A stretch of 64,000 nt of DNA from Candidatus Gastranaerophilales bacterium. Its GTDB lineage: Bacteria; Cyanobacteriota; Vampirovibrionia; Gastranaerophilales; Gastranaerophilaceae. The notes under the pieces are model-generated. The model was not told where the DNA came from. It did not search any database and worked only from the letters and a program-made list of their open reading frames with translations. The translations under genes were made by a program, and so were the position numbers. The DNA lies in assembly GCA_944324435.1 (NCBI GenBank), contig CALUWH010000006.1, positions 166 to 64,165 on the forward strand, in the 5' to 3' direction. Numbering within the stretch: position 1 is the first letter of the stretch; each line of letters begins with the position of its first letter. Positions 1-64,000 of this stretch are shown piece after piece.

Positions 1-71
1 AATCATACCATTTGAACCGAGCCTAAAATACCCTAAAACACAAGCAGAAAGAGGGTTGCAATCCTTTTGCC

Positions 72-205
72 CGAAATAATCACGCCATCTGCCCCGAGTA
101 GAAAAAGAGTAAAAAGAGTAATTACGGTTCACATGGTTTGATTATTTCCGACCCCCAAAAACCGCAACACAAGCCGATTGCCCAAAATAATCGCACCATC
201 TGCCC
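72..205. repeat. Three copies of a ~22-nt motif GAAATAATC-N3-CCATSTG (72-95 and 182-205 direct, 130-150 inverted)
   Basis: Read directly: cgaaataatcacgccatctgcccc, ccaaaataatcgcaccatctgccc, and the reverse complement of cacatggtttgattatttccg. Confidence 0.6.
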
Positions 206-240
206 TACGCAAAACACTCACTTCAATACATTTACAACAC

Positions 241-276
241 TAAAAAAGGGTTACAGCTAATTAGCTAAAACCCTTT
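241..276 (-). terminator. Rho-independent terminator downstream of the tRNA-fMet fragment
   Basis: Stem aaagggtt (245-252) pairs with aacccttt (269-276). An inner palindrome agctaattagct is present. An A-run at 241-247 gives a T-run on the minus strand. Confidence 0.65.
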
Positions 277-284
277 AAAATAAT

Positions 285-329
285 TGGTTGTGGGAGCTGG
301 ATTTGAACCAACGACCTTCGGGTTATGAG
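285..329 (-). pseudogene. 3' fragment (anticodon loop to CCA) of initiator tRNA-fMet(CAU); the 5' half is absent
   Basis: The minus strand reads CTCATAACCCGAAGGTCGTTGGTTCAAATCCAGCTCCCACAACCA. This nearly matches the 3' part of E. coli tRNA-fMet (CTCATAACCCGAAGGTCGTCGGTTCAAATCCGGCCCCCGCAACCA). The upstream sequence cannot form the anticodon stem, D-arm or acceptor 5' strand. Confidence 0.8.
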
Positions 330-680
330 GGGATAAACGCCCTATTTGCAATGGTTTTCACCTGTGATCGCAATTTATCAGAATTTGTCTCTGTTTGTTG
401 CAGTGCATGAATTTGAAGCAAATTTTATTCTCGTTTTTTATTAGATTTAATTTTGATTTATTAGAATTTTTGCAACTATTCTGCAATCGGAATGCGATTA
501 GGGAAAGATTGAAAATTGAAGAATTGCGATTTTACATAAGGGCGAGGGAGGGGCAAATCCCCTATTTAGCCTCCTTTAATCGGAGCCATAGAAAAATTTC
601 ATAATTTTTGAAAATTTTATATTTGCCTATATAGGCGGATTTATTTTTGCTATTTACAAAAAAGATATTTATGGGTATAA

Positions 681-1781
681 TTGGATAAAAATGGATATTT
701 TTGGATAAATAAACGGATAAAGATGATTAATGAAGAAAGCATAAAAATTTCAAATCAAATGTTATCAATAATTTCAGAGCTTGATGAATTTAAAGGATCT
801 TGGAAATTGTTGGGACAATTATCACCAGAAAGACTGAAAACACTTAAAAAAGTGGCAACTATTGAAAGTGTCGGTTCTTCTAATCGTATTGAAGGCAATA
901 AACTTAGTGATAAACAGGTTGAAGAACTGTTATCAAATATAAAAAAACAATCTTTCGCAACCCGTGATGAGCAAGAAGTTGCAGGGTATGCGCGGTTAAT
1001 GGATACAATATTTGAAGATTGGGAAGTTATAAATTTTAACGAAAATTATATAAAGCAGTTGCATAAAATCCTTTTGCAATATTCAACAAAAGACGAAAGA
1101 CACAAAGGGAATTATAAAAAGATTTCAAATGCTGTTGCGGCATATTCGCCAGAAGGCAAAGAATTAGGAATCGTCTTTGAAACTGCAACACCGTTTGAAA
1201 CACCATTAAAAATGGAGGAATTGGTTAATTGGACAAGAAAAAATCTTGAAGACAGATATTATCATCCTTTAATTGTAATAGGTATTTTCATTGTTAATTT
1301 TCTTGCAATTCACCCTTTTGAAGATGGAAATGGGCGTCTTTCACGTGCAATTACTTGTTTGTTATTATTGAAATCCGGATATAATTACATGCAATATAGT
1401 TCACTAGAAGCTGTTATTGAAGATAACAAAGAAGGCTATTATAGAGCATTAAGACAAACACAAACTACACTAAAAAATAATGTACCCAATTATGAACCTT
1501 GGTTAATATTCTTTTTGAAATCTTTGCAAAAGCAAAAAATAAGACTTGAATACAAACTTAACGAAAAAGAGATAAACTTAAATCAAGAAAACTTAACGGA
1601 ACTTGAAATGCAAATTTTAGAATATTTTGAACAAAATGAGCACGGTACAAATACTAGATTGCTTGAATATACGAAAGCAAATAGAAATACACTTAAAAAA
1701 TCATTATCAAACCTTGTGAATAAAAAGTATCTAATAATGCACTCAAAAGGACGTGGAGCTTGGTATTCTATAACTAGGTAG
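681..1781 (+). CDS. Fic family protein (AMPylase-type, class II auto-inhibited) with a C-terminal wHTH-like region; the likely true start is ATG 723
   Basis: Canonical Fic motif HPFEDGNGRLSR (nt 1311-1346). An upstream inhibitory motif S-x-x-x-E-G (SNRIEG, nt 879-896) is also present. Confidence 0.9.
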   Translation: MDKNGYFWINKRIKMINEESIKISNQMLSIISELDEFKGSWKLLGQLSPERLKTLKKVATIESVGSSNRIEGNKLSDKQVEELLSNIKKQSFATRDEQEVAGYARLMDTIFEDWEVINFNENYIKQLHKILLQYSTKDERHKGNYKKISNAVAAYSPEGKELGIVFETATPFETPLKMEELVNWTRKNLEDRYYHPLIVIGIFIVNFLAIHPFEDGNGRLSRAITCLLLLKSGYNYMQYSSLEAVIEDNKEGYYRALRQTQTTLKNNVPNYEPWLIFFLKSLQKQKIRLEYKLNEKEINLNQENLTELEMQILEYFEQNEHGTNTRLLEYTKANRNTLKKSLSNLVNKKYLIMHSKGRGAWYSITR

Positions 1782-1835
1782 CTTAATTATTTATTTTTAT
1801 TGAGTTATAGCATCGCTTAAATCTCTATCATCGTA

Positions 1836-1979
1836 TTAATTTTTATTTTGGGATGATTGAGGTTTTGGGTCTGCTGGTCTTGGTGTTTTTTTATCTGTAT
1901 TTACACCGCCTTTTTTTTCATAACCTTCATTAAATTTAGTATATCCGTTGATAGCTTTTATTGTTTTATTCTCCTTCAT
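1836..1979 (-). CDS. Small hypothetical protein (47 aa, MKENKTIKAINGYTKFNEGYEKKGG...)
   Basis: ORF below the track cutoff, preceded by a strong SD GAGGAGG 7 nt upstream of the ATG. No recognisable family. Confidence 0.3.
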   Translation of the reverse strand: MKENKTIKAINGYTKFNEGYEKKGGVNTDKKTPRPADPKPQSSQNKN

Positions 1980-2035
1980 TTTTTTCCTCCTCTGGCTTAT
2001 AAAATTCTATTGTAATATCATTTTCACATCTTGTT

Positions 2036-2230
2036 ATGCCATTAACCAATGGTACAAACGGACTTGAAGAAATTCGCTGTAATCTGCCAAACGGGATTGC
2101 AAGAATTATCTTTTGTGTTGAAGATAACTCTATCATACTTTTACACGCATTTATCAAGAAAACTCAAAAAACACCGCAAAAAGACTTAGATATAGCAATA
2201 AAACGTTATAAGGATTTAAGCAAAAGATAG
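2036..2230 (+). pseudogene. N-terminally truncated RelE/HigB (Gp49-like) toxin remnant
   Basis: The C-terminal signature ...IARIIFCVEDNSIILLHAFIKKTQKTPQKDLDIAIKRYKDL is typical of Gp49/HigB-like toxins. About 45 N-terminal residues are missing, with an in-frame stop upstream. Confidence 0.55.
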
Positions 2231-2237
2231 AATAACT

Positions 2238-2636
2238 ATGACCTATTTTGACATAGGTATATTGCATAATAAAAGTACAAAGGACAAAAAAATGAAATAT
2301 TTAATACGAGCAAACAAAGTAGTTTTTAGCGGAAATATGCAAATGATAATAAAGTACATTTCAGATTTTTATAAATCGGAAACTAAGGAATGGACTGGTA
2401 AAAGCGGTGAATGGAACGACTTAGGGAAGTTTAAAACTTTTATAGAATCTATGGGATATTCAATCAAAGATAAAATTCCTTCAAATTGTCGTTGTGAGGG
2501 AACTGCGGTAACAAACTACGAATTTATTAAAGTGTGGTGTGAATGTAAGTTTGATATTCAAGCTGTTGCTGAAAGGTTACACATAGATAAAAGAACTGTT
2601 GCACAAATTGTTAGAAAGTTAAAATTAAGGAAATAA
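2238..2636 (+). CDS. Hypothetical protein with a C-terminal HTH-like segment; likely start ATG 2292; abuts rtcB
   Basis: The C-terminus DIQAVAERLHIDKRTVAQIVRKL resembles a resolvase/sigma-r4-type HTH. Its stop lies 2 nt before the rtcB ATG. Confidence 0.45.
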   Translation: MTYFDIGILHNKSTKDKKMKYLIRANKVVFSGNMQMIIKYISDFYKSETKEWTGKSGEWNDLGKFKTFIESMGYSIKDKIPSNCRCEGTAVTNYEFIKVWCECKFDIQAVAERLHIDKRTVAQIVRKLKLRK

Positions 2637-2638
2637 TT

Positions 2639-3760
2639 ATGTATGAGATTCAAGGCAAATATACATCAGCAAAAGTTTTTACAGAAAATGAAGAGACTGA
2701 TATTACAGAACAAATATTAGCAATTTGCAACCACCCGATATTCAATGGTTGCAAAGTAAGAATTATGCCGGATTGTCATAGAGGCAAAGGTTGTACAATA
2801 GGGTTTACAGCTGAAATACCGAAAAATGGAGAGATTATTCCAAATATAATCGGAGTAGACCAATCCTGCGGAATGCTTACTGTAAAACTCAAAAAATCTA
2901 AAACTCTGAATGATTTTGCAAAATTAGACAAAGTTATTAGAGAATGTGTTCCATTCGGGCAAAACGGCAGAAAAGAAATAAGCTCGCATGTTCCTAATAA
3001 TTTGGTAGAAAAAGTCAAACAAATTTCAATAGACTACTTGAAAGAAAAAGCTGACAGTGATTTAAGAAAAATCGGTTCATTGGGAGGCGGAAATCATTTT
3101 ATTTCAATCGAAAAAGGAACAACCGGTACTTACTTGATTATTCATACAGGTTCAAGAAATTTTGGCAAAAAACTTGCAATTTATTTTCAAACATTAGCAA
3201 TAGAACAAAATTGTTATGGGGAGGGTGAATTAAAAAATTTATCTTATTTAACCGGTAAAAATGCTCAAGATTATCTTGAATGTGCACAAGTTTGTAATGA
3301 ATATGCACATTTCAATCGTTATGTTATTGCAAAAGAGATTTTGAATGCTATGGGGTGGAAGTCAGAAGATGAATTTGAAACAGTCCATAATTATATTGGC
3401 CAAGATAATATAATCAGAAAAGGTGCAATTTCTTGCTATAAGGATGAAAAAGTCTTAATACCTCTCAATATGGTAGATGGCTCACTAATTTGTATCGGCA
3501 GAGGAAATTCTGATTGGAATAACTCCGCTCCACATGGTGCAGGCAGGGCATTATCTCGGACACAGGCAAAAGAACAATTAACAATGCAAGAATACAAAAA
3601 GCAGATGAAAAACATATTTTCAAGCTGTGTTTCAATCGCTACACTTGATGAAGCTCCAATGGCTTACAAAAATAGTGATGAGATAATTTCAGCGATTGCA
3701 CACACCGCTCAAATTATAGACCACTTGAAACCGTTATACAACTTTAAAGCAGAAGAATAG
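2639..3760 (+). CDS. rtcB: RtcB family RNA 3'-phosphate ligase
   Basis: Conserved RtcB blocks are present: MPDCHRGKG, GGGNHFISIE, HTGSRNFG, HNY, APHGAGR. Confidence 0.9.
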   Translation: MYEIQGKYTSAKVFTENEETDITEQILAICNHPIFNGCKVRIMPDCHRGKGCTIGFTAEIPKNGEIIPNIIGVDQSCGMLTVKLKKSKTLNDFAKLDKVIRECVPFGQNGRKEISSHVPNNLVEKVKQISIDYLKEKADSDLRKIGSLGGGNHFISIEKGTTGTYLIIHTGSRNFGKKLAIYFQTLAIEQNCYGEGELKNLSYLTGKNAQDYLECAQVCNEYAHFNRYVIAKEILNAMGWKSEDEFETVHNYIGQDNIIRKGAISCYKDEKVLIPLNMVDGSLICIGRGNSDWNNSAPHGAGRALSRTQAKEQLTMQEYKKQMKNIFSSCVSIATLDEAPMAYKNSDEIISAIAHTAQIIDHLKPLYNFKAEE

Positions 3761-3904
3761 ACCAATGGAAGACAACATATTTAATGAAAGCTGAAAACAA
3801 ATTAATATGAATTTTTGTAAATAGCCGGATTAGGTAAAAAATTATTTTTAAACGAGTATTTTATCATATATTTAGACAAAATATTCTTGAGGAGGATTTA
3901 ATGA

Positions 3905-4450
3905 TTAATCAGAAACAAAGATATATATTTTTTTGTTTTCAAAGATGAATAATCCTGCAACGCCGTTTTCTTTTGAAGGCTGTTTGACAAACTTCTCGTC
4001 AATATATGACCATCTGCATTCAAAATCTCTTGAGATTCCGATGTAGTTTCCTTTTTCCTCCGGTATAACAAAATCATTTGACAGAATAAGATCACACCAC
4101 ATTATCATGAATGATTCTTCGCTAGAAAAATCTGAAAGGGCTTCCTTTATACCGGAAATAGTACCTTTTTTAGAAGCTTTTATAATTTTATAGTTATATT
4201 TATCTCCAAAAGCTTGAAGGTATTTTTCAAGAACATCTGTTTTGTAATCTGCAATTATAGTAAAATCAGCTTCAGGGAACTTTTGAAACGCATAAAATAA
4301 AATCGGCAGATTATTAACAGGCACCAAACATTTAGGCTTGTTTCTGGTAAGTCATTCCAGTCTTGTTCCTTTACCGCCGGCTTGTATAATTATTTTCGGG
4401 CGTGTATTTTTATTCGTTTTATCATATTCCTGATGTAAAATTGTTCCCAT
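3905..4450 (-). pseudogene. Sugar-phosphate nucleotidyltransferase pseudogene (in-frame TGA at 4352-4354, truncated C-terminus)
   Basis: ATG 4450 gives ...IIIQAGGKGTRLE-TGA-LTRNKPKCLVPVNNLPIL..., the GxGTRL and PKxLVPV nucleotidyltransferase signature. The ORF ends after ~180 codons, at a junction with a plus-strand SD+ATG stub. Confidence 0.7.
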
Positions 4451-4927
4451 TTATAAACACACTCCTTCACGAAATCTCAAGTTCATATTCTCGTTTACGC
4501 CAATAAATTGTAAAGTCTGTTCTACTGTTGACTGATTAAAAAGCCATTGCAGATACGATAAATCCTTGTACTTTTGATAATAATGATAAGCAAAGGTTTT
4601 ACGCCAGGAAGCGACTGAATAATTGTGTAATGCTAATTCCGTACAGATATTCCTGAATGAATTAAAAACAGTACTTCTGTTTAGAGGTTTACCTTGTCTT
4701 GTACTAAAAATATAATCATTATTATTTTTATCTTTAATAAGTGTTAATATAAGTTCTTTCATATTGTTATTCAGGGGAAAAGTTTTGGAATTTTCTAAGA
4801 CAAGATATTGCTTATTTTTAACATCTTTCACACGCAGTTTTAGCATGTCGTTGAGTGCAAAACCTGTATTGATTCCGATTTCAAACAACAATAGATCCCG
4901 GTAGTTGTTCTGCTTTCTATACAACAA
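4451..4927 (-). CDS. Tyrosine-recombinase catalytic-domain-like protein, short and probably inactive
   Basis: It aligns by eye to the integrase C-terminal domain. GINTGFALNDMLKLRVKDV matches box I but lacks the Arg. SWRKTFAYHY matches HxxR. QSTVEQTLQFI matches the region that should carry the catalytic Tyr, here Phe. There is no N-terminal SAM-like domain. Confidence 0.45.
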   Translation of the reverse strand: MLYRKQNNYRDLLLFEIGINTGFALNDMLKLRVKDVKNKQYLVLENSKTFPLNNNMKELILTLIKDKNNNDYIFSTRQGKPLNRSTVFNSFRNICTELALHNYSVASWRKTFAYHYYQKYKDLSYLQWLFNQSTVEQTLQFIGVNENMNLRFREGVCL

Positions 4928-5036
4928 CTTGATATTATCTATAGTTTTAGTATCTTTTATTGATTAGCAAAGGGGCGCTTTTCTGCAAGCCTTTTTTATG
5001 TTAGAATAAGTCTGTAGAAGAAATGAGTTTTTAGAT

Positions 5037-6110
5037 ATGTTCCCAAAAAGAATAAAAACCAATATGGAAACGGAAATTCTTGAGCAAAAAAAGATTATTC
5101 CATATATATTGATGAAATATATTAATTCCCATACAGGTGAAATAAGAATAGATTTGCCTCAGAATATTACAAAAATTGTTCTTGTTGCGAGCGGTTCGTC
5201 ATATCACTGTGCGAGATTTGCCGTCGATTTATTGGAAAAAATCTCAAAGATTGAAACACGCGCAATATATTCAAGTGAATTTTTGCTCAAGAGCGTTATA
5301 CCCAAAGATGAGAACACATTATACATTTTTATCACCCAGTCTGGAGAAACAAGTGATACTGTTAAGTCTGCGAGAAGGGTAAAGGATTCCACTAATCTGC
5401 CCACTCTATGTATAACAAATAGCGAAAACTCAACCATTTGGAACCTGTGTGATTATAAAGCGGCTTGTTTTGCCGGAAAAGAGAGAGGTATTGCTGCAAC
5501 AAAATCATTTACTTCCCAGATGCTGTGTCTTATTTTGATTTCTTTGAAGCTGGTCGAAATTCTTCACCGCTCCAATGAACAGACAAAAGAGTATATAGAA
5601 TCTTTGAATTATTTGCCAATAATAATTGAGAGAGCTTTAAATAAGCGAGATGAGATAAAGAAGCTCGCAAAAATTTTATCTAAAGAAAAATTGATTGTTA
5701 TAACAGCAGACGGAATTTCTTATTCACTTGCCAAGGAGGCTGCTTTAAAAATAAAAGAGACCTCATACAAAAATATAAGCGCAGCAATTTTGGGCGAATT
5801 TATGCACGGGCATGTTGCTGTTTTTAACAATCACGGAACATTACTCTACATTGCGGTTGATCAGATATCAGAACGTTCTTCAGTTAACCTCAACAAAATA
5901 AAGCAGGATTACAATCCGCGCCTTGTCATTATTGGCCCTTCAGGAGCAGATATTAAACCCGATATAAATATTAATGTGGAATGTGATAATGAAATCCAGC
6001 AGATGTTTGCAAATGTTATTATCTGCCAGCAGCTTGCCTTAGAAACTGCACTAAACCTCGGGAGAAACGTTGACCATCCCAAAGGGCTGACAAAAGTTTT
6101 AAAGACATGA
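5037..6110 (+). CDS. Double-SIS-domain sugar-phosphate isomerase/deaminase (GlmS isomerase-domain-like)
   Basis: VASGSSYHCARFA and ITQSGETSDT motifs are present, the size fits two SIS domains, and the C-terminus is GlmS-like. Confidence 0.75.
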   Translation: MFPKRIKTNMETEILEQKKIIPYILMKYINSHTGEIRIDLPQNITKIVLVASGSSYHCARFAVDLLEKISKIETRAIYSSEFLLKSVIPKDENTLYIFITQSGETSDTVKSARRVKDSTNLPTLCITNSENSTIWNLCDYKAACFAGKERGIAATKSFTSQMLCLILISLKLVEILHRSNEQTKEYIESLNYLPIIIERALNKRDEIKKLAKILSKEKLIVITADGISYSLAKEAALKIKETSYKNISAAILGEFMHGHVAVFNNHGTLLYIAVDQISERSSVNLNKIKQDYNPRLVIIGPSGADIKPDININVECDNEIQQMFANVIICQQLALETALNLGRNVDHPKGLTKVLKT

Positions 6111-6174
6111 AATCTTGTTTCTTAGAGCATTGATAATGCAGTCGTATAGGCGGTTTGCCTAGGTTTAGGGAATT

Positions 6175-6501
6175 TTACTTGTCGCATCTTTTGCTATAAT
6201 ACTCACCCCACTCTGCCATAGATTGTAAAACGGGGTTTAATGTCATGCCGAGTTCTGATAATTTATACTCAACCCTTGGCGGAACCTCGGGATAAATTTT
6301 GCGAATCAAAAGTCCGTTTCCCTCAAGTTCGCGCAGATTGTCGGTTAACACTTTTTGAGAACATCCGACACTCCGCTGCAGTTCGCCAAAACGTTTTACA
6401 CCTCCGAGCAGGTCGCGGATGATGAGAATTTTCCACTTGTTGCCGATAAGTTTTAATAACACTGCAACAGGACAGGGCGGTAAATCTTTTTTGTCTAACA
6501 T
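6175..6501 (-). CDS. HxlR family transcriptional regulator
   Basis: CPVAVLLKLIGNKWKILIIRDL...RFGELQRSV...LTDNLRELEGNGLLIRKIYPEVPPRVEYKLSELG is typical of HxlR. Confidence 0.85.
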   Translation of the reverse strand: MLDKKDLPPCPVAVLLKLIGNKWKILIIRDLLGGVKRFGELQRSVGCSQKVLTDNLRELEGNGLLIRKIYPEVPPRVEYKLSELGMTLNPVLQSMAEWGEYYSKRCDK

Positions 6502-6616
6502 GCTTGTTTTTCCTCAATAGTTACTTTTTTAATACTACATTACAAAATTGTGCCTACTTTACTTTTGTACTGCTACAGTTTAACATAATATTGTAAAAAA
6601 AGAAAGGCGGTATAAA

Positions 6617-7036
6617 ATGGAAATTATTGTAAAAAATTACAAAGAAGAAAAAGGCAAACTTCAAGGCCAGGGCCAAAATACTTATAACGTAAAACCAATT
6701 GCGGCAGGAAAATGCAGCGCTAACTTTGTTGAAGTCGAACCGGGAAATTTTGCATACGGCTACCACTGGCACGAAGAAAACGAAGAAGTATTTTATATAA
6801 TATCAGGCGAAGCTTCTGTTAAGACCGTAAACGGTGATATCAGACTCAAACAGGGCGATGCTATATATTTCCCTGCAAATGAAAAGGGCTCACACGTAAT
6901 CTCTAACCCATCAAAGACCGAAAAACTCGTTTATCTTGATTTCGGCACCCTGAATAAACCTGATGTTGTTCATTTTACGGGAACAAATGCCGGCATGGTA
7001 ATTTCAAATACAGGCGTACACCATTTGGAGTTTTAG
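6617..7036 (+). CDS. Cupin domain protein
   Basis: Cupin_2 motif GYHWHEENEEVFYIISGEA...GDAIYFPANEKGSH. It is divergent from the HxlR gene. Confidence 0.75.
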   Translation: MEIIVKNYKEEKGKLQGQGQNTYNVKPIAAGKCSANFVEVEPGNFAYGYHWHEENEEVFYIISGEASVKTVNGDIRLKQGDAIYFPANEKGSHVISNPSKTEKLVYLDFGTLNKPDVVHFTGTNAGMVISNTGVHHLEF

Positions 7037-7182
7037 AATATGAGTGTTGAGCAAAATAAAGAATTAATGAAAAAATTCGAGATAATGATAACTACTGCGG
7101 ACGAGAGGCTTGCAGAAGGCATGATTGCAATTTTGCGCGGAATAGGAATTTGTCCATAGTTTCAAGAAATTGTTTGGCGGAA

Positions 7183-7300
7183 TTTTACCGAACGGTAAAA
7201 TTCCGCATGTCAAGTATGTAAAGTTTTCTAAATTTTACCGCTCGGTAAAAAACATTGACTTTGTAAACAAAAAATGTTATATTTTTACTGAACGGTAAAA
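7183..7300. promoter_or_regulatory. Three 18-bp palindromic operators TTTTACCG-NN-CGGTAAAA (7183-7200, 7233-7250, 7283-7300) upstream of hipB
   Basis: Read directly: ttttaccgaacggtaaaa, ttttaccgctcggtaaaa, ttttactgaacggtaaaa. Centre-to-centre spacing is exactly 50 bp. Confidence 0.75.
7255..7283 (+). promoter_or_regulatory. Sigma70-like promoter of hipBA (-35 TTGACT 7255-7260, 17-nt spacer, -10 TATATT 7278-7283)
   Basis: Consensus-like hexamers with 17-bp spacing, bracketed by operators 2 and 3. Confidence 0.6.
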
Positions 7301-7317
7301 TTTTATCCCATACTATC

Positions 7318-7521
7318 ATGCAAATCAAAGACTTAGAGACATTGGCAGCGCTTGTTAAAAAGACGCGCAAAGAACAAAATTTAACACAATCAGACCTTGC
7401 AGCGGCATGTGGTGTCGGTGTCAGGTATATTGTTGATTTAGAAAAAGGGAAAGAGAGCTGCCAGATAGGTAAAGCCTTAAAGATTGTTCGCATGCTCGGA
7501 ATTGAACTTGAGGCAAAGTAG
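7318..7521 (+). CDS. hipB: HipB-like XRE-family antitoxin
   Basis: The HTH region QNLTQSDLAAACGVGVRYIVDLEKGK sits immediately upstream of hipA. Confidence 0.85.
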   Translation: MQIKDLETLAALVKKTRKEQNLTQSDLAAACGVGVRYIVDLEKGKESCQIGKALKIVRMLGIELEAK

Positions 7522-7522
7522 G

Positions 7523-8785
7523 ATGGCTATGAATCCGGAGAAGACATTAACTGTAAGATTAAATAAAAATTTTGTCGGATATCTCGAGCAGGATTTGCAG
7601 GGTAAATTTGTTTTCACGTATGACAAAGATAACAAAATTCCGCTCTCTTTGAGCCTTCCTTTAAGAGAAGAGCCTTATTTGGATAAAGAATGCAGAGGAT
7701 TTTTTGAGGGACTGCTTCCGGAAGGTGAACAAATAAGACTTTATATCGGAAAAAAATACGGCATTAATCCTAAAAATGAATTCAGCCTCTTGAAGGCTAT
7801 CGGGTATGATTGTGCAGGAGCGGTGTCTTTTAGTGATTATGAGGAAAATCCTAAAAATATAAAAAATGATTTTATAAAAATTGAAGGAAAAAAATTTACA
7901 GATAAAGCACTGGAAGACTATATCTCGGACTTGCCGTTAAAGCCGCTTTTGACAAACTCTGACGGTTTAAGACTTTCTCTTGCCGGAGCGCAGGATAAGA
8001 TGGCCGTTGTTTTGATTGATAATGTTGTATCACTGCCAGACAAAGATGTTCCGACAACCCATATTCTTAAACCGGAGATGAAAGATATTGAAAGTTCTGT
8101 AGAAAATGAATATATCTGTCTGAACGTTGCAAAAGAAATCGGATTGAATGTTTGTAATTGTGAAATCAGAACAACCGGAAATATTAAGTATCTTCTGCTT
8201 GAACGTTATGACCGTGAGCTTAAAGGAAATCAGGTAAAAAGGATACATCAGGAGGACTTCTGTCAGGCAAAAAATATCACAAGCACTTTCAAGTATGAAA
8301 GAGAGGGCGGAATAAACATAAAAGACTGTTATGAAATTATAAGACATACAAAAACGCCGGCGTTAAATATAATAGAACTTACAAATCGAATTATTTTTAA
8401 TTATCTCATAGGGAATGCAGATGCCCATGGCAAAAATTTTTCTCTTTTGTACACGGATACCGGCATTCAATTTGCGCCGGCTTATGATATTCTATGTACT
8501 GCAATATATCCGGATTTGACTTCCAATATGGCTATGAAAATCGGAGGACACTACGAGCCTGATAAAATATGTGAGCACAATTGGGAAAAAATGGCAGAAA
8601 GTGTCGGTATTAACTACACACAACTAAAAAAAATGATAATAGAACAAGCACGAATTCTTACTCCAACGATAGAAAACTTCATAGTAACAAATGAAATCGA
8701 TGCTCCGGTTGCAAATAATCTTATAAAATTTGTAAGAGATAATTGCAGAAGGGTGCTTAGGAGGTTTGGTTTATTTAGTGACTAA
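7523..8785 (+). CDS. hipA: HipA family serine/threonine kinase toxin (the track ORF starts at 7484; ATG 7523 is more likely)
   Basis: Motifs SLAGAQDKMAV, LLERYDR, HQEDFCQA, NADAHGKNFSLL and APAYDI. The ATG lies 2 nt after the hipB stop. Confidence 0.9.
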   Translation: MAMNPEKTLTVRLNKNFVGYLEQDLQGKFVFTYDKDNKIPLSLSLPLREEPYLDKECRGFFEGLLPEGEQIRLYIGKKYGINPKNEFSLLKAIGYDCAGAVSFSDYEENPKNIKNDFIKIEGKKFTDKALEDYISDLPLKPLLTNSDGLRLSLAGAQDKMAVVLIDNVVSLPDKDVPTTHILKPEMKDIESSVENEYICLNVAKEIGLNVCNCEIRTTGNIKYLLLERYDRELKGNQVKRIHQEDFCQAKNITSTFKYEREGGINIKDCYEIIRHTKTPALNIIELTNRIIFNYLIGNADAHGKNFSLLYTDTGIQFAPAYDILCTAIYPDLTSNMAMKIGGHYEPDKICEHNWEKMAESVGINYTQLKKMIIEQARILTPTIENFIVTNEIDAPVANNLIKFVRDNCRRVLRRFGLFSD

Positions 8786-9421
8786 AAATCCGTAGCGTGC
8801 ATTTTTAAATTCTAATGCTTTGCTTGAAACAATGCCCGGTGATTCGTACGGAATCCCGAGTTTATCAAGCAAAGCTTTTTGTATTTCAGCTTCCTCTTTA
8901 CCTTGATTAACAATAAGCATTTGTTTTTCCAGAATTTCATAGGCGTGCTTCATCAGCTTTTCCGGCATGAAGAATCTTTCAGGCAGCCCCCATCTTTTGA
9001 GCGGATATTTTGTCACAAAGGGTAAGAGCCAAATAATATAATCATATCGGGATTTTATATTCAACAAATCATCCGCGTAGTAACTAACTCCTTCAAGTCC
9101 GTTTATATAGAATTGAGCCGCCTCGTATCTTGAATAAAGGTTTGAGTAAAGTCTGTACGCATCAATTTCAACACCGTCAAGTTTTAGCGCTTTGCAGTGG
9201 TTTTTAAAAAATTTATACTCGCCTCTGACATAAGCCCAATTTTTTGAGCCAATATCAAGCACACTCAAAGAATCCTGAAAATCAACCTTGAAATTTTGGC
9301 TCAAAATATCATAAACATAATCAGCCTCGGGATTTTCTGCCTCGCCCCGGTAATTCTTTCTGGAAAATTTTGTATGTGAACGTATGAAAAAATCAAATCG
9401 GTTTTTTAAATCTTCAAACAT
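8771..9421 (-). CDS. Hypothetical protein, possible class I SAM-dependent methyltransferase fold
   Basis: VLDIGSKNW (motif I-like), LDGVEID and DYIIWLLPF. The match is weak. Confidence 0.35.
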   Translation of the reverse strand: MFEDLKNRFDFFIRSHTKFSRKNYRGEAENPEADYVYDILSQNFKVDFQDSLSVLDIGSKNWAYVRGEYKFFKNHCKALKLDGVEIDAYRLYSNLYSRYEAAQFYINGLEGVSYYADDLLNIKSRYDYIIWLLPFVTKYPLKRWGLPERFFMPEKLMKHAYEILEKQMLIVNQGKEEAEIQKALLDKLGIPYESPGIVSSKALEFKNARYGFLVTK

Positions 9422-9655
9422 AAGTATATATTAACCTATAAACTATAATTTTTCAGCTGATATATAAATTATTGCGGCCATCATTTTGTTATAATCAAAC
9501 TTTGTTACTCTCATTTGTGTAGAAACAGCAATATTTGATTTTCGGAAGCAGGGTTTGGAAATTAATGAGCAATTTTTTTATAGTAAATGACTTTATATAT
9601 ATAAGGTTAGATAAGGTTGTAAAAAATTTAAGGAGACGGCGAGTCTCCTTTTCTT

Positions 9656-10777
9656 TTACCCAAGTGTTCTAATGATATCCTCAGCAACTTCTTCTGCGGA
9701 AAACTTGTCAGACAGTTTAGTTCTGACCTCGCCAAGAGCTTGAATTATTTCTTCGCGATATTTTTTATTATAGAGTAGTTTTTCGGTCTCGTAACAAATA
9801 TTATCAACATTAAACTTCCATTGTATCAGCTCCGGTACAATATTTTTTCCGGTAATAATATTCGGCAGAGAAACTTTATTAATACATCTTACAAGTAAAT
9901 ATACAAGGTAGATAAACCACGGCCCTTTATACCCTATTATCATAGGGACTTGATACAGCGCGGCTTCCAGCGCAACAGTTCCCGAAGCAAGAATCAAAGA
10001 GTCGGAAACGCTGAGTAATGCTTGATTTTCACCTTTTATCACCTTAAAATCCGTATTTTTGATGTATTTATCAAAAACATTATCGCTCAAATTCGGAGCG
10101 TGCGAGATACAGAATTGGAGTTCAGGATGGAGTGTTTGTAATTTTTTTGCTGCTTTAATAAACGTATCGGCCAAAAAATGCAGCTCCAGGGGTCTTGAAC
10201 CCGGAAAAACCGATACAAGGGGCTTTTGGATATCCAATCCGTATTTATCAAAGAACGTTTTTTTATCGGCTTTATCCGGAAGCTGTTTTATAAGCGGATG
10301 GCCGCAATAGTGAACATCAATTCCGTGTTCTTTGTACATTTCCGTTTCAAACGGGAATATGCAAAGGACTTTATCAACGTATTTTTTTATTCCCCGAATT
10401 CGCCATTTTCTGCTTGCCCAAACTTGCGGCGGAATATAATGGAAAACCTTAATTCCTTTTCCATTAAGGCGTTTGGCTATTCTCAGATTAAACGTTCCGT
10501 AATCAATCAGTAGAACCAAATCGGGTTTATAATTGTTCAGAATATAATCTGCAACTTTTTTTTCCAGAGAAAGATGGTCGATTATCATTTTGAAATTCAA
10601 GCCGAAACCGGACATTTTTGAATGGTCGCAGAAAATTTTTACTCCGGCTTTCCTGAGGTTTTCTCCTCCAATACCTTCAAGTTCTATTTTAGGATTCCGT
10701 GATTTTAGAATTTCAGCGACTTTGCCTGCGTGAATATCTCCGGAATATTCGCCTGTTATAATAAAAACTTTTTTCAT
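9656..10777 (-). CDS. lpxB: Lipid-A-disaccharide synthase
   Basis: N-terminal KVFIITGEYSGDIHAGKVAEILK and an LpxB-like length and layout. Confidence 0.85.
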   Translation of the reverse strand: MKKVFIITGEYSGDIHAGKVAEILKSRNPKIELEGIGGENLRKAGVKIFCDHSKMSGFGLNFKMIIDHLSLEKKVADYILNNYKPDLVLLIDYGTFNLRIAKRLNGKGIKVFHYIPPQVWASRKWRIRGIKKYVDKVLCIFPFETEMYKEHGIDVHYCGHPLIKQLPDKADKKTFFDKYGLDIQKPLVSVFPGSRPLELHFLADTFIKAAKKLQTLHPELQFCISHAPNLSDNVFDKYIKNTDFKVIKGENQALLSVSDSLILASGTVALEAALYQVPMIIGYKGPWFIYLVYLLVRCINKVSLPNIITGKNIVPELIQWKFNVDNICYETEKLLYNKKYREEIIQALGEVRTKLSDKFSAEEVAEDIIRTLG

Positions 10778-10781
10778 AAGC

Positions 10782-11597
10782 TTATACTGCCATCACAACG
10801 ATATTATGCTTGTTAGCATATTTAATAACTTCTTCTCTGTCAACAATAATTGTTTCACCGGCTTCGACCGCGATTAGATCTGCCCCGTATTTTTTCATTG
10901 TTTTTAGAGTCCTGAGTCCTATCGCCGGAATATCAAACCTCTTATCCTGAGATGGTTTTGAGACCTTAATAACTCTTGAGTTTTTCTTTGCAATTTTGCA
11001 TCCGCGTTTAATACAGTTATCGGTTCCTTCAATTGCTTCTACAGCCATAATCATTTTATCTTTAATAACAACAGATTGACCGACGTCCAGTTTGCCGGTT
11101 TCTTTTGCGAGCCAGTAGCCGTAATTTACATCGTCAATCTGTTCTTGTGTAGGCTGGACTGTGCCGAGAATACCGGAGGGTATCATCAGATTTTTTATAA
11201 ACAGTGTCTGGTCTAAAATGGTTATTCCAATCTTTTCAAGTTCCTCTATTATCATAAGCATAACTTTGTCATCGTTAAGCCTTATAGCTTTTTTTATAAA
11301 CTCCAGAGCTCTTGAATCAAATTTAGGGCGCTTGATAAGTATTGTTTTGCTGACTTTGCCGAGAAACGTAATTTGTTTAATCCCTTCCGCTTTAAGCGTA
11401 TCCTCGATTTTTTGGACTTCACCCGGACAGAAAGAATAGACTTTCGAGCAGTATTTTTTTAATTGAGAATAATTATCATTTGAAAGCGATATTGCAATTA
11501 CGTCAAATCCGTTGTCTTTTGCATATTGAGCCATCTTAACCGGCAAATGGCCGTCTCCTGCTATTAAACCTTGTTTCTGTTCCAGTGCTACCGACAA
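10782..11597 (-). CDS. lpxI: LpxI family (DUF1009) UDP-2,3-diacylglucosamine diphosphatase
   Basis: GLIAGDGHLP N-terminus and IAVEAGETIIVD C-terminal block. It sits directly upstream of lpxB. Confidence 0.7.
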   Translation of the reverse strand: MSVALEQKQGLIAGDGHLPVKMAQYAKDNGFDVIAISLSNDNYSQLKKYCSKVYSFCPGEVQKIEDTLKAEGIKQITFLGKVSKTILIKRPKFDSRALEFIKKAIRLNDDKVMLMIIEELEKIGITILDQTLFIKNLMIPSGILGTVQPTQEQIDDVNYGYWLAKETGKLDVGQSVVIKDKMIMAVEAIEGTDNCIKRGCKIAKKNSRVIKVSKPSQDKRFDIPAIGLRTLKTMKKYGADLIAVEAGETIIVDREEVIKYANKHNIVVMAV

Positions 11598-11792
11598 AAT
11601 ATATCCTCCTGTTTCTATGATTTATAATACTATAAACAAGGATTTTTTCTACAAAATATTAAGTTTGCGTAAAGAAATTAAGTTTGCCGAGAAACAAATG
11701 TAACAAATTGTTACATTAAAACAGTTGAAAAAGGCAATTTTTTCGTGCAGGCATACTTTTTATATATAGGAATAATAAAGAGGATAAAATTT

Positions 11793-13925
11793 ATGGGTAT
11801 GCCATTCTATTTTTCGAGTATAAATCATTCAATGTTGAGCCAGAATCCGTGCGATTCCATAAACTTATTTTGGAATCAGCAGATAGAGTCCAGCAAAGCA
11901 AAAGAATTAATGTATATGACACCGGCTTATGATTTTAGTATGGTATGGCGTTTCCCGGAAGTAGCAACCTGGGGCAATTCACTTTTAGACCCGACTCTTG
12001 CTATTCAACAGACTTTGCAGAATTTTCAGAATAGTAATTCCTGGAATAATATGTGGAGCTTTGATAATATCAAGTGGAATTTTACCCCTTGGACTAACAA
12101 GGATGGTAATGATAACGGTTCAAAGAAAACCGATGCGGAAAGACTTGCAGAAAAGAGAATGCAGCGCGAGTATAATGATTTAAAAACTCTTATAACTGCG
12201 TATAAGAATATTGCACAAGGAAATTCAACGCTTAATCCCGAATTGCTTGATGAGATTGAAGTTGCCTTAAATAAATCAGGGAAAATAGAAGAAAAATTAG
12301 ACGCATTAAAAGATGTTTATAATAAACTTAGTAAACCTGCTTTAAAAAAGACAATTGCTTCTATTTCAACAGATGATTTTGGCTTGAAGGAACGTCTTGA
12401 ACAAGCAGGATATAACTTTGGCGACAAGGATTACAGTTATAGAAATGCAAAAGATACGGATTTGAACTCTATGTTAGATAGAATTCACAGCGAGATTGCA
12501 AGTATATCCAGCAGCAATGCAAACGGAATGAAAGAGTTCAAGGGGTTGGTTGAACCTATGGTATCCGATTCTGATAATGAAATATTGCGAGTTATAAGCT
12601 ACTGGAACGACAAGTATGGCGTTACAGAGGACGAAGACGGCAACAAAACCAATGAAGAAAGAAGTATTATCCGTTTTATGATTAAACAGATGGATGGACT
12701 TGATGACAATGCAAAGAAAGATGTCATGAGCTCTGCCAATAAACTTGTTGATGCTCTTACTGCCCGGGCAAATCAGATAAAAGATAACGGACAGGCTTTT
12801 GATGAAACGACTATCTCAGCACTTGGAAATCAGATAACAAATGTTAACAAGGCCAAAGAGGCTGCGACGAAAGACCTGACTTCAACAGCATTAGAAAATC
12901 TGGCTCAAGAATTTGAGAAGCTCTACGTAATGCTCAGGAGAATGGAAGCTTTAGAAATTAATCAGAAAATCAACAATAAGTACGGATTTTTGAATAATAT
13001 TTCAACAACAGATGTAAATATTATCAATGAAGACATAATAGTAAAAGATACCGAAGCCGACTTGAAAAAAGAAGGTTTAGACGGTGTTGATACTTCAAGT
13101 GTACAGTTAGTTGATTATCAGCCGAGTACCGTAATCAACGACGGAAACGGAGAGAACGGCGGAAACGACGAAGAGAACGATATTGCATCTGTAAGCGAGT
13201 TGAAACAACTTGTCTCCGCAGGTACTCTGGAGCAGGCAAAGGATGCTCTAAATTCTGCCAATGAGGTTAAAAATTGTTATAAGGACAAGAACGGGACTTA
13301 TTATACAGTAAGAGAGGGCAAAATTATCAGGCTTGATGATGTTATTAAAGTCTACAGCAATGGCAGATGCAAAACAAAAGATAATAAAATGCATAATATA
13401 TCCGATATAAAAGGAACGGAAGTTACAACCTCCTTTTTTGCCGCATTGGAATCGGGAAAATACGCGCAAGAGGGCGAGGAAATCTGTGCTATATTGAAAA
13501 AACTACTCGGTCATACACCAAAAATTGCCGGTGAGGAGATTATCGATACTATAGAAAACAGATTAACATCCAAAAATATTTATTATGTCCTTAAAGGATG
13601 GCAAGAGATTAATGAACTTGGATGTGACGGGTACGGCGGATTATGCGATCAAATTGACAATGAAGGAGATTGGTCATTATTAGAAACCGCTTTCGTTAAT
13701 GACGAAATTAAAGCGTCAGTTATAGGTAAAATTTTGGATTGCGTCTTAGACTGGGCAAAAGAAAACGATTTAGATGAAACAGTTTACTACAAAGAGCTTA
13801 AAAAACTTAAAGATAATCCACCATCAGGCGTTGAGGCAAACGAAAATATCAGACGAAACGTTGAACAGGTAGATCAATACATTGCATATCTTTACAGTGC
13901 TTATGAAAAAAAATTGAATAAATAA
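11793..13925 (+). CDS. Large hypothetical protein (the track ORF starts at GTG 11745; ATG 11793 has the SD AGAGGA)
   Basis: Long ORF with ordinary coding composition and no recognisable domains. Confidence 0.6.
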   Translation: MGMPFYFSSINHSMLSQNPCDSINLFWNQQIESSKAKELMYMTPAYDFSMVWRFPEVATWGNSLLDPTLAIQQTLQNFQNSNSWNNMWSFDNIKWNFTPWTNKDGNDNGSKKTDAERLAEKRMQREYNDLKTLITAYKNIAQGNSTLNPELLDEIEVALNKSGKIEEKLDALKDVYNKLSKPALKKTIASISTDDFGLKERLEQAGYNFGDKDYSYRNAKDTDLNSMLDRIHSEIASISSSNANGMKEFKGLVEPMVSDSDNEILRVISYWNDKYGVTEDEDGNKTNEERSIIRFMIKQMDGLDDNAKKDVMSSANKLVDALTARANQIKDNGQAFDETTISALGNQITNVNKAKEAATKDLTSTALENLAQEFEKLYVMLRRMEALEINQKINNKYGFLNNISTTDVNIINEDIIVKDTEADLKKEGLDGVDTSSVQLVDYQPSTVINDGNGENGGNDEENDIASVSELKQLVSAGTLEQAKDALNSANEVKNCYKDKNGTYYTVREGKIIRLDDVIKVYSNGRCKTKDNKMHNISDIKGTEVTTSFFAALESGKYAQEGEEICAILKKLLGHTPKIAGEEIIDTIENRLTSKNIYYVLKGWQEINELGCDGYGGLCDQIDNEGDWSLLETAFVNDEIKASVIGKILDCVLDWAKENDLDETVYYKELKKLKDNPPSGVEANENIRRNVEQVDQYIAYLYSAYEKKLNK

Positions 13926-13950
13926 GATGTAAGATTGGTATTTTAAAGTC

Positions 13951-13980
13951 AAACCGGAGAAATCCGGTTTTTTATTTTTT
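13951..13980. terminator. Bidirectional rho-independent terminator
   Basis: aaaccgga-gaaa-tccggttt followed by tttatttttt. It lies between convergent genes. Confidence 0.75.
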
Positions 13981-14907
13981 CATATATTTTTGCAAAATCA
14001 ATTTTTTAAGCGCCTTTGCATTAACCGCTTGAGATTCAAGCTCAATAATTCTGTCCAGATTTTTGATTGCCTCCTCGTATTGGCCTAAGTCCTTTTGAAT
14101 GACTGCAATAGCATAATATGCGTCGATGAATTTTGGATCCAGAGCAACCGAGGCGACAAAATCGTCAAGTGCGGCCTTTTTGTCGGTTTTCATTAAAAGC
14201 TGCCCCCGATTATAATATGCATCAATCATGTTTTTATTATTATCTATAGACTTAGTATAATTTTCATACGCCTTATCAGAATTTCCGAGGTTGTGATAGG
14301 CAATACCGAGATATAAATAAGCAAGCGCAGACTTTTCATTAAATTTTAATACCTCATTAAGACTTCTTACACCTTCACAAAAATTTCCCTGGTTAATATC
14401 GGTGATTCCGAGGCTCAAGTAAAATTTTTCGCTAAAATCCTTGTCATCCTCCAGGCAGACATCCAAAAGCAAGCGTGCCTTATTGTCAATCGCCATTTGA
14501 AATTTAGGATTAAGAAGAATTGCCTTATTATAATCTTTAAGCGCACCTTCATAATCTTGTTTTTTATACTTTGTATAACCCCGATTATTATATGCAAGCG
14601 CACATCTGGAGTCAATTTCTATAGCCCTATTATAATCCTCTAAGGAACCATCATAATCTTGAAGTTCATTTTTTACAAGGCCTCGGTTAATATAGGCGTC
14701 CAAAAATTCCGGATTGAAATCCAGTGCCATTGTATAAAGTTCTTGCTTTTTCTCAAGATTTTCCGTAATAAGAGCCAGATAGAAATAATATTCATCCTTG
14801 CAGTCAAGGCGCTTCAAATCATTTTCTATATACCTTCTTGCAGACTCATAGTCATTTGCATTAAGACTGTTGACTATCTTTTTTATAACCTTGTTTTTAT
14901 TTTTCAT
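13972..14907 (-). CDS. TPR repeat protein
   Basis: Repeated A..Y.NRG......Y..A..DY..A....P motifs. Confidence 0.85.
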   Translation of the reverse strand: MKNKNKVIKKIVNSLNANDYESARRYIENDLKRLDCKDEYYFYLALITENLEKKQELYTMALDFNPEFLDAYINRGLVKNELQDYDGSLEDYNRAIEIDSRCALAYNNRGYTKYKKQDYEGALKDYNKAILLNPKFQMAIDNKARLLLDVCLEDDKDFSEKFYLSLGITDINQGNFCEGVRSLNEVLKFNEKSALAYLYLGIAYHNLGNSDKAYENYTKSIDNNKNMIDAYYNRGQLLMKTDKKAALDDFVASVALDPKFIDAYYAIAVIQKDLGQYEEAIKNLDRIIELESQAVNAKALKKLILQKYMKK

Positions 14908-14994
14908 AAATTTATTTTAGCACACAACTTCTGCTTTTATTATCCTGCTGAGCGGTTAAATTTTAGGCGAGAATTTTGTTCTCGCCTAAAGATT

Positions 14995-15747
14995 TTATTT
15001 TACGTAAAAATTAGCATTCACACTTGCGTTAATCTTTACCACTCCTTTTGATATAGATGTCGGAGCAGAACCGGCCGCCTCGTCCGTAACAGCGCTCATA
15101 AGATTTTTTGCCATATACATTCTTGGGGTCGCATAGTTATTAGCATTGCAGCTTACATTAAAACTTTTTATTCCGTCAACAGAAGTCGAAAGTGCTTTTG
15201 CAACGACACCTGCTCTTGTTTGGGCTTTCTTTGTTGCAATTTCAATTAAATCATTACATTGTGATTCATAATTTGATACGGAAAAAGTCAGATTATCTAC
15301 ATTTGTTGCACCGGCGGCAATCGCTTTGTCTATCATATCTCCGACCTTATCTATAGATTTTGTATGTACAATAACTCTGTTTGAAACCTCATACTTGTCA
15401 AGATTGCGTTTGCTGCCTGAATAACTGTAAATTGGCGAAGCGCTGTAGTCGGCTGTTTTAATATAATCTCCGTTTACTCCGGAAATCATTGACTTTAAAA
15501 CATTGTAAACTTTGTCCGAAGCCTCTTTGTTCATAAGCGTTGCCTTTTGCATAGATTTAGCATCAGATGTTTGTACCGCAAAAGAGATTTCTGCAACATC
15601 AGGAGCAATTTCAGTATTTGCGGTAGTGTTTACGGAAATAAATCCTCTTTCGGAAGCCGTTTCAGCTACAGACCCTGCTTGGGTTGAGAGAGAAGCGCAG
15701 CCTGCAAGTAAACTCAACATAGTAATTGCTATTAAAGTTTTTTTCAT
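14995..15747 (-). CDS. SIMPL/DUF541 family periplasmic lipoprotein
   Basis: Lipobox LLAGC signal peptide. The SIMPL-like pattern is ISVNTTANTEIAPDVAEISFAV... Confidence 0.65.
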   Translation of the reverse strand: MKKTLIAITMLSLLAGCASLSTQAGSVAETASERGFISVNTTANTEIAPDVAEISFAVQTSDAKSMQKATLMNKEASDKVYNVLKSMISGVNGDYIKTADYSASPIYSYSGSKRNLDKYEVSNRVIVHTKSIDKVGDMIDKAIAAGATNVDNLTFSVSNYESQCNDLIEIATKKAQTRAGVVAKALSTSVDGIKSFNVSCNANNYATPRMYMAKNLMSAVTDEAAGSAPTSISKGVVKINASVNANFYVK

Positions 15748-15803
15748 ATTTCCTCCTGTTAATTTCTCTTCTATTATACTATAAACATATCTTCATAGGT
15801 TAA

Positions 15804-15842
15804 AGTTCCGTAGGATGCGGTCAATCATAGATTGACCGCATC
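15804..15842 (+). repeat. M0 module: AGTTCCGTAGG plus a 9-bp-stem hairpin (gcggtcaat/attgaccgc)
   Basis: Related copies lie at 16064-16100 (+, degenerate), 16133-16168 (-) and 33984-34032 (+). Confidence 0.65.
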
Positions 15843-16132
15843 AAATCAGCTTTTTAAATTTTTTGCGAGCGTGCGGCGGAGCCGCGATAGCGAGCACAAG
15901 AGTGCAGGCTTGCCTGCAACAGCCATTTAATCCCACCCCCTTAGGGCGTAGAAAACATTTGCGGATTTTCTCTTTCTTTTCGTTCTTTTCTTTCTCTTTT
16001 TATTCGCAACAAAAGAGAAAGAAAAGGACATATTATGAGGTTAAATTAAATTATATGCCTCTTTCTTGTGTAGGCAAGACTTTAGATTTACCGCATCAAC
16101 AAAAATCGTAAACTATAACTATAATAGAAATG

Positions 16133-16552
16133 TTTCGGTAATCAGAGATTACCAAAACCTACGGAACTATCTTGGTGAAGAGTGAGGAGTGAGGGGAGCG
16201 TTTTTTATGTGACCAGGTGACTAAGTGATCAGGTGATCAAGTGACCAAGTGACCAAGTGACCAAGTGTTTTTTAGTGAATAGATTTTACTTTCTTCTCAA
16301 CTTATCAACTTATAAACTCCTAAACTATAAACTACTCTTCAACCCCTCAACTATTCAACTTATCAACCCTAAAACTTCTCCTCAACTCCTAGACTCTAAA
16401 ACTACCCTTCAACCCCTCAACTATTCAACTTATCAACCCTAAAACTTCTCCTCAACTCCTAGACTCTAAAACTACCCTTCAACCCCTCAACTATTCAACT
16501 TTTCAACTCCATAACTTCCCCACAACTCCTCAACCTCTCAACTTCTAAACTC
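16133..16552 (+). repeat. Composite short-tandem-repeat element, copy A (modules M0-M1-M2-M3-linker-M5)
   Basis: Contains [GTGAGGN], [GTGAYCAR]x7, GTGAATAG, then ~260 nt of [CTNNTCAA] units. A 70-bp higher-order unit is repeated 2.3 times (16341-16501). Confidence 0.9.
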
Positions 16553-17454
16553 TAAAACTCCTCTTCAGCAGCCGGGCTGCAAGAAATTATATTGAACTCG
16601 TTGTCCCATGTAATTTCTCCCTGCGGCTCAAGGTTATGGTACCTGTAGACATTTTCTATATACTCCGGCCTAAATAATCCTTTTTTACCCAGAATTTGGA
16701 TAATTTCCGGAAGGAGTTTTGTACTGCCGGCAATTGTTCCGTCCGCAGATACCGCCTTCTTGCCGTCATAATAGATTTTTGAATCCGCAAATACCGTTTC
16801 TTTTACTGTGCTGTACGTTATTGGAAGCGAGTCGCTGATTAAGATAACTTTATCCGTAGGTTTTGATTTAAAAAACAACTTTAAAGCTTCATCACTTACG
16901 TGAAGGCCGTCCCCTATTATTTCCGCATAAGCGTCATCATCAACAAGCGCAGAAAGCGCGGTCGAACTCCCTCTGTGAGAAACCGGAGCCATTGCATTGA
17001 ATGTATGAGTAGCTGCATCAATGTTTCCCCAGCCTGTACAGTGACCGGCCTGAACTTTAATACCTTTGGATTTTAGATAATCAATCAGTCCCTCATCAAG
17101 CTCCGGAGCTAGTGTTACTATTTTTATAAATTCGTCTTCTATTCTTTTGTAATTTTCAACCGTTAGAGTTAGAAAGTGCTCCGGATTATGAATCCCCTTT
17201 TTTGCAGGATTAATGAAAATTCCTTCAAGATGTATTCCCAGGATTTCCGGTGTGAACCTTGAAGCCCGTTTTATTTCTTCAATTTGGCGCTTGATATTTT
17301 GAACAGAGTCAGTCACTAGTGTAGGGAAAAAACCGCCAATACCGATTCCTCGCAGTTTTATCGCTAATTCTGAAATATCCTCCGCACTTGCCGTATTGAA
17401 ATTTACGCCGTAAGCGCCATGGAAATGCTGTTCTATAATCAAAGGTGTTTTCAT
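16552..17454 (-). CDS. NagA-like amidohydrolase (N-acetylglucosamine-6-phosphate deacetylase family, short form)
   Basis: Motifs HFHGAYGVNF, GIHLEGIFINPAKKGIH, VTLAPE, THTFNAM, GDGLHV and ISDS. The TAATG overlap with the murE stop suggests coupling. Confidence 0.7.
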   Translation of the reverse strand: MKTPLIIEQHFHGAYGVNFNTASAEDISELAIKLRGIGIGGFFPTLVTDSVQNIKRQIEEIKRASRFTPEILGIHLEGIFINPAKKGIHNPEHFLTLTVENYKRIEDEFIKIVTLAPELDEGLIDYLKSKGIKVQAGHCTGWGNIDAATHTFNAMAPVSHRGSSTALSALVDDDAYAEIIGDGLHVSDEALKLFFKSKPTDKVILISDSLPITYSTVKETVFADSKIYYDGKKAVSADGTIAGSTKLLPEIIQILGKKGLFRPEYIENVYRYHNLEPQGEITWDNEFNIISCSPAAEEEF

Positions 17455-18914
17455 TATTCTCCGAAGATTTCTCTGACTTTTTCCCTATCATCAAAATGGA
17501 TTGTCTCATTTGCAAGAATCTGGTAGTTTTCATGCCCCTTGCCTGCAACCAGTACAACATCACGAGGCCCTGCAATCTTTCTTGCCTCCTTGATTGCAAG
17601 CTCCCTGTCAGGTTCTACAATAACATCATTCACGCTTCTGAATCCTGAAAGAATATCTGTTATAATTTGCTGCGGATTTTCAGAGCGCGGATTGTCGCTT
17701 GTCACAATAACTTTATCTGCCAGCTCTTCTGCAATTCTTCCCATTTTAGGACGTTTGGTTGTGTCTCTGTCACCACCGCATCCAAATATACAGATTAATT
17801 TACCATCACTTGGCGTAATATCTCTTGCAGCCTTCAAAACATTTTCCAAACCGTCCGGAGTGTGTGCATAATCTACAATGACCGTAGGCTGGTTAACAAT
17901 TACCTCAAACCTTCCTATAACTCCGCCAATTTCTTCCAAACACTTTATCGTAACATCTATATCAAAATTCATTGCGATTGCTGTTGAAATTGCAGCAAGC
18001 ACGTTGTAAACCGAGAACATACCGTTCATCTTTAGTCGAACCGGATACTCTTTGCCGTTGATTACGCAAATGAAAGAAGCGCCGTTATGTGTAAATTCTA
18101 CATCTTTTGCAGAAATATCCGCAGGCATATTGATTCCGTAAGTAAATACGTTTACGGAGGGTGAAATAGTCTCCATAAATCTTCCGGCATACTCACTGTC
18201 AGCATTGATTACTGCAAAGTCACCGGCGACAAGGTGTTCAAATAACAGAGCCTTCGCTTTAAAATAATTATTCATTGTAATATGGAAATCCAGATGATCC
18301 TGAGTTAAATTTGTAAACACCGCTCCGTTAAAGTCACAAAAATCTACTCTATGCTGCACAAGAGCGTGTGACGACACTTCCATAACTACATTGGGTATAC
18401 ACTTTTCATTAATATTGTACAGAATCTCCTGCAAATCAGGCGCTTGCGGCGTTGTATGCTTAGCGTCATGATAAGAATCCGAGGAAGAAAATTTGTTTCC
18501 AAGCGTTCCGATTAAAGCACATTGTCTGTTATTTGCTTCAAACACTTTCTGTATCAAATGCGTAACAGTAGTCTTGCCGTTTGTGCCGGTGACTCCTATT
18601 ATATTCAATTTTCTGGACGGATTGGCGTAAAATAAACTTGCAACCTCAGCAATCATTTCGCTGGTATCACTTACAACAATCTGCGGCGCATCGAGATTAA
18701 GCCTTCTTTCAACAATACAAACGCACGCTCCATTTGCCACGGCTTCCTCCGCATACTCATGACCGTCAACATGTTCTCCCGACAAGCAGAAGAAAATATC
18801 TCCGGGTACAGTCTTTTTGGAATTGTAAGAGATTCCGGTCACTTCTTCCGATTGGTCATCCAGATTAACCAGCTCTATATAACTTATATTGTCTATTAAA
18901 TTTCTTAATTTCAT
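17454..18914 (-). CDS. murE: UDP-N-acetylmuramoyl-L-alanyl-D-glutamate--2,6-diaminopimelate ligase
   Basis: GVTGTNGKTT P-loop and the TSDNPRSENP (DNPR) motif. Confidence 0.9.
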   Translation of the reverse strand: MKLRNLIDNISYIELVNLDDQSEEVTGISYNSKKTVPGDIFFCLSGEHVDGHEYAEEAVANGACVCIVERRLNLDAPQIVVSDTSEMIAEVASLFYANPSRKLNIIGVTGTNGKTTVTHLIQKVFEANNRQCALIGTLGNKFSSSDSYHDAKHTTPQAPDLQEILYNINEKCIPNVVMEVSSHALVQHRVDFCDFNGAVFTNLTQDHLDFHITMNNYFKAKALLFEHLVAGDFAVINADSEYAGRFMETISPSVNVFTYGINMPADISAKDVEFTHNGASFICVINGKEYPVRLKMNGMFSVYNVLAAISTAIAMNFDIDVTIKCLEEIGGVIGRFEVIVNQPTVIVDYAHTPDGLENVLKAARDITPSDGKLICIFGCGGDRDTTKRPKMGRIAEELADKVIVTSDNPRSENPQQIITDILSGFRSVNDVIVEPDRELAIKEARKIAGPRDVVLVAGKGHENYQILANETIHFDDREKVREIFGE

Positions 18915-20629
18915 ATTTTTCCTCCAATTTTATCCGGTTGTAAGTTTAAAATGTGTGATATTTGGGTTGAAATTTCCTTGAATATTGGTGCTGCAACTGT
19001 ATTTCCCCAGATTTCTCCGCCCTGAGCAGAATCTACTATTACATAAATCAGAACCTGTGGGTCACTGGACGGCATATATCCAACAATTGAGGTATATAGT
19101 TTATTTGTATAACCGGAGCCGTTTTCTTTTGGCTTGATTGATGTACCGGTTTTTGCGGCTATATTAAAGCTGTTTGATTTAATGGTTGAACGGCCGCGAT
19201 TTATTCCTTCCGTAAGAAGTTCTGTGACAATTCTTGCATGCTCAGGCGTCATAACCCTAATTTTTTTTATTTTCGTTTCCTCTTCTTCCGGGGAGTATTT
19301 AATTACATGAGGTGTTATCCAAATCCCGTCATTGGCAATTGCTGCAATTGCCGCAACCATTTGTATCGCAGTAACCGATGAACCGTAACCGTACCCCATG
19401 GAGGCGTGATCAGAAGAATCCCATCGCCCGGCAGGTTTTAAAAGCCCCACTGATTCACCCGGAAGATCAATACCCGTTTTTTGCCCAAAACCAAACTTTT
19501 TGAGCATGTCATAAAATTCAAACCTGTCCATCATTTGTGCTACAACAACAGAACCAACATTGCTTGAATGCTCAAACAAATATACTAAATCTATCATTCC
19601 AGGCTTTGGATGTTTATTATAATCATAATTCTTTATAGTCCACCAGCCAACCTTAATTTTCCCGGTATCATTTATTTTTGTATATTTATTAATCTTTCCG
19701 AGCTCCAGAGCTGAAGCTACCGTTATTATTTTGAATGTTGATCCCGGGGGAAAAACATCAGTCAATGTCCAGTTTTTTATCTGAAAATTTGTTGCATTCT
19801 TAAAATTATTCGGATCATAGTAAGGGTAAACGGCATAAGCAAGAATCTCTCCATTCCTCGGATTCATGACAATAACCGCCCCTCGATGTGCCTTAAATTT
19901 TTCTATAGATTTCATCAGCTCTTTTTCGCACACGTGCTGAACCGCAGCATCTATAGTTAATGTCACGTCTTTTCCTTTTACGGGTTTTGTTGCCGCAACC
20001 GGATCCGTAGATATGTTATAAATGACTTTTCCCTTGGGTGTCATCTCTAATTCAGATTCTCTGGTGACACTCTCAAGCTTGTCTTTTGCCGTGAGTTCTA
20101 CTCCGGAAGCAACGTCCGCATCAAAGTTATAATATCCCAGAACATGCGCCGCCAAAGTCCCCTGTGGGTAAGTGCGAATGCTCTTTTTATCCATCGGGAT
20201 TTCTCTGAGATTAAGCGCGGCTATCTTATCCCTCGTATGCCTGTCTACATTTTTTTTTAAAGATATGAGCGAGACATTTTGCCTCAGTTTTTCGGTCAAA
20301 TCAACTTGTGAAATCTTTAGTATAGGGGCAAGAATTTTTGCCAGCTCCTCCGGAGAGTGTACAAAATCTTCCTTCCTTGCAAAAATATCAAAATATACAG
20401 TATCCGTTGCAAGTTTTATTCCGTTGCGGTCATAAATATTACCGCGCATTACAAAAGCGCTTGCGCGTCTCTGATTTTTAGCCTTAATTCTAAAATGACG
20501 CACATCCAAAACCTGAACGCAGAAAAGATAGATAACGAACAAAAATACTGCAAACACAAATATAATCTGAAGCCACATCAGACGGTCAGAAAACTGTTTA
20601 TTTTTATTGATATTTCCATTCTTCTCCAT
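18911..20629 (-). CDS. ftsI: Penicillin-binding protein (FtsI/PBP2-type transpeptidase)
   Basis: N-terminal TM segment, then STFK, SSN and KTGT motifs. Confidence 0.85.
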   Translation of the reverse strand: MEKNGNINKNKQFSDRLMWLQIIFVFAVFLFVIYLFCVQVLDVRHFRIKAKNQRRASAFVMRGNIYDRNGIKLATDTVYFDIFARKEDFVHSPEELAKILAPILKISQVDLTEKLRQNVSLISLKKNVDRHTRDKIAALNLREIPMDKKSIRTYPQGTLAAHVLGYYNFDADVASGVELTAKDKLESVTRESELEMTPKGKVIYNISTDPVAATKPVKGKDVTLTIDAAVQHVCEKELMKSIEKFKAHRGAVIVMNPRNGEILAYAVYPYYDPNNFKNATNFQIKNWTLTDVFPPGSTFKIITVASALELGKINKYTKINDTGKIKVGWWTIKNYDYNKHPKPGMIDLVYLFEHSSNVGSVVVAQMMDRFEFYDMLKKFGFGQKTGIDLPGESVGLLKPAGRWDSSDHASMGYGYGSSVTAIQMVAAIAAIANDGIWITPHVIKYSPEEEETKIKKIRVMTPEHARIVTELLTEGINRGRSTIKSNSFNIAAKTGTSIKPKENGSGYTNKLYTSIVGYMPSSDPQVLIYVIVDSAQGGEIWGNTVAAPIFKEISTQISHILNLQPDKIGGKI

Positions 20630-20684
20630 ATTCTCCCCTATGGATTAAATAATACCACAATCAGGATTAATAATGAATAGGGTT

Positions 20685-21176
20685 TTATGAATCATGCAAT
20701 ACAATTTGTCCGCTCTCAAGTGTCGGCTTTACATCAATAACCCTCTGGTTTGAACTCCCGACCCAATGAATCTTATTGTCAAGAAGTTCCTGTACAAATT
20801 TACCTTCGGCAACAACATCCATATCCGCAATCTCCGGAATATCTTTAATCTCCTCCCAGAGAAATCCGGTATACAGCCATATAGTTTTTTGGGGGAGTTC
20901 TTTCCTAATCTTCTTTGCAATCCTGAAAACTTCTTCCCTGTTAAAAGGATGTAGAGGATCGCCTCCCGAGAAAGTAATCCCAGATATATGAGGTCTTGCA
21001 AGCGCTTCAAAAAGCTCATTTTCTGCGGCTTCATCATAAGGAATTCCGCCTGCCACATCCCACGTAATAGGATTCTGACAGCCGGGACAGTGGTGAGTGC
21101 ACCCTGATACCCACAGCACAACTCTTAATCCGTCGCCGTTTAACATGTCGTCTTTTGTTATGTTGTGATAATTCAT
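20685..21176 (-). CDS. nrdG: Anaerobic ribonucleoside-triphosphate reductase activating protein
   Basis: Radical-SAM cluster motif GCTHHCPGCQN and an NrdG-like size. Confidence 0.85.
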   Translation of the reverse strand: MNYHNITKDDMLNGDGLRVVLWVSGCTHHCPGCQNPITWDVAGGIPYDEAAENELFEALARPHISGITFSGGDPLHPFNREEVFRIAKKIRKELPQKTIWLYTGFLWEEIKDIPEIADMDVVAEGKFVQELLDNKIHWVGSSNQRVIDVKPTLESGQIVLHDS

Positions 21177-21428
21177 TTTTTACTCCATTTACAATTAGAT
21201 TTTTTCTATATACTACACACACCTTGTGGGAGGGCCGAAATCTTTGATTTTGAGGAGGAGTTTATTGACGTCTATTGTTGGGCTGAAGGCCCTGCGTTCT
21301 ACACCAAATTACGCTACCTCCCGAACTGGTAAGATGCTGAAACGAGTTCAGCAGGACACAGAGAGTAATATTTTTGAATATAGTCAGGCGCACGACTAAA
21401 AAGCCCTGCGCCTGATTACGTAAAACTA

Positions 21429-23705
21429 TTACATACTAACTCTGTCTTTGATTTCTTCCATCTTGTGATCAGCAAGTCTGGAATCACCTTTTACTCTTGA
21501 ATATGCAAGATAACCGTTCATTCTTTCAATCTTAGTAAGATTCTTAGAACCGCATTTCGGACATACATCCATATTCAATTCCTGATGACCGCAGTCATCG
21601 CAGTATGAAAGCGATAAGTTAACACCTTCATAGAAACCTTTATCCATAGCTCTGTTAATCAAAGTCTCTACAGCTTCTGTATTATAATCAATCGGATATT
21701 TTACATACTGAATCTTTCCGCCGTTGAATAAATCCCAGAATCTGCCTTCCAAATCCTGCTTTTCAATAGGACTTATCTGTTCTGATACATGGCAGTGGAA
21801 TGAGTTTGAAATATACGGCTTGTCAGAAACATTTGCAACAATTCCATATTTCTTTCTGAACTGCTTAATCTGAAGACCGCATAAATTTTCGGCAGGAGTT
21901 CCGTAAATAGCATAAAGTATTCCGTCTTCTTCCTTGTATTCCTGAATCTTCTTATTAATATATTCCATAACTTCCAGAGCGAACTGACCGTCTTCAACAA
22001 GAGACTTTCCGTTATGAATTTCCTGCAATTCATTCAATGCAGTGATACCGAATGAAGCTGTTGAAGATTTCAAAATCGGTCTGATTTTATCATGAATACC
22101 CAAATGTCCGCCTAAGAAACCGCCTTCGCAGAATGCTAACGGGTTGATAGACGCCTTCATTTCTCCAAGGTAATCATAAGTTCTGATATGAAGCTGTCTT
22201 ATAAGTTCCATATAATAATCAAGAACTTCATAAAAATCCTTGCTTTCCTTTTTAGCCTTAGCGTAAATCATAGGCAGGTGAAGGCTTATTGCACCGATAT
22301 TAAATCTTCCTACAAAAATCGGAGCATCATTTTCATCAGCCGGTTTCATACCGCCTCTTTCAAACCAAGGTGAAAGAAACGCTCTGCATCCCATCGGAGA
22401 TACAACTCTTTTGTATTTTTTATACATAGAGGCAACATAACCTTCGCCTGACAGTGAAAGCCAGTCAGGATACATTGTCTTTTTAGAGCATTCAACACCG
22501 GCTTTGAATAAATCTTCGTTTACTTTGCCTTCGCCGTGAAGCTCTTTATCATATAAGAAAACAATCTTCGGGAACAGAACCGGTTTTTTGCATTCTTTTT
22601 TGCCCTGTCCGCCCATTCTTATTTTAAGCATTGTCTTTGTAGCCATCTTTTCATAAAGACCGGTTCCGAGACCTGCTGTTACGGTAATGAACGGATAGTC
22701 GCCTCTTGAAGATGCAACTGTATTAAATTTGTATTCCCAGCCCTGGAATCCTTGTTCAAAGTCTTTTTGAACATCATTCAAAGCTGCTTCTCTTGCTTTT
22801 TCAAAATCAAGACCTAAACAAATATATTTGTTGTACTGTCTTTCATAAGTTTTTTCAGCGTAAGGAGCAAGAATCTTATCGACTTCTGCTACGGTAAATC
22901 CGCCGTATTGCTGACTTGCTGCAGCCATAACAATATCGCCGATTACGTCAAACGCAACATCTAGAGACTTTGGCTCATTATACCAGAGATTACCCATCTC
23001 AAATCCGCCTTTTAAAACTGATGCAACATCAAACAAACAGCAGTTCATAGTGTCGCGTCTTGCGGACATATCGTGGATATAGATATAACCGTCTCTTATT
23101 GCCTGAAGCTCATCTACAGTAAGGAAGAATTTTTTATAAAGTTCCTTATTCAGTTCATTGAATATTAATGAACGTTTTGTAGATACAAGAGTTGAATCAG
23201 CATTAGCGTTTTCTTTATCGCCAATGTACATAATTCTTTGAGATTCTTGATAAACTTTGTCTAGCATGTGTACGAAATCCTGTTTATAGTTTCTGTAATT
23301 TCTGTAACTGCTTGCGACTTTCGGGTTAATGTGTTCAAGCGCACCCTCAACCAGATTGTGCATATCAGCTATTGTGACTTCGGTTTTATTCATTTTTACA
23401 ATGTTGCTGTCAACAAAGTCGCATATTTCTTTTAATTCCACATCTGACAATTCTACTAACACTCTTGTAGCAGATTTTTTTACAGCGTTTACAATTTTAT
23501 TATTATCGAACTCTTCTCTGGTTCCGTCTTTTTTAATCACGCAGACGCAATTTGCTTTGATAGGAGTAATTTGCGCAGTTTTAGACATCTCATTCAGTTT
23601 TGAAACCGGAGATATTGTTGAACCTTTTATTACATCTGTTGTTGTTTTTGTTGTTGGTGAGGTAAATTCTACTATATTTCTTTCCTTATTTAAACTGTTT
23701 TGCAT
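21429..23705 (-). CDS. nrdD: Anaerobic ribonucleoside-triphosphate reductase (class III)
   Basis: ATP-cone N-terminus (VIKKDGTREEFDNNKI). The C-terminal Zn site is CDDCGH...CPKCGS and the glycyl-radical region is RMNGYLAY. Confidence 0.9.
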   Translation of the reverse strand: MQNSLNKERNIVEFTSPTTKTTTDVIKGSTISPVSKLNEMSKTAQITPIKANCVCVIKKDGTREEFDNNKIVNAVKKSATRVLVELSDVELKEICDFVDSNIVKMNKTEVTIADMHNLVEGALEHINPKVASSYRNYRNYKQDFVHMLDKVYQESQRIMYIGDKENANADSTLVSTKRSLIFNELNKELYKKFFLTVDELQAIRDGYIYIHDMSARRDTMNCCLFDVASVLKGGFEMGNLWYNEPKSLDVAFDVIGDIVMAAASQQYGGFTVAEVDKILAPYAEKTYERQYNKYICLGLDFEKAREAALNDVQKDFEQGFQGWEYKFNTVASSRGDYPFITVTAGLGTGLYEKMATKTMLKIRMGGQGKKECKKPVLFPKIVFLYDKELHGEGKVNEDLFKAGVECSKKTMYPDWLSLSGEGYVASMYKKYKRVVSPMGCRAFLSPWFERGGMKPADENDAPIFVGRFNIGAISLHLPMIYAKAKKESKDFYEVLDYYMELIRQLHIRTYDYLGEMKASINPLAFCEGGFLGGHLGIHDKIRPILKSSTASFGITALNELQEIHNGKSLVEDGQFALEVMEYINKKIQEYKEEDGILYAIYGTPAENLCGLQIKQFRKKYGIVANVSDKPYISNSFHCHVSEQISPIEKQDLEGRFWDLFNGGKIQYVKYPIDYNTEAVETLINRAMDKGFYEGVNLSLSYCDDCGHQELNMDVCPKCGSKNLTKIERMNGYLAYSRVKGDSRLADHKMEEIKDRVSM

Positions 23706-24161
23706 TGCCTTAAAAACCTCCTAATCTTACGTCAAGGCGAGCTATTTTATTTACTCTGCTTCCTTATATTTAGAGAATAACATTCTCTTCCCAAAATCTA
23801 ATCCTTTATATAAATGATAATTCAAAAAAGTATTCCAATCAACAAATTCACAAAAAGTCACAAAGGGAGCAAATTCAGTTTTGGCAGGGGTTTTACAAAA
23901 CTCAACATTGTTAATTTTGTAACGTTTTTTGCATGAAAAATTGTTAAATTTCTTGACAAACTCCGCACCTCTTAACAATTGTGAAACATACACTAGTTGA
24001 ATAAAACAATCACCCATGCCTTGAAAGAAATTTTTAGTATCCTTTTAGTATCCTGAGTCTAAAAATTTTGTAACATATCTTAATACAGCCGTTTTATTAA
24101 GCAATTTTTTCAATAAAATATACTTTATATTCATGTAGCAGGTTAGAAAGTTGGTGTCGTA

Positions 24162-25643
24162 ATGTCAATGGGCAGCTATTACAGCATGAATAATCCGTTT
24201 TATTCTCCAAATGTGAGTTTTAGGAATACTCAAAATTCTCCTGCACTTCCGGCTCCTATTGAAAAAGTAGAGACCACTATTAATGACACGGTTGATACAT
24301 TTGTTAAGAAGAGTGAAGAGGAAGAAAGAAAGGTTTCCAACAGAACGGCAGTAGCTGTAGGAAGCAGTGTTCTTGTTCTTTCCGGTTTAGTTGCACTGTT
24401 AAACCCTAAATTTTCCGGCAAGTTTATTAACCGCTTGAAATCTTGGGCTGCAAAGAGTGAAGCAAAAATAGATAAGAATAAAAATGACTTTGTGAAAAGC
24501 AAATTCTACGCCGGTGTCACTAAGATATTAAAAAATGTTGCCGATGCGTTCCAATTTACAAACAGCCTGAATGCTTCAAAGGATGTCGGGTTTAAGTGGC
24601 TGTGCACTGCGGAAAAATTTGGCGGTGTAAAAAACGAAACAACCCGAAACGTTTTACAAACCTGTGATAAAGGCTTCAGAAAAATAATGTCTAAAGTACA
24701 TTCATCAATTACAAATTGGTTTGACAGCATAAGCAAGCATACTGTTCATGGTAAATACAAACAAGCCGGCAACAAGCTGGATTCTCTTGAGAACATGATA
24801 AAAACATACCGCAATAAACTTCCTCGCGAGGAAAGGTTAAAAATAGATGCAAAGCTTCAAGAGATTACATCCGCCCGAGAGTATTTCTCTGTATCTCAAA
24901 CAAATGCGCGGCTTAAACATCAGGAAGACTTAATGTCTAATATAGAACACGATTTTGCTGCAAAATTAAAAGATTTTGCAGGAAACTTCCAGGGCTTAAA
25001 ATCAAAAGGAACATTCAAAGAAAAGTTCAATCACAATGTTAACAATGTTAAGGATAACATGTCTTTTTGGGCAGAAGACATGCTTATGCCTCAGCGAAAC
25101 AAGTTAGAGCAGGAAGGGATAGATGTTGTAAACAAGCTTATGGGCGACACAAAAACTCAGAAAGGTAAGTACGATGAAATTATTGATATTTTATCACCGC
25201 ATATAAGCAAAGAAGACAGGCATGTATTAGAAGTAAGTTTGCACAAAGCAGGAAGAAAACTGCGAAAAGCAAACCATAGTGAAAGTGTGGAATATTTTGA
25301 TAAAAAAAGAGATTTAATGCTTGGCGGCGCACCTATGGACATTTTAACAGGGCTCGGCGCGGTTGCTCTGAGCGGAATAGCTGTTGGTACTGCGCATGAT
25401 AAAGAGGACCGTATCTCAAGAGCTTTAACAGTCGGCTTTCCTGCGGTTGCAGGTATCGGAACATCTCTGGCGTTTACGGCAATGCTGTTTTCAGGAGTGC
25501 AGAGCCTTTTGTACGGTGCAATCTCCAGTGTTGTACTGAGTAAAATGGGAAGCGTTGCTGATAAATATTTGACACCCAAAAAGCCTGATATACAATTGGC
25601 TGATATAAATACAAAAGAAACGGAGGTTATAGTCAATGCTTAA
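24162..25643 (+). CDS. Hypothetical membrane protein (one N-proximal and two or three C-terminal TM segments)
   Basis: Long ORF with hydrophobic segments AVAVGSSVLVLSGLVALL and GLGAVALSGIAVG / FPAVAGIGTSLAFTAMLF. No known domain. Confidence 0.6.
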   Translation: MSMGSYYSMNNPFYSPNVSFRNTQNSPALPAPIEKVETTINDTVDTFVKKSEEEERKVSNRTAVAVGSSVLVLSGLVALLNPKFSGKFINRLKSWAAKSEAKIDKNKNDFVKSKFYAGVTKILKNVADAFQFTNSLNASKDVGFKWLCTAEKFGGVKNETTRNVLQTCDKGFRKIMSKVHSSITNWFDSISKHTVHGKYKQAGNKLDSLENMIKTYRNKLPREERLKIDAKLQEITSAREYFSVSQTNARLKHQEDLMSNIEHDFAAKLKDFAGNFQGLKSKGTFKEKFNHNVNNVKDNMSFWAEDMLMPQRNKLEQEGIDVVNKLMGDTKTQKGKYDEIIDILSPHISKEDRHVLEVSLHKAGRKLRKANHSESVEYFDKKRDLMLGGAPMDILTGLGAVALSGIAVGTAHDKEDRISRALTVGFPAVAGIGTSLAFTAMLFSGVQSLLYGAISSVVLSKMGSVADKYLTPKKPDIQLADINTKETEVIVNA

Positions 25644-25648
25644 TGTAA

Positions 25649-26164
25649 TTAACGTAATTTTTCAACAATTTTTAGAACATTTTGTTTCAATGTTTCGTAA
25701 TCCTTGTTATTGTCGAGCAGAAAATCCCAGTCTTGAATATTGTCCAGATCAACTTCCGTAATATCGTTCTCGCCAACGAGCCTTCCCCCTCTTGCTTCCC
25801 GGATTTCGCGCGAAGCTTCTACGCGAATTGATATAGCGCCTGCTGCTTTAAAGACTTCGTATTCATATTTTATCCTGACATCGGTTACAACGATATCACC
25901 TTCCTGCGATATAATTTTTTTAATCCAATAATCCGGGCTCAGGCTTCGCCCCCGATTCCCGAGGTCAATTAAACCCTGACGATATTTTTGTTTATTATTT
26001 TCAATCTCGTCAAAAGTTAAGTTGTGAAGCCTTGCGTATTCAATTTTTATAATATCACCCATTGCAAAACGCCGAAAATCCGGCATTGCTTCCATAAGAA
26101 TCTTTGCTGCCGTATCTTTTCCGGAATATTGTTTGCCTGAAAAAATAATTATTTTATCCGCCAT
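25649..26164 (-). CDS. P-loop kinase resembling animal-type phosphomevalonate kinase / dNMP kinase family
   Basis: IIFSGKQYSGKDT P-loop. The by-eye alignment to human PMVK is collinear (FSGKRKSGKDF; VRVVALEQSRQQRG vs IRVEASREIREARG; FDWVIENH vs WDFLLDNN). Confidence 0.5.
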   Translation of the reverse strand: MADKIIIFSGKQYSGKDTAAKILMEAMPDFRRFAMGDIIKIEYARLHNLTFDEIENNKQKYRQGLIDLGNRGRSLSPDYWIKKIISQEGDIVVTDVRIKYEYEVFKAAGAISIRVEASREIREARGGRLVGENDITEVDLDNIQDWDFLLDNNKDYETLKQNVLKIVEKLR

Positions 26165-26502
26165 AATTTAAAATTTAGCACAGACAGGGACGGCTTGCAT
26201 AAAAAAATCATGGTTTGCAGTTTGGGGAAAAGTGATAAAGGGACTTATTTTGCCCATACCGCGGCAGGTTTTAAGGACATAAACAGATTTATCAGAAAAT
26301 ATTGATTGTAACATTTTTGTAACAAGAAAATTATAGTTGTAATATTCAGAAATTATGGTAAGATTAAAGATGAAGTAATATACTAAAATTCTAATCCTCT
26401 TGGAAAGTATAATAAAATAGTATAAACAATTGATTTCAAATCGGATAGCACAGAGTATATTTAGAGTAGATGAGAGTTACAAGTAGTTAGAAGTATAATA
26501 AC

Positions 26503-27177
26503 ATGAAAATGCGCAATTATATGAAGAAAAAAGAAGAGCTTGGAAACACATTAGATATGTATGCAGATGACTTGCAAGAAAAGTTTGTGAAAAAGAACAG
26601 AATTGTTCTTAGAAAGCGAACTAAGGTTATTCTTGCTCTCTGTTGCATAACTCCACTGTTTTGCGTTTCTTTAGGCTTTAACAAACAAGGGTTAATTCCT
26701 GCGGAAGAGATTAGTGACAGCTCGCTGAGTCTGGTTTCAGCTCCCTTAGCAGCAACCTCAGTAAAAAAAGATTTGATTTCTATTCCGTCAGGTACTGTGA
26801 AAGCAAATCCGTTTTTACCGTATAGGGATATCGGAGATACGTCGGTAAGCGATGTGCCATCGTTTGATATTGTTGAGCCGCCGGAAGTTATTACTGAAGG
26901 CTCAGAGGCTGCAAGAGTAATGGATACTATTGTCAGCGGTATTCTGTACGATAAATATAGTCCTTCAGCTATTTTAAATATAGAAGGCAATGATTATTTA
27001 GTAAAGAAGGGTGATACCGTTAATAATTATAAAGTTCTGAATATTATGCAGGATGGAGTTACGGTTAAGCTTGGTGATAACGTATACAAAGCCGGAATCG
27101 GCGAAATTTTAACCGAAGGGTCAGTAACACATAATGACGTTTCAAATTTAAGTAATAAATTCGGAGGGAAAAAGTGA
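26503..27177 (+). CDS. Pilus assembly accessory protein (PilP/GspC-like, TM anchor plus C-terminal beta domain)
   Basis: TM segment VILALCCITPLFCV. The C-terminal AILNIEGNDYLVKKGDTVNNYKVLNIMQDGVTVKLG resembles PilP. Its stop overlaps the secretin gene start. Confidence 0.4.
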   Translation: MKMRNYMKKKEELGNTLDMYADDLQEKFVKKNRIVLRKRTKVILALCCITPLFCVSLGFNKQGLIPAEEISDSSLSLVSAPLAATSVKKDLISIPSGTVKANPFLPYRDIGDTSVSDVPSFDIVEPPEVITEGSEAARVMDTIVSGILYDKYSPSAILNIEGNDYLVKKGDTVNNYKVLNIMQDGVTVKLGDNVYKAGIGEILTEGSVTHNDVSNLSNKFGGKK

Positions 27178-29069
27178 TGAAGTATAATCATATACAGAGA
27201 TTTTTATCAGCTGCGTTGTTATTAGCATTTACTGCGCCCACAAGTTTTGCGGTTTCAACGTTTGATGAGGTTTTGCAACCGTCAGCGCCATACAAAGATT
27301 CAATGGTACTGTCTGCTGATGTAAAGCTTACTGATAAAAATGATAAAATTAATTTAAGCTTACGAAATTCTGATGTAAAACAGGTTTTAAGAATGTTTGC
27401 AGATAAAGTAGGCATGAACATTGTATTTCATTCATCAGTTGAAGGAAATGTAACTCTTGATTTAGTTGATATGCCTGTAAATGATGCATTTAATCTTGTA
27501 TTGCAGATTGCAGGATTAAATTATTATAAACAGGATAATACTATTATTGTTTTAGGTAAAGATGCTGCAGATAACGCAACATTTTCCAAGCAGGAAATGA
27601 TGGTTTTCCCTGTAAATTATGTAAGTGCAGCAAAGATTGCAGACTTTTTGAATAAAAATGTCTTTGGCATGAAAAAAGCAGGGCTTTCGAGTGTTGATGC
27701 TGCAACGGTTAATACGGCAACGAATGAAATTATTGTATTTGGTATGCAGTCGGATGCCGCCATCGTAAAAAAGGTTATAGAACAGCTTGACAGAGAACCA
27801 TTAACAAAAACATTTACTGTAAATCATACAACACCTGCTGAAATGGCAGATATGATATGTAATATGCTGCTCCCATCCAGAGGGTCTGTTAACGGCGGCC
27901 CATCCGCAGGGGGCGGTGGAGGTGTTGCAGCACCCAGAACCGGCATGATTGGCGGTGCGGCCGGTATAATGACAGGTGGTGCGGCAAGCTCCAGCGGAAC
28001 AAGTGACTTAAAACTCGGAGAAGGTGTTGTTGCTTGTACAATTTCTCCTTCTGCGGCCGGAACGGCAGCATCTCCGTTTGATGTACAAAATCTTTCTATA
28101 ACGTACTTCCCTCAGAGAGGTACTATAACAATGCTTGGCGGTTCAGAAGCCCAGCTGAATATGGTTGAAAATTTTATTAAAAATAACGATATAAAACAAC
28201 CTCAAGCATATTTAGAGATTTCAATAGTTGAACTCAATGAACAGGGCAGTAAAGAATTTTCTAATAATTGGTCTGTCCAAAGTAATGCCTGGGGTGTACG
28301 CTTCTCCGGCGGACGTGTAAGCGGCGGAAGAGAAGCTTCTCCTGAGCCGAGATGGTTTGATTATACTTATAAAAAGTATGTTGACGGTCAATGGAATGAT
28401 GACGGAACTTATACACCGCCGCAATGGATTACTGTTGACGGACAAAAACAAGATGTATACGGCAATGGTTCTTATATTTCATGGACAATGAATTATTTAA
28501 TAGAAAACCAAAAGGGGCGTGTTCTTGCAAACCCGAAATTATTGATTACAAACGGTCAGGAATCTGTTATTGACTTGACTCAAGATTATATTGAAAAAGT
28601 AACGTCCGAGTTCTTGTCCTCATCAAGTAACGGTGTAGGAGCAACCGGTACGGTTCAAAAAACCTATACAATAGGTGAAGATCAGGGTATTAAGGTATCC
28701 TTGACACCGTTTATCTCACCTGACGGCTATGTTACATTAAATATAGCTCCAGAGTATTCAACCATTGCTGGTCAGGCAACTACTACGGGCGAAACCGGTG
28801 AAAGAGAAATCGCTGCAACACTTTTGAGCAGAAGAAATCTTGACCTTAAAAATGTCAGAATAAAAGACGGTGAAACATTGATTATTGCCGGTTTGATTCA
28901 GGAAAATGAAAATAAAACGGTTCAGAAAATTCCTGTGTTAGGTGATTTGCCGATAATAGGCTCTGTGTTTAGATCAACAACTACATCTAAAACAAAGAGT
29001 GAGCTTGTAATTATGCTCACCCCAAGAATTATTAACGATGACGAAGGTATTGTAGCGGATAATTTGTAA
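27174..29069 (+). CDS. pilQ: Secretin (PilQ/GspD family)
   Basis: Signal peptide, a secretin N-domain (VKQVLRMFADKVGMNIVF...VTLDLVDMPVNDAFNLVLQ) and a C-terminal IPVLGDLPIIGSVFRS block. Confidence 0.85.
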   Translation: MMKYNHIQRFLSAALLLAFTAPTSFAVSTFDEVLQPSAPYKDSMVLSADVKLTDKNDKINLSLRNSDVKQVLRMFADKVGMNIVFHSSVEGNVTLDLVDMPVNDAFNLVLQIAGLNYYKQDNTIIVLGKDAADNATFSKQEMMVFPVNYVSAAKIADFLNKNVFGMKKAGLSSVDAATVNTATNEIIVFGMQSDAAIVKKVIEQLDREPLTKTFTVNHTTPAEMADMICNMLLPSRGSVNGGPSAGGGGGVAAPRTGMIGGAAGIMTGGAASSSGTSDLKLGEGVVACTISPSAAGTAASPFDVQNLSITYFPQRGTITMLGGSEAQLNMVENFIKNNDIKQPQAYLEISIVELNEQGSKEFSNNWSVQSNAWGVRFSGGRVSGGREASPEPRWFDYTYKKYVDGQWNDDGTYTPPQWITVDGQKQDVYGNGSYISWTMNYLIENQKGRVLANPKLLITNGQESVIDLTQDYIEKVTSEFLSSSSNGVGATGTVQKTYTIGEDQGIKVSLTPFISPDGYVTLNIAPEYSTIAGQATTTGETGEREIAATLLSRRNLDLKNVRIKDGETLIIAGLIQENENKTVQKIPVLGDLPIIGSVFRSTTTSKTKSELVIMLTPRIINDDEGIVADNL

Positions 29070-29072
29070 TTT

Positions 29073-31142
29073 ATGTCTAATCAACTGGAAAAACTCAAAA
29101 ATAGCATAAGACAAGAATATTTGAAAAACTTTGAATTAAACCTGATGAAGTCATCAGGTTTTATTCCAGTTGATAAAAGAAAAGACGAGTTTTTTATTAT
29201 TCTTAATAAGGATTGTGCTGCAAATAAGAGTAATATTGAACAAATTATAAAGGAAAAATTCAATGGACTCACCCCTAAATTTATTCAGATTCCCTCTGGG
29301 GATTTTGAAAAAGTTTTTGAGTCGATAAGCAACGTTCAGGCTTCTTCCGTGCAAAGCGGGAACAATAACACTGCTCCGGCTGCAGCAGAGGCAGAAACAA
29401 AAAATGCTGAACTATCTGCAGAAGAAATGCTCGTAAGTATCGGATGGTTAACACAGGAACAATTGAACGAATGTTCGCAACTGGCACATGATAAAAAAGT
29501 TCCTCTTGATGCAATATTCCACGAAAAAGATTACCTGTCTTATGATAGAATAGTTTCGTATTTAAAGAAAAAATACAATTGCAATGTTATTTCAAAATCC
29601 AATATTATAGTTGACAAGAAGATTTTAAAGCTTCTGCCAGATGATTTTGTCGAGAAAAAACGCACAATAATCATGTCTATGGAAGCCAATAAACTTGCAG
29701 TTGCAATGGTTAATCCGGATGACAAATATACAATAAGAGAAATTTCTCTGTCGACGGGACGTTCGCTCAATGTGTATTGTATACCTTATTTTGAATACGA
29801 AATGTATTTGAAAGAATATTTCTTGCAGAAAAAAAGCGAACAGGCCGCAAAAGAAACTGAAAGAATTATTCAAAGTATTGAAGAAGAGGCGGCTCAATTT
29901 AATAATGAAGAGTCTTTGTGGGCACAAGTAGAAAAAGAACTGCAAGACGCAAGCGGTAATGTTGCAAAGTTTGTATACAAAATTATTACGGATGCAATTG
30001 ATGCAAAAGCTTCCGATATTCATATTGAGCCTCGTCTTGGCTATTATGTTGTAAGGCTTCGTTCTGATGGTATTTTGAAAAAAGTTCTGGAAATCCCGGG
30101 CAGTATTGAACAGGCTGTAATAACTCGTTTTAAAGTTCTTGCAAGGATGAATATTGCAGAACACAGGCGTCCGCAGGACGGTACGTTCTCTATTAAGTAT
30201 AATGACAGAATGTATGATTTTCGTATTAATACACTGCCTGTTTCCGGAAAGGAAAAAGTTGTAATCCGTATTTTGGCACCTGCGGTGAGCTTGAAAGCTT
30301 CTGGAGATCAAATGGTTATTGCAGGCGCTGATGAGTCTGATATTCAAAAAATTCATGACATGGTTCAATCTCCTAATGGCATCATTTTGACATCAGGTCC
30401 TACTGGTTCAGGTAAAACGACAACTCTTTATACTATTCTTAAAGCTTTAAATAAAGAAGACGTCAATATTACTACAATTGAGGATCCTATTGAAATTAAG
30501 CTTGAGGGAATCAACCAATCACAGGTAAACCCTAAAGCAGACATTACATTTGCTTCCTGTATGAGAGCTATTTTAAGACAGGACCCTGATATCATTCTTA
30601 TTGGTGAAATCCGTGACTTTGAAACATTAGAAGTCGCAATCTCTGCAGCGTTAACAGGTCACCTTGTATTAAGCACCGTTCACACAAACTCTGCAGCTGC
30701 AACAGTTACCCGTTTGATTGAAATGGGTGCGAAAGATTATTTGGTATCTTCAACATTAACCGGTGTTATAGCTCAGCGTCTTGTAAGAAGACTTTGCGAC
30801 AACTGTAAAGAAGGATATTTCCCGACAGAAGAGGAAGTAAAACATATTACAACAAGTCCTGAAATGCAGCAGGAGCTTTTGAAAACAAAATTATACAGAA
30901 AAAAAGGCTGTAAGGATTGTGGGTATTTAGGTTATACAGGCCGTTTAGGTATTTATGAAGTTATGCCTATAACAAGAGAAATTAAGAAATTAATTGCACA
31001 AGGTGCACATGATATTGAAATAGAAGAAGCTGCAGTTGCTGCAGGTATGAAAACCCTTAAGTATTCTTGCCTTAATCATATAATAGAAGGCGTTACGACA
31101 ACCAGTGAATTTATAAGGGTATTGGGTTACGCTAATGAATAA
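29073..31142 (+). CDS. pilB: Type IV pilus / T2SS assembly ATPase (PilB/GspE family)
   Basis: Walker A SGPTGSGKTTTLY, Asp/His boxes, a tetracysteine CDNC...CKDCGYLGYTGR and GIYEVM. Confidence 0.9.
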   Translation: MSNQLEKLKNSIRQEYLKNFELNLMKSSGFIPVDKRKDEFFIILNKDCAANKSNIEQIIKEKFNGLTPKFIQIPSGDFEKVFESISNVQASSVQSGNNNTAPAAAEAETKNAELSAEEMLVSIGWLTQEQLNECSQLAHDKKVPLDAIFHEKDYLSYDRIVSYLKKKYNCNVISKSNIIVDKKILKLLPDDFVEKKRTIIMSMEANKLAVAMVNPDDKYTIREISLSTGRSLNVYCIPYFEYEMYLKEYFLQKKSEQAAKETERIIQSIEEEAAQFNNEESLWAQVEKELQDASGNVAKFVYKIITDAIDAKASDIHIEPRLGYYVVRLRSDGILKKVLEIPGSIEQAVITRFKVLARMNIAEHRRPQDGTFSIKYNDRMYDFRINTLPVSGKEKVVIRILAPAVSLKASGDQMVIAGADESDIQKIHDMVQSPNGIILTSGPTGSGKTTTLYTILKALNKEDVNITTIEDPIEIKLEGINQSQVNPKADITFASCMRAILRQDPDIILIGEIRDFETLEVAISAALTGHLVLSTVHTNSAAATVTRLIEMGAKDYLVSSTLTGVIAQRLVRRLCDNCKEGYFPTEEEVKHITTSPEMQQELLKTKLYRKKGCKDCGYLGYTGRLGIYEVMPITREIKKLIAQGAHDIEIEEAAVAAGMKTLKYSCLNHIIEGVTTTSEFIRVLGYANE

Positions 31143-31158
31143 ATAAGAAGAGGTTTAT

Positions 31159-32358
31159 ATGCCAATATACAGTTATACAGCACTGAAAAAAGGAAAGGAA
31201 GTTGTAAGGGGAGAAATAACTGCCTCTGATTTGAAGGATGCAAGAGAAGTTATTCGTAAAATGGGCTTGGTTCCTACAAAAATCAGCGAATACAGTGATA
31301 CGAAACAAAAAAAAGCTGCGTATATAGCTTCGTTGTCATTAAGCGAAAAGATAGACTTTTTATCAACGCTTCAAATTCTTCTTTCATCCGGTATCCCTGC
31401 TGTTGAGTCTTTAATGTTTATGGAGCAGGAAGCGGCGAAAGCAAAGATTAGAAACATGTCGAAAATTCTAAAAACACAGATTATGGCAGGTTCAACTTTT
31501 GCTGATACTCTGGCACGTTATCCTCAAGTCTTCGGGTACATATTTATTGGTTTGATAAAAGCAGGTGAAGAGGCCGGTGAATTGGAAAAAACATTAGGCC
31601 GTATGAAAGACTTGCTTCAAAAGCAGGCAAATATTAAGGGAAAAGTTATCGGGACATTAATGTATCCTGCGTTCGTAGTTGTATTGGCTTTTTGTATTAC
31701 CTTAGTAATGTTATTGTTCGTATTTCCGACATTTAAAGAAATGTTTGAATCGCAGGAAAAGGCACTGCCGCTTATTACATCATTAATGATTAATGCCGGA
31801 GATTATTTAAAAACTTACTGGTTTACTATACCTATATTTATTGTTTTTGTTATAGTATTTTGTTTTGTTATGGTAAACTGGCAGCCGGCAAGAAATATAT
31901 TGGACAGGTTTGTGTTAAAAGTGCCTTTGTTTAACAATTTGATATTATACGCAAATTATTCAAATTTTTTGTCTGTATTGAGCGTATCCTATGATGCAGG
32001 TATTCCGATTGTAGATTGTCTCCATCTGGGAGTTGTAACATTAACCAATTCCGTTTTAAGAAACAAAATGAGCGGAGCTATTGTAAAGGTTCAGCAAGGT
32101 ATGCAGGTATCGCAAGCTTTGCGTTCGACAAAGGTTGTTCCACGAATGCTGTTGTTTATGATTGCAACAGGTGAGCAGTCAGGTCGCCTGGGCGATATGC
32201 TTGAAAAAGGGGTAAATTTCCTTGATAAAACTCTTGACAGCATTATTGATACAATGACTAAGATGATTGAGCCTATAATGCTTCTTGTAATCGGTAGTAT
32301 TGTATTAGTAATGGCTCTGGCGCTATATCTGCCTCTATTCCAGTCCTACATGAGCTAA
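31159..32358 (+). CDS. pilC: Type IV pilus / T2SS platform protein (PilC/GspF family)
   Basis: Two GspF-type repeats, three TM regions, and a position directly after pilB. Confidence 0.85.
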   Translation: MPIYSYTALKKGKEVVRGEITASDLKDAREVIRKMGLVPTKISEYSDTKQKKAAYIASLSLSEKIDFLSTLQILLSSGIPAVESLMFMEQEAAKAKIRNMSKILKTQIMAGSTFADTLARYPQVFGYIFIGLIKAGEEAGELEKTLGRMKDLLQKQANIKGKVIGTLMYPAFVVVLAFCITLVMLLFVFPTFKEMFESQEKALPLITSLMINAGDYLKTYWFTIPIFIVFVIVFCFVMVNWQPARNILDRFVLKVPLFNNLILYANYSNFLSVLSVSYDAGIPIVDCLHLGVVTLTNSVLRNKMSGAIVKVQQGMQVSQALRSTKVVPRMLLFMIATGEQSGRLGDMLEKGVNFLDKTLDSIIDTMTKMIEPIMLLVIGSIVLVMALALYLPLFQSYMS

Positions 32359-32453
32359 TGAGTGGTAAAAGGGGTAAATATTATAAAAATGTAAATATTT
32401 ATCCGGTCAAATTCCCACAGTAAACGATAATCAAAAAGAGTGAGAAAATATAG

Positions 32454-32735
32454 ATGGAAAACAACGAAATTTTAGAATTAACAACATCTTCTTGGAGAGA
32501 AAAGGTTTATATAGAAACCGTTGAGTATATAATCAGAGGGTATGTTTTTATGCCTAAGATTGGTAAAAAGAGCAGATTGTTGTCTGAGATATTAAATACT
32601 AATAAACAGTTTATTGCGGTAAAGAATTGTACTATAGAGTCAAAACTGAATCCGCAGCGAGAAGTAGAAGAACACGAGTTTTTGCAGGTAAATATTTCTA
32701 CAATACTTTTGATGAGACCGTTGTATGAAGACTAA
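32454..32735 (+). CDS. Small hypothetical protein (93 aa)
   Basis: ORF with coding-like composition that overlaps the SDR gene start. No recognised family. Confidence 0.4.
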   Translation: MENNEILELTTSSWREKVYIETVEYIIRGYVFMPKIGKKSRLLSEILNTNKQFIAVKNCTIESKLNPQREVEEHEFLQVNISTILLMRPLYED

Positions 32736-33546
32736 GACTTATGTGATAACGGGCTCTGCCTCAGGTATAGGGAGAGCACTGCTTGAAAGACTTGCACCCG
32801 AGAATGTAATATTTGCAGGTTATAGGAATAAAGAGCATTTAGCAATGCTGGAGAAGATTTCTCCGAACATTTATCCATTTTATATAGACTACTCCAAGCC
32901 TGAAACAATACACCTGGCTGCGGATTATTTGCTGTCAAAGTGTACAAAGGTTGACTCTTTGGTTAATATAGCAGGCTGTGTCGTGGCAGGGCCTGTTGAA
33001 AAAATTGACATGAACGAGATTAGAAGGCAGTTTGATGTTAATGTGTTCGGTCATCTTGAACTCACTCAATTTTTGGCTGAAATTTTGAACGGTGGGAGGA
33101 TTATTAATATAAGTTCAATGGCGAGTTTTGGAATCTTTCCTTTTATATCTCCATATTGCGCTTCAAAGAAATGTCTTGATATGTTTTTCAACTCATTCCT
33201 TATAGAAAACAAGCGTAATATAAAGGTTATTTCGATAAAACCGGGAGTTATTGTGACGCCTCTATGGGGAAAATCTGTTGATGAGAACTCCAAAAATCTT
33301 GATAAATGTGTCGGGTACGAGGCAGAAATGCGATTTTTAATTAAAAATGCTCAAAAAAATTCAAAAGAGGGTTTGAGTGTTGAAAAGGTTGTTGACGTTA
33401 TAGTTAAAGCTGATAGGGCAAAGAATCCTAAGCTTTCATATACGGTCGGCAAAGACGCCTTTTGGGCATCTCTGATATCAAAGCTTCCGCAAGGATTGAT
33501 TAATAAACTGATTAAATTCGGTTTAAAGGCTCGAGTTAAGGGATAA
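32725..33546 (+). CDS. Short-chain dehydrogenase/reductase (SDR)
   Basis: Motifs VITGSASGIGRAL (TGxxxGxG), NIAG and YCASKK (YxxxK). Confidence 0.85.
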   Translation: MKTKTYVITGSASGIGRALLERLAPENVIFAGYRNKEHLAMLEKISPNIYPFYIDYSKPETIHLAADYLLSKCTKVDSLVNIAGCVVAGPVEKIDMNEIRRQFDVNVFGHLELTQFLAEILNGGRIINISSMASFGIFPFISPYCASKKCLDMFFNSFLIENKRNIKVISIKPGVIVTPLWGKSVDENSKNLDKCVGYEAEMRFLIKNAQKNSKEGLSVEKVVDVIVKADRAKNPKLSYTVGKDAFWASLISKLPQGLINKLIKFGLKARVKG

Positions 33547-33686
33547 AAAAAAGACCTTGTGTATTTGTAACCAAGGCCTGTCCGTTTAAATAAGAAGAGA
33601 GAGCTTTATATCTTTATAAAAAATGGTGAAAATTTTTTTTGCTAGTTTGGTGTCAAATTTGTTACAAAACTTAATATTTGGCTTTG

Positions 33687-34032
33687 GGTGAATTCAAGAA
33701 GCAATCGCAACGCTATGAAGTTAGTTTAGAAGTTGAGAGGTTGAGGAGAAGTTTTAGGGTTGATAAGTTGAATAGTTGAAAAGTTGAAAAGTAGTTTTAG
33801 GGTTTAGAGGTTGAGTAGTTTATAAGTTTAGAAGAAGTTATAAAGGGTTGATAAGTTGAGTAGTTGAGAAGTTGAGGCGAAGTTAAAAATCTATTCACTA
33901 AACACTTATTCACTTAGTCACCTGATCACCTGATCACTTGATCACTTTAAACACGCTCACTTCACCCCTCACTCTTCACGCTTTGGTTTATGAGTCCCGT
34001 AGGATGTGCTAAATCTCTTATTTACCGTATCG
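33687..34032 (-). repeat. Composite short-tandem-repeat element, copy B (reverse orientation; M5-linker-M3-M2-M1-M0)
   Basis: gtttagaagttgagaggttgagg...aaaaatctattcact...cacctgatcacctgatcacttgatcac...cacttcacccctcactcttcacg...cccgtaggatg. Confidence 0.9.
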
Positions 34033-34145
34033 AAAAGGTGTTTCAGTAATTGAAGACTAATAAAACCTGCAAGTTGCTTTTGTTTGGGGACAGTTTAACA
34101 GAAAACATCCCACGAATTAATCACTTTTGTGCTATGATTTGAATT

Positions 34146-35792
34146 ATGTTAAAAACCAAATTAAAAATATTTGCAGGGGATATTTTAGGTGGGCTTAATT
34201 CCGCAATAGTTGCGCTTCCTCAGGCCTTAGCCTTCGGTGTTGCAACAGGATTCGGCGCATCTGCAGGCGTATGGGGTGCAATAATACTTTGTTTTATTGC
34301 AGGACTTATCGGGGGCAAAGTGCCTCTTGTATCTGGAATTACAGGGCCGGTTACAATAGTTATCGCATCAATTATGCACGCTCTTAATGCGGATATTGCA
34401 TCAACCATTCTTGTTATTCTTATGGCAGGGCTGCTGCAGATAATACTTGCATTTACTTCGCTGCCATCCATAGTCAAATATGTTCCATATCCGGTTATTT
34501 CAGGATTTATGAACGGTATCGGAACTATTATAATTATTATGCAGATAAATCCGCTCCTCGGATGCCCTGTTATGTCAAATACTATTAACAGTGTTACTGC
34601 TTTTTTTGAGAATATTCATCATATTAACTTTGATGCGCTTTTGATTGGAGGTATAACTCTTGCAATTGTGTTTGGGATTCCGAAAAAATTCAATAAAATT
34701 ATTCCGGGACAGGCAATCGCACTCGTTATATGTACAATAATTTCCATAAAAATGGGGCTGAATGTCGATAAGATTTCTCAAATCTCAATAAACATGCCGG
34801 CTCTGACTTTGCCAAAAGCCAGTATTCATAATATTATAACCTATTCCCACTACGCGGTAATGCTTGCGATTGTGCTTTCAGCAGAAAGCTTACTTACGGT
34901 TCTTGTCGCAGATTCTTTGATGAAAACAAAAACTACTTCCAAGGGAATGCTTCTCGGGCAAGGTATCGGGAATATGTTTTGTGCACTAACCGGCTCGCTT
35001 CCGGGCTCAGCCGCCACTATGAGAACTGTTGCTGCAATTAATACAGGCTCAACAACAAGGCTCACAGCTGTAATAAATCCGATAATTCTAATACTCTTAT
35101 TATTTCAATTTTCAAACTTTGTATCAGAAATCCCACTTGCGGTCCTTGCCGGAATTCTTATTAAAATCGGGTATGACATTATTGATGTAAAACTCTTAAA
35201 AGTTATCAAATACGCCCCGAAAGATGATTTGTATATTCTTGCAATTGTATTTGTCCTTACGGTATTCTACAATCTTATCGTCGCAGTCGGCGCCGGCATA
35301 ACCTGCGCGGCTTTACTTTATGCCAAAAGAACAGCTGATCAAACAAAACTCGTACAGAAAACCGTCTATGATAAAGACATTGTAAAGCTTGAAAAATTGC
35401 TTGAAAAAGATTACAAACACAAAATTCGTGTAGTGCATATTGACGGACAATTCTTTTTTGGCTCTGCAACCCAGCTGGTTTCGCAATTTGAAGAAGTGTG
35501 GGGGACAAAATATCTTATCCTTGACTACTCTTCCAACAACCTTCTTGATATCTCGGCTCTGTTTGCTCTGGAAGACATTATCATAAGGCTGAAAGCACAA
35601 AAGATTAAAATTATTCTTGTAATCAAATCCGAAGAAATATACAAACAGCTTACCGAACACGACATAATCGCGCAAATCGGCGAAGATAAAGTTTTCTACA
35701 CAGAACTTGAAGCGATTGATTTTGCAAAATCCTGTTTAAAAAGCAAAGTCAAAAAGCACCATTTCTGGGAAAGAACTAAAGATAACACTTAG
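34146..35792 (+). CDS. SulP family anion transporter with a C-terminal STAS domain
   Basis: Multi-TM Sulfate_transp-like N-terminal region plus a STAS-like VVHIDGQFFFGSATQLVSQFE. Confidence 0.85.
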   Translation: MLKTKLKIFAGDILGGLNSAIVALPQALAFGVATGFGASAGVWGAIILCFIAGLIGGKVPLVSGITGPVTIVIASIMHALNADIASTILVILMAGLLQIILAFTSLPSIVKYVPYPVISGFMNGIGTIIIIMQINPLLGCPVMSNTINSVTAFFENIHHINFDALLIGGITLAIVFGIPKKFNKIIPGQAIALVICTIISIKMGLNVDKISQISINMPALTLPKASIHNIITYSHYAVMLAIVLSAESLLTVLVADSLMKTKTTSKGMLLGQGIGNMFCALTGSLPGSAATMRTVAAINTGSTTRLTAVINPIILILLLFQFSNFVSEIPLAVLAGILIKIGYDIIDVKLLKVIKYAPKDDLYILAIVFVLTVFYNLIVAVGAGITCAALLYAKRTADQTKLVQKTVYDKDIVKLEKLLEKDYKHKIRVVHIDGQFFFGSATQLVSQFEEVWGTKYLILDYSSNNLLDISALFALEDIIIRLKAQKIKIILVIKSEEIYKQLTEHDIIAQIGEDKVFYTELEAIDFAKSCLKSKVKKHHFWERTKDNT

Positions 35793-35928
35793 GCTCCTGC
35801 CCTTCAACACCGGCAAAAAGTTCTACACGTTGTTTGGCTGGACTTGATTCAATCTTAGAGGTCTTAAACTCAAAGAAGCCTGCAATAAGAAGCAGGCCTC
35901 TCTATAAAAAATTTTATAAAACACATTA

Positions 35929-36363
35929 CTATTTTGTAGTCGTCATAGTACATACGGAGCTGTCTTGCAAGTATTTGTTCCATACCTTAACAACAGGATT
36001 GTCCTGAACTGCAGACAGTTTTGATGTATCAATATCTTCTTTTGAATATTTCTGTACAACCTCATAAGCAGCCATTACAGAGACCAACTCATCAATCTGA
36101 GATTTTGCCAACTTACAGGTCAAGCAGGTATTCATGCCTGAGAAACTGATTTTCTCTTGATAAACACATTTATCATTTTCCCAGCCTAAAATCTTCTTTG
36201 TAGAAGTAACATTCATCCCCTCAGTAGTAAAATTGCCGCTTTCCTCATAAGAAGTTGAGCAAGTTTTTAGGGCATTTACAAAGTTTGATGAAATGGCTTC
36301 TTCCGCAATAACAAGCGAACATCCAACAACCAGCGCTAATCCGAAAATTAAATATTTTTTCAC
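35929..36363 (-). CDS. Hypothetical lipoprotein
   Basis: Signal peptide with lipobox LVVGC. It is co-oriented 13 nt after atpC. Confidence 0.55.
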   Translation of the reverse strand: MKKYLIFGLALVVGCSLVIAEEAISSNFVNALKTCSTSYEESGNFTTEGMNVTSTKKILGWENDKCVYQEKISFSGMNTCLTCKLAKSQIDELVSVMAAYEVVQKYSKEDIDTSKLSAVQDNPVVKVWNKYLQDSSVCTMTTTK

Positions 36364-36376
36364 AAAAACCGTCCTT

Positions 36377-36769
36377 TTATTTAGCCAAAGCTGCTTTTAA
36401 TCTGGCTAAAGATCTTGCAAGAGCAGCTTGAGCTCTATCCGCATCAATTTTTGCGCTGGCATCAGCAAGTCTCTGTTCAGCTCTATTTTTTGCTGCATTA
36501 GCTCTTGTCACATCAATATCGCATCCGTCTTCGCAAACATCAGTAAGAATAGTAGCTTCATTATTCTTAAACTGAAAAATTCCGCCCATTGTTGCAAAAT
36601 ACTTATTCGTCTCTCCCATACGAACTTTAGTTACACCTATTTCTAAGGCAGTTGTTATCGGAATATGGTCTTTTAATACACCAATCTGACCGCCTTTTGT
36701 TTGAAGAACGAGCTCATCAACCTCGCCTTCAAAAACTATTCTCTCGTGGGTTATGATTTTTAGTTTCAT
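36377..36769 (-). CDS. atpC: F0F1 ATP synthase subunit epsilon
   Basis: MKLKIITHERIVFEGEVDELVLQTKGGQIGVLKDHIP is typical, and the gene lies downstream of atpD. Confidence 0.9.
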   Translation of the reverse strand: MKLKIITHERIVFEGEVDELVLQTKGGQIGVLKDHIPITTALEIGVTKVRMGETNKYFATMGGIFQFKNNEATILTDVCEDGCDIDVTRANAAKNRAEQRLADASAKIDADRAQAALARSLARLKAALAK

Positions 36770-36790
36770 TCTAAACCTCTTAAAATATAT

Positions 36791-36880
36791 TTATAAGTTT
36801 ATAAGTTTAGCGGTTTAGAAGATTATAAAGAAATTCTTGATAAATTTCTTCTAAACTTCTAAACCCATGAACTCCTAAAC
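36791..36880. repeat. Inverted pair of M5-type units (ttataagtttataagtttagcggtttagaag / cttctaaacttctaaaccc...ctcctaaac) in the atpD-atpC spacer
   Basis: gtttagaag (36813-36821) is the exact complement of cttctaaac (36848-36856). Confidence 0.75.
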
Positions 36881-39618
<2,738 letters not shown>

Positions 39619-39729
39619 AATATTCTCCTTTTCCCATTATACATAAAATATGCCGAATTTTCTCCGCCTTATTAATATATATAATATTTAAGATTTTAAC
39701 ATCTCCCTGTTTGTACTATTATTAATACC

Positions 39730-40566
39730 ATGGTGGATTATTTACAACGCGCAAAATTTTTTAGAACAAAAAAAAGATTAGGCCAGAATTTTCTGATAAA
39801 TCCTGACGTAATCTCAGATATTATTGACTTTGCAAACATATCAAAAGAAGATGTGGTTCTGGAAATCGGCCCGGGAGTCGGTTTTGTAACAGAACAGCTG
39901 GTTAAGTATGCAAAAAAAGTTATCGCAATAGAGCTTGATGAAGAAGCTGTAAAAGAGCTGGAAAAACTTAACTTTGATAATCTGGAAATTATTCATCAGG
40001 ATATTCTGAAAACAGATATATCTTCACTCACAGATGAGAAAGTTAAAGTTGTCGCAAATATTCCGTATTACATAACCTCGCCTATTATAGCTCATCTGCT
40101 CGGCGAAATTGATGATTTGAATAACAAAAATCGAAACAGTATAACTGATATTATTCTAATGGTACAGGAAGAAGTAGCCCTAAGAATTGTTGCGACAGAG
40201 CAGAGTTCCGCAAAACAGTATGGGCTTTTAACAATACTTTCCCAATTTTGGGCAGACTGTTCAATAATAAGGCTTGTTGGCAGAAAATCCTTCTATCCGG
40301 CGCCTAAAGTTAATTCGGCGCTTGTATCGATGAAGGTAAGAGAAACTCCGCTCCTTCAACTAGATGACTACTCGCATTTTAGAAAAACAATCAAGGCTGC
40401 ATTTTCTCAAAGGCGCAAAACATTGAAAAATTGTCTTTTAGGCGCAGGTTTTGATAAGAATAAAATTACTTCCGCAATCTCGGAATTAGGTTTTGATGAG
40501 AATATCCGCGGCGAAAAATTATCGATAGAACAATTTGGGAAACTCTCCGAGCTGCTCAAGGTGTAA
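39730..40566 (+). CDS. rsmA: 16S rRNA (adenine1518/1519-N6)-dimethyltransferase
   Basis: Motifs KKRLGQNFLINPDV, EIGPGVGFVTEQL and NIPYYITSPI. Confidence 0.9.
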   Translation: MVDYLQRAKFFRTKKRLGQNFLINPDVISDIIDFANISKEDVVLEIGPGVGFVTEQLVKYAKKVIAIELDEEAVKELEKLNFDNLEIIHQDILKTDISSLTDEKVKVVANIPYYITSPIIAHLLGEIDDLNNKNRNSITDIILMVQEEVALRIVATEQSSAKQYGLLTILSQFWADCSIIRLVGRKSFYPAPKVNSALVSMKVRETPLLQLDDYSHFRKTIKAAFSQRRKTLKNCLLGAGFDKNKITSAISELGFDENIRGEKLSIEQFGKLSELLKV

Positions 40567-40567
40567 G

Positions 40568-40861
40568 GGGGATAAGTTGAGAAGTTGAACAGTTGAACAG
40601 TTGAAGGGTAGTTTTAGGGTTTATAAGTTGAGAGGTTGAGAAGTTGAGAGGAAGTTATAAAGGGTTGATAAGTTGAACAGTTGAAGGGTTGAATAGTAGT
40701 TTTATAGTTGAGGAGTTGAGAAGTTTAGAAGAAGTTAAAATCTATTCACTAATCACTATTCACTTTTGTTCACTTGCTCACTTGATCACTTGATCACTTA
40801 GTCACCTGGTCACATAAAACACGCTCCCTTCACACCTCACACCTCACTCTTCACGCTTTGG
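40568..40861 (-). repeat. Composite short-tandem-repeat element, copy C (reverse orientation)
   Basis: It starts 2 nt after the rsmA stop and has the same module order as copy B. Confidence 0.9.
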
Positions 40862-41055
40862 TTGATAAGTTGAATAGTTGAAAGGTTGAAAAGGAATTTA
40901 GAGGTTTAGTAGTTGAGAAGTTTAGGGGTTGAGAAGAAGTTAAAAATCTATTCACTATTCACCAATCACTATTCACTCTTGCTAACCTGATCACCTGATC
41001 ACTTGATCACTTGATCACTTTAAACACGCTCCCTTCACGCCTCACGCTTCACTAT
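40862..41055 (-). repeat. Composite short-tandem-repeat element, copy D (reverse orientation, head-to-tail with copy C)
   Basis: It has a shorter M5. Positions 40933-41034 are identical to the reverse complement of 46811-46920 except for one extra 8-nt unit in copy E. Confidence 0.9.
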
Positions 41056-41152
41056 TACCTAAACCAACATAAAGCCGATTAATATTATCCTCTATTTGTA
41101 ACAAATTGATAAAAACCTTTTTTTGTTATATGATATATATAAAGAGGTGGAA

Positions 41153-41266
41153 ATGGATTTTTTTAGACGGCACAAGAAATTTATAATCGGATTGATTGCT
41201 ATATCATTCGTTATCTGGACTTTTGGTATGGGGTTACTCTTAATACTTCCCGGCCTTGGACAATAA
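41153..41266 (+). CDS. Small membrane protein (37 aa, MDFFRRHKKFIIGLIAISFVIWTFGMGLLLILPGLGQ)
   Basis: SD AGAGGTGG lies 4 nt upstream of the ATG. A single TM helix is present. The ORF is below the track cutoff. Confidence 0.3.
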   Translation: MDFFRRHKKFIIGLIAISFVIWTFGMGLLLILPGLGQ

Positions 41267-41281
41267 TTGCGAGGGGGTTCT

Positions 41282-42403
41282 GTGAAGAGATTTGCAAGTG
41301 GGAATAAAATAATGGCAGCTTTAATGTCTTTTGTGTTTATTTTTAACACGTTCTCCTGCTGCAGTGTTTTTGCCCAGGATATAGAAGCCCAAAAACGCAA
41401 GACCAGAGAAAAAATTAACCATCTGCGTTGGCTGGAAAGCCTTGAAACCAATAAGTTATATAAAAATCAACAAAAACTGGAAACTGCAACCAATAACCTC
41501 CAACAGTCTAAAACAGAAATAATCAGTGCTCAAAAGGAATTGAACGGAATGCAGGCAAAACTCGATAAAGCCGCGGCAGAATATAACAATCTTAACAATA
41601 TTCTGGCTATTCATATTAGAAAAGTGTTTAAGTCACAAAGAAAGGCGTTTTTCGAACTCTTGCTGACTTCTGAAGATATTAATATGCTTGTTGACAGAAT
41701 TTATTTCCAAAAAATTATCCTAAAAGAAGATTATGACAGAATGAGCTTGGCTAAAAATAAGGCCCGGGAAATTGCTCTGCTTAAATACAATATTGAAACT
41801 CGAAAACGAAATCTTGAACGCTCCGTTGCTTCTATTAACTCACAGCAGGACTATATTCAACGGGCCATTGCAAGAAATGAAAGTATGATAAATAAATTGC
41901 GTACAGACAGAGTTGCTTACCAGAAAGCAGAGAAAGAACTTGCCAAACAATCTGCAAGCATTGGTTCTTATATCAATAAAACAGTAAAAGACTCGGATGT
42001 TCAAGTTGCGTCCGGATTTATTAAACCAATTCAGGGACGCATAACCTCCCCCTTCGGCTGGAGAACTCATCCTATATTTAACAGTAAGTCTTTCCACTCC
42101 GGAGTTGATATAGGGGGACCGAATTTAGGAGCTATCAGAGCCTCCAATTCCGGTAAAGTTATATATTCCGGCTGGTACGGCGGTTATGGAAAAGTTGTGA
42201 TATTGGAACACGGTATTGTGAACGGTAAGCCTATAACTACTCTTTATGCACACATGAATTCTATTGCGGTCTCAAACGGACAAAGAGTCTCTAAAGGACA
42301 GGTCCTCGGATATGAAGGTACAACCGGATACAGCACAGGCCCTCATTGTCACTTTGAAGTAAGGGTTAACGGTCAGCCTAACAATCCGTTGAATTATATA
42401 TAG
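41282..42403 (+). CDS. M23 family metallopeptidase with an N-terminal coiled coil (EnvC-like architecture, catalytic residues intact); GTG 41282 start preferred over TTG 41267
   Basis: Motifs HSGVDIGG and GPHCHFEVRVNG. A signal peptide follows GTG 41282, which has the SD GAGGGGG. Confidence 0.85.
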   Translation: MKRFASGNKIMAALMSFVFIFNTFSCCSVFAQDIEAQKRKTREKINHLRWLESLETNKLYKNQQKLETATNNLQQSKTEIISAQKELNGMQAKLDKAAAEYNNLNNILAIHIRKVFKSQRKAFFELLLTSEDINMLVDRIYFQKIILKEDYDRMSLAKNKAREIALLKYNIETRKRNLERSVASINSQQDYIQRAIARNESMINKLRTDRVAYQKAEKELAKQSASIGSYINKTVKDSDVQVASGFIKPIQGRITSPFGWRTHPIFNSKSFHSGVDIGGPNLGAIRASNSGKVIYSGWYGGYGKVVILEHGIVNGKPITTLYAHMNSIAVSNGQRVSKGQVLGYEGTTGYSTGPHCHFEVRVNGQPNNPLNYI

Positions 42404-42415
42404 TAGGAAGAACAC

Positions 42416-44593
42416 TTGAAAAAGAAATTATTATCATTATTCATAACAACATTAGTTCTGGCAAATGCGGCATTTGCCGAATACTCTTTTGTGTCACCGG
42501 AAGATTTTACAGGAGACGCTTTTTTTACTCCGCCAGCCTTTAAACTTGAAGAAGAAAAGCCGCAAAATACACAAGGTTCCAGAGATAAGACAACTCCTCC
42601 TGTAAAACAGATACGGCTTTTGCTGAAGAATAAAATGAAAGAGCGTTCCGATAAAAAAATGCAGTTAGCCCCGGTCGCTCCGCAAGAGGATGATATCTTT
42701 GCCGCCGGTGCAGAAACTTCCGAATATGCTTCTAAAGAAATTGAAGAACATTTTGATGAAGATATGATGCCGGACGGATTTGAAGCCGATGAAGAATTCG
42801 TTGCCGAACAAAAAAAATCAAAACACTTCTGGAGCAGAAAACCTAAAAAACAAAAAAACACAGAACCGGAAGACACCGAAAATATAATTTTGGACTGTGA
42901 AAATATGGATTACGACACAGAAACATACTGTGTAAAGGCAACCGGTGATGTCAGCGTCGAGTTTGTAAAACAGGGAACTGTTGTAAAAGCTGATGTTATA
43001 ACTTATGACCGCATGAACAATACTATCAAAGCAGAAGGCAATGTACGTATATTAAAAAATGGACAAACAATTACGGGGGACTATATATTCGTTGATATGA
43101 ATGAAGAAAATGCTCTGATAGAAAACCCCTTAACTCAAACAGCGACAATCGAAATTAAGGCTAAAAAAGGATATGTCTACGGCGATAAAATTGTCCAGGA
43201 GGACGGTTCTATAAAAGTTGATGAATCGTTTCCGGTTAATTTCCGTTCAGTTAACGCAGGACCCCAAATGTCACAAATGATTGTTCCCAAAGATCAAACA
43301 TTAACAAATGACATGGAAAAAGGCTTGATAAGGGTCAAAGTCAAGGATATGAAAATCACACAAAAGGGTGATTTGGAAGTCCTTGCGATAAAAAATGCAA
43401 CAGTATTTAAAGGAAAGCGAAAAATCATCAAAATTCCGGGTTTAAAGGTATATACGAATAAAAATAATGAATTTGCAGAAACAAACTCCTGGGAACTGGG
43501 TTCATTTAGAGGGCTTGGTATGTATATAGGCCCCGGGTTTGTTTTTGAGCTGCCAAAGGGTTCTGTCTTGAAGGCTATTCCGATATTAAATTATTATCAC
43601 GGAATCGGGGTCGGCGGTATTGGCCGTTTCAGCAGTGCTACAAATAGAACTCAGGTAGCTTATGGTTCAGCAGAAAGCCTGTTTCTTGTAAGAGGTAAAC
43701 AAAAACTCGACGACAACTTATATTTACAATACGGTATGAATGACTACATGAATGAATGGTTTCTGGGAAGACGTCGTCCTAAATACGGTTTAGACCTTGT
43801 ATATGAAAAAGGCTACGCTGATGAAAATTTTCTTTTAAAAGGACACGCTTCCAAATTTGCGCACAGGTTTGATATGGGTTATTACCATGATATTGATGAA
43901 GATAAAAACTTTGGAGCATTAAGAGGCAATCAAATCGGCACAATGCGTTTTAGATACATGGCGCAGGCTGATCAAAACCTTTTTAATTATAAAAATGTGG
44001 ACAAGCAGACGGCTTTCAGTATTGATATATCATCCCAGCTTGCTGCATCCGTTTATGGGACTGGAGACACTCAGGTCATAGGAAGAATTGGTCCTAGAAT
44101 GCACACACAGTATAAACGCTGGATGCAGGATATTGGTTATTATCAATCAGTGTATGATGACAATTCTCCAGTACCGGTATTTGATGCGTATCGTTATGGA
44201 AAATCAAATGTGTATATACGTGAATATTTAAGGATTTGCCGTTACCTGACCGCATCCTGGTTTGGGTCAATAAATCTTTCAGGTGATTCGCCTAACGGAC
44301 AGCCATTTCAGGAAAATTCTTTCTACGTATCTGTCGGGCCGGACGATATTAAGTTTAGTATCGGGTATGATTTTATAAGAGAAAACACTTTCTTTACTGT
44401 TGAAGTTATGATGGACGCAAAAGGTACTCAGGTTGATTATGACAGATTAGAAATTAAACAGGCTAAAAAAGAAGAAAAGAAAGAAAAACTCGTTGATGCG
44501 GAAGAAGAAAATAGCTTCCAGAACTCCAACAAAGCTCCGGTTCTGCAAAGAGCTGTGGTAGAAGATATTAAAACGGTGGAAGATGTTCTCTAG
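42416..44593 (+). CDS. LptD/OstA-like outer-membrane LPS-assembly protein
   Basis: Signal peptide, an OstA_N-like block (ADVITYDRMNNTIKAEGNVRILKNGQTITGDYIFVDMNEE) and a long beta-rich C-terminal region. Confidence 0.55.
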   Translation: MKKKLLSLFITTLVLANAAFAEYSFVSPEDFTGDAFFTPPAFKLEEEKPQNTQGSRDKTTPPVKQIRLLLKNKMKERSDKKMQLAPVAPQEDDIFAAGAETSEYASKEIEEHFDEDMMPDGFEADEEFVAEQKKSKHFWSRKPKKQKNTEPEDTENIILDCENMDYDTETYCVKATGDVSVEFVKQGTVVKADVITYDRMNNTIKAEGNVRILKNGQTITGDYIFVDMNEENALIENPLTQTATIEIKAKKGYVYGDKIVQEDGSIKVDESFPVNFRSVNAGPQMSQMIVPKDQTLTNDMEKGLIRVKVKDMKITQKGDLEVLAIKNATVFKGKRKIIKIPGLKVYTNKNNEFAETNSWELGSFRGLGMYIGPGFVFELPKGSVLKAIPILNYYHGIGVGGIGRFSSATNRTQVAYGSAESLFLVRGKQKLDDNLYLQYGMNDYMNEWFLGRRRPKYGLDLVYEKGYADENFLLKGHASKFAHRFDMGYYHDIDEDKNFGALRGNQIGTMRFRYMAQADQNLFNYKNVDKQTAFSIDISSQLAASVYGTGDTQVIGRIGPRMHTQYKRWMQDIGYYQSVYDDNSPVPVFDAYRYGKSNVYIREYLRICRYLTASWFGSINLSGDSPNGQPFQENSFYVSVGPDDIKFSIGYDFIRENTFFTVEVMMDAKGTQVDYDRLEIKQAKKEEKKEKLVDAEEENSFQNSNKAPVLQRAVVEDIKTVEDVL

Positions 44594-45206
44594 ATATAAA
44601 TTAACAAAAAAAATTATTAAATATGGCAGAATGTGTGATGAAAAGAATTACACACCCGGGTATTCAGGAAATATTTCTGCAAGATATAAGGAGGGAATGT
44701 TGATAACAACCTCCGGCTCTTCAAACGGTTATTTAAAGCCTTCAAACATTGTGTTTACGGATTTTAACGGTAATTCTGCGGAAAAGGGCAAAAAACCTTC
44801 AAGCGAAAAATTTTTACATATAGAAATTTATAAAAAAAGACCCGAGTTTAACTATATAATTCATGTTCATGCCCCTTATCTAAGCAGTTTTGCATCATCT
44901 GGAAAGGACTTAATGGCACCTGTTATGGCAGAAAACGTTTTTTACTTTGGCGGAATTCCCCTTGCTGAGTATGCACTGCCTTCTACAATGCAGCTTGTTG
45001 AAAATACAGTTAAATTTTTTGATGAATATGACGCAGTGCTTATGGCAAACCATGGATTTGTTGTTGCCTCAAAAACAATAGAGGATGCGTATATGAAGCT
45101 TGAGCTTGCAGAATCTTATGCTCAGGTTGTTTTAAATACACAAATTCTAGGCGGCGCAAAAATTCTTGATGAGAATCAGGCGAGGGAGATTTTGAGTTTA
45201 AGATAA
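44583..45206 (+). CDS. Class II aldolase/adducin family protein (FucA/MtnB-like)
   Basis: Motifs GNISAR, HVHAPY and ANHGFVV. Confidence 0.75.
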   Translation: MFSRYKLTKKIIKYGRMCDEKNYTPGYSGNISARYKEGMLITTSGSSNGYLKPSNIVFTDFNGNSAEKGKKPSSEKFLHIEIYKKRPEFNYIIHVHAPYLSSFASSGKDLMAPVMAENVFYFGGIPLAEYALPSTMQLVENTVKFFDEYDAVLMANHGFVVASKTIEDAYMKLELAESYAQVVLNTQILGGAKILDENQAREILSLR

Positions 45207-45209
45207 GTA

Positions 45210-45244
45210 AGAGGGGGCGGATTTTGAAAAAATCCGCCCCCTCT
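45210..45244. terminator. Bidirectional terminator hairpin (16-bp perfect stem)
   Basis: agagggggcggatttt-gaa-aaaatccgccccctct lies between convergent genes. Confidence 0.8.
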
Positions 45245-45250
45245 AATATA

Positions 45251-46087
45251 TTAAAGCAGTTCTTTTAAGTAATTAGGTAGCGCAAACCTTGCATTATGAT
45301 ATTCTTTATTATAAATCTTGCAGGTTTTTGTAATCGCTTCACCCCTTCTTTCATCCCAGTAAGAAAGCGGTTTAACCGTTTCTGAACAAAAAGCCCAAGC
45401 CCAATAGCCGCCCGGATATGTCGGGATGTTTGATGTAAATGTTGAACAAATCGGAAATACTTTTTTCAATAATTTGTACATTTTTTGGATTTCTTCTTTG
45501 TTAACAAAAGGTGATTCAGATTGAGCGCACATAATGCCGCCTTCTTTCAAAGATTTTTTTACGTTTGTGTAAAAATCTTCCGTAAACAAACCTTCTCCAG
45601 GGCCAAGTGGATCTGTCGAATCGATAAGGACAATATCGAACATATTTTCCTTACCCTTAATATATTCTATAGCATCTTCCACAAGAATCTCACATTTTGG
45701 GTTATCAAGTTCGCAAGAAATCGTCGGCAAATATTTCTTGCAAGCTTCAATAACCATTCCGTCAATTTCGCAGAGAACAACTTTTTCGACAGTATCGTGT
45801 TTTAAAACTTCTCTCACGGTTCCGCCGTCACCACCCCCTATTACAAGCACGGTCTTTGGTGCTTTATGGTGCATCATAGGAATGTGTGCAATCATTTCGT
45901 GGTAATGAAATTCATCGCCTTCTGTTGTCATCATTAAGTCATCTATAGTCAAAATTCTACCTAAAGATGAATCAGTATCTATTATATCAATTTTTTGAAA
46001 AGGTGATTGCTTGGAAAACAAGACTTCTTTTTGTTTTATTGCAATACCAAAACCTGCCGGTGTTATTTCTTTAAAAAATTCACTCAT
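45251..46087 (-). CDS. speE: Spermidine synthase
   Basis: Motifs VLVIGGGDGGTVREVLKH and DIVLIDSTDPLGPGEGLF. Confidence 0.9.
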   Translation of the reverse strand: MSEFFKEITPAGFGIAIKQKEVLFSKQSPFQKIDIIDTDSSLGRILTIDDLMMTTEGDEFHYHEMIAHIPMMHHKAPKTVLVIGGGDGGTVREVLKHDTVEKVVLCEIDGMVIEACKKYLPTISCELDNPKCEILVEDAIEYIKGKENMFDIVLIDSTDPLGPGEGLFTEDFYTNVKKSLKEGGIMCAQSESPFVNKEEIQKMYKLLKKVFPICSTFTSNIPTYPGGYWAWAFCSETVKPLSYWDERRGEAITKTCKIYNKEYHNARFALPNYLKELL

Positions 46088-46404
46088 AGTTTAATACTCC
46101 CTGCTAATATATGTATATGTAAGTGGAAAACTTCTTGTCCAGCCTCTTTTCCTGTGTTAATAACTATTCTATATGATTTAAGCCCTGCATTCTTTGCAGC
46201 TTCTTTAACTGTCATCATAAGTTTACCTAATAAAAATTCATCATCCAATTCATTTAAAGATTCGACATGTTTTCTTGGAACAACAAGCAAATGTGTCTCT
46301 GCCTTTGGATTGATGTCTTTAAAAACAACTGCATATTCGTTTTCATAAACAAATTCGGTATTAAACTCACCGTTGATAATTTTACAAAAAATACAATCGT
46401 TCAT
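46084..46404 (-). CDS. HIT family (histidine triad) protein
   Basis: HLHIHIL triad and a CIFCKII N-terminus. Confidence 0.9.
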   Translation of the reverse strand: MNDCIFCKIINGEFNTEFVYENEYAVVFKDINPKAETHLLVVPRKHVESLNELDDEFLLGKLMMTVKEAAKNAGLKSYRIVINTGKEAGQEVFHLHIHILAGSIKL

Positions 46405-46472
46405 ACTGTCTCCTTTTTATGCAATCATATTTCAAAAAGATAGTAATTACAAGAGGAAGAGGAAATATAGTA

Positions 46473-46504
46473 TGCCGGCGCAAAACTAATGTTTTGCGCC
46501 GGCA
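46473..46504. other. 14-bp perfect GC-rich hairpin (tgccggcgcaaaac-taat-gttttgcgccggca)
   Basis: Read directly. It lies between a gene remnant and the HIT gene, with no clear U-tract. Confidence 0.6.
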
Positions 46505-46512
46505 CCAGACAG

Positions 46513-46653
46513 TTATTTAACAAATTCACCTACATTGTAAGATATTCCAGAAGAGCCGTTTAGGTTGTTAATCCAGGCGTATACAGTAGGGACATTAGCA
46601 TTCCTTGTCACAAATCCGGTCTCAGGTACTCCACGTCCGCCTAAGAATTTCTG
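46513..46653 (-). pseudogene. Orphan C-terminal gene fragment (..FLGGRGVPETGFVTRNANVPTVYAWINNLNGSSGISYNVGEFVK*)
   Basis: 46-codon open frame bounded upstream by a stop, with no ATG. The composition looks coding, and the fragment sits next to repeat copy E. Confidence 0.3.
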
Positions 46654-46784
46654 CTACAGGCTTGTACGCGAGGGCTGGGCTGGAAGGTAAGCGCTACAAG
46701 AATTTTAGAAAGTGGATTTTTTGCAAAAATTGGGCAAAAATGAGGATTTTGGGCCTCGCACAACAAAAGAGCGGTTTTATGGTT

Positions 46785-47026
46785 AGTGAGGCGTGAGGTG
46801 TGAGGTGTGAAGGGAGCGTGTTTAAAGTGATCAAGTGATCAGGTGATCAAGTGATCAGGTGATCAGGTTAGCAAGAGTGAATAGTGATTGGTGAATAGTG
46901 AATAGATTTTTAACTTCTTCTAAACTACTCAACTACTAAACCCTAAAACTACTCTTCAACCTTTCAACTATTCAACTTATCAACCCAAAAACTTCTTCTC
47001 AACTTCTAAACTACTCAACTTCTAAG
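46785..47026 (+). repeat. Composite short-tandem-repeat element, copy E (forward orientation)
   Basis: [GTGAGGN]x4, [GTGATCAR]x5 (five GATC in 41 nt, 46827-46867), [GTGAATA]x4, a linker, then [CTNNTCAA]n. Confidence 0.9.
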
Positions 47027-47142
47027 CTTTTTTATTCAACTATTCTGTAACGATAGTTTAAAAAATCGTTACAATTGGTAGAAATAATTTTTTTTATTGA
47101 TTAGAATATCTATTGGGTATAGAAAGAGGGGAATTTATTAAA

Positions 47143-47694
47143 ATGAATGCTAATCCAAGTAAAATACTTTTACCTAACGATGTTAGAAAATTACTGAATG
47201 CTGATAATAAAGAGATAGTTGAATTATGTAAAAAGACTTCAGTAACCCCGAAAAAAGATTCAAAAGGCCAGATATATTTTTCGGTTGACGAAGTTAAGAA
47301 ACTGCGCAGCGCGAAGTCTGCAGTTATTACAGAAATGAAAGAGAAAGGTAGAATTTTGGAACACATGAACCCTGCAGAAAGTATGAATAGATTACCATCA
47401 ACAACAATGACAAAACCAAATTCTCAGGCAGTTGTCAACGGTTTGTTGGAAACACTTAACAAAATGGAGACTAACATTACTACGTCAATGACTAAGCTTA
47501 TTGACGAAAAGCTTGAAGGTATGGACGATGTTGTACTTGAACTTGTAAGGTGTAAGACAGAAAATGAGAATTTGAAAAATAAGGTTAATGAACTGAATAA
47601 AGAGAATTTTAAGCTTAAAAATATTTTGAACAGCTTTAAACCTTTATTTTGCGGATTTTACATAAAAAAGGAAGAAGAAAGTATTTTATTATAG
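47143..47694 (+). CDS. Hypothetical protein with a C-terminal coiled coil, upstream of recA (the track ORF starts at 47113)
   Basis: SD AGAGGGG precedes ATG 47143. A heptad-like ENENLKNKVNELNKENFKLKNIL is present. No known family. Confidence 0.5.
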   Translation: MNANPSKILLPNDVRKLLNADNKEIVELCKKTSVTPKKDSKGQIYFSVDEVKKLRSAKSAVITEMKEKGRILEHMNPAESMNRLPSTTMTKPNSQAVVNGLLETLNKMETNITTSMTKLIDEKLEGMDDVVLELVRCKTENENLKNKVNELNKENFKLKNILNSFKPLFCGFYIKKEEESILL

Positions 47695-47711
47695 ACTTAG
47701 GGAATTAAGAA

Positions 47712-48731
47712 ATGGCAAAAGAAGAAACAACTGCGACGGCAATTGATGAGAGGAGCAAGGCGCTCAAATTAGCAATAGAGAAAATAGAGAAGGATTTTGG
47801 CAAAGGTGCTATAATGAAGCTTGGAGACAAGCCGGCTGTAAGCGTTGAAACAATACCTACAGGAGCCCTGGCGCTTGATGTAGCCCTTGGCGTAGGCGGT
47901 ATTCCTCGTGGCCGTATTATTGAAATATATGGGCCTGAATCCTCAGGAAAAACCACTCTTGCCCAGCATATTGTAGCAGAATGCCAGAAGAGAGGCGGTA
48001 TTGCTGCCTTTGTCGATGCAGAGCACGCGTTAGACCCTGAATACGCAAGGAACCTCGGGGTTAATGTCGATGAACTTCTTATCTCCCAACCTGATACAGG
48101 AGAACAAGCCCTCGATATTACAGAAGAATTGGTGCGCTCAGGAGCGGTTGACGTAATTGTGGTTGACTCTGTGGCAGCTCTTGTTCCGAAAGCAGAAATT
48201 GAAGGTTCTATGGAAGACCAACAAATGGGTCTGCAGGCAAGGTTAATGTCAAAGGCTTTGAGAAAATTAACAGGTATTATAGGCAAAACTAACACTACTG
48301 TTATATTTATCAACCAGTTAAGACAAAAAATCGGTGTTATGTACGGTAATCCCGAAACAACTACCGGCGGCAATGCTCTTAAATATTACGCCTCAGTTCG
48401 TCTTGAGATTAAGCGCGTTGAGGGTCTTAAAGGTGATGGCGAAGATATCGGGAATCATGTAAGGGTGCGTATATTAAAAAATAAAGTTGCACCTCCTTTC
48501 AGAACCGCCGAATTTGATATTATATTTGGCAAAGGGATCTGCAAAATCGGCAATATTCTTGACGTTGCTGTTGATTTGGATATTGTGAAAAAAGCCGGCT
48601 CCTGGTTTAGCTTTAATGATGAAAAGCTGGGACAGGGTAGGGATAAAGCTAAGGAATTTTTAGGTGCTAATCCTGAAATTCTCCAGCAAGTCGAGACTCT
48701 AGTTCGTGAAAAGCTTGCTAATAACAATTAA
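47712..48731 (+). CDS. recA: Recombinase A
   Basis: Motifs [11 protein letters not shown] and [17 protein letters not shown]. Conservation is high. Confidence 0.97.
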
Positions 48732-48844
48732 AATTATTAAATTGTTTATTTAGTGCACAATAATAAGTAAGACAAGGCAGTAGACTTGCAGCCTGTCAAA
48801 TTTATCATTATCAGGCATTTCTCCGGTCGCCATTATAACCACTT

Positions 48845-49024
48845 CTACTTTTTTAAATTAAAAGTATTGTCGTTAATAAAATTGAACAAATTTTCATGCG
48901 ATTGAGCAAGCTTCGCATTAAAGACAGACTGTCTTATAAGCGGATTTGTATTATAGTTTGATTTGTTTTGGGGAAGTGTTCTTAAATTTTGAGAGGACAA
49001 CGAAACCCGGTTATGTATAATCAT
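48845..49024 (-). CDS. Small hypothetical protein (59 aa)
   Basis: ORF just below the track cutoff with an SD-like AAGGAA upstream. No family recognised. Confidence 0.25.
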   Translation of the reverse strand: MIIHNRVSLSSQNLRTLPQNKSNYNTNPLIRQSVFNAKLAQSHENLFNFINDNTFNLKK

Positions 49025-49188
49025 CTCATTCCTTTCGACTAATGTAATATTAAGGGTAATTTTTAAGAAATCAAATAACTTGATATTTCCTCCGCCAAGA
49101 GGCGTTCTTTTATTATAGCCAGAAAAAAATTTTTGCCAAGTGTTTTTTTGAAAAATCAGCCATTTGGATTTAAAAAAATTGACCGAGG

Positions 49189-49217
49189 TTGCGAGAAAAT
49201 CAGGTTTATGTTAGTAT
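49189..49217 (+). promoter_or_regulatory. Candidate efp promoter (-35 TTGCGA, 17-nt spacer, -10 TAGTAT)
   Basis: Hexamers read directly, 37 nt upstream of the efp ATG. Confidence 0.35.
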
Positions 49218-49253
49218 CAGAAAAAAGAGAATACATATAGCTAAGGAGTACGT

Positions 49254-49811
49254 ATGATTTCAGTAAACGATTTAAAGAATGGCTTAACACTAGAATTAGA
49301 TAACGGTTTATGGACGGTTGTAGAGTTTTTACACGTAAAACCGGGAAAGGGTGCAGCTTTTGTAAGAACAAAACTCAAGAATGTTGAATCAGGAAACGTA
49401 ATAGAAAGAACATTCAGAGCCGGTGAAAAAGTTGCAAAAGCCATGCTTGACCGCAGAGAAATGCAATATTTGTACAAAGAAGGCAAAGATTACGTTATGA
49501 TGGATAACGAAACCTACGAACAGCTTCAACTTACGGAAGCACAAGTAGGCGACGGCATTAAGTACCTTAAAGAAAATATGATTGTTCAGGTTCTTATGCA
49601 CGACAAGAGAATTATAGGTGTTGATATTCCTGCACACGTAGAATTGGAAGTTGTTGACACTCCTCCTGCAGAAAAAGGAAACACTGCTCAAGGCGGAACA
49701 AAACCTGCTACTTTGGAAACTGGTGCTGTTGTTCAGGTTCCGTTCTTTGTTTCTAACGGTGACGTAATCAGAGTCGACACCAGAAGTAATGAGTATTTAG
49801 ACAGAGTTTAA
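49254..49811 (+). CDS. efp: Elongation factor P
   Basis: [43 protein letters not shown] is canonical. Confidence 0.95.
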
Positions 49812-49905
49812 GAGTTTTGAAGTTGATGGGTTGAGAAGAGTTTATATATAATGAGCGTAAGCGAATTAAATTCTTATAAACTTCTAAACTGCTCAACTTA
49901 TAAAC
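49812..49905. repeat. Inverted pair of M5-type units after efp
   Basis: gagttttgaagttgatgggttgagaagagtttata versus tataaacttctaaactgctcaacttataaac. Confidence 0.7.
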
Positions 49906-49938
49906 AGGCTTATAGTCAAGCTTTTAAAGGAGAATATA

Positions 49939-50394
49939 ATGAAGTTTGAACCAGAATATATAGAAAAATTAGCGAAAATAATCACAGACAGCGGTCTTAC
50001 CGAAATATCACTGGAAGACGGCGAACAGGCAATAACAATTAGAAAGGACTTGCCTGAAGTAGTTATGTCAGCACCTGCAGTTTCTACAGCGGCTCCGGCA
50101 CCGGCAGCAGCTCCTGCCGCAGCAAGTGTCCCGGCTCCGGCTGCAAAAGACGAGCCGAAAGGAAAAGCTATTACCGCTCCGATGGTAGGAACTTTCTATG
50201 CAGCATCTTCGCCGGATGCAGAGCCGTTTGTAGAAGTCGGCTCTACGGTTGCTGTGGGTGATGTTGTGTGTATTATTGAAGCAATGAAGTTGATGAACGA
50301 GATTAAGGCTGAACAGGCAGGAAAAATCGTTCAAATCTGCGTTAAGAACGGCGACCCGATTGAATACGGTCAAGTTCTTATGTATGTAGAATAG
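49939..50394 (+). CDS. accB: Biotin carboxyl carrier protein
   Basis: Ala/Pro linker and the biotinylation motif [10 protein letters not shown]. Confidence 0.95.
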
Positions 50395-50450
50395 TTGTGA
50401 AGCGTGAAGTGTGAGGAGTGAGGCGGTTTTAAAGTTATCCTTCACTCATT
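50395..50450. repeat. M1-type [GTGARGN] block with a partial complementary arm after accB
   Basis: gtgaagcgtgaagtgtgaggagtgaggcgg...ccttcactca. Confidence 0.6.
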
Positions 50451-50522
50451 ACATTTTACAAACATAGCCGGTATGGCAGATAATCTGTCAAAAAATTAGT
50501 CAATGGAACAGGGAATGGGATT

Positions 50523-51875
50523 ATGTTTAAAAAGGTTTTGATAGCAAACAGAGGCGAAATAGCGGTTCGTGTAATCCGCGCTTGCAGAGAGTTAGGTATT
50601 CCAACGGTTGCAATATATTCTCAGGCTGATGCGGAATCACTTCATGTAAGGCTTGCAACAGACGCTTATTGTATAGGGCCTGCACCGAGCACGCAAAGCT
50701 ATTTAAACATTCCTGCAATAATATCTACGGCCTTGATGACAGGCAGTGATGCAATCCATCCGGGTTATGGGTTTATGTCAGAAAGAGCTGATTTTGTTGA
50801 TATTTGTACAAAACATGGTATAAAATTTATCGGCCCTTCTGCAGAATCAATGCGCAAAATGGGCGATAAAGCGACTGCACGTAAGACAATGATAGAGAAC
50901 GATGTTCCTGTAACTCCGGGAACAGGAATTCTGGAAAGTGTAGAGCAGGCAAGAGAGTTTGCTCATAAGGCCGGTTATCCGATAATTCTCAAGGCTACTG
51001 CTGGCGGCGGCGGAAAGGGAATGAGAATTGTAAGAAGCGATGATGAGCTGGAAGTTAATATGAGCTTGTGCCAGCAGGAAGCAGAAAAATTCTTTGGGAA
51101 TCCGGGCGTTTATGCAGAGAAATATCTTGAAAACCCCAGACATATTGAGGTACAGATATTGGGCGATTCTTTCGGGAATGTAATCCATTTAGGCGAAAGA
51201 GATTGTTCTATTCAGAGACGTCACCAGAAATTACTGGAAGAAGCTCCTTCTCCTGCTATTGATGAAAAAACTCGTAAGGAGATGGGTGCAGCGGCTGTTC
51301 GTGCAGCAAAGGCAATTAAGTACGAAGGTGCCGGAACTTGTGAATTCTTGCTGGATCATGACGGAAAATGGTATTTTATGGAAATGAATACCAGAGTTCA
51401 GGTTGAGCACTGTGTAACTGAGATGATTTCTCAAATAGATATTGTAAGAGAACAGATACTTGTTGCATCAGGCAGAAAACTTGGTTATACTCAGGATGAT
51501 GTTCTGCTGAGAGGGCATGCTATTGAGTGGAGAATTAATGGGGAAGATCCTGAACATGACTTTATGCCTTGTCCCGGTAAGATAGACGGTTATTTTGCGC
51601 CGGGAGGATTTGGAATCAGGGTTGATTCGCATGTATATCCGGGGTATTCTATTCCGCCTTACTATGATTCAATGATTGGTAAGTTGATTTGCTGGGGCGA
51701 GAACAGAAATGAGGCAAGACGCAGAATGTATCAAGCTTTGAAAGAGTATGTAGTTACAGGGATTAAGACGACAATACCTTTCCACCAGCAGATTGTAGAA
51801 GATGAAGTCTTTATGAGTGGGAATTTTAATACCGGATTTATTGAAGATTACTACAAGCGTAAGGGCAAAGCGTAA
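50523..51875 (+). CDS. accC: Biotin carboxylase
   Basis: KVLIANRGEIAVRVIRAC and an ATP-grasp GGGGKGMR. Full-length conservation. Confidence 0.95.
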   Translation: MFKKVLIANRGEIAVRVIRACRELGIPTVAIYSQADAESLHVRLATDAYCIGPAPSTQSYLNIPAIISTALMTGSDAIHPGYGFMSERADFVDICTKHGIKFIGPSAESMRKMGDKATARKTMIENDVPVTPGTGILESVEQAREFAHKAGYPIILKATAGGGGKGMRIVRSDDELEVNMSLCQQEAEKFFGNPGVYAEKYLENPRHIEVQILGDSFGNVIHLGERDCSIQRRHQKLLEEAPSPAIDEKTRKEMGAAAVRAAKAIKYEGAGTCEFLLDHDGKWYFMEMNTRVQVEHCVTEMISQIDIVREQILVASGRKLGYTQDDVLLRGHAIEWRINGEDPEHDFMPCPGKIDGYFAPGGFGIRVDSHVYPGYSIPPYYDSMIGKLICWGENRNEARRRMYQALKEYVVTGIKTTIPFHQQIVEDEVFMSGNFNTGFIEDYYKRKGKA

Positions 51876-51884
51876 GTTAGGAAT

Positions 51885-51956
51885 GCGGATGTAATTCAGT
51901 GGTAGAATGCAACCTTCCCAAGGTTGACGTCGCGAGTTCGAGTCTCGTCGTCCGCT
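51885..51956 (+). tRNA. tRNA-Gly (anticodon CCC), no encoded CCA
   Basis: Cloverleaf folded by hand. The acceptor is GCGGATG/CGTCCGC, the anticodon loop is TTCCCAA and the T-arm is GCGAG-TTCGAGT-CTCGT. Confidence 0.9.
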
Positions 51957-51960
51957 AATA

Positions 51961-51988
51961 AAAAAGAGCCATTTATGGCTCTTTTTTA
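51961..51988 (+). terminator. Rho-independent terminator after tRNA-Gly
   Basis: aaagagcca-ttta-tggctcttt followed by a T-run. Confidence 0.8.
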
Positions 51989-52191
51989 TTAGCGAGATGA
52001 CAGTAAGATGAGAACTCCAAGTGCGAAAGCACATAGTTGAGTTTGAGCGACCTGCGAACAGGGTGCGAAGGATTTTCCAAGTGCTAGTTTTAAACGTCCT
52101 GTAAGTTGTCTGTAATAAAATATCTGTGTTCGTATTTACTACGTTACAAGCCTGCCTTATAAACCCGGCAACATGCAAATTGCAATAAACG

Positions 52192-52227
52192 AAAAAATAC
52201 CCACTCCTGATTAATGAAGTGGGTATA
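52192..52227 (-). terminator. Rho-independent terminator of the 52241-53461 gene
   Basis: atacccact/agtgggtat stem with a T-run on the minus strand. Confidence 0.7.
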
Positions 52228-52240
52228 TTATATCAATAGA

Positions 52241-53461
52241 CTATGCTGCAACAAATCTTGCTCCATCTGGTGCCAAGCCTGATTCAAATTCTTTTTTTAC
52301 AGCTTCTTTTACTTCTTTGTTATCGTATAACCAGGCATCAAACTCTGTTGTTCCCGATTTTAAGTCTGTAGGTGCACCTTTTTTCGGGGCTTTCTTTAAT
52401 TGGATATGTGTAATTTCACCTTTTTCATTGACAGAGATTACGTTACCGTTTTTGTCAGTATATTTAAAGTTACCGACCTTAACACCGTCTACGCGGCCTT
52501 TTTCAATCAATGTTCTTACCTGATTATCAACATCGCTGTTTTTATTCAACCAAGCTTTCCATTCAGCCTCTGCAGGTTTATGGTTAATCTCACCCGGAAG
52601 GTTTATTTTACTTGTTACAAGGGCACCGCTTTTGTTGTAGCCTCTTGTATATGTTACTCCGGCATCATCAACCCAGGAGTATTGTATACTGTTATCTACG
52701 AATCCACGGACTTTTTCACCATTTTGGACTTTTGCAATCTTCTTTTCAATCTGGCCTTTTTCAGTTGCGTTCATTTTTTCTAAGAACTCACTTACTTTAT
52801 CTTTATTAACCTTTTTGCCGCCATCTACGATGCTTATGATTTCTCCGTTTTCTACGGTATAAGTTTTCTTGTTATGAGTAAACTGGTATTTAGTTAAATT
52901 TACTCCATCTGTGAGTTTGCCGCCGGTAAACGCATTTGGAATAGTTACGCTGTTATCCGCTATATATTTATTAATTTCACCGGCTTTGTCAAGAACCTTA
53001 TCTTCGCCTTTGATAGCAACCTTGGCAATTTTGCCGTCTTTAACATAAACAATGCTGCCGTCTTTTGCTTTATAGCTGAATTCCTTCATTGCTCTTGTAG
53101 CTTTTTCGGCGGCAGTTTCTGCACCTTTGCCTTTCAGACCACGTAAGATGTTTTTGAAACCTTCTTTGATTCCTTTACCGTTGCCTTTTTTAGCTGCATA
53201 AATCAATGTAGCTGCGCCTGCAACAACCGTACCGCCGACGATTAAGCCTGCATTTGAGCTTTCTTTTTCGTCATCGGAACCCTTAAAGCTCGGTGTAGTT
53301 GTTGTAACAACCGGCTGTTCTATTGTATAATTCTGGGGCTGTGACACCGCTGGTGTCTGCTGTGTTCCCATAAAATTCGGATTGTATGAGTTTAGTGCAT
53401 ACATAAAGTAAGGATCACTTGCATAAGAACCTATACTATTAATTCCATAACCCGGTGCCAT
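52241..53461 (-). CDS. Hypothetical membrane-anchored protein with internal repeats (..KDGSIVYVKDGKI.., ..YTVENGEIISIVDGGK.., ..KNGNVISVNEKGEI..)
   Basis: Long ORF with a Q/P/T-rich N-terminus ending in PSFKG, then a TM segment (LIVGGTVVAGAATLIYAA). No known domain. Confidence 0.6.
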   Translation of the reverse strand: MAPGYGINSIGSYASDPYFMYALNSYNPNFMGTQQTPAVSQPQNYTIEQPVVTTTTPSFKGSDDEKESSNAGLIVGGTVVAGAATLIYAAKKGNGKGIKEGFKNILRGLKGKGAETAAEKATRAMKEFSYKAKDGSIVYVKDGKIAKVAIKGEDKVLDKAGEINKYIADNSVTIPNAFTGGKLTDGVNLTKYQFTHNKKTYTVENGEIISIVDGGKKVNKDKVSEFLEKMNATEKGQIEKKIAKVQNGEKVRGFVDNSIQYSWVDDAGVTYTRGYNKSGALVTSKINLPGEINHKPAEAEWKAWLNKNSDVDNQVRTLIEKGRVDGVKVGNFKYTDKNGNVISVNEKGEITHIQLKKAPKKGAPTDLKSGTTEFDAWLYDNKEVKEAVKKEFESGLAPDGARFVAA

Positions 53462-53598
53462 AAAATACCTGCCTTTCTTAAAGAGTGAAACACTCTTTTG
53501 TAACCTATTTAATTTCCCTTACTTACATAAAGTTTTTTTTGCTTCAAAAATTGCCTTTTTGATTAAATTTGCTTTACAAAACTTAACAATGCGTAACA

Positions 53599-53697
53599 GG
53601 TGAATTCATGAAACAATCGCATCACTATGAATTTAGTTTAGAAGTTGAGAGGTTTAGGAGTTGAGAAGACGTTTTAGGAGTGAATAGTGGAGTAGTG
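53599..53697 (-). repeat. Partial composite element, copy I (conserved terminus plus short M5 and M3-like units)
   Basis: ggtgaattcatgaaacaatcgcatcactatgaatttagtttagaagttgagaggtttaggag... parallels 33687-33760. Confidence 0.75.
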
Positions 53698-53709
53698 TTA
53701 TAATAATTA

Positions 53710-53741
53710 AAAACCTCAAAATTTATGAATTTTGAGGTTTT
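53710..53741 (-). terminator. Terminator hairpin downstream of dnaK
   Basis: aaaacctcaaaat-ttatga-attttgaggtttt (13-bp stem). Confidence 0.6.
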
Positions 53742-53780
53742 TTGATTATTAATTTAACGAATATTATGAAGAAACGCTAA

Positions 53781-55625
<1,845 letters not shown>

Positions 55626-55674
55626 TTATGTCTCCTTTTTAATTAATTATATTTATCAAGGAGTGATTAAAATA

Positions 55675-55717
55675 CTTGATCACCTGATCACTTAGTCACT
55701 TAATCACTGTACTTTTA
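55675..55717 (-). repeat. M2-type block (cttgatcacctgatcacttagtcacttaatcactg) in the dnaK upstream region
   Basis: Read directly, 53-95 nt upstream of the dnaK ATG. Confidence 0.7.
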
Positions 55718-55783
55718 TTAAATCACTTTTTTCAATAAAACCTTAAAAAATAAACAAAAAATTAATTATTTGGATTTCAGGTT

Positions 55784-57178
55784 TTATGGTTTGAGTTTAC
55801 TTAGATCAAGAACCAACGGTTTTTCTTCAGGAGACATTTTATGCAATTTTGACGCAAAACTTTGAATATAGCCTCTGTGCAGGCCTACCTTGCTGAAAGT
55901 TCCGTCATTATACAGCTCAATCATTCTGTCAATATATTTTTGAGAATTTTCATAAGTTTCAGGGTGTTTTTTTAATTGTTCTTCAAAACTTCTATGTCCT
56001 CTTTCTCCGTTGCTGTCTACAGATGCCAGGGCATAGTTGGCAAGAACATCTTCTCCGCCTCTTTTGGCCGGAGTGAGATGCTCGATACTGCCCATGGAGC
56101 CGTATATTAATTCATATCCGATTTTTTCGGAGGAATAACCTGCGGCTTTGACAATAAATGCTGACATGTTTTCTTTTGATGTTGGAAGTTTTAGAGCAGT
56201 CTGAATCATTCTATGCTGGAGTTTGATATCATCCAGCTTATTTAGAATTTTCTTTAAATCATGGATGAAAGATTTACGGTTAAAAGTGTAAATCTGTGGG
56301 ATTTTGTATATTCTGAAACGAGTTTGAACAAACAAATCATTTAATTCTTTGTCATCATATAATGGAGAGGTCATCAAAACTCTATCCATTTGCCTTAGGA
56401 CTTCTGCCTGTTTTTGGCGGTATTTTTGGATGAAACGTGATTTATTTTTTGATTTTATTTTATTTTTTGCTACAGCTTTCTCATACGTTTCTTCTTCTGA
56501 TAAAACAGAAAAATTCCCGGACAGTCGAATAAGTTTTCGGATTGTAGACTGTTCTGCAAATATTCCGCGACGGTTTATACCCTCTGCTGCGCGGTGAAGT
56601 TTATATTGAAATTCTTTAGCACTGAAATCTACAACAACAGGCATGTTGCTTAATTTTTTCTGGGTATATTCCATAAATGCGTCAAATTCCTGACGTAAAT
56701 CTTCCGGCATTTCTTTGGATTGTTCTGTAAGTTTATCAAAAATGGGCTGTTGGGCTGTACGTAGTTTAAGCTGGTGTTCTGCTGCCAGCTCATGTAAAAC
56801 TTCTTCCAAGTTTTTTTTAGGGCTTGTTTTTGCAGCTGTTTGCAGAATGTTGAGGATAGATCTATTGACAGGATTGAGGCATTCTTCAAACGGCATAAGT
56901 GTTTTGACAACGTTTCTCAGGGAACTGGAAAATACTTTATGTTTTAGAAAATGTTGAATATCTTCCGGTGACATCATTATACGCCCTGTATACATATCCG
57001 GAATTCTGTATGGGAGCAGCCTTTTTAGCAGCTCACCGTTTGGCACTCCGCCGGTGAATGAAACTGTATCGCACTTTAAAGCCGGTCTCAAGACTATGCC
57101 TTGAGAATAATCATTATGATTATTGACCGCTGATACAGGGCGATAAAAATTATTCAAACTAATTGGTGTTATTCTCAC
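55784..57178 (-). CDS. Hypothetical protein with a C-terminal His-Me finger (HNH/DUF1524-like) motif
   Basis: aa 364-395 read SIEHLTPAKRGGEDVLANYALASVDSNGERGH, which fits (D/E)H..P...GG...N..L....N..(K/R)G. The rest is unrecognised. Confidence 0.45.
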   Translation of the reverse strand: MRITPISLNNFYRPVSAVNNHNDYSQGIVLRPALKCDTVSFTGGVPNGELLKRLLPYRIPDMYTGRIMMSPEDIQHFLKHKVFSSSLRNVVKTLMPFEECLNPVNRSILNILQTAAKTSPKKNLEEVLHELAAEHQLKLRTAQQPIFDKLTEQSKEMPEDLRQEFDAFMEYTQKKLSNMPVVVDFSAKEFQYKLHRAAEGINRRGIFAEQSTIRKLIRLSGNFSVLSEEETYEKAVAKNKIKSKNKSRFIQKYRQKQAEVLRQMDRVLMTSPLYDDKELNDLFVQTRFRIYKIPQIYTFNRKSFIHDLKKILNKLDDIKLQHRMIQTALKLPTSKENMSAFIVKAAGYSSEKIGYELIYGSMGSIEHLTPAKRGGEDVLANYALASVDSNGERGHRSFEEQLKKHPETYENSQKYIDRMIELYNDGTFSKVGLHRGYIQSFASKLHKMSPEEKPLVLDLSKLKP

Positions 57179-57237
57179 AATAATACAATAACGCTAATAA
57201 AAAAATTTTGCCTGATTGTTACTAAAGTGTTACAAAA

Positions 57238-57268
57238 AGAGCGAGAAATTTTTTTTCTCGCTCTTTTT
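57238..57268 (-). terminator. Terminator hairpin downstream of secF
   Basis: aaagagcgagaaa-ttttt-tttctcgctcttt (13-bp stem). Confidence 0.75.
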
Positions 57269-57275
57269 AATATCT

Positions 57276-58238
57276 TTAAGCTGCTGCTGCAGTTTTTGTC
57301 GATTTTTTCTTGTCTTCCCATATATCAACTAGCACTGAGCAGAAGAATATACTTGAATAAGTACCGATTGCGATACCTAAAATCATCGCAAGTACAAAGT
57401 CTTTTGTCGTTACACCGCCAAAGAAGTACAATGCTGTTAATGTAATCAATGTTGTCAAAGACGTGTTGATACTTCTGGCAAGTGTCTGTTGGATACTTGA
57501 ATTCATTATTTCGCTGAAAGTCATTTTCTTTGAATAATACTTCAAGTTTTCACGCACCCTGTCAAATACAACGATAGTATCATGTACAGAGAAGCCTATT
57601 ACGGTCAGAAGTGCCGTTACGAATAAACCGTCAATTTGTACGTCATAAAGAAGTCCGAATATTGAAAACATACCGATTACAAAAAGCGCGTCATGCAAAA
57701 GCCCGAGTATCGCAGCAAGCGCATAATCAAACTGGAATCTGAACGTCAGATAAGCAATAATTCCCAGAAGCGCCAGAGACAAAGCAATTAAAGAGTTTTT
57801 AAATAACTCTGACCCCATTGTCGGCCCTACGGATGATACCTGAACAAGCTCCGGTGATTGGAATTCCTGACCTACAATGTTTGTAATATTATTCTGGTCT
57901 GCAGAACCTTCGTCAATAAACTTTGTTCTGATAGAAAGGATTGCTTTCAAATCAGTGCTTTCCTGTGAATTAACATTGATAATCTGCAGGTAAGGATTTT
58001 CTATTCCGCCCTGCTCAAGTTTTGCTCTTACATCCGCAAGTTTATCGTTAGTGATAGATTCTTTCAAACCATATTGCAAAGTCGTTCCGCCTGTATAGTC
58101 AATACCGACTTTCAGCGGAGTATGCGTAGGATAAGTTACTGTTGAATAAATCATCGCAACTATACCCGGCAAAAGCAGAATTGCCGAAAGTAAGAGAAAT
58201 AAGAATCTGTATTTTACTATGTCTAATTTAAATTTCAT
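57276..58238 (-). CDS. secF: Protein translocase subunit SecF
   Basis: Typical SecF TM layout, with GIDYTGGT and FSVHDTIVVFDRVREN blocks. Confidence 0.9.
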   Translation of the reverse strand: MKFKLDIVKYRFLFLLLSAILLLPGIVAMIYSTVTYPTHTPLKVGIDYTGGTTLQYGLKESITNDKLADVRAKLEQGGIENPYLQIINVNSQESTDLKAILSIRTKFIDEGSADQNNITNIVGQEFQSPELVQVSSVGPTMGSELFKNSLIALSLALLGIIAYLTFRFQFDYALAAILGLLHDALFVIGMFSIFGLLYDVQIDGLFVTALLTVIGFSVHDTIVVFDRVRENLKYYSKKMTFSEIMNSSIQQTLARSINTSLTTLITLTALYFFGGVTTKDFVLAMILGIAIGTYSSIFFCSVLVDIWEDKKKSTKTAAAA

Positions 58239-58263
58239 TATCGTTTCCCTTTATTTTTCTTTA

Positions 58264-59565
58264 TTAGTCTAAGATACCAAACTTAGCTTTCTCGCGAGAA
58301 GTTTCAACAGATTGGAATCCTTCATTGATTTCACTTTTCTTCAAACCGAACCATTCCGGATGAACAAGTTTACCTGTACCAAAGATTAAGTGCATAAAGT
58401 TTCTTGTAATAGTAATCGCACTAAACATAGAAACGATTACACCAACTGCAAGCGTCAGAGCAAAACCTTTAACGACGCTTGTGCCGCAGCAATACAGAAT
58501 TGCACAGGTAATAATTGTTGTCATGTTTGAATCGAAAATACTTGTAAAGGCTCTGTCAAAACCTGAATTAATCGCCGTAAACAATGTACGTCCTGCTTTT
58601 AATTCCTCTTTTGTTCTCTCAAAAATCAAGATATTCGCATCAACCGCCATACCGATACTCAGGATAAAACCTGCAATACCCGCAAGTGTTAATGTAATCG
58701 GAATTGCTTTAAACAGTGCGAACAAGAAAATACCGTATATAATCAACGCAACGTCTGCGATTAAACCCGGAGCCCTGTAGTATAAAGCCATAAACAGCAT
58801 TACAAACCCTAAACCTACAGCACCTGCAACTTTTGATTTTGCAATACTGTCAGCACCTAAAGTCGGGCCTACAGTGTTTTCCTCAACGATTTTTGCAGGA
58901 ACCGGAAGCGCACCTGCGTTTAGAAGGTCAACCATTTTCTTTGCTTCTTCATAAGCAAAACCGCTGTCTCCGCCGGAAATTTGAGCTCGGCCGCCGGTGA
59001 TTGCTTCTCTGATAACAGGAGCTGACTGAAGTTCGCCGTTAAAGAAGATTGCCATTGGCTGGCCTACAAGCTGTTTTGTTAAATCAGCAAATTTCTTTGT
59101 ACCTGCACCGTTAAATTCCAAATCTACAACCCATTGGCCGTTTTGTGAATTTGTACTCAGATTGGCTCTGGTCAAATCTTTACCTGTCAAGTCCGTTGCT
59201 TCCCATTCAGGCATTCCGTCTTTCATAACAGGCTTTCTGAAATCAAGCTCGGCTGTTTCACCAAGATAAGCCTTTGCTTGCTCTAAATCTGATACGTCCG
59301 GGATTTCAACAATAAGTCTCTTGTCTCCGGATCTTTGAACTACAGTTTCTGCAACACCGAGTTTATTAACCCTGTTTTCTATTGCAAACTGAAGGCTTGA
59401 CATCATATCAGGTGTTACCTGAGCGTTAGTAGGATTAGCTTCCAGTACAAGACGCGAGCCGCCTACCAAATCCAAACCGAGCTTTGTCGGCTTGGTAAAA
59501 ATTACCACTGTTGCGGTGATAACAAGTGCGACTATCACCCAAAACAGTATTAACTTGTTTTTCAT
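58264..59565 (-). CDS. secD: Protein translocase subunit SecD
   Basis: LGLDLVGGSRL and GMAVDANILIFERTKEE blocks, upstream of secF. Confidence 0.9.
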   Translation of the reverse strand: MKNKLILFWVIVALVITATVVIFTKPTKLGLDLVGGSRLVLEANPTNAQVTPDMMSSLQFAIENRVNKLGVAETVVQRSGDKRLIVEIPDVSDLEQAKAYLGETAELDFRKPVMKDGMPEWEATDLTGKDLTRANLSTNSQNGQWVVDLEFNGAGTKKFADLTKQLVGQPMAIFFNGELQSAPVIREAITGGRAQISGGDSGFAYEEAKKMVDLLNAGALPVPAKIVEENTVGPTLGADSIAKSKVAGAVGLGFVMLFMALYYRAPGLIADVALIIYGIFLFALFKAIPITLTLAGIAGFILSIGMAVDANILIFERTKEELKAGRTLFTAINSGFDRAFTSIFDSNMTTIITCAILYCCGTSVVKGFALTLAVGVIVSMFSAITITRNFMHLIFGTGKLVHPEWFGLKKSEINEGFQSVETSREKAKFGILD

Positions 59566-59635
59566 TTATATGTACTCCTTATACCCTTTTTTATAATAAT
59601 ATCCCAAATATGAAAATAAATCTTACCTCATCGGG

Positions 59636-60514
59636 CTAAATTGAATCAAGAGTGAAAATCAATTCAGTCTTTTCCGTTTTTGTAAGTTCAACGAGCGGAC
59701 GTCTTACATAGTCCTCTATCAAACCTTTGTATGCAAGAGCTGCTTTTACCGGCACAGGGTTTGGTGCCATAAATAATTTCTTAAATATCGGATAAAGCTT
59801 CTGGTGCATATTCTTGGCGGTCATAACATCGCCTGTCTTGAAGTTTCTAATCATAGACTTGATTTCTTTTCCGAAAAGATGAGATGCAACAGAGATTACG
59901 CCATGTGCGCCCAAAGAAAGCATCGGAAGTGTAAGGCTGTCATCCCCTGAATATACTGCAAAGTCGTGCGGACAGCTCATTTTCAAGTCTGTTATCATAT
60001 CCATATCACCAAAACTTTGTTTTACGGCAACAATGTTTTGATATTTTCTTGCAAGTGTCTTAACTGTTTCAACAGACATATTAACGCCTGTTCTTGAAGG
60101 AATGTTATACAAGATTATCGGAAGTTCAACCGCTTCCGCTACCGCAGAAAAGTGTTCTATAAGACCGCTTTGAGAAGGTTTATTGTAATAAGGAACTACG
60201 GTTAATATTGCATCAGCTCCTTCTTTTTCAGCCTTTTTAGCCATCATAACTGCGGTTTCGGTTGAATTTGAGCCGGTTCCCATTATAAGTTTACCTTTAT
60301 TTGCAATAGCGCGTCTTGCGCTGCATAAAATTTCGATTTCTTCTTCATGAGTTAATGTCGGAGATTCGCCGGTTGTTCCGGTAACCAAAACGGCATCAGA
60401 ACCGGTGTTTACAAGCTGATATGCAAGCATCTCAACCTTTTCATAATCAACTTCACGTTTTTCGTTCATTGGTGTAACCATTGCTGTTATTACTTCACCG
60501 GCATCATATCTCAT
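59636..60514 (-). CDS. dapA: 4-hydroxy-tetrahydrodipicolinate synthase
   Basis: Motifs GTTGESPTLTHEE, YNIPSRTG and a catalytic-Lys context VAVKQS. Confidence 0.9.
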   Translation of the reverse strand: MRYDAGEVITAMVTPMNEKREVDYEKVEMLAYQLVNTGSDAVLVTGTTGESPTLTHEEEIEILCSARRAIANKGKLIMGTGSNSTETAVMMAKKAEKEGADAILTVVPYYNKPSQSGLIEHFSAVAEAVELPIILYNIPSRTGVNMSVETVKTLARKYQNIVAVKQSFGDMDMITDLKMSCPHDFAVYSGDDSLTLPMLSLGAHGVISVASHLFGKEIKSMIRNFKTGDVMTAKNMHQKLYPIFKKLFMAPNPVPVKAALAYKGLIEDYVRRPLVELTKTEKTELIFTLDSI

Positions 60515-60555
60515 ATACTATTCACTCCTTCTCTATGTTTAACTTCTTTATTATA

Positions 60556-61425
60556 CTACAGATTATTCTTGAACTCATGCACTTCCATTGTATCGCCGTC
60601 TCCGGACTGGAAAAGACCGATTTGAACTGTTTCATAACACTTTAAATCATTGTATCCATACCTGTAAGCGGTATCTGAACCCATATATATTTTCCCAGTG
60701 TATTTTAACTTGACTAATCTCTCCAGAAGCTCTTTGTCTTTTATCGGGTTTCCGGTTGATATTTGAACGCAGATTGTATAATCAATCGGAGCTTTAGAAT
60801 GTATCACTCTAAACATAACATCCAGAACTTTGTCAACTTTTTCAAAATTATTAAAACTGTATAAAAATCCGTCTTGAAATTTTGATGGAGTAGTGTTAGT
60901 TTTCTCCATTATGAATTTATTCATAATAACATTTTGTTCATCAAGGTTAACTTGGACATGTTGGTAATGGTTCTTAGGCCTTTCATACGTATTGATGGCG
61001 ACAAGATATTTGGTAAGACTTTTTTGCGAGCGCTTCATATCATTTTCAAGATTTTTGTTAAAAACAGCTTCTTCTGCCTTTTTGCATAAAAAACGTCCAC
61101 TTCTATAAAGCCCCTCAACAACGTTTGTGCCAAATGTCAAAAGCTCCATCAAGACTCCTAACAGGAGTAATAAAACTATTGCACTTATATATTTAAACTC
61201 AAATTTTACTCCGAATATATCAAATGAAACAGAGTAAATCGAATTTGCAACTTTCAAGAGTTCTTTCAGGAACGGTTTAATAAAATTCAGCCAGTCCCAG
61301 TCTCCGCCTGTAAGGTTTTGCACCCAGTAAAAAAGGAGCATTAAAATACAGAACACTGCAACTATTTTGAGAAAATAGAATACATTTCTTACGAATTTAA
61401 AAAAGCCCAAAATAAATTCATTCAT
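60556..61425 (-). CDS. Hypothetical membrane protein (N-terminal TM segments, soluble C-terminal domain)
   Basis: Long ORF between panC and dapA. No recognised domain. Confidence 0.55.
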   Translation of the reverse strand: MNEFILGFFKFVRNVFYFLKIVAVFCILMLLFYWVQNLTGGDWDWLNFIKPFLKELLKVANSIYSVSFDIFGVKFEFKYISAIVLLLLLGVLMELLTFGTNVVEGLYRSGRFLCKKAEEAVFNKNLENDMKRSQKSLTKYLVAINTYERPKNHYQHVQVNLDEQNVIMNKFIMEKTNTTPSKFQDGFLYSFNNFEKVDKVLDVMFRVIHSKAPIDYTICVQISTGNPIKDKELLERLVKLKYTGKIYMGSDTAYRYGYNDLKCYETVQIGLFQSGDGDTMEVHEFKNNL

Positions 61426-61428
61426 CTA

Positions 61429-62286
61429 TTATCCCTCCCCTAAATATATATTATCGATAAGCCTAACCCCTTCTACTCTGCAAGCGATAAGGACAATAGA
61501 ATCCTTATCGGCTTTGCTTTTTTCTTCAAGAGTGTTTCTGTCAAGAATCTCTAAATATTCCATATCATGTTTATCTGTCAAAAAGCCGTAAGCAGTTTCT
61601 TTAAGCGCCGCGACATCGGTAATTCCTTTGTTATAGCAAGCTTTAATATTATTAAGAATCCTGCTTAACACAAGCGCTTCTTTTTTACCTTCTTCTGACA
61701 GATACTTGTTTCTTGAACTCAACGCAAGTCCTGATTCTTCTCTCACAATAGGACATTGAACAATCTTAACCGGAACATTCAAGTCTCTAACCATTTTCTT
61801 TATAATAATCACCTGCTGCGCATCTTTCTGACCGAAAAAGCCCAAATCCGGCTGAACAATATTGAACAATTTCAGAACAACCGTACAAACTCCGTCAAAA
61901 TGTCCTACTCTTGTTTTTCCGCAAAGCTTGTTTACGTAGAAAAACGGAGGGCAAACATAAGTCAGCGTATCATTTGATAATTTACCGTTCCCCTCAGGAT
62001 ACATACAGCTTGGTGAAGGTGCAAAAACCAAGTCAACGCCCTCTTTTGTGCATAATTCATAATCCTTATCAAGTGTCCTCGGGTATTTGTCATAATCTTC
62101 TGAAGGCCCGAATTGGATAGGGTTTACAAACACTGAAACTACTACTTTGTCGCAAACTTCCTTTGCTTTTTTTATCAAGCTTAAATGTCCTTCATGCAAA
62201 GCGCCCATTGTAGGCACAAGCCCAATTTTAAGCCCTTTCCATTCTTGTCTTTTTTCCCTCACTTCTTCTATTGTATGTGCTAGCAT
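61429..62286 (-). CDS. panC: Pantoate--beta-alanine ligase
   Basis: Motifs PTMGALHEGHLSL and FGQKDAQQ. Confidence 0.92.
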   Translation of the reverse strand: MLAHTIEEVREKRQEWKGLKIGLVPTMGALHEGHLSLIKKAKEVCDKVVVSVFVNPIQFGPSEDYDKYPRTLDKDYELCTKEGVDLVFAPSPSCMYPEGNGKLSNDTLTYVCPPFFYVNKLCGKTRVGHFDGVCTVVLKLFNIVQPDLGFFGQKDAQQVIIIKKMVRDLNVPVKIVQCPIVREESGLALSSRNKYLSEEGKKEALVLSRILNNIKACYNKGITDVAALKETAYGFLTDKHDMEYLEILDRNTLEEKSKADKDSIVLIACRVEGVRLIDNIYLGEG

Positions 62287-63104
62287 AATTTTTCTTTTTC
62301 CTCTGTCTCCAATTCAAACGATTCATTATCCGAAGGGAATAAACCCTGTTTTACATCGTTTTTATATTCACTTACACCTTTAAGAACAATATCATGCAGG
62401 TTTGCATATTTTTTCACAAACTTTGGCGTAAAATCAGTATACTTGCCTAAAATATCATCAGCAACGACAATTTGTCCTGAGCATCCTGCACCTGCTCCTA
62501 TTCCGATTGTCGGAATATTAAGGTTTTTGGTTATATACTCGGCGCTTTCTTTTGGCATAAGCTCAAGCACAATTGCAAAACACCCTGCTGCTTCAAGCTT
62601 TTGCGCGCTTGCAAGAATTTCTTCCGTCATCTCTGCGGTCTTACCTTGAATTTTATGACCGCCGATTGTATTCATAAGCTGCGGCGTAAAGCCCAGATGC
62701 CCGAGAACAGGAATCCCTGATTCAATACATCTTTGAATAAGGGTTAAGATGTACTTGTTGCATCCTTCAAGCTTAATTGCCGCAGCACCTGCTTTAATCA
62801 TCTTTGAAGCATTCTCTAAACCCTGCTCAACATTTATGTTATAGCTCATAAACGGCATATCCGCTATAATTAAAGAGTTTCTTGCACCCTTAGAAACTGC
62901 TTTAACAAAGACCTGCATCTCGTCAGGTGTAATAATATAAGTATCTCTATATCCCAGAGCCACCATAGCAAGAGAATCCCCTACAAGGATTCCGTCAATT
63001 CCGGCCTCTTCCAATACCTGAGCCGTAGAGTAGTCATACGCCGTGAGCATAACTATTTTTTCGTTGTTGTCTTTTAGTTTCTGAAAAGAATGCACTGTTT
63101 TCAT
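62280..63104 (-). CDS. panB: 3-methyl-2-oxobutanoate hydroxymethyltransferase
   Basis: Motifs MLTAYDYSTAQ, VGDSLAMV and KLEGC. Confidence 0.92.
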   Translation of the reverse strand: MKTVHSFQKLKDNNEKIVMLTAYDYSTAQVLEEAGIDGILVGDSLAMVALGYRDTYIITPDEMQVFVKAVSKGARNSLIIADMPFMSYNINVEQGLENASKMIKAGAAAIKLEGCNKYILTLIQRCIESGIPVLGHLGFTPQLMNTIGGHKIQGKTAEMTEEILASAQKLEAAGCFAIVLELMPKESAEYITKNLNIPTIGIGAGAGCSGQIVVADDILGKYTDFTPKFVKKYANLHDIVLKGVSEYKNDVKQGLFPSDNESFELETEEKEKLC

Positions 63105-64000
63105 CTTTTTGATTTCCTTCTGTACCAGTAGTATACTGCCCTTGCAACCCTGTGCGAGCTGTGTCTTACAAGGCCTTTTTTATTTTCCTGAATAAGTTTT
63201 TGAGAAACAACTTCTATTCCGATTGGCGCAATATTTTCCATATCTAATCTGACAGGTATTGAACCGCTCTTTGCATAGCCTTCTGAAATATTCTCGGGCA
63301 GACTGTCATTAACCAGAACCGCATCTATGATTTTCTTGCCCTTTGCGTGAGTAATTAAAGCGTTAATATGGCTTGCAACCGAATAGTTATCAGTTTCACC
63401 CGGCTGAGTCATTATGTTGCACACATAAATCTTTTTAGCGTGAGATTTCTCTATTGCTTCTACAATACCATTAACCAGAAGATTTGGTATTACACTTGTG
63501 TACAAACTTCCCGGGCCTAAGATTATCAAATCTGCCTCTCTGATTGCCGCAATTACCTCAGGAAGCGCATGGCATACCGAAGGCTCTGTGAACAGACGCT
63601 TAATTTTTCCGTGAACTTCAGGAATATTAGATTCGCCTTTCACAACTCTTCCGTCTTCAAAAACAGCTGCAAGCTTCATATCATCTAATGTTGCAGGAAG
63701 CACAACCCCTCTGATATTCAAAACATTAGAAGATTCCTTAACCGCTCTTACCATATCACCGGTAATTGAACAAAGTGCTGTTAAAAATAGATTCCCGAAA
63801 CTGTGCCCTTCAAGACCTTCGCCGTTTCTGAAACGATACTGGAACAGTTCCGTAATCAAATCCTCATCGTCAGCAAGCGCAGCAATACAGTTTCTTATAT
63901 CTCCCGGAGGAAGGACGCCCATTTCTTCTCTCAATCTTCCCGAGCTTCCGCCGTCATCACCTACGGTTACAACCGCAGTAATATTATTTGTGTATTTTTT
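63101..64000 (-). CDS. YvcK/CofD-like (UPF0052) gluconeogenesis factor family protein, 5' end outside the window
   Basis: The frame continues past 63934 to the window edge (..VTVGDDGGSSGRLREEMGVLPPGDIRNC..), a family signature. Confidence 0.8.
   Translation of the reverse strand, partial: KKYTNNITAVVTVGDDGGSSGRLREEMGVLPPGDIRNCIAALADDEDLITELFQYRFRNGEGLEGHSFGNLFLTALCSITGDMVRAVKESSNVLNIRGVVLPATLDDMKLAAVFEDGRVVKGESNIPEVHGKIKRLFTEPSVCHALPEVIAAIREADLIILGPGSLYTSVIPNLLVNGIVEAIEKSHAKKIYVCNIMTQPGETDNYSVASHINALITHAKGKKIIDAVLVNDSLPENISEGYAKSGSIPVRLDMENIAPIGIEVVSQKLIQENKKGLVRHSSHRVARAVYYWYRRKSKR

Follow-up and report, generated by a model that had tools for sequence, protein, structure and literature searches.

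Modular repeats of bacterial intergenic regions

The BOX elements of Streptococcus pneumoniae and the BIME elements of E. coli are dispersed and intergenic, with modules arranged in a fixed order and a variable number of internal modules; the modules are 30-60-nt units that form stable hairpins. The element family described here, found in a non-photosynthetic gut bacterium of the Candidatus Gastranaerophilales (phylum Candidatus Melainabacteria), is also dispersed and intergenic with modules in a fixed order, but each module is built as an array of 7-8-nt units, and no part of the element folds into a stable structure. In a full copy, a short A/T linker separates a G-rich head from a tail with almost no G. 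Within the head, M1 (GTGARGN)n is joined by a conserved unique linker to M2 (GTGAYCAR)n, and M3 (GTGAATA/GTGATTG)n comes next; the tail, M5, is made of TYYTCAAC-type 8-mers arranged in 43-, 70-, or 80-nt higher-order repeats.

The STRR sequences of heterocystous cyanobacteria are homogeneous heptamer arrays, and the units described by Mazel and colleagues in 1990 are reportedly CCCCAGT, TTGGTCA, and CAACAGT. The earlier note had called the present element STRR-like, and the term stands by analogy only: both are dispersed, mostly intergenic arrays of very short strand-asymmetric tandem units within the Cyanobacteria/Melainabacteria lineage, and the M2 variant GTGACCAA, alone, contains the complement of TTGGTCA. 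The likeness does not extend to the units, which are mostly 8-mers (period 7 occurs in M1 only, M2 and M5 having period 8) with other sequences (GTGARGN, GTGAYCAR, GTGAATA, and TYYTCAAC), nor to the host, a gut Gastranaerophilales bacterium. Whereas STRR arrays are homogeneous, four kinds of 7- and 8-mers are combined here in a fixed order with conserved unique linkers and higher-order repeats.

Mixed short tandem repeats within one intergenic region are known from Microcystis, Gramella, Aequorivita, and Elizabethkingia (PMC4679880). The TAACTGA and mixed heptamer repeats (MacGregor 2015, PMC4679880) resemble the present family in being intergenic direct repeats with stop codons in the unit, in showing unit-sized indels between strains, in being missing from the same spacer in close relatives and, for the mixed assemblages, in that contigs break in them. 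They differ in that neither a conserved module order nor linkers nor a multi-copy element are reported for them, and the Beggiatoaceae repeats are mostly found just upstream of start codons. In Xanthomonas and Nostoc, short G-rich tandem repeats lie close to the 3′ end of the preceding ORF (PMC4692102). These GGGAATC/GGGGAYT SSRs (Rehm et al. 2015) are likewise intergenic, far nearer to the end of the ORF before them than to the one that follows, polymorphic in length among relatives, and in some cases arranged as inverted pairs, but they comprise one unit type with G-quadruplex potential, and their locations were reported to be more conserved than controls, whereas the elements described here are located at synteny breakpoints. 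The novelty that had been claimed therefore holds in part: mixed assemblages were already described (PMC4679880, PMC4692102), and what is new is the host lineage and the combination of conserved order with unique conserved linkers, which makes this a true dispersed multi-copy element. Short-unit intergenic tandem repeats of the STRR/heptamer type are thereby extended to the non-photosynthetic sister lineage of the cyanobacteria, where such arrays can be welded into an element of this kind.

Database searches found no match to an Rfam, viral, or plasmid family, in line with the earlier note, in which no such multi-module element was recognised. Across the 64-kb window, that is, the whole stretch of DNA that was analysed, only a tRNA matched Rfam at gathering thresholds, and an Rfam E-value search of 15700-16650 returned only weak hairpin matches at 15948-16067, outside the element. 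Viral contigs scanned for the M1-M2 junction gave no match, plasmid BLAST found M2-type arrays only, in two unrelated plasmids, and searches of the literature on the motif and on Melainabacteria repeats found nothing relevant. A CRISPR array, with 24-48-nt repeats and unique spacers, was rejected, the 7-8-nt units and the 43-80-nt higher-order units both being contiguous.

Architecture of copy A and its relatives in the window

The modules of copy A (16133-16552) were all found where they had been placed before. M0, a REP-like hairpin (GGTAATC-AGA-GATTACC, 16137-16153, plus strand) followed by CCTACGGAACT at 16158-16168, is an accessory module that in the window adjoins only copies A and C. 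A second M0, hairpin and CCTACGGAACT, lies on the minus strand at 15803-15845, inverted relative to that at 16137-16168, and in strain L001 the loop of its hairpin is flipped. The segment 15803-16168 between the inverted M0 hairpins was considered as a multi-copy MITE and rejected, no further copy being found among 229 loci searched. The remaining modules, all on the plus strand, are M1 with three GTGARGN heptamers (16175-16195), the M1-M2 linker GAGCGTTTTTTAT (16196-16208; family consensus GGGAGCGTGTTTWAWG), M2 with GTGAYCAR octamers (16209-16267; period 8 and 7.4 copies by TRF), M3 with GTGAATAG (16275-16282) and then a linker, ATTTT(T)AAC/ACTTT, reaching to 16292, and the M5 tail of TYYTCAAC-type 8-mers (16293 to ~16563), which contains 1% G and in which TRF detects a higher-order period of 70 nt (16315-16530, 3.1 copies). 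M5 is not a simple microsatellite but a conserved sequence with 8/8/8/8/11-nt spacing. There is no ORF in the element, and the tail as coding sequence is ruled out by 8-nt indels between strains. The complement of the copy A tail does, however, provide the last codons and the TAG stop of the ORF at 16552-17454, which exceeds its orthologues by 10 aa, so the statement that all copies are intergenic is not strictly correct.

Five full copies, including copy A, and five single-module fragments are present in the window. As had been noted, the same module order recurs at four further loci, one on the plus strand and three on the minus strand. Copy B (46785-47029, plus strand) comprises M1 (46786-46810), M2 (46827-46868), M3 (46877-46905), and M5 (46915-47029), and occupies a divergent promoter region, with the ATG at 47143 ~115 nt downstream of it. 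Copy C (33687-34025, minus strand) comprises M0 (33993-34025), M1 (33962-33985), M2 (33914-33945), M3 (33890-33912), and M5 (33720-33880), and has an extra 3′ module, TTCATAGCGTTGCGATTGCTTCTTGAATTCACC, at 33687-33719. Copies D1 (40861-41055) and D2 (40568-40858) are both on the minus strand, and the tail of D2 begins no more than 10 nt from the stop codon of a ksgA-like gene at 40566.

The five fragments named previously are all present. Two are inverted pairs in which the M5 complement is followed by M5, one in the atpD-atpC spacer (36790-36884) and the other in the efp-accB spacer (49812-49927). Downstream of accB, an M1 array is followed by its partial complement (50397-50450, plus strand). 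An M5 tail with the 3′ module of copy C is joined to an inverted M3 at 53599-53697 (minus strand), and an M2-only array is found in the dnaK 5′ leader (55674-55717, minus strand). The repeat content of the window, previously put at ~2.5 kb of 64 kb, is corrected to ~1.9 kb (3%).

About 20 copies were examined in all. Module order is kept in 13 of 13 full-length copies from three species, where the only departures are skipped modules or tandemly duplicated heads, and the composite array-of-arrays family with conserved order that had been proposed is real. Partial copies and lone modules also exist, and the order can be called fixed in full copies only, because in the fragment at 53599-53697 M3 has the opposite relative orientation. 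In the five-copy alignment, the columns of the M1-M2 linker are invariant across all five window copies, as are AGTGAATAG and most of the ATTTT(T)A linker behind it, and two subfamilies are apparent, A and D2 versus B, C, and D1. Idiosyncratic stretches are common to loci, for example GGTTAGCAAGAGTGAATAGTGATTGGTGAATAG in copies B and D1. There are 15 matches to GTGAYCARGTGAYCA against 0.00 expected by chance, and 36 matches to three phased YMAAC units against 0.04 expected.

The invariant linkers common to the copies, together with the two subfamilies, show that the copies descend from one another, and that the family is copied DNA rather than a set of independent microsatellites. That microsatellites grew independently at each locus, or that short-read assembly produced the elements as an artefact, might be suspected from the frequency with which contigs end inside elements and from the occurrence of tandem M2-octamer arrays in many unrelated phyla. 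That explanation has a negligible probability: the unique linkers and idiosyncratic stretches are common to different loci, the expected chance counts are ~0, and at least six samples, processed with different assemblers, yielded the same architecture. The linkers common to copies, as aligned, effectively refute it. Loss of order, which would have pointed to random microsatellites, was not seen in the other full copies; order and linkers are kept. At least six independent metagenome assemblies place the architecture at the same loci with identical flanks, so the family as such is not an assembly artefact. The number of units per copy is uncertain, because many short-read contigs break inside the elements. 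For Gastranaerophilales MAGs assembled from short reads, the elements are a cause of breaks and possibly of false joins.

Distribution, strain variation, and mode of spread

Full-length matches to an nhmmer profile were found only in the host species and two sister MAGs, CALVBV and CALURX. Among 80 orthologous loci of other relatives that lie downstream of the nagA-like gene, none has the element; relatives of the ksgA locus (96% and 94% identity) have a 1-16-nt spacer in its place, and relatives of the SDR gene are alike for the first ~150 nt past the stop codon and diverge exactly at the element start. By sequence comparison, the element is apparently recent and lineage-specific. The places that copies occupy are synteny breakpoints, where conserved gene blocks end, and among the relatives found there is no clean empty site that would define the insertion boundaries, because the downstream gene differs in every one.

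Copies change fast, through slippage in 8-nt and 70-nt units, partial tandem duplication of the head, and exchange between copies. At the copy A locus, strains with identical flanks differ by indels of 70 nt, 8 nt, and 8 nt, and within M2 of copy A units are gained or lost and G/A changes occur. Spacers of 683, 715, or 745 nt likewise separate strains with identical flanks. In strain L121 the head of copy D2 is absent, with tail units in its place. Copy B is highly polymorphic, with four different states of the site among strains, and in strain L235 the D1 flank is joined to the B flank through the element, possibly the junction expected from an inversion of 5.7 kb between the inverted copies. 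The source of this junction and of some structural variants is short-read metagenome assembly, so that they could be chimeras formed through the repeat. The elements are hypervariable strain markers and flag synteny breakpoints and candidate inversions.

Dispersed homologous copies, subfamilies, and empty orthologous sites are also features of a non-autonomous transposable element of the MITE, REPIN, or IS200/IS605 type, which a transposase encoded elsewhere would move in trans, with the arrays as expanding passengers. Two subfamilies lie side by side at site D, which is not a local duplication because D1 and D2 belong to different subfamilies, and two species carry the element upstream of nrdD, each in the orientation opposite to the other. 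Four of six tails finish in CTCAACTTCTAAACTA, a recurrent 3′ end, and REP-like hairpins with CCTAC(GG) adjoin copies A and C and one further locus, L014. The palindromic unit of about 20-40 nt with GTAG/CTAC beside the stem that marks REP, REPIN, and BIME sequences may have a counterpart in the accessory M0 alone, with its hairpin and CCTACGG; the arrays are not palindromic, the element does not fold, and the hairpins stand beside some copies only. Terminal inverted repeats are absent from copies B, C, and D and their flanks apart from one weak internal 17-nt match, inspection of the ends of A, B, C, D1, and D2 revealed no target-site duplication, and 5′ ends begin at variable points in M1. 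No transposase is found among the annotated genes of the 64-kb window and its flanks, viral contigs gave no match, and plasmids had M2-type arrays only. On balance a transposable element is rather improbable.

The explanation we favour, with a probability of roughly 50%, is a selfish or neutral mosaic repeat whose spread is due to homology-driven copying, with slippage and recombination reshaping the copies. Ectopic gene conversion or template switching would be the main route, starting in arrays of the same unit that were already in place; copying of this kind would carry the module order along, and a dedicated transposase is probably not involved. The element may persist as selfish or neutral DNA, tolerated in that its inbound strand would present stops in all three frames within ~20-60 nt in either direction, and since all three frames are stopped, insertion at the 3′ end of a gene would cost few residues. 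Its main consequence would be as a recombination substrate that leads to inversions and synteny breaks, with any effect on gene expression secondary.

Against this mode of spread, the end CTCAACTTCTAAACTA shared by four of six tails hints at a defined, transposon-like terminus.

Strand composition and position relative to genes

The head contains 32-38% G and 7-11% C, and the tail 0-2% G and 31-38% C, a composition that bears out the two halves of opposite strand polarity reported before; the complement of the head is accordingly 32-38% C and 7-11% G. Stop-codon density is 0.12-0.16 per nt on the inbound strands and 0.03-0.06 on the outbound strands, against a window mean of 0.056, and on the inbound strand no frame stays open beyond 21 nt in the head or 57 nt in the tail. 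When copy A was folded as RNA, neither strand showed excess structure (z = −0.16 and +2.07), the minus-strand RNA folding less than shuffled sequences, and a structured sRNA, riboswitch, or hairpin terminator in copy A was rejected on this basis. A promoter and terminator scan of 33000-51000 showed no enrichment and no sites inside copies, and in particular no intrinsic-terminator-like site (GC-rich hairpin with U tract) inside copies B, C, D1, or D2.

Such features raise the possibility of a bidirectional insulator or terminator of translation and transcription, in which stops in all frames of the inbound G-rich half would free ribosomes and the long, unstructured, C-rich and G-poor (rut-like) RNA of the outbound half would load Rho or another factor that ends transcription in this lineage. 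The mirror-symmetric composition and stop distribution are consistent with this, as are the lack of RNA structure, the minus strand falling below shuffles, and the position of six of ten copies after the stop codon of a gene, at the ends of conserved gene blocks. The almost G-free tails, at 78-260 nt with 31-38% C and 0-2% G, have the composition of rut sites (at least 70-80 nt, C-rich, G-poor, and unstructured), and rut sites are comparable in size range. Three of ten copies are nevertheless in divergent promoter regions, one copy is in the opposite orientation, and lone modules occur inside normally co-transcribed operons, in the atpD-atpC and efp-accB spacers. Close relatives also lack the element where the corresponding genes end, and hence it is not needed there. 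A tblastn search for rho over the window and related fragments, of little weight because the query was approximate, matched only the ATP synthase beta subunit, and Rho is missing from all 33 Cyanobacteriota examined, a set without Melainabacteria (PMC11347177). We regard the insulator as unlikely.

Canonical terminators account for a minority of 3′ ends in the Cyanobacteria/Melainabacteria lineage (PMC13289151), and RUT-like C-rich, G-poor tracts are found near 3′ ends in Rho-less cyanobacteria (PMC13613805). Like the M5 tails, those tracts have C in excess of G, are G-poor, and lie downstream of genes, in their case in the sister lineage, and a link between tracts and tails may be drawn; they differ in that statistics were used to delimit them and nothing in their description makes them tandem repeats or dispersed elements. 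That the elements are purpose-built, orientation-independent "stop-and-release" insulators, and that STRR arrays and the RUT-like 3′ signatures of Rho-less heterocystous cyanobacteria are the same device, is doubtful and less probable again than insulation as such. Were it true, stop-and-release elements would offer a sequence handle on non-canonical termination in Cyanobacteria/Melainabacteria; the insulator reading, if true, would bear on how transcription ends in this lineage. A cross-phylum "skew-switch element" was unsupported: among M2-array loci of other phyla, downstream skew was below −0.2 in 16 and exceeded +0.2 in 15. On the upstream side of these loci, G-rich arrays are frequent (24 versus 3).

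Unit variation is concentrated at fixed positions, T-N-N-T-C/A-A-A-C in the tail, where AAC recurs 8 nt apart in 94 of 141 intervals, and GTGA-Y-C/T-A-R in M2. This regularity is compatible with arrays of binding sites, one per 7-8-nt unit, for a DNA- or RNA-binding protein such as a regulator, a nucleoid protein, or a ring-shaped RNA binder. M2-only arrays are also located in 5′ leaders or promoter regions, as at dnaK, where the spacer is of equal length in five strains, and heptamer repeats modulate promoter use in Nostoc (bioRxiv 10.1101/2022.06.06.494920). Unit number, however, varies freely among strains, position and orientation relative to promoters are inconsistent, uniform units are also produced by slippage-driven concerted evolution, and no candidate protein was identified, which leaves binding-site arrays a very improbable explanation. 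Despite fast turnover, three species have kept the module order, the cores of the units (GTGA.., ..AAC), and the switch from G to C along the strand; this speaks against neutrality and could reflect selection for function. The tail is 0-16 nt from a stop codon in five of ten copies, a placement that looks targeted or selected.

Module architecture and homology of the copies

Direct reading of positions 15800-16900 places the M0 hairpin of copy A at 16137-16153 (+), followed by CCTACGGAACT at 16158-16168. Sequence reading and Tandem Repeats Finder together place three GTGARGN heptamers (M1) at 16175-16195 (+), joined by the unique linker GAGCGTTTTTTAT to 7.4 GTGAYCAR octamers (M2, 16209-16267, +; Tandem Repeats Finder on the window). 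M3, GTGAATAG at 16275-16282 (+), is followed by a short A/T linker and by the M5 tail, ~270 nt of TYYTCAAC-type octamers running from 16293 to ~16563 (+), with a G content of 1% and 3.1 copies of a 70-nt higher-order unit. The modules and order that an earlier note had described for 16133-16552 are thereby confirmed, as is their recurrence at four further places: copies B (46785-47029, +), C (33720-33985, -), D1 (40861-41055, -) and D2 (40568-40858, -). The five fragments that it named are all present; the fixed order holds in full copies but is broken in the fragment at 53599-53697. The repeats total ~1.9 kb (3% of the window) rather than the claimed ~2.5 kb, and not every copy is intergenic, the tail of copy A overlapping the last codons and stop of ORF 16552-17454. 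Nor is M5 a plain microsatellite: its sequence is conserved, with an invariant AAC spaced 8/8/8/8/11 nt.

The element is a genuine and striking feature with clear limits. Counts of phased units lie far enough above expectation to exclude chance (15 for two M2 units, 0.00 expected; 36 for three tail units, 0.04 expected), and we regard chance or artefact as a negligible prospect for the origin of the elements. When the five copies were aligned, the linkers GGGAGCGTGTTTWAWG and AGTGAATAGATTTT(T)AAC were invariant, which rules out independent microsatellites at each locus; judged by this alignment, the copies are homologous. They fall into two subfamilies, A and D2 (..TTTTATGTGACCAGGTGACTAAG..) and B, C and D1 (..TTTAAAGTGATCAAG..), with the idiosyncratic stretch GGTTAGCAAGAGTGAATAGTGATTGGTGAATAG common to B and D1. 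Adjacent D1 and D2 belong to different subfamilies, so the pair did not arise by local duplication.

The G-rich head (M1 to M3) contains 32-38% G and 7-11% C, and the tail 0-2% G and 31-38% C; the element is thus mirror-symmetric in composition without its halves being complementary, bearing out their proposed opposite polarity. On the inbound strand from either side, stop triplets reach 0.12-0.16 per nt against a window mean of 0.056, owing to GTGA-, TTGA-, TTAG- and ATAA-type units with a period of 7 or 8, and no frame stays open beyond 21 nt (head) or 57 nt (tail). On the outgoing strands, stop density is at or below background. A transcript entering from either side would begin rich in G and in stops and continue as C-rich, unstructured sequence poor in G. 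Coding sequence was ruled out because strains differ by 8-nt indels, and a structured RNA was rejected on folding of copy A against shuffles (z = -0.16 on the + strand; z = +2.07, worse, on the - strand). The Rfam search that the earlier note had proposed matched no family; no intrinsic terminator was found inside the element, there was no promoter enrichment, and viral contigs gave no match.

Placement at gene ends and synteny breakpoints

Downstream of the nagA-like gene, module arrays are missing from all 80 orthologous loci compared (56-81% protein identity), apart from a single GTGAATAGATT at one orthologue's stop codon (L138). These orthologues end in ..EFNI[IV] and a stop; the window protein (ORF 16552-17454) has 10 further residues (SCSPAAEEEF, then stop), with its stop supplied by the complement of the copy A tail. 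Relatives whose KsgA is 96% and 94% identical continue within 1-16 nt from ksgA to a different downstream gene, and more distant relatives likewise differ there. Downstream of the SDR gene, ~150 nt are common to the window and two related species, with divergence exactly at copy C and its 3' module; the genes that follow in those species differ from the window's. At all three sites tested, therefore, a conserved gene block ends and synteny breaks where the element stands. These comparisons show the elements to be recently placed and lineage-restricted, at block boundaries.

Ten full copies had readable surroundings. In five (A, D2, L016 and L071 twice) the tail ends 0-16 nt from the stop of a gene reading into the tail complement, and copy C has a similar arrangement ~170 nt from the stop codon. 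Three (B, L014 and L055) lie in divergent regions with the tail 83-166 nt upstream of a co-oriented gene start, and in L059 M1 abuts a stop codon. The L014 (7222-7760) and L055 (3168-3694) copies occupy the nrdD promoter region of two sister species in opposite orientations, directly upstream of the conserved core promoter (TGGTATAAT). In L014, three repeats of the head and a REP-like hairpin follow one another with a period of 100 nt; upstream of nrdD in the window species there is no element. Single modules lie in the atpD-atpC (36770-36880), efp-accB (49812-49938) and accB-to-next-ORF (50395-50522) spacers, as inverted pairs or as an array with its complement. Since these genes are normally co-transcribed, single modules are tolerated inside operons. 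An M2-only array also lies in the dnaK 5' leader/promoter region (55674-55717, -), where, unlike at full elements, spacer length is equal in five strains.

We favor, at a probability of about one half, a selfish or neutral mosaic repeat. Such elements would spread by homology-driven copying, through ectopic conversion or template switching initiated within arrays of identical unit, which would transmit module order without a transposase and leave ends within arrays. Insertions at gene ends would be nearly harmless owing to the inbound stops, which may explain why the elements are tolerated. A bidirectional translation/transcription insulator with a rut-like outbound half would agree with the compositional and stop symmetry, the absence of RNA structure and the placement after stop codons, and RUT-like tracts with partial terminator activity in E. 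coli are reported close to 3' ends in Rho-less heterocystous cyanobacteria (PMC13613805). This reading is nevertheless unlikely, given copies in divergent promoter regions, modules within operons, close relatives without an element at the corresponding gene ends and a Rho factor that is itself putative in the host. For a MITE-like element driven by a transposase, the recurrent 3' end CTCAACTTCTAAACTA and the REP-like hairpins adjoining copies could be cited; in contrast to MITEs, the family shows neither terminal inverted repeats nor a visible target duplication at its ends, and no transposase was annotated among neighboring genes. We consider it somewhat less probable again, and arrays serving as protein-binding sites improbable.

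Remodeling among strains and wider distribution

For a mosaic repeat, the main consequence would be recombination between copies. At site A in four independent assemblies, the flanks match almost base for base; the internal differences are one 70-nt unit, one 8-nt tail unit and one 8-nt M2 unit, with G/A changes within M2. The site D spacer measures 683, 715 or 745 nt depending on the strain, and in strain L121 the D2 head is substituted by ~90 nt of tail-type units. Site B has four states among strains: that of the window; L236, where the tail of another copy precedes the element; L237 and L238, with a different head and left flank; and L235, where the element is joined to the reversed D1 flank. 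The copies are remodeled by slippage, head duplication and inter-copy exchange, and many contigs terminate inside elements. In L235, a contig from another sample, the M23-peptidase flank of D1 is reversed and fused to the recA-side flank of B: positions 1-1346 correspond to window 42194-40857 reversed (99.3%), positions 1143-2770 to window 46793-48412 (98.0%), and the 204 nt common to both matches are the element. Such a junction is what homologous recombination between the inverted copies D1 and B would leave on inverting the 5.7-kb segment that separates them; it could equally be a short-read chimera through the repeat, and the reciprocal junction was not seen.

Window proteins occur unchanged on contigs of several gut metagenomes, and GTGATCARGTGATCARGTGA was matched in MAGs of Candidatus Gastranaerophilales (scan of one genome per species), an order in the phylum Candidatus Melainabacteria of the Cyanobacteriota/Melainabacteria group. 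When a profile built from the five copies was searched across 229 loci, full-length matches were limited to strains of the window species and two MAGs, CALVBV (BRZ_EM_bin122; L014, L022, L071 twice, L112) and CALURX (BRZ_KQ_bin27; L016, L055, L059). Their copies keep the M1-M2-(M3)-tail order with diverged linkers; M3 is sometimes absent and heads are sometimes tandemly duplicated. Other Gastranaerophilales MAGs have only M2 arrays, often as inverted pairs ~70 nt apart between genes. The family is absent from L137, whose nagA-like gene is 81% identical to the window's and is followed directly by GTCGTTAA-type octamers in two inverted arrays ~650 nt apart (3374-4060), so related species carry other unit types.

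Beyond this order, M2-type octamer arrays are found in Acidobacteriota, Saprospiraceae, Steroidobacteraceae, Gemmatimonadales, Moorena, Streptomyces and further groups, where other G-rich arrays commonly stand in front of them and no overall shift to C-rich sequence was seen. GTGATCAR octamers form intergenic arrays-of-arrays in unrelated phyla (L011, L106, and L020, L089, L115 and L117 of Acidobacteriota MAG MFD01299.bin.2.92), at some of which G-rich arrays are followed by C-rich or inverted ones, and an array of this octamer is also present, unannotated, on each of the plasmids NZ_MK036885 (Leclercia) and NZ_AP025525 (Mycobacterium).

Known repeats and neighboring features

By kind, the closest counterparts are cyanobacterial STRRs, TAACTGA and mixed heptamer assemblages (PMC4679880) and G-rich heptamer SSRs, which adjoin the end of the upstream ORF (PMC4692102); heptamer repeats are reported to modulate promoter use in Nostoc (bioRxiv 10.1101/2022.06.06.494920). 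The earlier label STRR-like thus stands for kinship of kind, but not for the defining unit length, unit sequence and host, in all of which the family differs. Its arrays also lack the hairpin-forming modules of REP/BIME/BOX elements, which only the accessory M0 resembles. With the defining features of these families and of MITEs missing, it belongs to the broad class of dispersed short-unit tandem repeats and to no named family. That class is already known, and the claimed novelty narrows to presence in this lineage and the fixed-order, linker-bearing architecture; any function of the elements is putative. A search for literature on repeats in Melainabacteria found nothing.

Two REP-like M0 hairpins, each followed by CCTACGGAACT, are inverted to each other (15803-15845, -; 16137-16168, +) and flank ~340 nt, within which 15860-15960 is rich in GC and 15972-16039 forms a perfect purine/pyrimidine hairpin. 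No further copy of this stretch was found in any locus searched, and the first hairpin has a flipped loop in strain L001 (TAT vs ATA). Downstream of the SDR gene lies a candidate small RNA gene, 33547-33700 (-), which is conserved in three species and closed by a perfect intrinsic terminator (GGACAGGCCTTGGTTACAAATACACAAGGTCTTTTTTTT); Rfam yielded no significant match to it. Genes for Fic (681-1781), RtcB (2639-3760) and HipA (7484-8785) adjoin HTH and cupin genes, and 681-8785 resembles an island of toxin-antitoxin or stress type. Two large ORFs without a Pfam match, 11745-13925 (726 aa) and 24162-25643 (493 aa), are conserved in sister strains.
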